Under the pieces are notes generated by a model. It ran no database searches. It worked only from the letters and a program-made list of their open reading frames with translations, and had not been told where the DNA came from. Made by a program: the position numbers and the translations under genes. From Octopus bimaculoides (taxonomy: Eukaryota): a stretch of 57,902 nucleotides of DNA. The stretch spans positions 70,447,888-70,505,789 of the forward strand of contig NC_068989.1 of assembly GCF_001194135.2 (NCBI RefSeq). The letters run 5' to 3'. Shown here piece after piece: positions 1-57,902 of the stretch. How positions within the stretch are numbered: position 1 is the first letter of the stretch; every line of letters begins with the position of its first letter.

Positions 1-30
1 ATATATATATATATATACATATATATATAC

Positions 31-168
31 TCTTTTACTTGTTTCAGTAATTTGACTGCGGCCATGCTGGAGCACCGCCTTTAGTCGAATCAAATCGACC
101 CCAGGACTTATTCGTTGTAAGCCTAGTACTTATTCTATCGGTCTCTTTTTGCCGAACCGCTAAGTTAT
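31..168 (-). mobile_element. SINE family 'B/C' 3' half
   Basis: Matches copies at 3530-3740, 12420-12620, 13015-13210 and others (GACTGAAACAAGTAAAAGA tail, GGTGCTCCAGCATGGCC). Confidence 0.85.
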
Positions 169-535
169 ATAGATATATATATATGGTGGAACTCTAAGTT
201 TATAAAGCTATACCATGTAGAATATACATGTAGAATATTAAAAAAACCTAAACCATAGTTTAAAAAAACCTCTTGGCAGGGTAAAAAGGCTGGTTTCCTG
301 TGGGAGGTGAACCAACTCCATTACATGTGTGCGTGTGTATGTATATGGCATGAGAAATAAAGCAAAAATACTGTGTATATTGAATTCACATTCTTACAAG
401 TTATAACAATTTATACAATTATTTTATTTAAGAATAATTATTTCATAGTTTGTTAAGGAAAACCAGAAGAATATTTGATGTTTCTCACGCCATGAAAAAC
501 TAACAGTAGCATAAAGTAATATTGGTTTCAAATTT

Positions 536-1435
536 GGATCTTTCTGATTTGGTGGGCACCACTTGTTTTCTTAACGAAACATTTTCAAACTTGGGACACT
601 GGCAGAATGTGTCATATAAAACATCTTTTACTCTTAGTGTTATTGAGAAAATTTTATCGTTTTAAAGTTATTTCGTGTTAAAATTGTCGTATTTTGGTAA
701 TTTCAACCAATCACTGACGTCTATAGAGGTGAAAACAATTACTGCTGTGAATTGTCAACAAAACGTTGTGCAGTGTATTGGAATCTTTTCCCTTGAATAA
801 AATTAGTGTTGTTGTTTGTCAACAACAACTATCGGTGGTACTGTTATTTATGACATCGTTCGTGTGTTTGTACTGGTTTTAGCTTTAGGGTTTTAGGGTT
901 AGGGTTCGGGTTTTAGAGTTAGGGTTACGGTTAGGGTTTTAGGGTTAGGGTGTTAGGGTTAGGGTTATGAGCATTTTTGCCAAATTTGGTGAAAAATTTG
1001 TGGCAGTGTATTGTACAGATTTTCACCAAATTTGGCAAAAATATTCATAACCCTAACCCTAACTCTAAAACCCGAACCCTAAAGCTAAAACCAGTACAAA
1101 CGCACGAACGATGTCATAAATTACAGTACCACCGATAGTTGTTGTTGACAAACAACGGCACTAATTTTATTCAATGGAAAAGATCCCATTACACCGCACA
1201 ACGTTTTGTTGACAATCCATAGCAGTAATTGTTTTCACCTCAATAGACGTCAGTGATTGGTTGAAATTACCGAAATACGACAATTTTTTTACATGAAATA
1301 ACTTCGAATACCAAATTTTTTATCTGTTCTATAACACAAAATATACAAGTATACGAAGTTTGAAAGTGTTTCGGTAGAAAACACACTAAATAAAATATAA
1401 ATAAAAAAGTGGTGCCCGCCAAATCAGAAAGATCC
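536..1435. mobile_element. Fold-back non-autonomous DNA transposon (MITE-like) with internal TTAGGG/CCCTAA repeats and 8-bp target-site duplication
   Basis: Terminal inverted repeats 536-563 and 1408-1435 match at 27/28. Inner arms (about 690-995 and 1020-1290) are near-perfect inverted copies. Flanks TCAAATTT (528-535) and TCAAACTT (1436-1443). It interrupts a SINE tail. Confidence 0.88.
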
Positions 1436-1612
1436 TCAAACTTTAGCACAAGGCCAGCAATTTTGTGTGCGGGGCTAAGTCGATTACAATGACCCCAGTG
1501 CTCGGCTGGTACTTAATCGACTCCAAAAGGATGAAAGGCAAAGTCGACCTCGGCGGTATTTGAACTCATAACGCAATGACGGGCGAAATGCCGCCTAGCA
1601 ATTTGTCCGCTC
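1436..1612 (-). mobile_element. tRNA-derived SINE (family 'A'), split by the fold-back element; the rest of its tail is at about 515-535
   Basis: Reverse complement of the family seen at 10975-11190, 45370-47480 and 51725-51920 (B-box GAGTTCAAAT, then GTCGACTTTGCCTTTCATCC). Confidence 0.85.
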
Positions 1613-1823
1613 GATGCTTAACATTAATATTGACAACATTTTTACAGTAATATGATAATTAAGTTACACATAAAATGAAACCAGAAATACATATACCGAA
1701 ATAAACGATAAATCGTTTCCAACATGTCCGCGGATTCAGGAATAAGAAAAAAAAGTATTGACAGATCTAGCGATATATCTATATCTATTATTAGCTCCTA
1801 GACAACAGGCGCAAACAATAAAA

Positions 1824-2022
1824 ATGGCGATATCGTACTACTTGTTTGTCATTTTACAACTTTTAAGTATCTTTTCTGTTCTGTCTGAATATTCTATTAA
1901 ACTCGAAATGAGAGACGACTGCAACCAAAAGAAAGATACTCACGACCAATATTTTGATATAACTCATCTTAAATGTCGTTTCTGTTCCCAAAATAAGACT
2001 ATACAATCAGTTTCTAATGATG
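1824..2022 (+). CDS. TMEM67: TMEM67 exon 1 (MAISYYLFVILQLLSIFSVLS...QYFDITHLKCRFC...SND/G); GC donor
   Basis: Hydrophobic signal peptide, then QYFDI..L.C..C as in meckelin. Ends phase 1 at ATG|GCAAGT. Confidence 0.9.
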
Positions 2023-4425
2023 GCAAGTTTATTATTTTTGATTTTGTTTTTGTTTTCACTTTTTAAAGAAAATAATTGATGCATTTTTGACTGAACAACC
2101 CCAATTTCTATCGAACGTGTTGTAAATAGGTATTTATAGAGATGAAATTTAAAGTCGGTCTTAACTCAGTTTGAACTCAGAACAGTCATGTGTAGAAAGT
2201 TTGTTGTCTTAACTTTTATTTCAGATTTGAGTTTAATTAAAATATTTAATATTTCATGACCTCACTTTCAAAAACCGCCTGCGTCTCGCCAAAGTTTTCT
2301 ATTTAGAAAAAAAAAAAATTAAATAACATTTAGTCTTTTGTTTCGCTGTTATGTCTTGTAAATATTTTTCAATCAGAATTTACGTGACTNNNNNNNNNNN
2401 NNNNNNNNNNNNNNNNNNNNNNNNNNNNNNNNNNNNNNNNNNNNNNNNNNNNNNNNNNNNNNNNNNNNNNNNNNNNNNNNNNNNNNNNNNNNNNNNNNNN
2501 NNNNNNNNNNNNNNNNNNNNNNNNNNNNNNNNNNNNNNNNNNNNNNNNNNNNNNNNNNNNNNNNNNNNNNNNNNNNNNNNNNNNNNNNNNNNNNNNNNNN
2601 NNNNNNNNNNNNNNNNNNNNNNNNNNNNNNNNNNNNNNNNTATATATATGTGAGAGAGAGAGGGTAGTCGCCATACTTCGTTCCATATATGATACCTCTG
2701 ATGAGCACACGGTTACATAATTGGATTGTTAACTAACACTCCTTTGAATCCCTAGCAAGAAATTGATTTGTAAGATTGGCTGTGATGTTTGTATAATACT
2801 GTACACTTCGGATGATATATTTTTCTATATATATTTTAGCAATATGCTGTGCTTGAGAAGAAGACCTATCAAGCCAACTGACAGATACTGGTGCCATGAA
2901 ACTAGCACCCATCCTGGTGGCATGTAAAAGCACCCATTACACTCTTGGAACGGTTGGCATTAGGAAGGGCATCCAGCCATAGAAACAATACCAAATCAGA
3001 TTGGAGTCTAGTGTAGTCCTTCAGCTTACCAGCTCTGGTCAAACCATCCAACCCATGCTGGTGTTTTAATTTCATGTTGCTATTAGAGCTGGTTGCAAAA
3101 ATTATGTTACTATTCACCATCACTTTCATAATCATTTATCGTCCATTTTCCGTACTGGCATGGGTTGAATGGTTTGACAGGAGCAGCACCAGGTTTCATT
3201 GTCTGTTTTGGGTTGGTAACTATGACTGGATGTTCTTCTTAACACCAACCACTTTACAGAGTTTTCTGGGTGCTTTTTACATAGCACCAGCACTAATGCT
3301 TTCTATGTGGAACCAACATGAGTGCTTTTTATGTGGCACCAGTACCTGTACCCATTCTGCTGTGGTAGACAGATTTTGAGTACAGCAAGGTGCCAGATAT
3401 CTCAGTCCTTAGTCATCTCCACACACAAACGCCCCCCCCCCCACTCACTCACTCACTCACTCACTCACCAAAGCCTTGTGGGTGGAAACTGAAAGAAGCC
3501 CGTCATGTATATATGTATATATTTGTGTCTGTGTTGTCCCCCCCCACAATTACTTGACAATTGATGTTGCTGTGTTTGCATCCCCGTAACTTAGTGGTTC
3601 AGCAAAAGAGACCGATTGAATAAGTACTAGGCTTACAAAGAGTAAGTCCTGGGTTCAATTTGTTCAACTAAATCCCTTAAAGGCAGTGCTCCAGTATGGC
3701 TGCAGTCAAATGACCGAAATGAGTAAAAGAATAAAAGAATACACACACTATTTTTTGTCTATCAAATTCACTCATAAGGCATTGATGGCCTGAAGCTATG
3801 GCAGAGGAAATTTGTCTAAGGTACCATACAGTGGGATTGAACCTGAACCCATATACTTACAAAGTGAAGCTGGTGTTTCACACACCTGCTTAATAATGAC
3901 AGTTATTTTACTAAATTCATTATTTTCAAAATTAACTGAAACAGAGTCAGTGTATTTCAACAGAAATATGGTAACAAAAAGGGTTATTTACTTCAAATTA
4001 ATTCTTTTCTTTCTTTGTTTCTTTGGAAGTTGTGAAGTATTTTTCACTATGGTCTAAAGTTTGTAAACATTTTTTAAAATTTGTAGGTTTATTTTGTGTA
4101 TGCAATCCAGGATACAGATATAGCAAAAACATGGCACCCCGAGCAGTAAAATGCGTAAAATGTGGAGCAAACCAGGTAAGTTTGAATGAATTGCAACTGG
4201 CGAAATCCTTATTACCTTAGTGTTTAAAGGACTATAAACTCTTTTTATTACAATGTTTCACAGTCTTTTTGTTTCAGGTGTGGGTGAAGAAGCTTGCTTT
4301 CCAATCACATGATTCCAAGTTTAGTTCCACTGCATGGCTACCTTGAGCAGGGGTCTTTTACTATAGCCTTGGGCCAACCGAAGCCTTGTGAGTGGTTTGA
4401 TAGAGGGAAACTGAAAGAACCTGTT

Positions 4426-4478
<53 letters not shown>

Positions 4479-6455
4479 CATACATGCATATATATATATA
4501 ATCAAAATAAGTAACAAGGATATTCAAGGTTACTGCAGTACAATCGTTTCATGCGACTCCATTTATTTAAGCAATGCAACCATTACATTAAATGTAAAAT
4601 GCAGAGCAATCTTCAGCTGCACAAAGATACAGAAAATTTACTGAAATTTCATTTCAGTTGACGGACATATTACTGTTGTAACTACATTTAAACAATCCAA
4701 GTGGGAAGGAAGAATATAAAAAACCATTTTGTCTTAGCCAAAGCAAACAGGCTAGTAATTAATTCTAAGCAGAATTTTAACTGTCACTGATTTTATTTGT
4801 TTTTTGTTTAGTGATTTAAAGCTTAAGAGGGCACTAGCCTTTTTCTTATAAGGAAAGGGAAGGAGTAAACAATATACATGGATATGGTTATAAAGATTCC
4901 TTTGGTCTTAGTGATAACACTATTATAGGTTGGGTTTTTTTTTCTACTATCAGACCAGTTTATAATATAGCAGGGGAAGTTTTAACCTAAAGCATCTAGG
5001 TCAACAGGACTTTTCATTAATCAGAATAATGTATCAGTATTGTTTTACATATACTAAGTATGGAAACTTTGAGCTACCAAGATTAGCTTAATTATTATGT
5101 TAAGAATAGTAATGTAATTAGTCAATACATTTAGTATGCAAAAAACCATGAAGTAGTGTTAATTTAAAAGCTTTGGTAAAGTCTATCATCATAAAGAACC
5201 ATAGATAAGATGTGAAGTTAAAATTTTTTTTATATATATTGGACTAAAAGCTATTTTAAATTATTTTAAAATTAAAACTAATATATCTTATATTATTTGA
5301 AAGGAACATGAGAGATAAAATCTATTTTATACCTACCATCTTCAGTTAAACTGTCCAGCCTATGCCATCATAGAAAGCAGACGTTAAACGATGATGATGA
5401 TGATGATATATATGATGTTGGATGCAATATATATTGACCGTCTGGTAAGACTTAATCTTTTTCTTGTATTCTTTACAGGTCACTTCAGAAGATGGTTGGA
5501 GTTGTGTCTACTGTCACAACAATACTTTGTCAAGCAGCAATGAATGTACATCGTGTATAGGCAAGAATATAACAGGTAAAAAAATACTTTATTCTTATTA
5601 ACTACTTTATTCTCATACATTATGATTTAGAGAACACTTAGTGACTGCTTATCTGAAATCTCTGTTTCAATTGCTATCAACAGCTTAGTGATAACTTTAT
5701 TTGCCATCACTGTATTTTATTGGGGAGAAATAACAAACCAAGAAGACAGCTGTTACTAATTGTTGATTGTTTTTCTACTGAACTTTCAGTGTCATCTTTG
5801 TTTTAACCCTTTAGCATTCAGATCACTTTGTCAAATGTAATGCTTATTCATTCACATTGTTTTGAATTAATCATGCATTATCTTGTAATTTTGACATTTC
5901 TGTGGTGTGATTGTTTATTTTTAAAATGACATTGTAGGGTAGGTGTGAGAGGCCAGATTTAGCTACTTTGAACATAAAACAAGTAAAATATTCAGGCCAG
6001 TTATGGCTGGTTTAAATGCTAAGGGGTTAAAGGAAAAAATAACCAGTTGTAAATAGAATAGGTTAAAAGTCACTTTGTTTGAAGGGTTTTAGTCAACAGG
6101 GTGATTCAAAAGCCCCTTTAGGGTATGTGTGTGTGTGTGTGTGTGTGTGCGTTGCTTCCCAACCACATGGTCCCGGTTCCGGGTTCAGTCCCACTGTGTG
6201 GTACCTTGTGCAAGTGTCTTCAACTATAGCTTCAGGCCAACCAAAGCCTTGTGAGTGGATTTGGTAGATGGAAACTGAAAGAAGCCAGTTGTATACATAT
6301 CATCATTTAACGTCCGTTTTCCATGCTGGTATGGGTTGGATGGTTTGACTGGGGACTGGCAAGCCAGGAGGCTTCACCAGGCTCCAATCTGATCTGCTAA
6401 TGTTTCTACAGCTGGATGCCCTTCCTAATGCCAACCACTCCGACTGTGTAGTATA

Positions 6456-6494
<39 letters not shown>

Positions 6495-9400
6495 TTTAGA
6501 TTTGACACTAATAATAAAATAGTAATGATAATATCTTTACAAGTATTCATTTGAATATTTACTAATTTTTATATATATACTAGCAGTAATATCCGTTGTT
6601 GATCGGGTAATTACTTTTACTGTTTTTTGAGGGCCACGTTCAAAATATTGTCATATATATATAATTTATTCCTCCTGTACGTGTGTATTTTATAAGAGAA
6701 AAACATGTAATAATTGAAGTAGAAAAAAGATCGATTTCATTTTTGAATGTAATGATAGTAATAACAAATTAAGTTATTGAAGTATTCATGTTTGCATTAA
6801 GAGTGAATATTTCTTTATAAACAATGTTTTTTTGTTTTATTTCGGGGTGCATAAGCAAAAATATGCTCCTACATAAAGTCGGCCATATGAAAAGCATGGT
6901 TCTTCAAGTTGCAATCCAGCAACTTTTAGTATTTGGCCCTGAGTGTTATTAATGCTCATGGCAAAAGAAAGTGGGATAGGAAACTGTAACTGTTTAAATT
7001 GAAATGGGACATTAGATAGTATAACTGGTATGTGAGGAATGAAGATGGTGTCACCTTTACCACAGTTGGTGAGAATATTTGCTTCAATGCAGTTCCTCTT
7101 AAGTTTGTGCATGATTAGTTTTGTACCATTGCATAATTTTTGTTGAAACAAATTAGGCAATAATATAATAGCTTCCCCACAACCAGGTACTTTCATTTCA
7201 CTAGAGAAAGAAAGAGACAGAATTTTGATTTTATATATATAGAATATATATAGAAAAAAGCATAAAAGCTTCCCCTGAACCATTTACTTTCATTTTGCTG
7301 GACAAACAAACAGACTGACAGAATCTCTCTTTTATATATATATATATATNNNNNNNNNNNNNNNNNNNNNNNNNNNNNNNNNNNNNNNNNNNNNNNNNNN
7401 NNNNNNNNNNNNNNNNNNNNNNNNNNNNNNNNNNNNNNNNNNNNNNNNNNNNNNNNNNNNNNNNNNNNNNNNNNNNNNNNNNNNNNNNNNNNNNNNNNNN
7501 NNNNNNNNNNNNNNNNNNNNNNNNNNNNNNNNNNNNNNNNNNNNNNNNNNNNNNNNNNNNNNNNNNNNNNNNNNNNNNNNNNNNNNNNNNNNNNNNNNNN
7601 NNNNNNNNNNNNNNNNNNNNNNNNNNNNNNNNNNNNNNNNNNNNNNNNNNNNNNNNNNNNNNNNNNNNNNNNNNNNNNNNNNNNNNNNNNNNNNNNNNNN
7701 NNNNNNNNNNNNNNNNNNNNNNNNNNNNNNNNNNNNNNNNNNNNNNNNNNNNNNNNNNNNNNNNNNNNNNNNNNNNNNNNNNNNNNNNNNNNNNNNNNNN
7801 ACTGCTCCTAATTCTGTGATATAAAGTGCTTACTTTAAAGTGATCTAAATTAAAACATTCCATCAAAATTTCCTATTAAATTATATATGAAGAGGTGCTG
7901 AAAAGTTCCTGGCTTTGTGTAAAAGAAAATACATGAGGATCAGTTAATTATGAATTTCTTCAACATATTCTCCTCTCTGATTCATACACTTATTGCAGCA
8001 GTCCTTCAGTTTTTCTAAGCCCTGAAAAAGAACTCGGAAGGTTGGGCCTCCATCCAGGTCTCTTGCAATACCCTTAAAGCTAGGAACTTTTCAGCACCCC
8101 CTTGTTGTCCTAGTACCTGTTTAGTAATGACAAAGTTAATTTTACTAAATTCTTTGTTATTTCCAAAACAGTGTATTTTGACAGAAATGTGGTAACAAAA
8201 GTTATTACCCAATTAAAGAAAATGTATTATTCACTTCACTCATCAGGCATGTAACTTAGTGCTTAGGGTATTTGGCTTGTGATTGTAAGGTCTTAAGTTC
8301 GATTCCCAGCAGCACATTGTATTCTTGAGCAAGACACTTTATTTCATGTTGCTCCAGTCCACTCAGCTGGCAAAAATGAGTTGCATCTGCAATTCACAGA
8401 GCCAGCTTTGTCAGATTCTGTATCATGCTGAATTTCCATGAGAATTATGTTAAGAGTACGCACATATGTGGAGTATTCAACCACTTGCACATTAGTTTCA
8501 TGAGCAGGCTGTTCTGTTGATCAATTCAAGTGGAACACTTGCTATCATTAACCAACAGAAATCCAGGACATCATTCTTATTCATTTCACATGGCTGCAGT
8601 GCATGCGTTTGACTTAATTTATAAATAAATTAACTTTTTTTTTATTAGCTTGCTAATTACATTGTCTTTGTCTTTCTGAGATACAGTGGAGAGAAAATTG
8701 GATGGGGAATGGAATAAAAATTCCCTGGATCAGGCTGTCCGAAACTGTGTCCCATGTAAAGGAAGTACCATACCCAATGACGAAAAAAACAGGCATGTAT
8801 TCAAAATACTTCATTAATTTTCACAGTATAATTGATAAATTAATGTGTTTTGTTGACATAACCCTTCAACATTCAGATTAAACCCGGTTTCACCCGGTCT
8901 GTTTAGATGATGTGGCTCTGACTGTTTTCCGTTAGGCATAATCTATAACAGCATTTCTCGACCTGATCATTTTGTGTCCAATTTCGATTGGAGCCTCCAG
9001 CTGTATGAAGATTTCACCCCCTCCTGTCAGAAAATGGCTTCAGGAGTTGTGAAGAAAGAATTTGTACGTAGTCTGTTTGTGAGAGCTATTCTATTGGACG
9101 TCTGTCTAATCATTAAAAGATTTATTTAATTATGAACATAGAAAGAAATTATACATTAATCACAATTTTTGTAAGCAGTTTTATCCGTAAAAATTTTATT
9201 TGCAGAGAGCAGAAATTGAAAGATATATGAAATGGACGTGCGCGTGTGTGTATGTGAGAGAGAAAGAGGGTAAGAAAGAGAGATACAGTGAGTGAGTGAA
9301 TTTGTGTGTCATTGACTTGAAAAACAATTTATATTATAGAAATTGATACATACCTGTTGAAGATTAAAATGTATGTAAGAGCTATTGTTTTGGACGCATG

Positions 9401-12400
9401 TATAATCATAGAGAAACTGAAAGATATGAAATGTCTGTTTATGTGTGTATGTGTGTGTATTTTTAGCGGGATTTTTGCATTTAGCAGGAGTTGGTTTGTG
9501 TTTTATCCCTCGATCAATGGCCAGACAAGTGAAAAGGAAAGGCGACCTTTTGAAGTGGGCGTCAAATGAAGAGACATGGACACTATTATGACTAAACTTC
9601 TTTTGAAGTTGTGGTGAGAGGAGAGAATTGATGAGCGTGCGTAGGTCTGTCTGTATGTGAGTGTGTTTGTTTGATGGGGTGTGCGCGACAGAGAGTAATG
9701 TTGATGGTGAATGTGTATATGAGAGAGAGAGAGAGAGATAACTGAAATTTATCATTCAGTTTATTTATTTATTAATATGTATATATGTATGAATGGCTTC
9801 AGTGACATACTGACATGCATGCATGCAGTTTGTTTTAATCGATTTTCTCTGTAAATATGGGGACTAGGAAAAAAATAGAAAGCGCGTTCCAATCTATGCA
9901 CCTGTCTCCATATGTGTGCCATTTGTCACGTGAATCCACTCAGCTGTTTGGCCGTGAACCTCAAGACAAGAAAGAATACAATAAGAAAGATATGTATGTA
10001 TGTATTTTTAAGAAGACACTTGGTCAAGGTGCCATTCTGTGGGACTGAAACCATAACTAACTGGTTAAGAAGCAAGCTTCTTAATCACACAACTTCCTTA
10101 TAAATAGTCAGTTAAACTGAAGTGGATACTTGCAAATACCTGGTAATTATGGAATCATGTATGTCTTGTTAAAATAGAAATATCAAATTCTAAAACAGAT
10201 TAAAAACTTTGATTTAAACATGAAATAAAAATGGCTTTGCTTATCTTTTAGGTGTGTCCGGTGTACACAGGTCCTGTCAGTATTACCAAATTATACAAAC
10301 TGTACTTGTCCACGTTCAAATAAGGTAATGTATGACAAGCATTTTCACTGATTTTTGTTTTCTTAAATTCATCATCATTATTGCTTTAACATCCATCATT
10401 ATGCTTGCATGGATTGGATGGAAGTTGTTCAGATAGATCTTTTTAATGGCTGGATGCTGTTCCTGTCACCAACCCTCATCTCTGTTTCCAAGCAAGGTAG
10501 GAAATACTTTCATGGATGGTTGGGAACAAAGGACACTGCTTGCATGACACTGATACTTGCTTGCAACTATCATGTGATGTCAAGGCAAGGAGGCAGTAAC
10601 ACACACACACACATACATTCATATATGTATACATGCATACACATACATACATACATGCAATTTGAAGGCACATGGCTCAATGATTAGAGCATTGGGCTCA
10701 CAATCACGAGGTAGCGCATTCGACTCCTGGACTGGACTGTGTGTTGTGCTCTTGAGCAAGACACTTTATTTCACATTGCTCCAATTCACTCAGCTGTAGA
10801 AGGGAGTTGCGACATCACCGGTGCCAATCTGTATCAGCCTTTGCCTTTCCCTTGGATAACATCAATGGTGTGGAGAGGGGAGGTATGCATGGATTGCTGG
10901 TTTGCAAGTGTAACTGCTGACCAAAAGGGGTCTTTACCCTTTACCCTCTCTATATATTTTAAATATTTAGCTGAAGAAGGGCAGTGAGTTGGCAGAATCT
11001 TTAGCATGCTGGGCAAAATGCTTACTGGCATTTCATCCCTCTTTGCATTCTGGGTTCAAATTCTGCCGAGGTCATTTTTGCTTTTCATCTTTTCGGGTCA
11101 ATAAAATAAGTACTAGTTGAGCACTGAGATTCATGTAATCAGCTTATCCAATTCCTCTAAACTTACTGGCCTTGTGCCAAAATTTGAAACTAATATTCTA
11201 CTGATGTTTTGTTTTTTTCTTCAGGTTGGAGATTTTTGTTTCCAAAAAAAAAGTGATATCATAGCAAGGCCATCTTACTACATACGATTAAGTGTAAGAG
11301 ATATCTTCATTTATTTATTGAATTAATTATTTATTTCATTTTAATTCCTCCAATTAACAGCATCTAGTTTTGCAATAAAGAAGTAAGAGAGAATAAAAAA
11401 GAAGAAAAACAGGCCCAATAGAGAGAGAAAGAGGAAAAAGGCCCAAAAGAAAGAGTAAAAATAAATTCAAATTTTCCATTCCACACAGCAATTTATAAAT
11501 ATTCCATAAGCTCTCTTCTTGATATCTTTTTAACTTCAGGATTGTCTCTTGCATGTGCTAAAATAATTTAGCTAATATTAATCAATGGTTAATATTCTTT
11601 TTTTCTTTACCACATAATTATTACTTGTTAGATTTTATTTTAATACTCTATTTGTATTATAAATACATAAATACTAACTGAATTATTTTTTTTTGTGCAG
11701 TTGACATCTTTGAGTTATTTATTCTTTAAACATTTCCTTGTCAATCAGTAAATCCTATACATTTACTTAGTGGTTCTCCCATCACTGCTTCAGTAAACAG
11801 GTGAAGTCTATACTTTACTGATGAGGTCATAATAAGACTGAAGGTTTTTTTAGAGTTGCATCCCATACTGGCTGAAATAAACATATTATTACTCAGTGGC
11901 AGTCTCTGTATCCTGTTTAACATGGGTGTATTATAAGAGTGCCATAATACTACAGAATTTGTCCTGAGAAAATCTCTTGTGTAGACTCTACTGTATATAA
12001 GCACCTATCCCTCTGTTTGCTTCTCTCTCTCTCTTTGGCTAAGTAAGACTTGATTTTAAGCCATTGGGTGTCAGCCCAATCATGAATTTAGTTTAATGGT
12101 AGTATATATATAAGTTTCATTTGATGGAAAAAACATAGAAAATATATATGGAGTTGGAGACTTAATCATGAAGAACCGATTTAATTTTTCTATCCTGTTA
12201 ATGAGCTAAACTTGATTATTTCTGCTAATCAATAGTGAAATTAATGTATTCTCAAAAACATTTAATTATTATTGTTCAATATCAATTTAATTAGAGACTG
12301 TCTTTACATTTACCAATTTTTTATTTTTCTTCCAGAGTGATGATTTGGTGGAATCCCATCTTCTTAGACAGAACCTCATCATTTCATACGGAATGTGTCA

Positions 12401-13222
12401 TGTTTGTATATATATTCCTTTATTCTTTTACTTGTTTCACTCATTTTAACTGTGGCCATGCTGGAGCACCACCTTGAAGGTTTTTTTTAGCCGAATGAAT
12501 CGCTCCACCCACCAGTACTTATTTCCTTTTAAAGTCTGGTACTTGTTCTATCAGTCTTCTTTTGCCAAACTGCTAAATTATGGGGACATAAACACAGCAA
12601 CACCTGTTGTCAAGTGGTGATGGAGGAACAAACACAGACACAAAGACACACACACACGACACGATGGGCTTCTTTCAGTTTCCATCTTCCAAATCCACTC
12701 ACAAGGCTTTGATTGGCCTGAGGCTATTGTAGAAGGCACTTACCCCAAGTGTCACACAGTGGGACTGAACCTGGAACCATGTGGTTGGGAAGCAAGCTTC
12801 TTACCACACAGCCACACCTGTGCCTATATATATATATTTTTATTTTTACATTTTAAAAAGTAATGGTGCACATGAAGTTAAAGAAAAAAAATTTTCTTGT
12901 GACATTTGTAGATGTTAATATTGTAGTATCATTATTTTGTTATTGTGGTGTTGTATGCATTTTGCCTGACAATGTCATGTGATCTAACTCCATGATCACA
13001 TGATTAAGTCTTCTATTCTTTTATTTGTTTCAGTCATTTGACTGCTGTCATGCTGGAGCACCATCTTCAGTTGAACAAATTGATCTCAGGACTTATTCTT
13101 AGTATGCCTAGTACTTATTCTATCGGTCTCTTTTACTGAACCACTAAGTTACGGGTACGTAAAAACACCAACATCGGTTGTCAAGCAATAGCGGGGGAAC
13201 AAACAGACACACAAACACATAC

Positions 13223-13290
<68 letters not shown>

Positions 13291-15690
13291 TTAGGGCTTC
13301 TTTCAGTTTCCGTCTACCAAATCCACTCACAAGACTTTGGTCAGCCTGAGGCTATAGTAGAAGACACTTACCCAAGGTGCCATGCAGTGGGACTGAACCC
13401 GGAACCATATGGTCGGTAAACAAGCTACTTACGACACAGCCACTTCTGCACCTATAGCCATGTTTACAAATTTCTTCCTTTATGATATGTCTTACATGCA
13501 ATTACAGATTTCTTTGGTTATTCAGTTACTTAAACCCAGTGGGAGTAAGAGGTAGCTCATAATTACATTTTTGCTTTGATAGACACTTTACTGTGAGATT
13601 ACATTAACACTTAACCCAACCTATTTATCAATTGTGATACGCAAGGACATATTTCCCAGTTGTCCATGTATCATATATGATATACATTCCCAATTTTTTT
13701 CAACCGCAAAAGTAACTTGGGACTTATGAGAGGAAAGCTTTATATTGCTCAGAATGTATGAAACAAGGACAAACTAAATCTGAAAGCAAGCATTGATGTT
13801 TAGGGCAGACTTATGAAAATGCTTTGGACAGGCAAAAGGGTTAATGAACTTGAATAAGGCCCTGTTTTCAGAAAAACAAAACCAATCTAATTGGTGGTAA
13901 TAATTTTCTGTAATGAATGACGTAACAAATATATTTGGGTTATTGAATTACGAATTTTTGTTCTGTATTAGTGTAGAAGTTATTATAAGTGGGTGGAATC
14001 TTAGGTGAGTGTCTTCTACTATAGCCTTGTGCTGCCTTGTGAGTGGATTTGGTTAAGGGAAACTGAAAGAAACCTGTCATATATATGTAAAAAAAAAAAA
14101 AAAGACCCCCCCCCCTTTCGTCATGAATGATAATGGGATTGCACCTAGAAAGATCCCCGCCAAGGCACAAGTCCAGCCAAGGTTGTTTATGGAAGACCAG
14201 CAGTCACCCATGCATACCAGCCTCCCTTCTCCACACCACTGATGTTATCCAAGGAAAAGGCAAAGGCCGAGACAGCTTGGAAGCAGTGATAGTGCAACTC
14301 ATTTCTATAGCTGAGTGAACTGGAGCAACATGAAATATAGTGTTTTGTTCAAAGGACACAACACAGCCCAGTCCAGCAATCAAACTCACTACCTCATGAT
14401 TGTGAGCCCAACCACTGAGCCATGTGCCTTCATATATGTGTGTGTTGTTATCTAGATATCACATGATGGTTGTAAACGAGCATCACTGTCATTCAAGCAA
14501 GGTTGTTCAATTCCAGTCCTCTGTCAAAAACATGGACCATAGGGAAATATTACCATACTCAGATACAGGTGAGGATTGGCAACAAGAAGAGTATCTGGCC
14601 ATAGAAAATCTTCAACAAATTCTGTCTGACCCATACATGCATGGAAAAAGTTTACATCTGTTTATCATCAACATCATTAATGATGATGAATAGATGTAAA
14701 ACTAAACCCACCATATTAATAATGTAGATTTTGACCTTCTGACTTGTTATTATCCTCTTTGTCATGATTTTTTTTTACTGTACTCAATGTCTTTTATTGT
14801 ATAGCAGAGCAGAGCCACTTAATGTGGATTGTCTATGAGTTATAGAAGATATAAATATTTATCTGTCTTAACCATAACCATCACTCAAACTGACAGTAGT
14901 AATATGATTGACAGCTGCATGCTAAGCATATTGTTGTTAATAATGACCATTCATAAACATTTACAAAAAAAAAAAAAAGCTGAAACAGGTGTATGTGTGT
15001 GTGTATGGGCAAATCGAAAATAAAAATAAAAGCAAAAGTCAAAAGGATGTACACAGTGAATGTATAAGGTTGACACTCAGTTTAAGATGGCGAAAAGACG
15101 GGGTGTGTAACTTTCTGAGCATGGCTTTTTGTCAATAGGAGGAGAAAGAAAAACTCTGGAGAGATGGAAAAAAAGTTCAAGAAAAGCACGTTACATGGCT
15201 CAAGTGACTGGAAGCGGAGACAGAAAAAGTGGGGTTTTTTTAAAGGCAAGAAGTGCGAAAATGATGTGTGTAGTATCTGTGTGCATGTGTGTTTGTGTTT
15301 GTGTGGTACTGCAGACAGGTTAGCAGCATTAGTTATGTAGTTGTGATTTTGTTATATGAGTTCATGAGGATCAAGGCACATTAACTTGTAGGATGCCAGA
15401 AATGGCTACGTACGATAACATAGAGCTCATATTGAAATAAACAACTTGGAATACATCAAATGTTGGTAGGATACCATAGACATGCGAAGTGATGTTAACA
15501 CTTTGGGTATACATTATCACTCCGAGTGAAATGATGAGAGGTTCTAATGAAGGATTTATTTAAACAATTACCTGAGGAGGCACATTTTATATTTTGGATG
15601 TATGGTAATGATTACACATCACCTTACCAATCTACTAAATGTGTAAAAATGTGTTGAAACAATTGTAGAGATTTTAAGTAAAGAATGTCG

Positions 15691-15753
<63 letters not shown>

Positions 15754-16108
15754 TTATTCTTTTACTTGTTTCAGTCATTTGACTGCAGTCATGTTGGAGC
15801 ACCACCTTGAGTGGTTTTAGTTGATCAAATCAACCCCAGGACTTATTTTTTAAGCCAACACACCAACATTGGTTGTCAAGCAGTGACTGGTGGGATAAAC
15901 ACAGACACAAAAGACACACACACATAGATATATACATATATATATATATATGATGGGTGTTTTTCAGTTTCCATCTACCAAATCCACTCATGGGGCTTTG
16001 GTCAGCCTGAAGCTACAGTAGAAGACACTTACCCAAGGTGCCACTCAGTAGGACTGAACCCAAAACCATGTGGTTGGAAAGCAAGCTTCTTACCTCTCAG
16101 CCACACCT

Positions 16109-16164
<56 letters not shown>

Positions 16165-17041
16165 ATTTCATAATTGGTAGAAGTTACAAAGTAACTTAAA
16201 GGCTGAGAGCTTCATGCATGATATTTTGTGATAGTTAATGAGTGTCACCATTAAAACAAATATTGTCATTCATTTCCAATCTTCCATGCAAACATCTCTA
16301 GTCTTGAGGAAATATTACTTTGCTTGAAAACAAATGAAGGTAAAAGTAATCATGTGAGGGAGGGGTATCTGGCTGCACAAAAATCAGTTTCAGTCTTATT
16401 CTATCAGATACAAGCATGCATGTAAGAGAGGACATTAAAATGTTGATGATGGTGATATACATGACAAGCTTCCACACAGTTTCCACCTCTCTTCCAAATT
16501 TCATTCACAAGGCAATTCGAAACCGATGAAGACACTTGCCCAAGCTACTGTTAAATGGGCTTGAAACCAGAACCTTGTGGTAGTGAAGTAGACCTTTAAA
16601 CCACACAGCTTATAGCTTCATCTATATTAGTAACTTTTGTGCATGTATCACTTACTGAAGAATCTCAGAAGTATTATGGTTTCTTGACATATTTTTAACA
16701 ATCTAGTTATTTTCTTCATAATTTCTCTTTATTTATAGGCCAGTTATTATAACAGCACAGCTTGTCAGTCCCTGGGCAACATGTGTGTTCTGCTTTATGC
16801 CACCCACTTGGTGCGTAAATTAAGCCCACAAATCCAGGCGTGCACTCTGTTTCGAAACTTGTCAAAGCTGGCAAAACCACCTGTTAATGAAGAATATGAG
16901 GTCAGTGATTGGTAAGTATTTTTAATTTTGGAAGTCATTACCAGAATGCTCAGCATTTGGCAGCATGAAAAGATTAGTTTGATTGAGGTAAGAGACAATT
17001 AGTTAAGGAGGTGAAAGTTCATGTTCTGTAACTGAGTCTAC

Positions 17042-17075
<34 letters not shown>

Positions 17076-20000
17076 GAACTTGTGGAAGAGGGAGACCCAG
17101 GAAGACATGGGACAAAGTACTAAAGGCTGATCTCAAGATACCAAGTTTTACAAAGAAGATGACTAGGGGCCAAGATATCTAGTGCCTTGCTGTATTTGAG
17201 AAGCCCTGTTCACCTCAGCAGAATTGGTACCAGTGCTGGTGCCACATAAACAGCATCCAACATGCTCTGTAAAACGGTTTGTGTTAGGAAGGGCAGCCAG
17301 CCATAGAAACCCTGCCAAAACAGACAATGGAGCCTGGTGCTGCACCCAACTTTACTAGCTATCCAACCCACCATGCAAGCATAGAAAACAGATTCTAAAT
17401 GATGCTGATGATATATATATATATATATAAATACAGTATATGTACAGGTACAGGCATGGCTGTGTGGTTAAGATGTGTGTTTCCTAAACAAATAGTTTTG
17501 AGTTCAATACCTCTACATGGCACTTTGAGTAAATGTCTTCTGTTATAGCCCTGATAGACAGAAACTGAAAGATCCCTAGTGTGTGTGTGTATCTATATGT
17601 ACACACACACATAGACCTTTGTGTGTGTTTGTCCTTGACATTATGTCATAGTTGTAAACAAGTGTCACCATCATTTGAGTGGTGCCCTTTGTTTCCAATA
17701 TGTGTAATCATGCCCAGGCATAGGAAAATATAACCTTGCTTAGTGACGTTTGATAAACTTAGAGAGCTAAAAGAAAAATCTCTAAGAGGGGAAAAAGAAA
17801 ATCTAAGAGATAAAAAAAAAAAAATCAAAGATAAAAACAAATCAGTCCTGGTAGGATTTGAGCTCAGAACATGAAACACAATTTGGAATTTTTTTTGTTT
17901 CTTAATCTATACTATAAACTCTTAATACATTGACTTTCTTTGATTAAACTCTTTAGTATTCAGATTACTCTGTCAAATGTAGTACTTATTTATTCACATC
18001 GTTTTTAATTAATTATGTATTATCTTGTAGCTTTGAGATTTGAGTAATATGATTGCATATTTTTAGGATAATATTGTATGGTAGGTGTGAGAGGCCAGAT
18101 CTGGCTGGTTTGAACATAAAACAAGTAGAATATTTTGGCCTGATATGGCTGGTTTAAATGCCGAAGGGCTAAGATCTCACCCTAAGTAACTGAATTTTAA
18201 CTTCTGTTATTACAGGCCATATAACATGCCTTGGCTGTATTATACCTCATTGACGGTGAATGTACTGAACAGTCCTAGTTTACCAGTTGAGTTTACTGTG
18301 AAGCCACCTATGCAGCTCAAGTTCATTGTTGTAATGTATTCATTTGAGGGTCAATATCTGGGGATGAAGAGTGTCAACGGTGGTGTTTTGCAGCTATGTA
18401 AAATGAATGACGTGAGGATGGATGCAATTTGGACTTTTGGAACAACATATTCAAGCAAGGTAGGAAAAAATGTTTTGGTATTCAGCAATGAATACTAGCA
18501 ATGAAAATAAAACCTAACAAAGTTCATCGATGTTTTCACCTTCCTAATATAAACTAAAAATTGAGTATTGAGGGTTGTAAAGCAAAGCTAAGCTGCTACA
18601 CTTTTCATTTAAGACAATTATTCATTTTAGCTAATTATGTTGCAAATACTCTTTAAAAGAATGTATGTGAACATCACACAGTTTTATTTAGTATTTTCGT
18701 TGGATCTGAAATCCCTTATGTATCAAATCAATATGTTCATTTTTATATGAAGAATTTTGGCATTTGATAAGTGGCTGTGATAATTTTGTACTTGGTCAGC
18801 CTTTTCTTATAAAGCTGAGCATTTTAATCTTTTTATTTCAGTGTTACTTGAAGATAAGGGATCTCTTTGACAACCAGACTTATCCCTTGATTTTCTATGA
18901 TCTTTGTATCCTTTGCTGAATTCTGAAAATCTTTCAGTAGTTTCTCAATGTTTTAAAATTCTTGCATTTAAATGGATTTGTGGAGGAGCTTCTACATAGC
19001 TACCGAGCCTATTCAATATAGCAAATGTAACGCTAACTTTTTTGATACCAAACTGCCAGATACTGCTCTTGGGTCTACAATGCAAACTTCCTGTTTTAAA
19101 GTGAACTAAATTAAAGCTTTTCATTGAAATTTCAAGTTAATTTATGTTAAGAAAATTGCCCCCAAAGCTAATTTAATCATGACAAAAATTACTAAATTTT
19201 TTATTATTTTCAAAACTGATTGAAACAAAGGCAGTATATTTCAACAAAAATATGGTTACAAAAGGGTTAATATTGCATTAAATCTTGGGTTAAATCTAGA
19301 TATAATTGTTACTTTGAATATCATCATCGTCATCATCATTATTATATTTCTTTTTCACAAGGATAATCCACATTGATAATTTTAGTAAACAGCTACAAAT
19401 TTTAACATCTGATATTTGCTTTATTGGTTAATATTAGAACTAACAAAATATCTTTGACTGGAATATTTCTCTTTTGCAATGATAGCCATAGTGAAATATA
19501 GTAGATACACTGAGAAGGCCTTTAATTTAGTAGCTTGGTATATTGAGGTATATCATTTAAAGTGTTATTGATTCAATTGTTTTATTGTTAGCATATATCA
19601 GCTGAACCTAAATTGTTAGTGCCACTGCTTCCTCTAATCCTTTTAAAAATAAGCTCTGACACAAAATTATGAAAGATAATCTACAATAATAAAAATGAAA
19701 TTCTGTCAGTCCGTCTGAGACCTCTGTATTCAATCTACGTTTGCTCTACGTAGACATATTATACCTTTTTGGAATTGGGATGATCCTTTGATTGAAAATC
19801 AGCTCATCATTTAGTTCTTGAACATCCAGCGTTGGAATCTGATTTAAAAGCATTTAGGTTGATATTTCTAGCAGGTAAAACTTGGCTGATTCACACCATC
19901 TTGGTTGGTGTTTGTCAGATGACGTCAGAGATTAAGTGGGAGATAAATGACATTCACTTCGTTAATTTTACATTGAGATAAGAACTTTGGGACAAATTGA

Positions 20001-23000
20001 TCAAAAGCTGGAATTCAACTTGGGATTGGAACAATAGAGTGATTGCATTACAGAATTAATTCTCACCCATCCTTAACCTCTGATCAGACACCACTTATAG
20101 ATGTATTATAGCCATGCTATGTAGCCCTCCTTAGTTTTGGGCCACAGGCCTGATTAGTCCTCCGCAGGAGCTAGCTTAAAAGTTTGCATGGAGTGCGGCT
20201 TATAAGCTAGTATTGGTATAAGATTGAAAACAGAATTCAACATTTCTTACAAAGTTTAGTTAGTTATAATGTGGAAGACATATATTAGTCATTTAGAAAC
20301 ATGCAAAAACTGTTAACTTCACTTAAACATTAATAAATGGTGTCAAATTTTTCATGCAGTGGAACCATGTGAGTGATCAGGTTACAGTTGGTGTGATGAA
20401 AATTTTGACACCAAATAATGAAATTTTATGTGAAGTTAAGTTTTTGTGTGTCTTCCATGCTGTAATTGTTTTAGTTCAACATATGGTATCAGGTCAAATC
20501 ACTTGCCAGACAAGTAAAGACCCCTTTCGTTCATAAATGACCATGGGATTGCATCTAGAAAGTTCCCCTCTGAGGTTCAAGTTTGAACAAGGCTGTTTAT
20601 GGAAGACCAGCAGTTGTCCATGCATACTGGCCTCCCCTCTCCATGTCACTGATGTTATCCAAGGGAAAGGCAAAGGCTGTTGCAGCTTGGTACCAGTGAC
20701 ATCGCAACTCATTTCTACAGCTCAGTGAACTGGAGCAATGTGGAATAAAGTATCTTGCTCAAGGACGTAACACACAGTTCGGTCTGGGAATTGAGCTCAC
20801 TATCTCATGATTGTGAGCCCAACAGTGTAACCAATGAGTTATGTGCCTTTACAGACAAGTACATCTCTGAAATGTAGTCATAAATTTGTAGTTTAATGAC
20901 TTTAAAAAATAAGTGGATGGAGTTGATCTTGGACTGTCTTTTTTGCAAATTGTAATAGTTAAGTCTTGGCAGCAGTGGTAGTTGAGACTGCAGTCAATCT
21001 TCTGATCAAACCAAAGAAACTATGTTTATGTAGGGTTTTTGTTTTTCTCCCATTGTTGATAGTCTGTTGGTTACAATTCCTGACAGAAATGTCATTGCTG
21101 TGTTGGTGATAGGGCAAGATTTGAAAACAGTATGCATAGATCCAGAACAGATACTACAAAAGTTTGATGCTCTACCAATCTTCCCTGGACTAGTACTTCT
21201 TTTTACCGATCACCCCAAAAGAATTAAAGGCAACACTGACCTTGGTGGCATTTGAACTCAGTGCACAGAGAGCTGGAACATAGGTTGCTTGGCATTCTAT
21301 CCAGCATTTTAACAACGTTACTAATTCTTTGTCCTAATTAGACATTACATTTAGTTTAGTAACTACTTATTGTTCAGCTGAAAGAATTTCTTATCACCTT
21401 CTTACTTCTCAGCACACCGGCAATGTAATTTCTCAAGGTGACACATTGGCAGAATTGGTTGAATATCGGACAAAATGCCTTGCTGTATTGATTCCACCTC
21501 CTTGGAAATCCATGATGAACTAGTTGAGTGGTAGACTTAATCCATTGCCTAGTTTAACACCATTACCTTGCACCTTGTGTACCTTTACTAAAAGTCCAGT
21601 CTGTTGCAAGCATTCTGGCCAGGCACCCGTTTTGAGGATACTGTCCTTTCTTCCTTCCTCCCTCCTATCAGTCTCAGAGGCCCTGTAATAAGTCATGGAT
21701 ACTGGGTTCCCTTTTCACTGAAAATTTTCTTTTTTAAAATTGAAAGACACAGCATTTTGGAACTACTGGTATATTTTAACCTTGTGACTGTCACAACAAG
21801 AAAATTTCAAATGAAAAGAAATTGTGTTAATATATTTATTGCCTTGTTCACTGATCATTATAGCTAACAACATATTGCCATCTCCTGAAGTCATAAATAT
21901 TTGTAAGCCTCATAGTGACATTGTCAGTCTTTATTTTAATGTTCTTCTTTATGCATTAGTTATTGGTAATAGCTGTCATATATATAGTGATTTACTGTTT
22001 GTATCCTAGTTTTAAATAGGTACGCCATGTTCTTGCAGATAATAAAAATTAGGTTCTGGTGGCAAGAAGTGCTTCCAGTTGTAAAACACTGCTTCAAAAA
22101 TGCAACTTCAGTTAGTGTCATTATAGGGATGGGGTGGGGGGAATGGAAAAGACTGTCATGGTGCCTACAAGACTAATCTGGGCTTGAGCAGGAGAAATGG
22201 TCTTGTCCTTTTGATACTAATCCACCTTAGACTGCTCCTGGTTCTATGATGCAACCTTCATGTTTAAAATAATCTTAAATCAGACCTTCCATCAAAGTTT
22301 TATGTTAATTCATGCCTCAAACACCAGTTTAATAACACTGAAGTTATTTTATTAAATTCTTCAGGCATGGCTGATGAAGCTTGCTTCCCAACCACGTGGT
22401 TCTGGGCTCAGTCCCACTGCATGGTACCTTGGGCAAATGTCTTCTACTATAGCCTTGTGACCAAAGCCTTGTGAGTGGATTTGGTAGACGGAAACTGAAA
22501 GAAGCTCATTGTATATATATATATATATATATATAATAGAAATATGTTTCAAAAAGAAAATAGAAACTACATGTGGAAAAGATACGGGGGAAAGTAAGAA
22601 GAAGAAAGTGAAAATGCACGTTGGATATCAAAAAAAATAAAGGCTTTTTTATGAAAAGTAGCGATAAATATATACAATTAAATGAACTGAGGTAGAATTA
22701 AGACGAATAAAAGTCATTATTTTGAATTGTTACTACTTACCTCCCTTACACATAATCTTTTTACCCAGGGACTAGTAGACCCGACACCGTTTAGAAATCG
22801 GTGCTCATTCAAAGCCAGTGAACAGCATTTGACGATACTAGTATGACTATGAATCTCATTAACAATTCAAAATAATGACTTTTATTCCTCTTAATTCCAT
22901 CTCAGTTCATCTAATTGTATATATTTATTGTTACTTTTCTTAAAGAAGCCTTTATTTTTTTGATATCCAATGTGCATTTTTGCTTTTATTCTTCTTACTT

Positions 23001-23003
23001 TCC

Positions 23004-23045
<42 letters not shown>

Positions 23046-26000
23046 GTGTGTCTTTGTGTCTGTATTTGTCCTTCTATCACTGCTTGACAATTGGTGCTGG
23101 TGTGCTTACATCTCCATAACTTAGCAGTTTGGAAAAGACACCGATAGAATAAGTACTAGGATTTAAAAATAAGTCTTGGGGTTGATTTGTTCAACTAAAA
23201 CCCTTCAAGGCGGTGCTCCACCATGGACACAGTCAAATGACTGAAACAAGTAAAAGATAAAAGGTTTTTTTCAAAATTAATTGAAGTAAAGGCAGTGTAT
23301 TTCAACAGAAATATGTTAATGGTTTAAAGTGTTTATTTTATGTTAGTGTTATGAAAGCAATCTACTTTCTGTTGGACAAGTGGAGCCAGAGTTCACATCT
23401 TCTCATCTTCTTTGCCCGCTTATTCCTGGGAAAGTCGTGGACGCAGAGTCCTCAAGTACACTTTCCATTGGGTCCTCTCAGAAGCAACCATTTCCAATTA
23501 ATCTACCAGATCACCAAGCGAGACCAACCAAGCCCATGGATGTTATCCAACTATTTCACATTGCTCCAGTCTACTCTGCTGTAGAAATGAGTTTAGCCTG
23601 GAGAGGGACGGGCTCTGCCAGGCTTTCTTGCCCTAGATACGCTGCATGGCTGCAATGCCCCAATGATCCCCAAGGGCTTAAGAGACTTGTCAATTGTCAA
23701 GTAACCTTGGAGAAGTTTTGCAGTTCATTTGTTGGTCAGAGAATTATTGCTGTACTCGAAATATAGGTTACTTGTTGTCTGTGTGTACATCCGAACTACA
23801 AGGCTAAATGTTAAAATATTTGTCTTAAGTTTAAAACTATCCAATAAATTTTCTTCTAACCAAATTGCCATTAATTACCTGTCAGTCTACCTTTTAAACC
23901 AGTGTCAATGACCAAAATGACCTTGCTTTTCTTTTATACTACTAATTCCTAACACCTGTGAAAATTCTATTTTTCCCCCAATCTTCATAATCCTGTCTCT
24001 ATGTCTTATTGGATTCTTTTGTAAATGTTTGTGTATATTTAAATATTTCTAATATAAACTCAATTGAATATTAAGTGCTATACAGCAAAGCTAAGTTGCT
24101 GACAACTCTTCCATTTTAGCCACTATTTATTTCCTAATACTGTTTAAAAAAAAAATGTACGAACAGGTGCAGGCATGGCTGTGTGATAAGAAGCTTTTTT
24201 CCCAACCATATGGTTCTGGGTTCAGTCTCACTGTATGATATCTTGGGCAAGTGTCTTCTGTGATAGCCTCAGGCCAACCAAAGCCTTATGAGTGGATTTG
24301 GTAGACAGAAACTGAAAGAAGTCCATCGTATAAATACAGTTGTGGCCAAAAGTTTGGAACATTGTTTAAAAAATTAAATTTGTTAAACCCCAAGTACAAT
24401 TCGATTCAAATATATACAGTGTAGAGATATACTCACCTAATAACTAATCCAGTGGTTCAATTATAGGATATTGAACCACTAGATCAGTTATTAGGTAAGT
24501 ATATCTCTCATCATCATCATCATCATTTAATGTCGATTTTCCATACTGGCATGGGTTGGATGGTTTGACTGAGGTCTGGAAAGTCAGCAACTGCACCAGG
24601 CTCCGATCTGATCTGGCAATGTTTCTACAGCCGGATGCCCTTCCTAATGCCAACCAATCCGAGAGTGTAATAGGTACTTTTTTTACATGCTGCTGGCACA
24701 GGAGCCAGTCAGGTGGCTCTGGCATCGATCACGTTCGGATAGTACTTTTTATGTGCCACCAGCACGGGAGCCAGTCAGGTGACCCTGGCATCAATCACTC
24801 ACACACACACACACACACTATTCTCACAAGGAAAAATTTGACAATGACTAGCATTTCAGCTCTGTTGCCTTCATTGAACTCTAGTCGTAGCTGTCAACCT
24901 TTCCCTTGTAAAAATAAATGTTACTCTGAAGAGGAGGCATTTGGATTGAATTGTACTTAGGCATAGCAATTTTAATTTTTGGAAAAATGTTCCAGACTTT
25001 TGACCACGACTAATATATCTGTGTGTGTGTGTGTGTGTGCGTGTTTGCCCCCCCCCCCCANNNNNNNNNNNNNNNNNNNNNNNNNNNNNNNNNNNNNNNN
25101 NNNNAACTGGTTGACAAGTGGTGTTGGTGTGTTTATGTCCCTGTAGTTTAGTGGTTTGGCAAAAGAGGCTGATAGATTAACTACCAGGCTTCAAAAAAAA
25201 ATACCGGAATTGATTCATTTAATTAAAAATTCTTAAAGGTGGTGCCCCAGCATGGCCGTAGTCTAATGACTGAAACAAGTAAAAGATAAAAGATTGTATA
25301 ATCTCATTCCCTATCTTCCATGAATCTGAAGTCTTAGTGTATGGAGGCCTTAATATGAATTCGATATGTTTTATGTTTATTTTTTTTTTACTTGTTTCAG
25401 TCATTGAACTGTGGCCATGCTAGGGCACAGTCTTGAAAGGTACTTATTTGACCCCAGCTCTCTCTTTTTTTTTAAAGTTTGGTAGTTATTCTGTTATTTT
25501 ATTTTGCCAAACTGCTAAGTTATTGGGATATAAACAATCCAACACCAGGTTGTCAAACAGTGGTGGGGAACAAACACAACACAGAAAGGGGTCATGTTTT
25601 CATCCTTTTATTTTTTGTCTCTAAGTCATAACAAAAATCAGTTTGGTGGGTTGGGTGGGGGTGATGGAATTAATCGTCACTCAAGAGTATAAGGGAGCTT
25701 AGAGAAAGATTGACCTGGGGAGAAGAAATATTGGACATTTTTCCTGCTCATGAATCTTTCCAACTTGTAATTGATAGAAAGCCATTATTCTTGTATGTTA
25801 ATACTGTATTTGTTTGTCTGTTTTTTTTTTTTTAATTTGGATATTTCCTTAATTATTTGATGAGATTTGCGGTACACTCACAATAGTGAGGACCGGCTGT
25901 ATGCCGTTCCCATTGTTATTGAAAACCATGTTGGAGAAAATAACGTCAGAGTCAACAAAGGTCTGTTTTGATAGATGCTTCATCATCACCATCATCATTT

Positions 26001-29000
26001 AGCACCTGTTTTCCATGCTGGCATGAGTTAGACGATTTGACTGGAGTTAGTAAGCCAGAGAGCTGTATCAGGCTCCAGTCTGTTTTGGCTTGACTTCTAT
26101 GGCTGGATGCCCTTCCTAATGCCAACCACTTCACAGAGTGTAGTGGGTGCCTTTTATGTATCATCAACACAGGTCCCTCTTAGGTGGCACCAGCATGGGT
26201 ACCTTTTGCATGTCATGGGCATGGGTGCCTTTTATGTGTCACCAGCATGGGTGCCTTTTATGTGTCACTAAAACAGGTGCTTTTTATATATCACTGGCAT
26301 GGGTGTCTTTTATGTATCATCAGCACAAATGCTTTTTATGTGTCACCAGCACAGGTGCCTTTTATGTGTCACAGGAAAATGGGTGTCTTTTACATGTCAC
26401 CGGCACAGGTACCATATATATGTCACCAACACTGGGCATGACTACAATATCACTTAGCTTGACATGTCTTCTCAAGCACAGCAAATCACCAAACCATAAG
26501 TATCATCATCATCATAGTCACCATTATCATTAGAATTACCAGCATCATAATCATCACCATTCTTCTCCTCCTCCAATGTCTGACTTCCTTGCTAGCACGG
26601 GTAGGTAGAGGCTGGATCTGGCTGGTTTGAACAGGAATAATATTGCAGCTGGATATGACTGGTTTTGTTACCAACCCAGCCGAAACCTGCTCTGGCTCTG
26701 TAGTACAAATGTCTTGTTTTCATAAGTTTTGAATTAAAATCTTCCACCAAACCTTAGTCACAACTTATATTCCTAACACTAGCTTAATGATAACTAAGTT
26801 ATTTTACTAAATTCTTTGTTATATTTAAAATAATTGAAAGAAACACAGCATCTCAAAATAAATACAGTAACGAAAGGGTTAAATGCTAACGGGTTAATGA
26901 GCCTAAAGACTTGTCGCAGACTTAAGAACTGTTGAGTAAGGAAACTATAACTTGTTAGAGCAGTTATAATGCTAAGATATCAGAGCAGTCATTGTTAATA
27001 TTATATGACCGAAAGGTGACAAGCTGGCACCGGATAAAATGCCGAACAAAATACTTGGCAGCATTTCTTCTGATGTTATGTTTTCAGTTCAAATACTGCT
27101 GGTGTCAACTTTGCCTTTTGTCCTTTTGGGGTTGATAAAATAAGTCCCAGTTGAACACTGAGGTTGATGTAACTGTCTGGTCCCACCCCTGAAATTGCTG
27201 GCCTTGAGTTGAAAGTTGAAACCAATATTATATGACCAAGGCGTAACAAGGCAATCCTTTCTAATACTAATTAGACCAAGACGTAACAAAATATTCATTG
27301 TTAACATTAATTATATAAACCAAGGCATAATAGAGCCATCGTTGTTCATATCTGTTATATGACCAGACATAACAAAACAATCATTGTTGGGGCCAAGACA
27401 TAACAAAGTAATCATTGTTAATGTCACTGAAAAAAGCGGTGAGCTGGCAGAATTGTTACCATACTGGGCAAAATGCTTGGTGGCATTTTGTCCGTCTTTA
27501 CGTTCTGAGTTCAAATTCCGCTGAGGGCAACTTTGCCTTTCATCCTTTTGGGGTCAATAAAATAAGTACTATTTGAGGACTGGGGTTGATATAATTGATT
27601 TATCCCCCTCTCCACAAATTCTAGACCTTGTGCTTATAGCGGAAAGGATTATCAATGTCACTGAAGATTGGCTCTTTGGATACATTTTTGCAAAATATCT
27701 AGCAATTTGTCAATTCCTTCTTAGCCATTCTTTAGTATGCCATTTTGTTCCCAAGAATAGTATTATATAAGAAAATTGTCTTGTGTGATAGGAATTTGTA
27801 ATAAGAAAGAAAAGACAATTTATGAATGAGTTCTTTGGTGGGAGTTTGGCAAGATGAAGCCTTGTGGATTGGTGCTATATTGCAGTCCTTGTTCAATATA
27901 TGCCTATATCGAACTGTTAATGGTAACACTGTGTAACATGATTTTTGTCCTTCGGTAGCAACTGTTAGTTTTTATTTACTTTCGCCTAGAAAGTATGAAA
28001 AATAGCTACTATTTCCTTTAAAGTTTGCTTTTGTTACATTTATTCAAGCCCCAAAGAATCGCTTTGAAAACATGGCTGTGATGCTCCCCAAATACTCTTG
28101 CTCATGATCAGAGATGCACATACTGTCTGCCACTAAGGGAAATGGCTCAACTGGTTAAGGTCAAGCAACTGACAAACAAATCGGTGGTATTGAGCAGAAT
28201 ATTTGCTATAACAAGATTTCTGCTTCAGCAACTCAGCGCTGAATCTGTCTGAAATGTAATGGAAAATAGAGTCAGTTTCAAAACATTGATGTCCAGGTCA
28301 CAAAAGCAAAGTTTGAAGGGAATAATAGTCATTTCCTTTGATTTCTAGATAGAAGCAAATAGGCAATAACACTTACAGACCAAAGATAAAAATATAAATT
28401 TTGTTACACAGTGTAATCATTATATTTTTATTTTGTATTTTCAGAACAAGTAGACAAATGGGTTTTAACCAGACGGTTTTTCCTTGTTGACAATGTGTCT
28501 ACTCGGAAATTGGTGAAACCAGGAAATGGTGTGTATTATATATAATTATGTTTTTTGTTTTGTAAAGTGTTTTATGTGGAGATTGAGTGAATTATTAGTT
28601 ATCATCATCATCATTGTTTTAATGCTTGCATGGGTCAGATGGCTGCATGTTGTGGCAGAGATTCCTATGACCAGATGCCTCTCTTGTTTTCAAGTGTGGG
28701 AATAATCTCACAGTCTATCAAACAACAAACAACCTGGACATGCTTTTGCAGTGGACTGCAAGCAAGGGTAACTGACTATATGAACAGTAGTGCTTTTGGC
28801 TACGATCAGCAAACACACATGAAGATGAAAGAAATATGGATGGCCTTTCTCTCTCTGTCACGTGTATGTGTGTGTTTACATCATAAGAATTTAGAAACTT
28901 TGAGAGACATGAAGTAAATTATTTTTAATGGCAGTACTTGAGTTCCATCGTAAAAAATAATTTACTTATATAGTCATCATCATTTAAAGTCTGTCTCCTA

Positions 29001-29286
29001 TGCTTGCATGGGTTGGGCAGTTTGACTGGAGCTAGCAAGCCAGAAGGCTGCACCAAGCTCCATTGTCTGTTTTAGCCTGGTTTATATGGCCGGATGCTCT
29101 TCCTGACGCCAACCACTTTATATATCATCATCATCGTTTAACGTCCGCTTCCCATGCTAGCATGGGTTGGATGATTTAACTAAGGACTGGCAAACCAGAT
29201 GGCTGCACCAGGCTCCAATCTGATCTGGCAGAGTTTCTACAGCTGGATGCCCTTCCTAACGCCAACCACTCCGAGAGTGTAGTACG

Positions 29287-29317
<31 letters not shown>

Positions 29318-32300
29318 AGCTTCTTTCAACTTCCGTCTATCAAATCCACTCACAAGGCTTTAGTCATCCCAAGATACTTACCCCAGGTGGCAAGCTGAAG
29401 GACTGAACCCAACACCACATCATTAGGAAGTGAATTTCTTATGCATAAAGCCATGCCTGGACTTATTCTCTCTGAAAATTCATTAAAATTATCTTTCTCT
29501 CACTTACTCTCTTATTACATAACTACAGCAGCCTCACCATCACCCCATTTTCTATCATTCACTTTCAGCACATTCTCTTTGCACAGAAGTAGCTAGCTAG
29601 TGTTGCTATTCACTTCTCTGTTAAGAGTAAGTCTACAGCTTAATATTAGAGCCATTACATACCAAAAATAACTTACAACTTTACTTCTTCCATACAATAA
29701 GTCAGATTCCTGAATTGTTGTATCACTCACTTCTTGCAGACAGCATAACCAAAACAATATATCCCTTTTGTACTCGTTTCAATCACTGGACTGTGGCATT
29801 GTTGGTATGTTGCATTGAAATGGGTTTTTTTTGTCAAACAAATCCAACCCCCACCCCCGCCGTACTTATTTCTTTAAAAGTCTGATACTTATTCTGCTGG
29901 TCTCTTTTGCTGAACTGCTTAGTATCATCACCACCATTGTTTCTAACATCTCTTTCTAATGTCCAATTTTATTCATGCTTGCATGGGTTGGATGGAATTT
30001 GTTGCAGAGGGTGGATGCTTTTCCTGTCACCAATGCTCACCTCTGTCCAAGTAAGGTAACATTTCCCCATAACCAGATATGTTTACACAGAATATTGGAA
30101 ACAAAGGACACTGCTTGCATGATGGTGACACTCGTTTACAGCTATCATGTGATATCAAGATATGGGGACAGTAGCACATATACACACATAGATATTCAAT
30201 ATTCATATCTATATCACAGGCTTTCAATTTCAGTCTAGTAAATCCAGCCTGGGGCTGTAGTAGAAGACATTAGCCCAAGGTGCCATGCAGTGGGATTGAA
30301 CCTGGAACCATGTGGTTAGGAAGCAAACTTCTCACCACAGAGCTTTGATTTTAGTGAACTGGATATCGTTAGTACAGTCTCATCTGGGACCTTATAGTTT
30401 CATGTGGTTGGGAAACACTCCCCACACAGCTTTGATTTTAATGAACTGACACCATTTGAGCGTGGCCATTGCCAGTACCGCCTGACTGGCCCTCGTGCCG
30501 GTGGCACGTAAAAGCACCCACTATACTCTCGGAGTGGTTGGCGTTAGGAAGGGCATCGAGCTGTAGAAACTCTGCCAGNNNNNNNNNNTTAGGAAGGGCA
30601 TCGAGCTGTAGAAACTCTGCCAGATCAGATTGGAGCCTGGTGCAGCCATCTGGCTTACCAGTCCTCAGTCAAACCGTCCAACCCATGCCAGCATGGAAAG
30701 CAGACGTTAAACAATGATGACAATGATGATGGTGTTCAGTCTTGTCTGGGATTGCACTGTATATTATCTTCCAATACTGGTTAGTTGTGTTGTTAGGGGC
30801 TTGTGGCTGTTGGAACTTGTTGATTTTATCTTTTTGTCTAAAATACTTGATTCTAGATTCAAATGTTATTGTTTCTCTTACAGTTTATGTCAATAACTAT
30901 GTACGATTTGCTCAGTACATGAAGTTTGTCTTCCGACTGCAACCCACAAAAAATGGCCTCATTTATCCTCCATATTTGAAAATTTTGTATGGCGAAAAGT
31001 CTTGGGCTTCTGCAGTTGCACTCAAAAATGTCCCGGTTTGTATTATTGAGTTATCTTTTATTTATTTACCTTTTATCTTTACTTGTTTCAGCCATAGGTC
31101 TGTGGCCATGCTGGGGCATCACCTTGAAAAGTTTAAGTTGAGTAGTTTGACCACCCCCAGTATTTTTTCTTTTTTGGTTTTAATCAGAGACTTAGTCTCT
31201 TGGTCTCTTTTGCTGAATTGCTAAGTTACAGGGAGGTAAATAAACCAGCACTGGTTATCAGGCAGTTGGTGGTGGTGGTGTGTGTGGGACAAACTCGAAC
31301 ACTAAAGACAGAAACATACACACTTATATCGATAAAACAAAAAAGAACAATCGTGAAATTCACTGCAGAAGAAATAAGCAACACAAAGGCGCTTCTTAGC
31401 AAAGAAGGAGATAACTTACATCTTCACATTCCAAAACATATCATAGAAAACACAGAAAAAAGAACAATGAACAATAATATATAAAAGGGGTACCTTCTAA
31501 TTTTTACATTATCCTGAATCATTTCTCATTTTATAGGTGCAGACATAACTGTGTGGCTAAGAAGCTTNNNNNNNNNNTGTGTGTGTGTGTGTGTGTGTGT
31601 GTACCTTTGCTTTGACATCATGTGATGGTTGTAAATGAACATCACTGTTATACAAACAGTGTTGTTTGTTCCCAGACTTCAATGAAAAACACGTCTGGCT
31701 GTGGGGCAATATTAGCTTAGAAACAGGTGAGGAATGGTGATAGGAAATGGCATCAAGCCATCAAAAATCTGCCCCCCTCTCAAATTCCATCTGACCCATG
31801 CAAGCATGGAAAAGTGGATGTTAAATGATGATGATGATGATATTTGGTCTATCATATTCTTTCTGTTATTACATCAAGTAATATGATAATGTGTGTTTAT
31901 TTTGGATGGTTACATAGAAAGAATATTCTAGCAAAGAGTATTTTATTTGTCTCCTTTTTCAGATAATATTCAAATCTGAATATCTACAAGATGAAACCGG
32001 TATTGAAAACAGCATCAATATAGCTTTTGGAACATTGAGTGTCTTTGCAATAATCTTCGCTGGTTTTAATACATGGGCATGGTCAAAGAGATCGGCACGC
32101 ATTTCTATAGACTTTGCCACCTTGGTTAACCTGTTTCTTAACATGTGTGCTTCACTTGGTAGTGTCTTTTTCTTTACAATACTTGGCATTGGTATATATT
32201 TTCTTCTCTTCTTCAAAGTAAGTAAAACACATTTTTCTTTCCTTTTTTTGTGATGCATGAGAGATTTATTGTCAGTGGTGAGGAAATATTGGATCATCCC

Positions 32301-35300
32301 ATAAATAATGTGGTTTTTTTATACTTTTGTTTTTCAAAATTAAGATAAAGTTCTTTTTTAATCTAAAATATACTCTTCTTCATTTTCTACAATTCTCTTC
32401 CATCTATCTGGTAGACTTGCAAGGCCCCTCTTTCAAAATTCACTTGTCTGTGACAAAAAATACTCCTCCAGTATTGTTCTGACCTCACCTACAGAATTCA
32501 TATTTTTCCTGTCCAAACAATTTTGAAGACTGTGGAATAAATGATAATCAGATGGGGCAATGTCTGGCGAATATGGTGGGCTGGGGCATCATTTCCCATT
32601 CAAACTGCTTCAGCCTTTGGAATGTCATCCTTGCTGTATGTGGCTGAGCATTATCCTGATGGAAGAACACCTTTTGTCTTGAAACCAAAGATGGTTGTTT
32701 TTCTTCTGCACTGAGTTAAGCTGCTGAAGCTGCTCACAGTAGATCTTCTTTGTTATCATTTGGTTAGGGTTTAAAAGTTCAAAGTGGACTAAACCTTTTA
32801 TATCCCACCAAACAACACCTTATGTGGGTGAAGACCTTCTTTAGCCTGGGGTGCCAATGTTTCTCCTTTCCCTACCCATTGTCTTCGGCACTTGACATTT
32901 TTACAAAGAACCCATTTCTTGTCACCAGTCACTATGTGGTCCAAAACAGGTTCATTCGTGAGATGTGACAGCAAAGAAGAGCACACATTCACTCTCTGCA
33001 CGCGATTAGACTCAGAAAGTTTGTGAGGAACCCATTGACTNNNNNNNNNNTCTGCACGCGATTAGACTCAGAAAGTTTGTGAGGAACCCATTGACTCAAT
33101 TTGCTGACTTTTCTGATGGCACACAGGTGTTGATGAATGGTTGAATGACCAAATGTTAACTATGTAATTACATAACTGATGAGATTTTTATTTTACCTCA
33201 ACAGCTATTGAGTAAAGTTAAATTATGAATATGTGGAATTAATGCTTTCCTATTTTTTGTTTGAAATCCTAAGATAAGGAATAGAGAGAAAAATACATTT
33301 TTTGTTGCATAATTTCTTTCAGAATCTTACCAGAACATGACAGAACAATTTTTTTTTTTCTCTTTCAGCAACAGAACACAGTGATAATTCTACCAATGTC
33401 TAGTCCTTTACTGAAAGAAATGTTTTCTTCATTTATCGTAGTCACGTTTTGCTTGAAGTTTTTCCACATGATTCAACTACTTGTTCGGCAGTGCACTGTG
33501 GACATGTTTTTCATTGACTGGGAAAAACCAAAAAGTAACCAGAAAGATTCCTCTGTGTCTGCTTGGAGAGTTTTATTTGTTGCCAATGAATGGGTCGAAA
33601 TTCAAACTTCCCGACGTATTAACATTGTATTTCAGCTTTTAGCATTGTTGTTCCTGCTCGTAGTTGTCGGCTTCGAAAATTTGGCATTCAATGATGCCAG
33701 TTCTAGCTTCACAGCCCCTGACACTAGCAACGTGGTTCCACAAAACCAGGTTTTCAGGTTTACTCTGTCGACCACCTTGTATCTTTTGGTTGGTAAGTTA
33801 ACAAAATACAATGACTTCATTCTTTTTAACCTGCATTCATGCATTCAGAGAGAGAAAAACAGCAAAAGAAAGACGCACACATGAGGGAGTGCTGAAAAGT
33901 TCCTGGCTTTAAGGGTATCATGAAAGGCCTGGTTGGAGGCCCGACTTTCTGAGTTCTTTTACAGGGTTTAGAAAACAGAGGGACCAGCTATCCAAATTGA
34001 CAGTACCTTAGTAGAGAAAGCAATTAAGGGTATGAAGACAGGGAAAACCCCCGGCCCATCAGGAATCTCCACAGAGATGCTTAAAATATCTGGCGGTGTC
34101 GGCTATAGTCTAGTCACCTGTATAGTCAATCAGGTGATACATGAAGGAGTCATCCTAATGGCTGTTGTAGCAGCACCATAGTCGACTGCTACAAAGGTAA
34201 AGGTGATGCATTAGATATGAATAATTACAGAGGTATCAAGTTGTTGGATCAGGTAATGAAAGTCACAGAGAGGGTCATAGCCCAACTAATTAGGGAGAGA
34301 GTTAGTTTAGATGAGATGCAGTTTGGATTTGTGCCAGGGAAAAGCACCACTGATGCTATATTTCTACTAAGACAACTCCAAGAGAAATATCTAGCCAAAG
34401 ATAAACCTCTGTACCTGGCTTTCATTGACATGGAGAAAGCCTTTGACAGGGTCCCCCGATCCCTTATCTGGTGGTCAATGCGGAAACTAGAGATAGATGA
34501 GTGGTTGGTGAGAGCTGTACAAGCCATGTGCAGGAACACTACCAGGAAGGTGAGGTGGACAACAAGTACAGCAAAGAATTCAAGGTACAAGTAGAGGTTC
34601 ACCATGGATTGGTGCTCAGCCTCTGCTTGTTTGTTCATCATAGTCCTTCAGGCAATAACAGAGGAATTCGAGATAGGCTGCTCCTCTATGCTGATGACCT
34701 GTACAGGGTCATGTACAGGGATGCTGTTAGTAAGGTGAGGGTTGGCAATGAGTATAGTGAAGAATTCCGAGTAGGGGTCTGCCAAGGATCAATCCTCAGC
34801 ACCCTCTTATAGCCCTCCAGGCAATAATAGAGCAATTCAAAACAGGATGCTCCTGGGAGCTTCTCTATGCTGATGACCTTGCTCTAATAGCTGAGTCACT
34901 ATCATAACTAGAGGAGAAGTTTCAGGTGTGGAAGCATGGTCTAGAATCGAAAGGCCTTAGAGTCAATCTAGCAAAAACCAAAGTCTTAATAAGTAGGAAG
35001 GCAGACAAATCACAAATCCTTTCAGATAGATGGTCCTGCTCAATCTGTAGAAAAAGCGTAGGTAGAAACTCCATAAAATGTACCCAGTGTAAGCTATGAA
35101 CACATAAGAGGTGCAGCAATATCAAAGGCAGGCTAACTGGGAAGATAGTTTTTGTATGTGGCAAATGCTCAGGTGCTATAAACACTGAAAATGTGCAGAA
35201 AACAGCTTCTATCACATGCCAGGGGAAAAAACTAGAAGTAGTTAATAGCTTCTGTTACCTAGGTGACCAAGTCAGTAGCAGGGGTGAATGCTCTGTGAGT

Positions 35301-38300
35301 GTAGCTGCTAGAATAAGAATAGTCTGGGCAAAGTTCAGAGAGCTCCTACCTGTGCTGGTGACAAAGGGCCTCTCGCTCAGAGTAAAAAGTAGACTGTATG
35401 ACGCATGTGTGCGAACAGCCATGCTACATGGCAGTGAAAGATGGGCTGTGACTGCTGAGGACATGCGTAAGCTGGCAAGAAATGAAACTAGTATGCTCTG
35501 CACTGGTATGGTCATGTGTTGCGTATGGATGAGGACAGCTGTGTGAAAAAGTGTCACACCCTAGCAGTGGAGGGAACCTGTGGAAGAGGAAGACCTAGGA
35601 TGAGGTGGTGAAGCACAACCATCGAATGTTGGGCCTCACAGAGTCAATGACAAGTGACTGAGACTTTGGAGTTATGCTGTGCTTGAGAAAACCCAGCAAG
35701 CCAAGTGAGACCGTAACTGGCCTATGCCAGTGTAGCATAACCTGCCCATTTAAGAGTACTTTTTAATCAATAAACTGTGCTTGTGAAGACCTGTTGAGTT
35801 ATGTGAAGTCATTGTCATGGCCAATGACAGTACTGTCTGATTGGTACCAGTGCTGGTGGCACGTAAAAAGCACCATTCGAGCGTGGTCAATGCCAGTGCT
35901 GCTTGACTAGCTCCTGTGCCAGTGGCATGTAAAAAGCACCATTTGAGCATGGTCAGTGCCAGTGCCGGCTGACTGGCTCCCATGCCGGTGGCATGTAAAA
36001 AGCACCCACTACACTCTCGGAGTGGTTGGCATTAGGAAGGGCATCCAACTGTAGAAACTTTGCCAGATAAGATTGGAGCCTGGTGCAGCCTTCTGGCTTG
36101 CCAGCCCTCAGTCAAGCTGTCCAACCCATGCCAGCATGGAAAGTGGACGTTAAACGATGATGATGATGAAGGACCACAGCAATAAGTGTGTGAATCTGAG
36201 AGGAGTATATGTTGAAGAAAATCATAATTAACTGATCCTCCTGTATTTTTTTTTCCCAAAGCCAGGAACATTTCAGCAACCCTCTCATGTATATGAATTA
36301 AGAAAAAATGTGCTAAGTGAAACAACTGGGAGTGGGCAACAGTATGTATTTGAACAACATAGACAAATACAGGTATATCAAATACCGTACAACTTCTCGT
36401 ATAAATTCTTGGTTTATTAAAATTATTTCTGCAACTGAAATGTTTGATCCATGTTCATGTGTCATGGTTTTGTGTTAAAGACTGAAAGGTCTGTTGAATT
36501 TGCTTTTTCGTAGCTATTTGCCAGTGGCTGTACAAAGTTATATTCTATGAGAGGTTTATTGAAGACATCATGCAGCAGTTTATTGATCTATGTTCATTGA
36601 GTAACATCAGCGTCTTCATGATGGATCATCTGCTACATGGATATTATATCCATGGGCGGTCTGTGCATGGGAAAGCAGATACAAACTTTCGAGGCATTCA
36701 GAAGATGATGTCTCGAGAACAGGTAAGGACGATTCTTGCTGTCTCTTCTTCTCTCGCTTCCTCTCTCCCTCCTTCTCTCACTTCATTCCTCCCTCCTCCC
36801 TTTCCCCCTCTCATTTCTTCCCTCCCCTTCACTTAATCCCCCCTCTACTTCCATTTCCACTATCTCCTCTTCCCCTCTCTTACCCCGCCCTCTCCATTCC
36901 CTTCTCTCCTCTACTCTCTCTCCCTTGCTTTTCTAACCCCCTGCCTTGTGCTCTACCCCCTAATCCACCCGACTCCCTCCAGTGACAGAAATACTTCTTA
37001 TAAATTAGATACACTCTTGGCCTCAGCATTTTGATCCCTGCTTATTTTATAGACTCTGGAAGGAGAAGAGGCAAAATTTGAACTCAAAATAGAAAAGGAC
37101 ATAATCAAATACCTCAAGGTTTTTTTCTGCAGTAACTTACCAATTCTGCCAACCATATATGTGCAAGTTCATTTAAATGTCACCCATGTTATGGAAGTAT
37201 TGTGTTCCTGAAAATCTTGCTGAAAACATTGTGTTCTATAATGCAAAACCTGTTTCCAGTGTTGGTGTGTTTATATCCCTGTAACTTAGCAGTTCAGCAA
37301 AAGGGACTGATGGAATAAGTACTAGGCATAAAAAAAAAAATATAAGTACTGGCCACAGTCTAATGACTGAAATGAGTAAAAGATAAAAGGTATATAATTT
37401 TAGATGCAGGCCTAGCTGTGTGGTTTTGGGTTCTTTGTGCATGATATCTTGGTAAAATATCTTCTGTTGTAGTTGTCTGTTGACCTATGTCTGTAAGTAA
37501 GATATACTTTCCTACTCTAGGCACAAGGCCTGAAATTTTTGGGGAGGGGGGGATCAATTAGATCAACCCCAGTACACAACTCGTACTTAATTTATCAATC
37601 CTGAAAGGATGAAAGTCAAAGTGGACCTCGGCGGAATTTGATCTCAGAACGTAAAGACAGACAAAATACTGCTAAGCATTTCGCCTGGTGTGCTAATGTG
37701 GATTGCATGTGTGTGTGTGTTTGTGTGAATATATATCATTATGAAACACTGAGTTGCATTGCACCTTTTTGTGAAAAGGTAACTTTGCCCTTTGATGTAT
37801 AAAAAAAACTGATAAAATTAAATGCAAACATAAATAATTAGATGTGGACAAAGTGATCAACTAGATCCCTTGAAGATGGTGCTGCAGCTTGGCCATAATC
37901 CAAGGACTGAGGCCAGTAAAAGAACAGATATTACTTGAATTTCCAGGAGCATAGGACATTAAATAGTCAAATTTTTATATTTTATTCCCCAGAATTTGAA
38001 GGTAATATCTACGAAAATGTGCTCTAAACTGTAAAATATGAATGAATGTTTTTTTTTAACAAGTCTTGTTATTTGCCTTCATCCAGAATGATCTTTGCAG
38101 TGAGCGAGGCTTGCTCCCTAATACCGAACAGCAATCCTTTGAAATGTCATTACCTAACAAATTACGATCGTGCTACGTACAGATTATGATGCCAGTAACC
38201 TTCAAGCAGGTGAGTTCTATTTATAATTTAATTATTTATTTACCTATTTATTATTTTTGTCAGTTCTCCACAGTTTTCTCTTCATTGCTCTATTCTACCA

Positions 38301-41300
38301 TCTTTCACCCTTAGCTTTGGTTTCCCCATTGATTAACTGCTAATCCACTCCCCCAAGTATCATCTTCTACCTGATCATTCTTACCTCCTAGCTCAGCTTT
38401 ACTTCTCTTAGCATAACACCTCCTCTCACCATCCTACTACGGCATCACCCTGTCACATCTCTCTGTACTAGATATATAACTATGTATATATGTTATGGTA
38501 CATAGATGGTTATTTTAATTTAATGCTGCTTTCCTTGAGTACATGGGCTTTTTATTCAACCTGGTGGTTATTTGCAATATCATTGAATGCATTATTCACT
38601 GTTTCCTAAACATCGGAAGTGATAAGTTTCATCCAAGTATGTGGTTACGAGTACACACCAATAGTCATTGATGAGGCTCAAGAAGGCTGAAATGCATCTG
38701 CCATCCTTGCTTTCACACCCACATGCATGCATGCACATATATCACAGGCTCCAGTCTTCTATACAAACATATATTTAGTCATGGGAAATAATATCTTGCT
38801 TGATATCAAGAGAGTGTTGGTAACAAGAATGGTCCGTTTGATCCATGCAAGCATAGAAAAGTAGATGTTGAAACCATGAGAATTATGACACTCACACACA
38901 CTCTCAATCGCACATAATCTGCTCACACACACATATGCACATGTACACACACACATACACACATGTCTGGTCATGGGAAATATTACCTTGCTTGGAAATA
39001 GGTGTGATTTGGCAACAAGGACATTGTGACATAGTAATTCCATCTCAGTGAATTCCGTTTGACTCATAGAAGCATAGAAAAAGACAGTACATTAAAATGA
39101 TGATGATGATGACACACATACTAACATACACTCTCACTCACACACACAACTTGCACATTAATAACGCACTCGCATGCACACACATTTGCATAACACACTC
39201 ATGTGAACACACACATACACATAACTGTTGCATGCCAGGTCATTATTAACTGTCTTCTTTTCCATTCTGTTGTATGTTCTGTTTTAGGGAGGTACCCGTA
39301 TGGAGAATGGTAACATTGGCCCCAGTCATGATATTCTTCGTGCGCATGAGACAATGAACAAGTATTTGTCTTCCTTCATTGACCACGTGAGTAGAAGTGA
39401 AGTTAATTTTCTATTATTATTGCTATTTAACCCTCTCAGACTTGGGCCCCTGTGTCTAACTTTCCACCTGGGCTTTTAAGTGAAAAATAAATAGTTGCAT
39501 GTACAGCTTAAGATTAACAATTGCAAGCAAACCAATGAACAGAATAAAGAAAAAAACAAATTCTGATGAATAACAATTATAGGCCTTTCTCTCTCTACTA
39601 CCTTAGGCAAACTAATGGACAGAATCACAAAAAAAATTTCAGGAAAATAACAATAGACGTTACTCTCAACTACTGCTTTTGTTAAGCAATCTAATGGTCA
39701 GGATCATCAAAAAATTGAGGAGAATAACAATTATAAGCCTATCTCTCAACTACCATATTTGTTAGGTAATGGTCAGAATCGCAAAAAAATTTAGGAGAAA
39801 AATAATAACGGGCCTATCTCTCAACTACTGTATTTGTTCCGAACTAATTTCGATGGATGGCACCCATGCCAACGTCGTCTCCTTCATTGGACACAGAAAC
39901 TCGGCTTGCGAAGACCTGTTGAGGCAAGCGAAAGCGAAATCCNNNNNNNNNNNNNNNNNNNNNNNNNNNNNNNNNNNNNNNNNNNNNNNNNNNNNNNNNN
40001 NNNNNNNNNNNNNNNNNNNNNNNNNNNNNNNNNNNNNNNNNNNNNNNNNNNNNNNNNNNNNNNNNNNNNNNNNNNNNNNNNNNNNNNNNNNNNNNNNNNN
40101 NNNNNNNNNNNNNNNNNNNNNNNNNNNNNNNNNNNNNNNNNNNNNNNNNNNNNNNNNNNNNNNNNNNNNNNNNNNNNNNNNNNNNNNNNNNNNNNNNNNN
40201 NNNNNNNNNNNNNNNNNNNNNNNNNNNNNNNNNNNNNNNNNNNNNNNNNNNNNNNNNNNNNNNNNNNNNNNNNNNNNNNNNNNNNNNNNNNNNNNNNNNN
40301 NNNNNNNNNNNNNNNNNNNNNNNNNNNNNNNNNNNNNNNNNNNNNNNNNNNNNNNNNNNNNNNNNNNNNNNNNNNNNNNNNNNNNNNNNNNNNNNNNNNN
40401 NNNNNNNNNNNNNNNNNNNNNNNNNNNNNNNNNNNNNNNNNNNNNNNNNNNNNNNNNNNNNNNNNNNNNNNNNNNNNNNNNNNNNNNNNNNNNNNNNNNN
40501 NNNNNNNNNNNNNNNNNNNNNNNNNNNNNNNNNNNNNNNNNNNNNNNNNNNNNNNNNNNNNNNNNNNNNNNNNNNNNNNNNNNNNNNNNNNNNNNNNNNN
40601 NNNNNNNNNNNNNNNNNNNNNNNNNNNNNNNNNNNNNNNNNNNNNNNNNNNNNNNNNNNNNNNNNNNNNNNNNNNNNNNNNNNNNNNNNNNNNNNNNNNN
40701 NNNNNNNNNNNNNNNNNNNNNNNNNNNNNNNNNNNNNNNNNNNNNNNNNNNNNNNNNNNNNNNNNNNNNNNNNNNNNNNNNNNNNNNNNNNNNNNNNNNN
40801 NNNNNNNNNNNNNNNNNNNNNNNNNNNNNNNNNNNNNNNNNNNNNNNNNNNNNNNNNNNNNNNNNNNNNNNNNNNNNNNNNNNNNNNNNNATAATAACGG
40901 GCCTATCTCTCAACTACTGTATTTGTTCCGAACTAATTTCGACGGATGGCACCCATGCCAACGTCGTCTCCTTCATTGGACACAGAAACTCGGCTTGCGA
41001 AGACCTGTTGAGGCAAGCGAAAGCGAAATCCTTATGGCACCTGTGCCCTGGCACTTGTGCCGGTGGCACGTGTAAGGACATTTGAGCGAGATCGTTGCCA
41101 GTGCCGCTGAACTGGCTCCTGTGCATGTGGCACATAAAAGACACCACTTTGAGCGTGGCCATTGCCAGTACTGCCTGACTAGCCTTCGTGCCGGTGGCAC
41201 GTAAAAGCACCTACTACACTGTCTGAGTGGTTGGCGTTAGGAAGGGCATCCAGCTGTAGAAACTCTGCCAAATCAGATTGGAGCCTGGTGTAGCCATCTG

Positions 41301-41823
41301 GATCACCAGTCCTCAGTCAAATCGTCCAACCCATGCTAGCATGGAAAGCGGACGTTAAACGATGATGATGATGATGATGATGATGAATTGTTTACTTTCC
41401 TTGTCACTTTCACCAGTTTGATTGTCTGAATCACTCTCACTGCTGGTGTAAGTGTAAACTCTTCACTTGAGGAATAAATATTGTCAATAGTTTCCTCAAC
41501 TGCAAAGAGTCTTAGGCTTTGCTCATTTACAAGACGGCATGCTGGTTTCATTTACATGCTTGTTTCATGGCAAAACCGTCTTTTTTTCCCCATAAGAAAC
41601 AAAAGTAAACAACAGCTGTGGGTGGGGGGACACCATTAACAATGAGTCATAAACACACTTGACTACAAAGCTGCCATATGATCAGTTGTTTATTTTTAAT
41701 ATTTTATTTTCTTTTTCTATGTGTGATGTTCATTACTGCTTTAGCAGAAATCCAGCAGAGATGACATTTAAACTATTCTCTTTGCAGATCAGCAAAGAGA
41801 CCAATGGAATAAATACCAAGGTT

Positions 41824-41864
<41 letters not shown>

Positions 41865-42972
41865 CTCAAAAATTCAACTAAAAATTCTTGAAGGTTTTGT
41901 TTGTCCCAACGCTGTAGTAGAAGACACTTGCCCAAGGTGCCATGCCTGGAACCATTTGGTTGGGAAGCAAGCTTCTTGGCAAGTGATCTGGTTTTAATTT
42001 ATACTTAAAGCTGTTGGACTTCACATCATTTTACTAACGACCTACAAAGAGTGTATTAACATTGCACCATCTCATTTCTCTTCCATCATTGCTGTGAGAA
42101 GAAAGTATTATGTTGGAAATGTTGGCATTGTATTGTATTTGAGTCTCTTTGTCTTTTCTTTAGTCTTTGAAAGATGCTGATTATTCTGTGAAAGATAAAA
42201 CATTCTTGGAAAACGTGTTGAATGCTGAGTTTATTGATACATCTATTCAAGGAATATTTTACAATGGTAATGTAGGATTTTCCTGTTGTTTGTCTTTAAT
42301 TTAATTTTTAAAAATATTAACATTCATATATGTGAAGACGTGTAGGCTAGAGGTTATGGTGTTGCACGCACGACTGGTACTGGTACCATGTAAAAAGCAC
42401 CTGTGCTGGCAACATGTAAGAGCACTTGTGCCAGTGCCTCATACAGAGTACCTGTGCTGGCACCATGTACAGAGATCCTGTGCTAGTGCCACATAAACTG
42501 CATCTGTATCAGCACTATATAAAGAGCACCTGTAACAGCGTCACATAAAGAGCACCTATGACAGTTCCACATTAAATGCACTGGTGCCACATAGAAAGTA
42601 CCCTGTATACTCTGTAATGTGGTTGGTGTTAGGAAGAGCATCCAGCTATAGAAACCAAGCTAAAACAGATCATGCAACCTGGTGTGATCCAGCTCCTATC
42701 AAACTGTTCTGCTCATGCTAGTGTGGAAAATGGACATTAAATTTGGTAATAAAAGAATTATCAAACTAAAAGCTTGTACCTTATTTAGCCATTATTTTTG
42801 ATGGCATGGGGCCAGATGGTCTTCCACTATAATAATACTCATGTGTTTTTTTCTGTCACAACATATGAATGAGAAAGGAAGGGGTGATGACAAACTGGTG
42901 TGCAATGGAAGTGGGATGGTGAACATTCAATCCTGGAAAGGAAAATCAAACAGCATTTCAACTCTGTGTGAG

Positions 42973-43007
<35 letters not shown>

Positions 43008-46000
43008 AAGGGAAGTATGTGAATGTATGTGTGAACCAGAATTCTTTGGGTAACAAACGATGATCGATGTCACATTTCAAAAGACAACCACTAGATATCA
43101 TTGACAAGTGTATTAATTTGGTTTACCCTCCATATTTATATATAAAATACTACAATTAGCTGTCAAATTTGACAGCACGGGGTCAGCTAGTTAAAAAATA
43201 AAAGGTAAAAAGTGCTTAGTCACTTTCTAGTTTCTTTTGAATCAGAGTTTATGTTGCTTGAGTGATTCAGGAACTGAATTCACACCCACTTAGCTAACCT
43301 ATTACACACGATGCTTTATAGAAAAAAAAAGGTAGGCTTTCAAAGTTCTTAATTACCACTAATTGGTCGTGCTATGGGGACATTGAGATAATAACTCTTA
43401 AAATTTTAAGTGTGAAGTTATACCAAAATAGGTCAAAAGTGGGTTATGATATTTTGTCATGTGGAAAAAAGTACATTACTGTATTTGCCCCATTTTCATT
43501 GCAATGGAAAATAAATTCTAAATTAATTATTGCGGCTAATTTTATAGATAAATATTCAAGCCAAGAACCACCTACTTAAAAATTTGAATCAAAACTATGA
43601 ATTTTGGTAACACGTACTCATGCACACACAAAAGGGAAGTTGCCTCCCTTAGAATCTCCTCAAAATTATCTCCCCTATTAAATTTTTGTTACAGGAGAAA
43701 AAAAATCCCGCGAAAAAGTAAAACTGAATTTTTCTTCTGTTCGTTTAATATCCGGGTCAGGAGAATATTTTTCAGTTGTGTGACTAAATCTTCGCGCGTC
43801 TAATTTTGCTAGTGTTAACCTCCATTCTAAATTCCTCAGCAATCTTGACTGCTTCACTTCTGAATTCATTTTCATTTGAAGCAAAAATTTAGTTCATTGC
43901 TTTGAGAAGTTTGCCTTTCGTCTTTACAAAGTTTGTTATAAAAATTACTAGTACGATACCCTGGCACTTCATTATCATCACTCTCCTGCTCTCTTTTGCA
44001 TGCTTATTGTCTCCCCCTCTCTCTCCCTTGCTCTTCTCTCTGGGTGGGTAAACCATGTATCCTCTTTCTTATGACCACTCTCCTTCTCTTTCTCTCTCTC
44101 TTGGCTGGGTAGCCATGCACCTTCTCTATAGCAAGACACCTGTTTCTGTCTCTCTGTCACACTCTAATCTTTCATCATATAACACAAGATCACCTCCCCT
44201 AATACACGATGGACTTACACAGTGTTCATCTACCAAATTAACTCAAAAGGCATTGGTCAACTTAAGGCTATAATAGAAGATGCTTGTCCAAAGTGCCAAA
44301 CAGTGGGACTGACCTTGAAACCACAGCTAGCTTCTTAACCATGCAGCCATGCCTGTACACACACACGTTTATTTGTTTCGGTCATTTGACTGCAGCCATG
44401 CTGGAGCACCACTTTGAAGGATTTTAGTCAAAAAAATTGGTCCCAGGACATTTTTTTTAAAGCTTATTACTTATTCTATCAGTCCCTTTTGCTGAACTGC
44501 TAAATTATAGAAATGTAACAGTATCAGGTGTCAAGCAGTGATGGGATGAGGAGACAAATACAGACATATATATACACCCACACACACACGACAGGTTTCT
44601 TTCAGTTTCCGTCTACCATATCCACTCATAAGGCTTTGGTTGGCTTGAGGCTATAGTAGTAGACACTTGCCCAAGGTCCCACACAGTGTGACTGAACCCA
44701 GGACCATGTGATTGGGAACCAAGCTTCTTATCACAACCACGCGCACGCGCGCGTGTGTGTTCTACCCACTGGTTTTGGTTTACTTTCGTCTCTTTAACTT
44801 AGTGCTTTGGCAAAAGACACTTATAAAATAAGCACCAAACCTTGAAAAAGAAAGATAAAAGTACTGGGGTTGATGTCATTGACAAAATCCTAACCTTGTA
44901 TTTAAGTAAATAATGTTTACTTAGGTACAAGTTTAGGTGTAGAAAGTGGGACAAAATCAGTTACATTATCCTCTATGGAAGATGAAAGATGACAGGTAAA
45001 TGCAGCCTTCAAGAGGGGTTTGAATGCAAGGTGTAAAGACAAAAACTCAACACTATAACACATCTACTTTAGTCTATTTCTGTTATGAATTCACTCTTCT
45101 TTTTTTTCCTTTTTTTCCAGATAATGGTCATTCCTTTGATCGTCTTCTCTTCTATGGTCATGAAATTCTGTTAGTGCAATTTGAAATCCTTCTCTTCAAT
45201 GTAGTTGATCTTATTTGGCAGAACTTCATCTTGGCAGCTGCTCTTACTTATGTTGGATATTCAGTAAGTTGGTTCTATGAGCTTTATCAACATCATCATC
45301 ATCATCAGTATTGTTTTTTGCTGAACCTTTGTTTGTGAAAGTGACAAGAGAGTCCAGTTATTATTATTGTTATTATTTTAAGGTGGTGAGCTGGCAGAAT
45401 GCTTAGCAGCATTTTGTCTTTACGTCCTGAGTTCAAATTCTGCCGAGGTTGACTTTGCCTTTCATCCTTTCTGGGTTGATAAAATAAGTACCAGTTGAGT
45501 ACTGAGGTTGATGTATTCAATTCACCCTACTACCCTGAAATTGCTGGCCCTGTGCCAAAATTTGAAACCATTATTATTATTATTATTATTATGTTAAGGT
45601 GCTGAACTAGCAGAATTGTTTGCATGCTGGGCAGAATGCTTAATGGCATTTTGTCCGTTTTTATGTTCTGATTTCAAATTCCACTGAGGTTGACTTTGCC
45701 CTTCATCCTTTTGGCATCAGTAAAATAAGTACCAGTTGAACTCTTGGGTCAATGTAATCAATTTACCCTCCCCTGAAAATACTGGCTTTGTGCCAAAATT
45801 TAAAATCATTATCATCGTCGTTAAGGCTGCAAGCTGCTAGAATCATTAGCACGTCAGGCAAAATGCTTAGCTGCAATTCGTCCATCTTTACATTCTGAGT
45901 TAAAATTTCACAGAGGTTGACTTTGCCTTTCATCCTATAATAGAAAGGATTATTATTATTATTATTATTATTATTATTTTAAAGTGGTGAGCTGGCAGAA

Positions 46001-49000
46001 CTGTTAGTATGCTGGGTAAAATACTTAGCAACATTTCGTCCATCTTTGACCACTTGGGTTGATATAATTGATTTATTCCCTCCTCCAAATTGCTGGCCAT
46101 GTGCCAAAATTTGGAAACAGTATTTCAAATTTCACCGAGGTTGACTTTGCCTTTCATCCTTTTGGGGGTCAATAAAATAAACACCAATCAAACACTGGGA
46201 TCAATCATCATCATTTAACATCTGCCAGTAATTCGTTAATACCCTCCTCCAAAATTTCAGGCCTTGTGCCTATAGTAGAAAGGATTATTATTATTATTCT
46301 ATTAAGGCAGTGAGCTGGCGGAAGATTAGCACTTCGAGTAAAATGCTTATTGGCATTTTGCCTATCTTTTTGTTCTGAGCTCAAATTCTTCTACGGTTGA
46401 CTTTGCCTTTCATCCCTTTGCTGTCGATAAAGTAAGTACCAGTCAAGTTCTGGGGTTGACGTAATCGACTATCCCCCACCCAAGATTTCAGGCCTTCTGT
46501 CTGTAGTGGAATGCATTACTATTAAGGTGGAGAGCTCGCAGAACTGTTGGCATACCAGACAAAATGTTTAGTGGCATTTCATCTGTCTTTATGTTGTGTT
46601 CAAATTCTGCCAGGGTAAACTTTACCTCACATCCTTTTGGGAGGAGCCCTGGGGTTAATGTGATTGACTAACCCCCTCCTTCAAAATTTCAGGTCTTTTG
46701 CCTATAGTACAAAGGATTATTATTACTATTATTTTTTGCTGAACCTTTGTTCATCAAAGCGACTGGAGTCCAGTTTTTTCTTTTACTATTGTTATTATTA
46801 TTATTATCAAGGCTGCAAGCTGGCAGAATTGTTAGCATGCTGGACGAAATGCTCAGTGGTGCTTCACCTGTCACTACATTCATTGTTCAAATTCCGTCGA
46901 GGTTGACGTCACCTGTTATCCTTTTGGGGCCAATAAATTAAGTACCAGTGAAACACTGGGGTTGATGTAGTCGACTAATCTCCCTCTCCTCCAAATTTCA
47001 GGCCTTGTGCTTTTAATAGAAAGGATTATTATTATTATTATAGCTGCATGTAAGGCAGTGAGCTGGCAGAATCATTAGCATGCGGGGTGAAATGCTTAGT
47101 GGTATTTTGCCCGTTGCTATGTTTCGTTAAGGTCAACTTTGCCTTTCATTCTTTTGAGCCTGATAAGATAGGTCAACCTTGGTGGCATTTGAAGTGAGAA
47201 TGTGAAGATGGACGAAATGCCACTAAGCATTTTGTGCTGCAAGCTAACAATTCAGGCCAGCACTCTGCTCTGAATATCATCATCATCATCATCATCATCA
47301 TCGTTTAACGTCCGCTTTCCATGCTAGCATGGGTTGGACGAATAATATTAATATATTTGTAAAGTGGTGAGCTGGCAGAGCTATTAATATATTGGACAAA
47401 ATTCTTAGCAGCAGTTTTGTTTGGTTCTTTGTTCTGAATTCAAATTCCACCAAGGTTGACTTTGCTTTTCATTCTTTCAGTTGAGCATGAGGTGGGAGGA
47501 GGCATTGGTGTAACTGAAATGTGAATGTGTACCCATTGCACTTAAATGTGGTTTAAGAAGGGCATCCAGCTGTAGAAACCTTGCCAGATCAGATTGGAGC
47601 CTGGTACAGTCTTCTGGCTTGCTAGCCCTGTCAAACTGTCCAACCCATGCCATCATGGAAGGCGGACATTAAACGATGATGATGATGATGATCATCATCA
47701 TCATCATTGTTTAATGTTCATTTTTTTGTGCTTGCAAGGGTTGGACAAAGTTTATTGGAGGGAGATTTTCTATGGTCAGATGCCCTTCTTGTTGCCAACC
47801 CTCATTCGTTTTCGAAGCAAGGTAATGTTCCCCCACATCTAGACATGTTCTCACAGAATATTGGAAATGAATGACACTGCTTGTATGACAGTGACACTCA
47901 TTTACAACTATCATGTAATGTGAAGACAAGGAGGCACAAACACACATATGTATTTACATGTATATGCTTGCACAGGTGTATATGTGTTAGGGTCTCTTTG
48001 TTGTGACATCACGTGATAGTTGTAAAATAGTACCACGATCATACAAATGATGCCCATCATATCTAATCTTCCATATAAACATGTCTGGCCATGGGGGAAA
48101 ATATTACCTTACTTGGAAACAGGTGAAGGTTGGTAACAGGAAGGACATCTGGCTGTAAAATATCAGCCACAACAAACTCCATTCAACCCATGCCAGTATG
48201 GAAAATTGAAAAGTCATGTATAATGTACTGTAAGCAAAGTAGAAGCTTTTATTTATTATTAGCAAACATACAAACATACATGAAGACATGGGGAATACAA
48301 ACTCATTCACACCAACACACAAAGATGGAATTCTTCCAGTTTGCATCTACTAAATCCAATCACAAGTTATTGGTCAGCCAGTGGCTATATTATACAATGC
48401 CATCCAACAGCATTTGCTCAGAGGGTCTGAATCTCTAACTACTTTGCTTCTAAAACAAATTTACTTAACCATACAGGCATGTCTGAGTGTATTCATTTCC
48501 TTATATTATTTTCTCATCCTGTTGTAAACCACAAATAACTGCAAAAACTCCATATTCACAATGTTAACCTGTTGCTTGATATACTCTAGTGCCTCCTACA
48601 CAAATTATATTACCTCTGTTTGCCTCATTGAGCCAGAGAAATAACCATCACTTCTTTACAGTGAAGGGTAGCATCTGTTTTGCTGTTAGCACTAAAACAG
48701 GGCATGGTAACCGCTCAGACACAATGTGTGTGTGTATATGTATATATATATATATATATACACACACGCTCACACAGATACATGAGTGAGTGGACAAATG
48801 AAAGAAAAGGGCACTCAACACATGTACTAGGAGGTATATGTATTATTTAAATAGTTTGATTCGGTTCCATGCAACTTTCATAGGCCTCTAACGGAAAAAC
48901 CATCTTGTTCAGGCTTAGACTTGGTAAATCTAAAGTCTGAAAGAGACAGGCCTCTAACAGAGGCCTGCAAAACTTCAAGCTGAATGTAGCCGTTTTAAAT

Positions 49001-52000
49001 AATAATAATGATTAATATATATATATTTCTTGAAATGAGTTTTCAATTTGCAATTATAATTTTTTGATAAGAAATGCTCTCTTTTTCACAATGCTAGCAT
49101 AACTTAAAAAAAGAGAAAATACTTTGGGCTTTTCAGTACTTAAAAAGAGAATTCCAAAATAAGGTAATTTAATTAGAAACTTTTAAGCATTTAATTTATT
49201 CTATTTGCTTTATACAAGTTATCCAAGCTTATTTTATTTTCCTGGATTGATTTGCTTTCATTACCAATCCCCCAGTTATATATACACAAAATCAAACATC
49301 AGCTAGTCTCCATTCAGGTGAACCTTTTTTCATAGTTATATGAAAACCAACAAGACAACTGAATAACACTATTTTCAATATTGAAATTATATTAAAAAAA
49401 AATAGTATAAATGAAAAACTCAGTTTGGAACTGTGTGAGGGCATCCAGTTGTAGAAACTCTGCCAAATCAGATTGGAGCCTGGTGTAGCCATCTGGTTTC
49501 ACCAGTCAAATCGTCCAGCCCATGCTAGCATGGAAAGCGGACGTTAAACGATGATGATGATGATATATATATATACACAATATATACACATACACATATG
49601 AAGGGGTACAGAACAGTTCCTGGCTTTGAGTATAAGAAAATACAGGAGGATCAGTTAATTATGATTTTGTTCAACATATTCCCCTCTCACATTCGCACAC
49701 TTGTAGTGGTCCTTCAGTTTTTCTAAGCCCTCTAAAAGAACTCAGATGGTTGGGTCTCCAACCAGGCCTTTTGCAATACCCTTAAAGTCAAGAACTTTTC
49801 AGTACTCTCTTGTACATACATAATATATATCTACATATAAACTCACACACACACACACACGCACAGATTCCTTTTTATAATGGTTTAAAATTACTAAAAC
49901 TAGGTTGTTCAGCAAATTTAAAAGTGAACTCTGTCTCTACATTTTCAATGCATAGTATTCCTGGAAGAGTCGTAGAGTCCTCAGGCACCTCCTCCATTTG
50001 GTCCTATCCAGAAACAAGTCATTAACCTTTTAGCATTCAGGTTACTCTGTGAAGTGTAATGCTTATTTAGTCATATTTAGTTTTGAATTAGTCATGCATT
50101 ATCTCATAGCTTCAAGATTTCAGTGATGTGATTGTTTATTCTTAGAATGACATTGTAGGGTAAGTGGGAGAGGCTGGATATGGCCAGTTTAACCACATAA
50201 TAGGCAGTATATTTTGGCTCGATAAAGTCGGTTTAAATCTGTTAGATTTCCAAGTCGAAGCATGACCAAGTGAGACAATGGACATTGTGCAGCCATCTTG
50301 CTCATTGGTCTACCCCTAGGTTCCCTGGTGGTTGGCTCAGCTTGAAGAATCTGTCATGGTGATCCTTTCTTGCAGTATTCTAACCATATGTTCATAGTAC
50401 CAGAGCTGTGACCTCTTAGTCTTGTGAAATCTGTCATAATGACATTTGATAAGTGACTTCTTTGTATTTATCTTTTACTTGTTTTGGTCATTTGACTGCA
50501 GGCATGCTGGGGCACTGCCTTCAAGTGTTTTAACCAAACAAATCGACCCCTAGGTCTTATTTTTTTTTTAAAAGCCTGCTACTGATTCTATCTGTCTGTT
50601 ATGCTAAACCACTAAGTTACGGGGTACCTAAACACACCAACATCGGTTGCCAAGCAGTGGTAGGGGACAAACGCAAACATGCATGATGGGCTTCTTTCAG
50701 TTTCTGTCTACCAAATCCACTCACCAGGCTTTGGTTGGCCTGAGACTATAATAGTAGACACTTGCCCAAAGTGCCATGCAGTGAGACTGAACCTGGAACC
50801 ATGCAATTGGGAAGCAAGCTTCTTACCACACAGTCACACCTGCCATATTGCTTGCTCAGGATGTCCAATTCTGTTTTTGTATTTCCCTCCAGACTGTTAC
50901 AGTTTCATTATGAATCCTGCTAAATATATGTGCCTAAAACCAAAGATTTCCCACTGGTTATCTTCATCAGTGCTACAGAAAATGTGAAAATATTGTTTGC
51001 CCTTTTGTTGCACACTCTTTTCTCTCTAAGTTGTATCTGAGAATTATGTTAAAGGTACATGTGTCAATGGATTACTCAGGTGTTAACACATTAATTTCAA
51101 AAGCAGGAATCAAGATGGTTGACTAAATGAATGCACTTTATCAAAACCAGCAGAGAATTTGCTGGTCAAAAATCACAGGATCTGGTGGTCTCAGGGATTT
51201 ATCTCCCCACTGGCAATATAAACAAGAATGCATTTTGCATCAAATGCCAATATGAGAGCTTCTCCCATGGTAGCTACCACAGTATAGTTTGTTCTAACAA
51301 GACATCCACATTTAAGTGCTGATAAATATCAGATTCTACTGTTCAAGATTTGGGTAATAATGTCAATATTTTAAGAAAATTGGAATATGCATGGCTCAGT
51401 GGTTAGTGCTGGGCTCACAATCACAAGGTAGTGAGTTTGATTCCTAGACCAGGCTGTGTGTGGTGTTCTTGAGTGAGACTTATTTCACGTTGCTGCAGTT
51501 CACTCAGCTGTAGAAATGAGTTGCATTGTCATTGGTGCCAAGCTGTATCAGCCTTTGCCTTTCCCTTGGATAACATTGGTGGCATGGAGAGGGGAGGTTG
51601 GTATGCATGAGTAACTGCTGGTCTTCCATAAACAACCCTGCCTGGACTTGTGCCTGCAATCCCATGGTCATTCATGACAGAAAGGGGTCTTTACCTTTGT
51701 AATATATATATGTGTGTGTGTGTAAGGCAGCAAGCTGGCAGAAACATTAGCACGCCAGGCGAAATGCTTAGCAGTATTTCGTCTGTCTTTATGTTCTGAG
51801 TTCAAATTCTGCCGAGGCTGACTTTGCCTTTCATCCTTTTGGGGGTCAATAAATTAAGTACCAGTTGCGTACTGGGGTCAATCTAATTGACTGGCCCTCT
51901 CCCCCAAAATTTCAGGCCTTGTATCTAGAGTAGAAAAGAATATATATATGTGTGTGTCTTGTTTCATTTGACTGTTTTGTTTTTGTTTTTTTTTTCATGC

Positions 52001-52588
52001 TAGCATGGGTTAGATAAATATATTGAGGCCATTGATTTTTTTTTACAGTTGGATGCTCTTCCTGTTGCTAACTTTCACCTATTTTTCAAAGGATATCTTA
52101 TTCCACACGGTCAGCAGATAACCCACAACAGAGGAAATGACAACAATGTCACTTCCTCATGAAATGCTGAGTGATTTTTCAGAGAATCCTAAATGTAAAC
52201 AAATACGCACACAGAGGCTTCTTTTAGTTTCCATCTACTAAATCCATTCACAAGGCTTCCTTGGTTGGACATCTAAATTAATGCTCAGTGGAACTGAACC
52301 TGAAACCATGTGGTTGGGAAGTAACCACCTAAAAATTGAGCCCAATGGCATGATTATGGAGTTTTAAATCTCAGTGTAATCACAGGTTTCGCACTGCCTC
52401 TATAGTATTTGTCTTATCACATGCTAGCATGGAAAAAAAAATGAAAGCATTTATATTTTACATGCACTAAATATTTCAATCACATTATGTAAACCTTTTT
52501 GTTTCAGCTTATTTCCCTCATACGGCAAGGAGGAAGCAAGAAGAACATTGCAAGGAAAACACTTGTAGATAGACGCTTTCTGATTTAA
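1824..52588 (+). CDS. TMEM67: Meckelin (transmembrane protein 67, MKS3), complete 21-exon gene model, 982 aa
   Basis: The joined exons give one open frame ATG(1824) to TAA(52588), 2949 nt. It has a signal peptide, a Cys-rich domain and the meckelin motifs CQSLGNMCV, KWVLTRRFFLVD, DMFFIDWEKPK, WRVLFVANEWVEIQ, FYERFIED, YYIHGRSVHGKADTN and C-terminal KTLVDRRFLI*. Confidence 0.97.
2020..2028 (+). promoter_or_regulatory. GC-type 5' splice site of intron 1 (ATG|GCAAGT)
   Basis: Exon 2 requires phase 1, and positions +3 to +6 match the consensus AAGT. Confidence 0.85.
3470..3740 (+). mobile_element. SINE family 'B/C' (bipartite, central TA/TG microsatellite)
   Basis: AAAGCCTTGTG..GGAAACTGAAAGAAGCCC head end, a microsatellite, then the 'C' tail. 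Confidence 0.8.
4087..4175 (+). CDS. TMEM67: TMEM67 exon 2 (GLFCVCNPGY...KCGANQ)
   Basis: TTGTAG acceptor, CAG|GTAAGT donor, 89 nt, CVC.PG Cys-rich motif. Confidence 0.95.
5479..5575 (+). CDS. TMEM67: TMEM67 exon 3 (VTSEDGWSCVYC...GKNIT)
   Basis: TTTACAG acceptor, CAG|GTAAAA donor, 97 nt, EDGW.C..C motif. Confidence 0.95.
5807..6026. mobile_element. piggyBac-type MITE (TTAA TSD, CCCTTTAGCATT...AATGCTAAGGGG TIR)
   Basis: TTAA at 5803-5806 and 6027-6030. Further copies at about 17948-18172 and 50024-50240. Confidence 0.85.
6580..7350 (-). mobile_element. Helitron fragment with Pif1-helicase C-terminal coding remnant
   Basis: ORF 6837-7283(-) contains LCNGTKL, FIPHIP, FKQLQFP..LSFAMSIN..QGQ.L and PCFSYG.LYV (Helitron helicase motifs). 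3' end is a CCCG..CGG hairpin, then CTAG|T at 6583-6579. TCTATATATATAAAA-type 5' heads lie near 7243 and 7340. Confidence 0.88.
7888..8105. mobile_element. mariner-derived MITE inserted into another MITE (fragments at about 7800-7885 and 8106-8210)
   Basis: TIR GAGGTGCTGAAAAGTTCCTGGCTTT / AAAGCTAGGAACTTTTCAGCACCCC, preceded by TA. Other copies at 49597-49815 and 33882-36287 (split). Confidence 0.82.
8687..8792 (+). CDS. TMEM67: TMEM67 exon 4 (VERKLDG...CVPCKGS...EKNR); GC donor
   Basis: ATACAG acceptor, VER..DG motif, 106 nt. Exon 5 needs a phase-2 donor, and the only one available before the in-frame stop is CAG|GCATGT. Confidence 0.88.
8790..8798 (+). promoter_or_regulatory. GC-type 5' splice site of intron 4 (CAG|GCATGT)
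   Basis: Exon 5 requires phase 2. No phase-2 GT exists before the in-frame TAA, and the exon ends in consensus CAG. Confidence 0.83.
10252..10324 (+). CDS. TMEM67: TMEM67 exon 5 (RCVRCTQ...CTCPRSNK)
   Basis: CTTTTAG acceptor, AAG|GTAATG donor, 73 nt, RCVRC and C.C motifs. Confidence 0.95.
10670..10945 (+). mobile_element. tRNA-derived SINE family 'D'
   Basis: A-box TGGCTCAATGATTAGAGC, B-box-like TTCGACTCC, TTGAGCAAGACACTT core. Copies at 14100-14425(-), 20520-20850(-) and 51390-51700(+). Confidence 0.85.
11225..11293 (+). CDS. TMEM67: TMEM67 exon 6 (VGDFCFQKK...YIRLS)
   Basis: Long pyrimidine tract plus CAG, AGT|GTAAGA donor, 69 nt, G..CF motif. Confidence 0.88.
11812..11856 (+). ncRNA. 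Degenerate hammerhead relic
   Basis: ACTTTA-CTGATGA-GGTC(ATAATAA)GACT-GAAG...TAGAGT. Stems I and II pair, but GAAA and stem III are broken. Confidence 0.35.
12336..12401 (+). CDS. TMEM67: TMEM67 exon 7 (SDDLVESHLLRQNLIISYGMCH)
   Basis: TTTTTCTTCCAG acceptor, CAT|GTTTGT donor, 66 nt in phase 0-0. Matches the S...L......C segment. Confidence 0.85.
12420..13450 (-). mobile_element. Two tandem SINE 'B/C' copies
   Basis: 12420-12830 and 13015-13450 share head, microsatellite and tail. Confidence 0.85.
15560..15677 (+). ncRNA. Putative type-I minimal hammerhead ribozyme (Penelope-like-element type)
   Basis: CTGAGGA (15572-78), 10-bp stem II GGCACATTTT/AAAATGTGTT, GAAA (15656-59), palindromic stem III ACAATTGT, GTA cleavage triplet (15665-67), partly paired stem I. 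Confidence 0.65.
16739..16911 (+). CDS. TMEM67: TMEM67 exon 8 (ASYYNSTACQSLGNMCVLL...EVSDW)
   Basis: TTTATAG acceptor, TTG|GTAAGT donor, 173 nt, hallmark N.TACQ.LGNMCV. Confidence 0.97.
18216..18459 (+). CDS. TMEM67: TMEM67 exon 9 (WPYNMPWLYY...GGVLQLC...FGTTYSSK)
   Basis: TTACAG acceptor, AAG|GTAGGA donor, 244 nt, PWL.Y, GGVLQLC and FGTTY motifs. Confidence 0.97.
18842..18905 (+). CDS. TMEM67: TMEM67 exon 10 (CYLKIRDLFDNQTYPLIFYDL/Y); U12 donor
   Basis: TTTTATTTCAG acceptor, 64 nt, P.IFYD motif. Ends phase 1 at T|GTATCCTTT, and read-through hits TGA. Confidence 0.92.
19679..20210 (+). mobile_element. Putative non-autonomous Helitron
   Basis: A|TCTACAATAATAAAAATGAAATTCTGTCAGTC start resembles the Helitron heads at 7200-7340(-). 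Ends CCGCA..TGCGG, then CTAG|T. Confidence 0.5.
24337..25012. mobile_element. Tc1-type MITE nested in a SINE 'B/C' (24170-25290) and itself carrying an RTE-tail element (about 24510-24800, -)
   Basis: TA|CAGTTGTGGCCAAAAGTTTGGAACATT at 24335, inverted copy AATGTTCCAGACTTTTGACCACGACT at 24986-25011. SINE head is upstream and SINE tail downstream. Confidence 0.8.
25865..25960 (+). CDS. TMEM67: TMEM67 exon 11 (YLRYTHNSEDRLYAVPIVIEN...VNK/E)
   Basis: Preceded by U12 branch site TTCCTTAAT and AG. 96 nt, YL.YT and AVP motifs, AAG|GTCTGT donor. Confidence 0.93.
27230..27425 (+). repeat. Degenerate minisatellite, about 40-bp unit, about 5 copies
   Basis: Recurrent GACCAAG.C.TAACAA....TCATTGTT. Confidence 0.65.
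28445..28528 (+). CDS. TMEM67: TMEM67 exon 12 (EQVDKWVLTRRFFLVDNVS...KPGN/V)
   Basis: TTTTCAG acceptor, KW.LTRR.FLVD motif, ATG|GTGTGT donor (phase 1, as exon 13 requires), 84 nt. Confidence 0.93.
30884..31035 (+). CDS. TMEM67: TMEM67 exon 13 (VYVNNYVRFAQ...NGLIYPPYLKILY...KNVP)
   Basis: CTCTTACAG acceptor, NG.IYPP motif, CCG|GTTTGT donor, 152 nt. Confidence 0.92.
31963..32217 (+). CDS. TMEM67: TMEM67 exon 14 (IIFKSEY...first TM helices...LLFFK)
   Basis: CCTTTTTCAG acceptor, AAA|GTAAGT donor, 255 nt, hydrophobic helices, W.KR and G.GIY.L.FFK motifs. Confidence 0.96.
32289..33180 (-). mobile_element. Degenerate mariner transposase (DD34D) fragment
   Basis: Minus-strand motifs WVPHKL, IVTGDKKW, LHPHKV, FHQDNA and YSPDIAPSDYHLF with frameshifts. 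One TIR (TA|TTGGATCATCCCATAAATAATG) at about 32287. Confidence 0.9.
33369..33792 (+). CDS. TMEM67: TMEM67 exon 15 (QQNTVIILPM...FFIDWEKPK...ANEW...LLV/A)
   Basis: TCTTTCAG acceptor, TTG|GTAAGT donor, 424 nt, strongest meckelin motifs. Confidence 0.97.
33989..36167 (+). mobile_element. 5'-truncated, decayed RTE-clade LINE (RT, PHD finger, 3' UTR with tandem units and (GAT)n tail) inserted in a mariner MITE
   Basis: KTPGPSGI, NNYRGIKLL, QFGFVPGKSTTDAIF, DMEKAFDRVP, YADD (twice, through internal duplication), SFCYLG and LHGSERW motifs. Stops at 34905 and 35097. TSD-like GAGGGACCAGC (33978-88) and GAAGGACCACAGC (36168-80). MITE halves at 33882-33988 and 36168-36287. Confidence 0.93.
36514..36722 (+). 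CDS. TMEM67: TMEM67 exon 16 (AICQW...FYERFIED...HGRSVHGKADTN...REQ)
   Basis: TTTTCGTAG acceptor, CAG|GTAAGG donor, 209 nt. Confidence 0.97.
36740..36980. repeat. Polypyrimidine (C/T) low-complexity tract right after exon 16
   Basis: About 240 nt of almost exclusively C/T on the plus strand. Confidence 0.85.
38087..38209 (+). CDS. TMEM67: TMEM67 exon 17 (NDLCSERGLLPNTEQQSFEM...FKQ)
   Basis: CATCCAG acceptor, CAG|GTGAGT donor, 123 nt, LCS.RGL.PNT motif. Confidence 0.97.
38661..38704 (+). ncRNA. Degenerate minimal hammerhead motif
   Basis: TTGATGA (C3 mutated), GGCT/GGCT stem with wobbles, GAAA, palindrome ATGCAT, ATC triplet, then TGCCAT complementary to upstream ATAGTCA with mismatches. Confidence 0.45.
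39288..39386 (+). CDS. TMEM67: TMEM67 exon 18 (GGTRMENG...MNKYLSSFIDH)
   Basis: GTTTTAG acceptor, CAC|GTGAGT donor, 99 nt, MNK.L.SFIDH motif. Confidence 0.96.
39565..39850 (+). repeat. Degenerate tandem repeat, about 77-bp unit, 4 copies
   Basis: AATAACAAT..GGCCT.TCTCTCAACTAC..ATGG.CAGAATC unit starting at about 39569, 39647, 39723 and 39801. Confidence 0.75.
41040..41387 (+). mobile_element. Short RTE-tail element (3' UTR of the LINE above, ending in (GAT)n); many similar copies in the window
   Basis: GGCACGTAAAAGCACC units, TTAGGAAGGGCATCCAGC, CATGGAAAGCGGACGTTAAAC(GAT)n. Copies at about 2880-3060, 6300-6450(-), 17200-17410, 25980-26420(-), 29130-29280(-), 30450-30730, 47570-47700 and 49430-49565. 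Confidence 0.88.
42164..42266 (+). CDS. TMEM67: TMEM67 exon 19 (SLKDADYSVKDKTFLE...IFYN/D)
   Basis: CTTTTCTTTAG acceptor, ATG|GTAATG donor, 103 nt, DY..KDK..LE and IFYND motifs. Confidence 0.96.
45121..45263 (+). CDS. TMEM67: TMEM67 exon 20 (DNGHSF...VVDLIWQNFILAAALTY..S)
   Basis: Long pyrimidine tract plus CAG, TCA|GTAAGT donor, 143 nt. Confidence 0.97.
45370..47480 (+). repeat. Head-to-tail cluster of about 10 family-'A' SINEs separated by (ATT)n
   Basis: Heads (GGTGAGCTGGCAGAA-like) at about 45381, 45597, 45823, 45981, 46303, 46523, 46808, 47052 and 47361, a partial copy at 46125, and one inverted copy at about 47175-47270. Confidence 0.9.
52508..52588 (+). CDS. TMEM67: TMEM67 exon 21, terminal (LISLIRQGGSKKNIARKTLVDRRFLI*)
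   Basis: TTTGTTTCAG acceptor, 81 nt ending TAA, conserved C-terminal KTLVD.RFLI. Confidence 0.97.
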   Translation, partial: LISLIRQGGSKKNIARKTLVDRRFLI

Positions 52589-55500
52589 ATTCTGAAGACT
52601 ATTCACAGCCACTTTCAAGGAGGGTGCCTTGTTCAAACTCAAAACAAGTTTGTGGTGGTTGTATCAGTGACCAGTTCAATCTAGTCCTTGCTCCTCTTGA
52701 ATGTAAACTTTTTTTTTTTAGACAGGGAGCTTCTTATGTTTTGGTTTGAACTGAAAAAATTTCAACAGGCCACATTGATCTTGTGATATTTGAGAAGGAA
52801 AGAAAACAAACAAACATTTCAAACAAAAAGAAAGACGGACAGGATTGTGTTGCAAGATTCTCTGAACTTAAACTGAATAAGCATTCTATATGTGGTTGGT
52901 GAAAGGTTAAAAATATTTATTTACATGATGTAACAAACAATTTAACAAATTGCAATTGAAAAACGGTAAATTATATATGAATCAATATTCACTACTTAGT
53001 CATAGAATAGCTGATGGCCACAAGAGGACACTGATTCACATTGAATATATGTATATATATTTTTTATTTTTTGTATATAATATAGTTAAGAGAGAGAAGG
53101 TGACTGTTATACTGGTCTAAGGTTTAATTTACATATGTGTGTGTATGTTGGAGGAGGTTGTTATAATTGTATAACAATTTTCCCTGAAATGTGAATGTTT
53201 TTTTTTTTTTTTAAATATTACATTTACAATTATATTGTATAGTTTAGTGCCAAATCTATTTAAGATTCAAATATTGGAAAACTTAAGCTTTAAAAGTCTT
53301 GCATACAAGACTTATACATATATCTAAAAAAATCTGAAAGAAATGAAGTTATACTGACTTGAGCATTCAAACAAACTTTTTTTTTCTCTTCTTAATATAA
53401 AGAAAAAGTGATGAAATTGTTCAATTTAATTTTTTTAATCAACCATTATTTAAAAAAAAAATTAGGTAAATCTCTTGTACTAGTAAGATGAAAAGTGCCA
53501 ATCATTTTTCCTTTTCAAAGACTATGCATACTTTTCTATATATCTATTCATATCTAAATAAAAAAAAAATTTCAAGTTTGAAAGAATTTTTTTATTATTG
53601 GGAAAATAATGGTAAGAATTAACTAAAATGTTAAGCCTTGTTCTTTATGGCCATTCTATGTAATTGTCTTTTCTCATTCACATACATGCTGGTAAGGACA
53701 ACACTGTTGTTGACAACAAAATGAAACTAAAACCATGCATTTTGTTCTGTCATTTTTCCAAGATTAACATAACTTGAGGAAATTAATTTGAATTTCACTA
53801 GTTATTTTTCTACAACTATTTGTGTAGGAGGTTAAAAAAAAAAAAAAGTATTGTAGTGCATGTACTTAAACAGACCCATCTTCTGTCAACCAGTGAAGCA
53901 GATTTATTCTCTCTTGTGATCAAACACAGCTATTTTTTTTTTAATAAATAAAACTAAAAGACAATTTAAAATTTCACCACAAATCTTTATCACTGGGTAG
54001 CTTCTTGGTACTAGGTTTATTCTCTCTCTTACAGATCCTTATTGTTTTAACAATAGAGCAAGTCTCACCCGGAGGCATCCCTGAAATATGGAAAAGGATA
54101 AAAAAAAGAAAAATGCCCCTCACTCCATTTGCAAATCTGAAAACTTAATTCAGATTATTTTTTTTCCCCCTTTTTTTTAATTCATTCTGTACATTCTTTT
54201 TATAAAGTTCCATGTTCAAATTGTTTCAGATTTGTTTTGTTTTATTTATTTTTTTTTGCAATATATTTTTGGCTAGGATAAGAAATATGGAAACCAAGTC
54301 CAGTCTTTAAGGAATCGAATCAGTAAAACTTAATTCTTTCAGACTTTATTGTATTACTAATTGACTGCCAACCCTGACCAATATGGTCTCTTTTGGGCAG
54401 ATATTCATACAGACTTGGTTTTTTATTGTTTGTCCCTCCCCCACTCTCCATACTTAGGTAATAATTGTTCAGAGGCCCTTAACTTTTATATATATTTATT
54501 TATAACAAACTCTCCAAGCAAAGCTCTGTTCACTGATAAAATTGCAGTCACTATTTCCAACAGTTCTTATTTTTTTATAAAAAAGAAAGGTAATTTTAAC
54601 CTGACAAATTTTAAAAAAAAAATTTATTATTTTTTCTTTTTCAAACAAGTGTGACTTGTGTAGGTATTTTACATCAGAAATATCTGAAATGCGAAATCAT
54701 ACATAATCTAAAAGTAACTCACCAATAGACTAAGTATCGAAAGTTTAGAATCTTATCTGATGTTGTGTACCCTTTTAAGTCCTAACCCCTCTCCACTGAA
54801 TTTGACTGACAATAAATATACTGCTACACAAATCTGAAAGTCTAAAAAAATATATTTAGCAGTTTATCTATTCTTTCCAATGATATCATGGGTTGGATAG
54901 TTCTACAATATATATATATAAATTGTTGAATACATTATTTCAAACTAAGAGTGGTGGTAAATGTCTAAAGCTTAAAGGGTAATGAAAACTTTGTCAGATA
55001 TTGGATTAATTCCGGAAGCCAGAATCTATACAATCTATAAATAATAATTCAGATGTTGGCACAAGGCCAGTAATTTTAGGGGGGAGGGAGTAAGTTGATT
55101 ACATTGACCCCCAATACAAGGTGACTTTAGTGGTATTAGAACTTAGAATCTAAAGAGTTGGAAGAACTGCCACTAAGCACTTTTTCCAATGTACCAACGA
55201 TTCTGATGGCTTGCCACCTTAATAACAATATAACAACATGCTTAACAAATGAACTATTAAGTACTTAACATTTTGTAAAAAAAACAAAAACAAAAAAAAA
55301 AACTGCTGCCACTACATTCCCGGAACCCCACCAACAACCAATTCTAATTCGCTATGAATAGGCAAATGTTATTTTAATGTTGCCCAAATATATTTGTCCT
55401 TCACTGTTTTATGGAGAACTTCAGAAAATAAAACTGATTCTTTAATCTATAAACTGAAATATTTCAAATGTCCTCCAGAATTCAACTTCCAAAAGTTTGT

Positions 55501-57902
55501 TTTTAATATAGTATGGTAAAATTCATGTAATATGATCCAAATGCAAAGAACAGTTTCTAAGGTTATTTGCTTAATAAAAGGCTACTAAATACCTCCTCCA
55601 CAACTGTTATATAAATACATTTCAATCATTGGATAAAATTTATATATTAAAAAAAAAAAAAAAAATTGTTATTTAACAATAAAAAGATCAAGAAACCAAA
55701 AACAAGTACTCGTCTGTACTGAATTTCTAGTTTATGTAATTTTCCATATATATATATATATACCTATATATATATATATTTTAAAAAAAAATTGTTAATA
55801 TCAATTTGGGATTAGGAAAATCAAAAATGTAAAATATTGGAGAGAGAGAGAGAGAAAAAAATCACAATGTCTGTTGGGAACAGTGAAATTATTTGTACAT
55901 GACAAGAGCCAGCTTAAACAAGCTTCAGTTATAGATAATACATTGCAATAATAATAATTTAAAAAAAAAAAAAGGTCTTTGTATTTTGTAACAGCTTATT
56001 TTGTAAACAAGACTGATCTTGATNNNNNNNNNNNNNNNNNNNNNNNNNNNNNNNNNNNNNNNNNNNNNNNNNNNNNNNNNNNNNNNNNNNNNNNNNNNNN
56101 NNNNNNNNNNNNNNNNNNNNNNNNNNNNNNNNNNNNNNNNNNNNNNNNNNNNNNNNNNNNNNNNNNNNNNNNNNNNNNNNNNNNNNNNNNNNNNNNNNNN
56201 NNNNNNNNNNNNNNNNNNNNNNNNNNNNNNNNNNNNNNNNNNNNNNNNNNNNNNNNNNNNNNNNNNNNNNNNNNNNNNNNNNNNNNNNNNNNNNNNNNNN
56301 NNNNNNNNNNNNNNNNNNNNNNNNNNNNNNNNNNNNNNNNNNNNNNNNNNNNNNNNNNNNNNNNNNNNNNNNNNNNNNNNNNNNNNNNNNNNNNNNNNNN
56401 NNNNNNNNNNNNNNNNNNNNNNNNNNNNNNNNNNNNNNNNNNNNNNNNNNNNNNNNNNNNNNNNNNNNNNNNNNNNNNNNNNNNNNNNNNNNNNNNNNNN
56501 NNNNNNNNNNNNNNNNNNNNNNNNNNNNNNATATTTTTAAAGACGGTGGAGGACAGGGTAATAAGAGCTTATGTAGTGGGGTGGGGTAAAGGTAAAAGAA
56601 GACAATATAGATATCTTTGCTTATTGCTTTTAAATCTTTAAAATCCAAAGAGATTGGGGGGGGGGAGGAAGAATGAAGGAGGAGTAACAACAGGAGGAAA
56701 AAACCAACAAGAACGTCAATGGTATGAGGGTCTCTAGAAGGGGGTGGGGGGATGGAGATGGGAGTGGGGTTTGGTGAAAAAAAAAAGGAAAGAATGAAAG
56801 AAAGGAAAATAATAAAAAGACACTGCCCAATTAGTAAGGTACCTGCTGTTTTATCACAAATTAAGGCTTGCACTTTGTGGGGTTGGGATGCGGGATGGGA
56901 CGTGGAGGGGGAGAAGATTAGTTGAAGATGCCTTATTTAATTAAAATTCCACTTGAAGTTAAAAGATTCCAAAAACTCCAACATTACAGATGAGATCGCA
57001 CACCATCTATGATACTTGCCCAGCTAAAGAGTAACACTGATATATTATACATACATACATATATATATATATATACACACATATATATATTATATATACA
57101 TATATATGCTCACATTTATAGATATCTGAATATATTCACATACTCACACATCACATATGAATATATAAATGTACACCCATATCTAGATTTCTAAAAAAAT
57201 TTTTTCCCCCTTTTAAAGAAAATTATGAATGGGAGAGAAGGACTAACACAGATCCTTAGTATTTGTTAAAACTTCCTGTAAAATATGAAGCATAATCTGG
57301 GTAAGAGAAAGGGGGTGGGGAAAAATGATCGTTGTCATCATCATCAATATCATCATTGTTATCAGATGAAATGATGACAGGAAGGACAAGTCTAAGAATA
57401 GTAACTAATATTGTTTTTTTTTTGTTTCTTTAAGGAAAGAGAATGAAAAAGAAGAAAAACTAAAAAAATTTCAGACAATGTTGATTTTCGAAGAGACAAA
57501 ATGAAGACTTCTGGCTTTAAAAAATGCACTGATAGATTACAAGGGATGGGGGTAGGGAGTAAAGATGGGCTGGGAGCAGAAGATAAAGTTATGTAGATGT
57601 GTCAATTGACATGTTCTTTAGCCCAAACATAACCGAACCCATTTAACTGGTATGTCTAATGGTATATATATATATATAATTAAATCCAAACACATACTGT
57701 AGACCCAGATAGATGTATCCTACTTATATATATATCTGTAAATAATAGTCCAGACATACAAACAGGACTGACTATATTATTTCTAGTTGTTTCTCTTGTT
57801 TTTTCTCTATATTTTGGTTTTTTAGTTGAAGCCAAGGAATTTGCAAAGATAATCTTAAATCTTATTAAAAATATGTTTGTATCAGTCCATTTTTTTTTCA
57901 TT

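Follow-up and report, generated by a model that had tools for sequence, protein, structure and literature searches.

GT–AG introns of the U12 type, as catalogued in intronIC/IAOD, MIDB and U12DB, share the 5′ element GTATCCTT, a TCCTTRAY branch motif 10–15 nt from the 3′ splice site with no pyrimidine tract between the two, GT–AG termini, a non-zero phase and deep conservation of position. Gains of such introns are regarded as very rare and their conversion as one-way, from minor to major, and neutral persistence has been argued for most of them (PMC10639083). A comparison of minor-intron conservation that included Octopus sinensis describes molluscs as relatively minor-intron-rich (PMC10639083). 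Six human U12 genes code for transition-zone components (PMC9992838; also PMC13216214). TMEM67, the meckelin gene, which has 28 exons in human (PMC6993522), is set apart there from TCTN1, TMEM231, TMEM107 and TCTN2, which have minor introns, and is given as lacking one (PMC13216214). The literature searched contained no mention of a U12 intron in octopus meckelin or of the distribution of such an intron among phyla; the O. sinensis copy may already be present, unremarked, in genome-wide minor-intron sets, since this species was used in the survey (PMC10639083).

The window considered here, a 57,902-nt stretch of Octopus bimaculoides contig NC_068989.1, contains a complete meckelin (TMEM67) gene at 1824–52588 on the + strand, the strand of all features described below except the assembly gap. 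The gene consists of 21 coding exons and encodes a protein of 982 aa. Its exons were located by mapping the exons of O. sinensis; a human TMEM67 sequence was used as a tblastn lead for exon location only, and all conclusions were drawn from database proteins. The translation is 100% identical to the public O. bimaculoides protein XP_014790222.1 (982 aa), which, together with matches to the Pfam Meckelin family (PF09773; E 7.1e-237, profile positions 2–825 of 825) and to the solved structure of human meckelin (PDB 7FH1; E 1.2e-193, residues 36–982 against 47–995), bears out the initial annotation of the gene as meckelin. Animal orthologues of the protein bear the same name. The Meckelin domain is full-length and uninterrupted when position 18905 is joined to 25865, across intron 10.

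Intron 10 is very probably a GT–AG U12-type intron, removed by the minor spliceosome, ancestral to Bilateria and cleanly deleted on the vertebrate line. It occupies 18906–25864 (nominally 6,959 nt, including a gap of 44 N), lies in phase 1 and is supported by the RNA junction and by orthologous introns in seven other invertebrate genes. The 19 remaining introns of the gene are U2-type in appearance. The neighbouring intron 9 (18460–18841, 382 nt), for instance, is an ordinary U2-type GT–AG intron, running from GTAGGA to TTTTTATTTCAG; it follows exon 9 (18216–18459; RNA contig coverage 18215–18457/9), its joint is present in the RNA contigs of runs X13, X33 and X34, and it is common to all ten species compared (intron matrix, column 418). 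The exons flanking intron 10 are small and are supported by sequence, exon mapping and RNA contigs. Exon 10 (18842–18905) has 64 nt, the last of which is the first base of the Tyr394 codon; exon 11 (25865–25960) has 96 nt and is followed by the U2-type donor GTCTGT.

The signals at both ends of intron 10 are those of the U12 class. Exon 10 ends in ...TTC TAT GAT CTT T and is followed from 18906 by GTATCCTTTGCT; the U12-type 5′ splice site GTATCCTTT, the recognition element of U11 and U6atac, occupies 18906–18914 and fits the /[AG]TATCCTT motif of U12 5′ splice sites. This element occurs once on the two strands of the window (0.54 copies expected by chance), and the sole copy lies exactly at the donor. 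The branch-point motif TTCCTTAAT (25845–25853) fits TCCTTRAY at the spacing typical of U12 introns (~10–15 nt upstream of the 3′ site): it is found 12–13 nt before the AG, and the branch A (25851/25852) is 13–14 nt from the first exon base. TTCCTTAAY has two copies in the window against 2.0 expected, one of them at the intron 10 acceptor. The 3′ splice site AG is at 25863–25864, as placed by the sequence and by RNA contigs, so that the terminal dinucleotides at the RNA-verified junction are GT..AG. Exon 11 opens with AT TTG CGG TAC ACT, and the joined exons read FYDL-Y-LRYT in frame, in phase 1. The donor, the branch site and the in-frame join had all been proposed from the sequence alone and were found where the initial annotation had placed them. 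Its description of the acceptor as lacking a pyrimidine tract is correct with one qualification. The interval between branch motif and AG, TATTTGATGAG, is 12 nt long and holds no polypyrimidine tract, its pyrimidine fraction being 0.58 against a mean of 0.74 in 198 other meckelin introns; the qualification is a stretch of 14 T (T14) at 25821–25834, immediately upstream of the branch motif.

The T14 run bears on the reading in which intron 10, despite its U12-like motifs, is a ‘minor-like’ or hybrid intron spliced out by the major (U2-type) spliceosome, with T14 acting as the pyrimidine tract. Such a reading is very unlikely, even though the termini are GT–AG and the run lies 29 nt upstream of the AG. 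Pairing with U1 prefers A, G and T at donor positions +4 to +6. The donor of intron 10, GTATCC, has T, C and C there, and not one of the other 198 meckelin introns has this donor. Across phyla, moreover, neither the full 8-nt U11 element nor the close CCTTRAY motif varies, a constancy that a U2 intron would have no reason to maintain. The T run itself is present in O. sinensis but missing from Argonauta, Haliotis, Mizuhopecten, Owenia and Glandiceps; as it is not conserved outside Octopus, it is probably not a part of the splice signal. Assignment of intron 10 to the U12 class is further consistent with the catalogued GT–AG U12-type introns, from which it has no structural difference: it is similar to them in the 5′ element, the branch motif and its spacing, the missing intervening tract, the termini, the phase (1) and the deep conservation of its position.

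The initial annotation had named RNA spanning 18905/25865 as a check on the intron. A direct 18905|25865 join is present in RNA contigs of four runs (X13, X33, X34 and X36) from three studies, including mRNA contigs of 5.2 kb and 5.5 kb with a depth of 72–123, and no alternative junction for intron 10 was seen in the RNA contigs. Contig pieces and loose ends supplied the evidence for the junction; in layouts of the full intron, repeat–repeat joints predominated. The raw-read runs X41–X43, sampled at ~6%, yielded five reads within exons 10 and 11 but not one from the flanks of the intron, numbers too small to speak to intron retention. For the suggestion in the initial annotation that the minor spliceosome may limit the rate of meckelin output, one run offered a weak hint of unspliced RNA. 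The concern that gene predictors might misannotate exons 10 and 11 was not realised: the NCBI models of O. bimaculoides, O. sinensis, O. vulgaris and Argonauta all carry the intron 10 junction, and current pipelines thus already treat the intron properly. The 54-aa peptide spanning the join had no match in a homologue search; since a database protein contains almost the same peptide, the empty result reflects a word-index limit and is no sign of misannotation.

The history of the intron was traced by comparing 206 introns of ten meckelin genes, eight from invertebrates (O. bimaculoides, O. sinensis, Argonauta, Haliotis, Mizuhopecten, Owenia, Branchiostoma and Glandiceps) and two from vertebrates (one teleost, Betta, and one primate, Lemur); the set includes no human, echinoderm or sauropsid locus. 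An equivalent of intron 10, at the same codon and in the same phase, is present in all eight invertebrate genes, which represent cephalopods, a gastropod, a bivalve, an annelid, amphioxus and a hemichordate. GTATCCTT is invariant at the homologous donor in these eight orthologues and absent from the 198 other introns; likewise, [AG]TATCCTT occurs among the 206 introns only at the homologous intron 10 position. CCTTRAY is located 11–14 nt from the exon in eight of eight orthologous introns, against one of the 198 others. The bodies of the orthologous introns range from 359 to 6,959 nt, yet the splice motifs are conserved across phyla. Alignment of intron positions across molluscs, annelids and chordates had been suggested as a further check, and it revealed U12 signals at the same site in each of the eight invertebrates, with no plain U2 orthologue among them.

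The intron equivalent is absent from Betta and Lemur. Both U2 introns that flank exons 10 and 11 are common to all ten species, and exon 12 of the two vertebrates corresponds to octopus exon 10 plus exon 11. This vertebrate exon encodes the same protein segment (C..FYDV|Y..VNQ) between the same two bounding U2-type introns; it differs in being a single exon of 157 nt (Lemur; 154 nt in Betta) in place of 64 + 96 nt, the U12 intron having been removed exactly, with no trace. In Lemur TMEM67, which has 28 exons, the homologous codon, Tyr398, lies inside exon 12 (c.1132–1288). The initial annotation had put the position inside human exon 12; it is internal to one exon in both vertebrates compared, and the human numbering would follow from Lemur together with the human exon count (PMC6993522).

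Loss of an ancestral U12 intron in vertebrates, which the initial annotation had considered probable, is supported by the eight invertebrate genes, amphioxus and hemichordate included. The alternative it had offered, a gain specific to cephalopods, is rejected, because the same U12 intron is found in a bivalve, a gastropod, an annelid, amphioxus and a hemichordate. A broader version assumes independent gains of a U12 intron at one proto-splice site, either by several invertebrate lineages or by cephalopods only, and vertebrates that never possessed it; it draws on the composition of the comparison, ten species with no non-bilaterian outgroup. It is exceedingly unlikely: Lophotrochozoa (three mollusc classes and an annelid) and Deuterostomia (amphioxus and a hemichordate) have the intron at an identical codon, in an identical phase and with identical motifs, U12 gains are regarded as very rare and conversion as running only from minor to major (PMC10639083), and parsimony strongly favours one origin and one subsequent loss over six or more gains. 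As tunicates, cyclostomes, sharks, cnidarians and ecdysozoans are outside the set, the times of origin and loss are bracketed only.

The body of the octopus intron, unlike its ends, is poorly conserved even within the genus. The O. sinensis intron is gap-free and 2.4 kb long; by blastn it is collinear with that of O. bimaculoides at 18906–19327 and 25753–25864 and in two internal blocks, and outside the aligned blocks the two introns show no alignment. One unaligned stretch, 19328–21437, measures 2.1 kb against 635 nt in O. sinensis. Another, 22262–25217, is repeat-rich and has no collinear O. sinensis counterpart; it holds the assembly gap and very high-copy repeats (DNA contig depth 10^5–10^6). 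On the alignment of the two introns, the length of ~7 kb is growth through repeat-rich sequence that the O. sinensis intron lacks. The gap (N, 25061–25104) is intronic, lies between a (GT)n/poly-C stretch and the very high-copy repeats, and is ~800 nt from the acceptor. Since it is situated deep in the intron, in a stretch missing from O. sinensis, the frame and the splice signals are unaffected and only the length of 6,959 nt is nominal. It could be supposed that the 7-kb intron is an assembly artefact, the gap hiding a misjoin, with exons 10 and 11 not adjacent or the frame unsure, and short-read DNA contigs indeed contain none that bridges 25061–25104. The probability of this is close to negligible, given that mRNA contigs of four runs join the two exons directly, that exon order is the same in the O. 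sinensis locus, which is gap-free and at chromosome level and whose intron is collinear at both ends and in two internal blocks, and that 760 nt separate the gap from the closest splice signal. Rfam and tRNA scans of intron 10 and of the whole window gave no match; accordingly, no snoRNA or snRNA is hosted in the intron and no minor snRNA gene is present in the window.

The junction, the signals and their conservation were observed directly, and a role of U11, U12 and U6atac is predicted from them. In the established scheme of minor splicing, the rigid 5′ element GTATCCTTT and the branch motif TTCCTTAAT, the latter 12–13 nt before the AG and not followed by a pyrimidine tract, would be recognised jointly by the U11/U12 di-snRNP; catalysis by U4atac/U6atac.U5 would come next, and the joined exons would restore the Tyr394 codon (T|AT). 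Clean deletion of the intron on the vertebrate line, before the teleost/tetrapod split, made a single exon, vertebrate exon 12, out of the two small ones. If intron 10 were retained, translation would run through FYDL-CILC into an in-frame TGA at 18917–18919, four codons in, and meckelin would be truncated before all its transmembrane segments. Because retention leads to this early stop, functional meckelin would depend on the minor spliceosome in animals that bear the intron. In this respect octopus TMEM67 resembles the human transition-zone/MKS-module U12 genes TMEM107, TMEM231, TCTN1 and TCTN2, which are ciliopathy genes needing the minor spliceosome and in which retention leads to a premature stop. 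The human genes are, however, genes other than TMEM67, whose predicted dependence on U12 splicing is confined to invertebrates.

It is conceivable, though unlikely, that the intron has served for more than half a billion years in invertebrate bilaterians as a regulatory valve, tying meckelin supply and transition-zone assembly to minor-spliceosome activity within an ancestrally larger U12-dependent MKS module, from which TMEM67 was uncoupled by the deletion at the base of jawed vertebrates. Neutral persistence fits the conservation and the loss equally well; the evidence does not address regulation.

The octopus meckelin intron leaves the understanding of U12 introns as such unchanged. It offers a precise deletion of a U12 intron that is both clean and datable, after the split from amphioxus and before the divergence of teleosts and tetrapods. 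It also adds TMEM67, outside vertebrates only, to the transition-zone genes predicted to depend on the minor spliceosome. A failure of minor splicing would therefore cost meckelin in invertebrate models such as amphioxus, oysters, annelids and cephalopods; fish and mammals would keep it, in agreement with human TMEM67 being unlisted as a minor-intron gene.

The meckelin (TMEM67) gene of Octopus bimaculoides, modelled by mapping O. sinensis exons onto the window, comprises 21 exons at 1824–52588 and encodes a product of 982 aa. This product matches the whole Pfam Meckelin profile (E 7e-237) and the solved human meckelin, PDB 7FH1 (E 1e-193); it is 100% identical to O. bimaculoides meckelin XP_014790222.1 and shares 93% identity with its O. 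sinensis counterpart. Exon 10, preceded by TTTTTATTTCAG, occupies 18842–18905 and ends in ...TTC TAT GAT CTT T. Intron 10 (18906–25864) opens directly after it with GTATCCTTTGCT and passes into exon 11 as ...TTTTTTTTTAATTTGGATATTTCCTTAATTATTTGATGAG|ATTTGCGGTACACT; the branch motif TTCCTTAAT lies at 25845–25853 and the acceptor AG at 25863–64. The exon join, T|AT, rebuilds a Tyr codon (FYDL-Y-LRYT). The donor, branch motif, AG and reading frame are as the initial annotation described them. Its statement that the acceptor lacks a pyrimidine tract holds for the interval between branch motif and AG, which is not pyrimidine-rich, but not for the sequence immediately upstream of the motif, where a run of 14 T is found (25821–25834). 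GTATCCTTT occurs once in the window, both strands searched, at the intron 10 donor, against 0.54 copies expected, and TTCCTTAAY occurs twice (2.0 expected), one copy being that of the intron 10 acceptor. The other 19 introns include 17 of the GT–AG class, with GTRAGT-like donors and pyrimidine-rich acceptors, and two GC–AG introns, intron 1 (2023–4086, ATG|GCAAGT) and intron 4 (8793–10251, CAG|GCATGT). Both are also GC–AG in O. sinensis, as is intron 1 in Argonauta; the corresponding introns of other phyla begin with GT. Every sequence-level criterion supports the assignment of intron 10 to the GT–AG U12-type (minor-spliceosome) introns. From established knowledge of this pathway, the U11/U12 di-snRNP would bind the intron co-operatively, U6atac would then take the place of U11 and catalysis would involve U5.

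The predicted junction, 18905 to 25865, is present in assembled RNA contigs of four runs from three studies: X33 (a 666-nt contig, junction at contig positions 364 to 365), X34 (5,486 nt, depth 123), X13 (5,185 nt, depth 71.9) and X36 (265 nt). In all four contigs, position 18905 is followed by ATTTGCGGTACACTCACAATAGTGAGGACC, the start of exon 11, and intron 9 (18460–18841) is spliced out as well; no competing junction for intron 10 was found among the RNA contigs of these runs. Low-depth contigs of X13 (8.6 and 4.3; mRNA contig, 71.9) cross from 18902 into intron 10 and reach 19178; unlike the start of intron 10, the U2-type (major-spliceosome) intron 9 has no cover in this run. These contigs may represent unspliced pre-mRNA, a weak hint, and intron length or contaminating DNA would explain them equally well. 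Raw reads of runs X41–X43, sampled at about 6%, include five on exons 10 and 11 and none in the flanking intron, too few to assess retention. The minor spliceosome may, as the initial annotation proposed, limit the rate of meckelin output. The initial annotation had feared that gene predictors would misannotate exons 10 and 11; this is not the case, since the public models of O. bimaculoides, O. sinensis, O. vulgaris and Argonauta all carry FYDLYLRY.

An assembly gap within intron 10 (25061–25104) lies between a (GT)n/poly-C stretch and, on its 3′ side, very high-copy repeats; the closest splice signal is about 760 nt downstream of it. No short-read DNA contig bridges it; the contigs end at the microsatellite. 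The orthologous O. sinensis intron is gap-free and 2,403 nt long, and its alignment with intron 10 gives four collinear blocks (18906–19327, 21438–22261, 25218–25587 and 25753–25864), with no collinear counterpart for 22262–25217, which contains the gap. The 6,959-nt length of intron 10 is therefore only nominal, and its exon continuity, frame and splice signals are unaffected. Very high-copy repeats at 22355–22611, 22869–23382, 24154–24667, 25003–25053 and 25241–25308 constitute most of the surplus of about 4.5 kb over the O. sinensis intron; they reach contig depths of 10^4–10^5 in RNA runs and 10^5–10^6 in DNA runs and have many chimeric joints to sequence from elsewhere. Seven other gaps (2390–2640, 7350–7800, 30579–30588, 31568–31577, 33041–33050, 39943–40890 and 56024–56530) lie in introns 1, 3, 12, 13, 14 and 18 or 3′ of the gene, leaving exons uninterrupted and the 982 aa reading frame complete.

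A roughly 200-nt dispersed repeat, whose copies are 70–88% identical to one another, recurs at 1439–1608, 10971–11200, 27047–27700, 37504–37696, 45393–47477 and 51733–51950. The copies are mostly intronic, with one upstream of exon 1 and a tandem array at 45.4–47.5 kb; tblastn matches of the repeat (translated ...YFIDPKRMKGKV...) to the meckelin FFIDWERPKGKV motif are spurious. Some part of 9000–18499 or 26201–28900 occurs mostly in sequencing runs of people, possibly as a simple repeat or contamination.

Intron positions were compared among ten meckelin genes (206 introns) from eight invertebrates, Betta splendens and Lemur catta, each annotated protein being mapped exactly to its own genomic locus and the introns then placed on the protein alignment. 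At column 440, phase 1, after FYD[LIM] and inside a Tyr/Phe codon, all eight invertebrates have an intron that starts GTATCCTT and carries CCTTRAY 11–14 nt from the exon. Its length is nominally 6,959 nt in O. bimaculoides, 2,403 nt in O. sinensis and 799 nt in Argonauta hians (cephalopods), 359 nt in the gastropod Haliotis asinina, 1,138 nt in the bivalve Mizuhopecten yessoensis, 751 nt in the annelid Owenia fusiformis, 467 nt in the cephalochordate Branchiostoma lanceolatum and 1,088 nt in the hemichordate Glandiceps talaboti. Among the 206 introns, [AG]TATCCTT is confined to column 440, and CCTTRAY at 11–14 nt occurs in one of the 198 remaining introns. All ten species share the introns on either side, at column 418 (phase 0) and at column 473/474 (phase 1), both of them U2-type. 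The eight-base donor element and close branch motif are thus constant across six phyla while intron bodies range from 359 to a nominal 6,959 nt, a signature of U11/U12 rather than U1/U2 recognition.

Betta (a teleost) and Lemur, with 28 exons each, lack the column 440 intron; octopus exons 10 and 11 together correspond to exon 12 of these species (c.1102–1255 and c.1132–1288, respectively), and the homologous primate codon is Tyr398. Human TMEM67 likewise has 28 exons (PMC6993522) and its protein is collinear with that of the lemur, from whose DNA the exon layout was read, in agreement with the earlier placement of the site inside a single exon 12. Of the two histories initially proposed, a gain in cephalopods is excluded by the same intron in bivalve, gastropod, annelid, amphioxus and hemichordate. 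The species distribution supports the other: protostomes and deuterostomes inherited the intron from their last common ancestor, and it was deleted exactly on the vertebrate line, following the cephalochordate split and preceding the teleost/tetrapod divergence. Clean deletion is the commoner reported fate of minor introns (PMC10639083).

The 21-exon and 28-exon structures differ well beyond the U12 intron: about ten positions (e.g. columns 367, 396, 520, 611, 674, 754, 801 and 828) are common to amphioxus, hemichordate, fish and lemur and missing in molluscs and, at the exact positions, in the annelid, and an intron at column 797, phase 1, is found in molluscs and the annelid only. The otherwise compact Owenia gene contains one 36-kb intron (30074–66226 of its locus), which may reflect a nested gene, a misannotation or an assembly error.

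Human U12 genes are enriched for cilium genes, and six U12 genes encode transition-zone components (PMC9992838). A recent paper lists TMEM67 separately from TCTN1, TMEM231, TMEM107 and TCTN2, which contain minor introns (PMC13216214), in line with the lack of the intron in primate and fish. A pan-eukaryotic minor-intron survey included O. sinensis and found molluscs to be relatively enriched (PMC10639083); in the literature searched, no paper connects TMEM67/meckelin with a U12 intron in any species. Meckelin intron 10 is a well-supported new example of U12 introns with a tidy evolutionary history, not a new type of feature. Its retention would introduce an in-frame TGA four codons in, so failed minor splicing would abolish functional meckelin.
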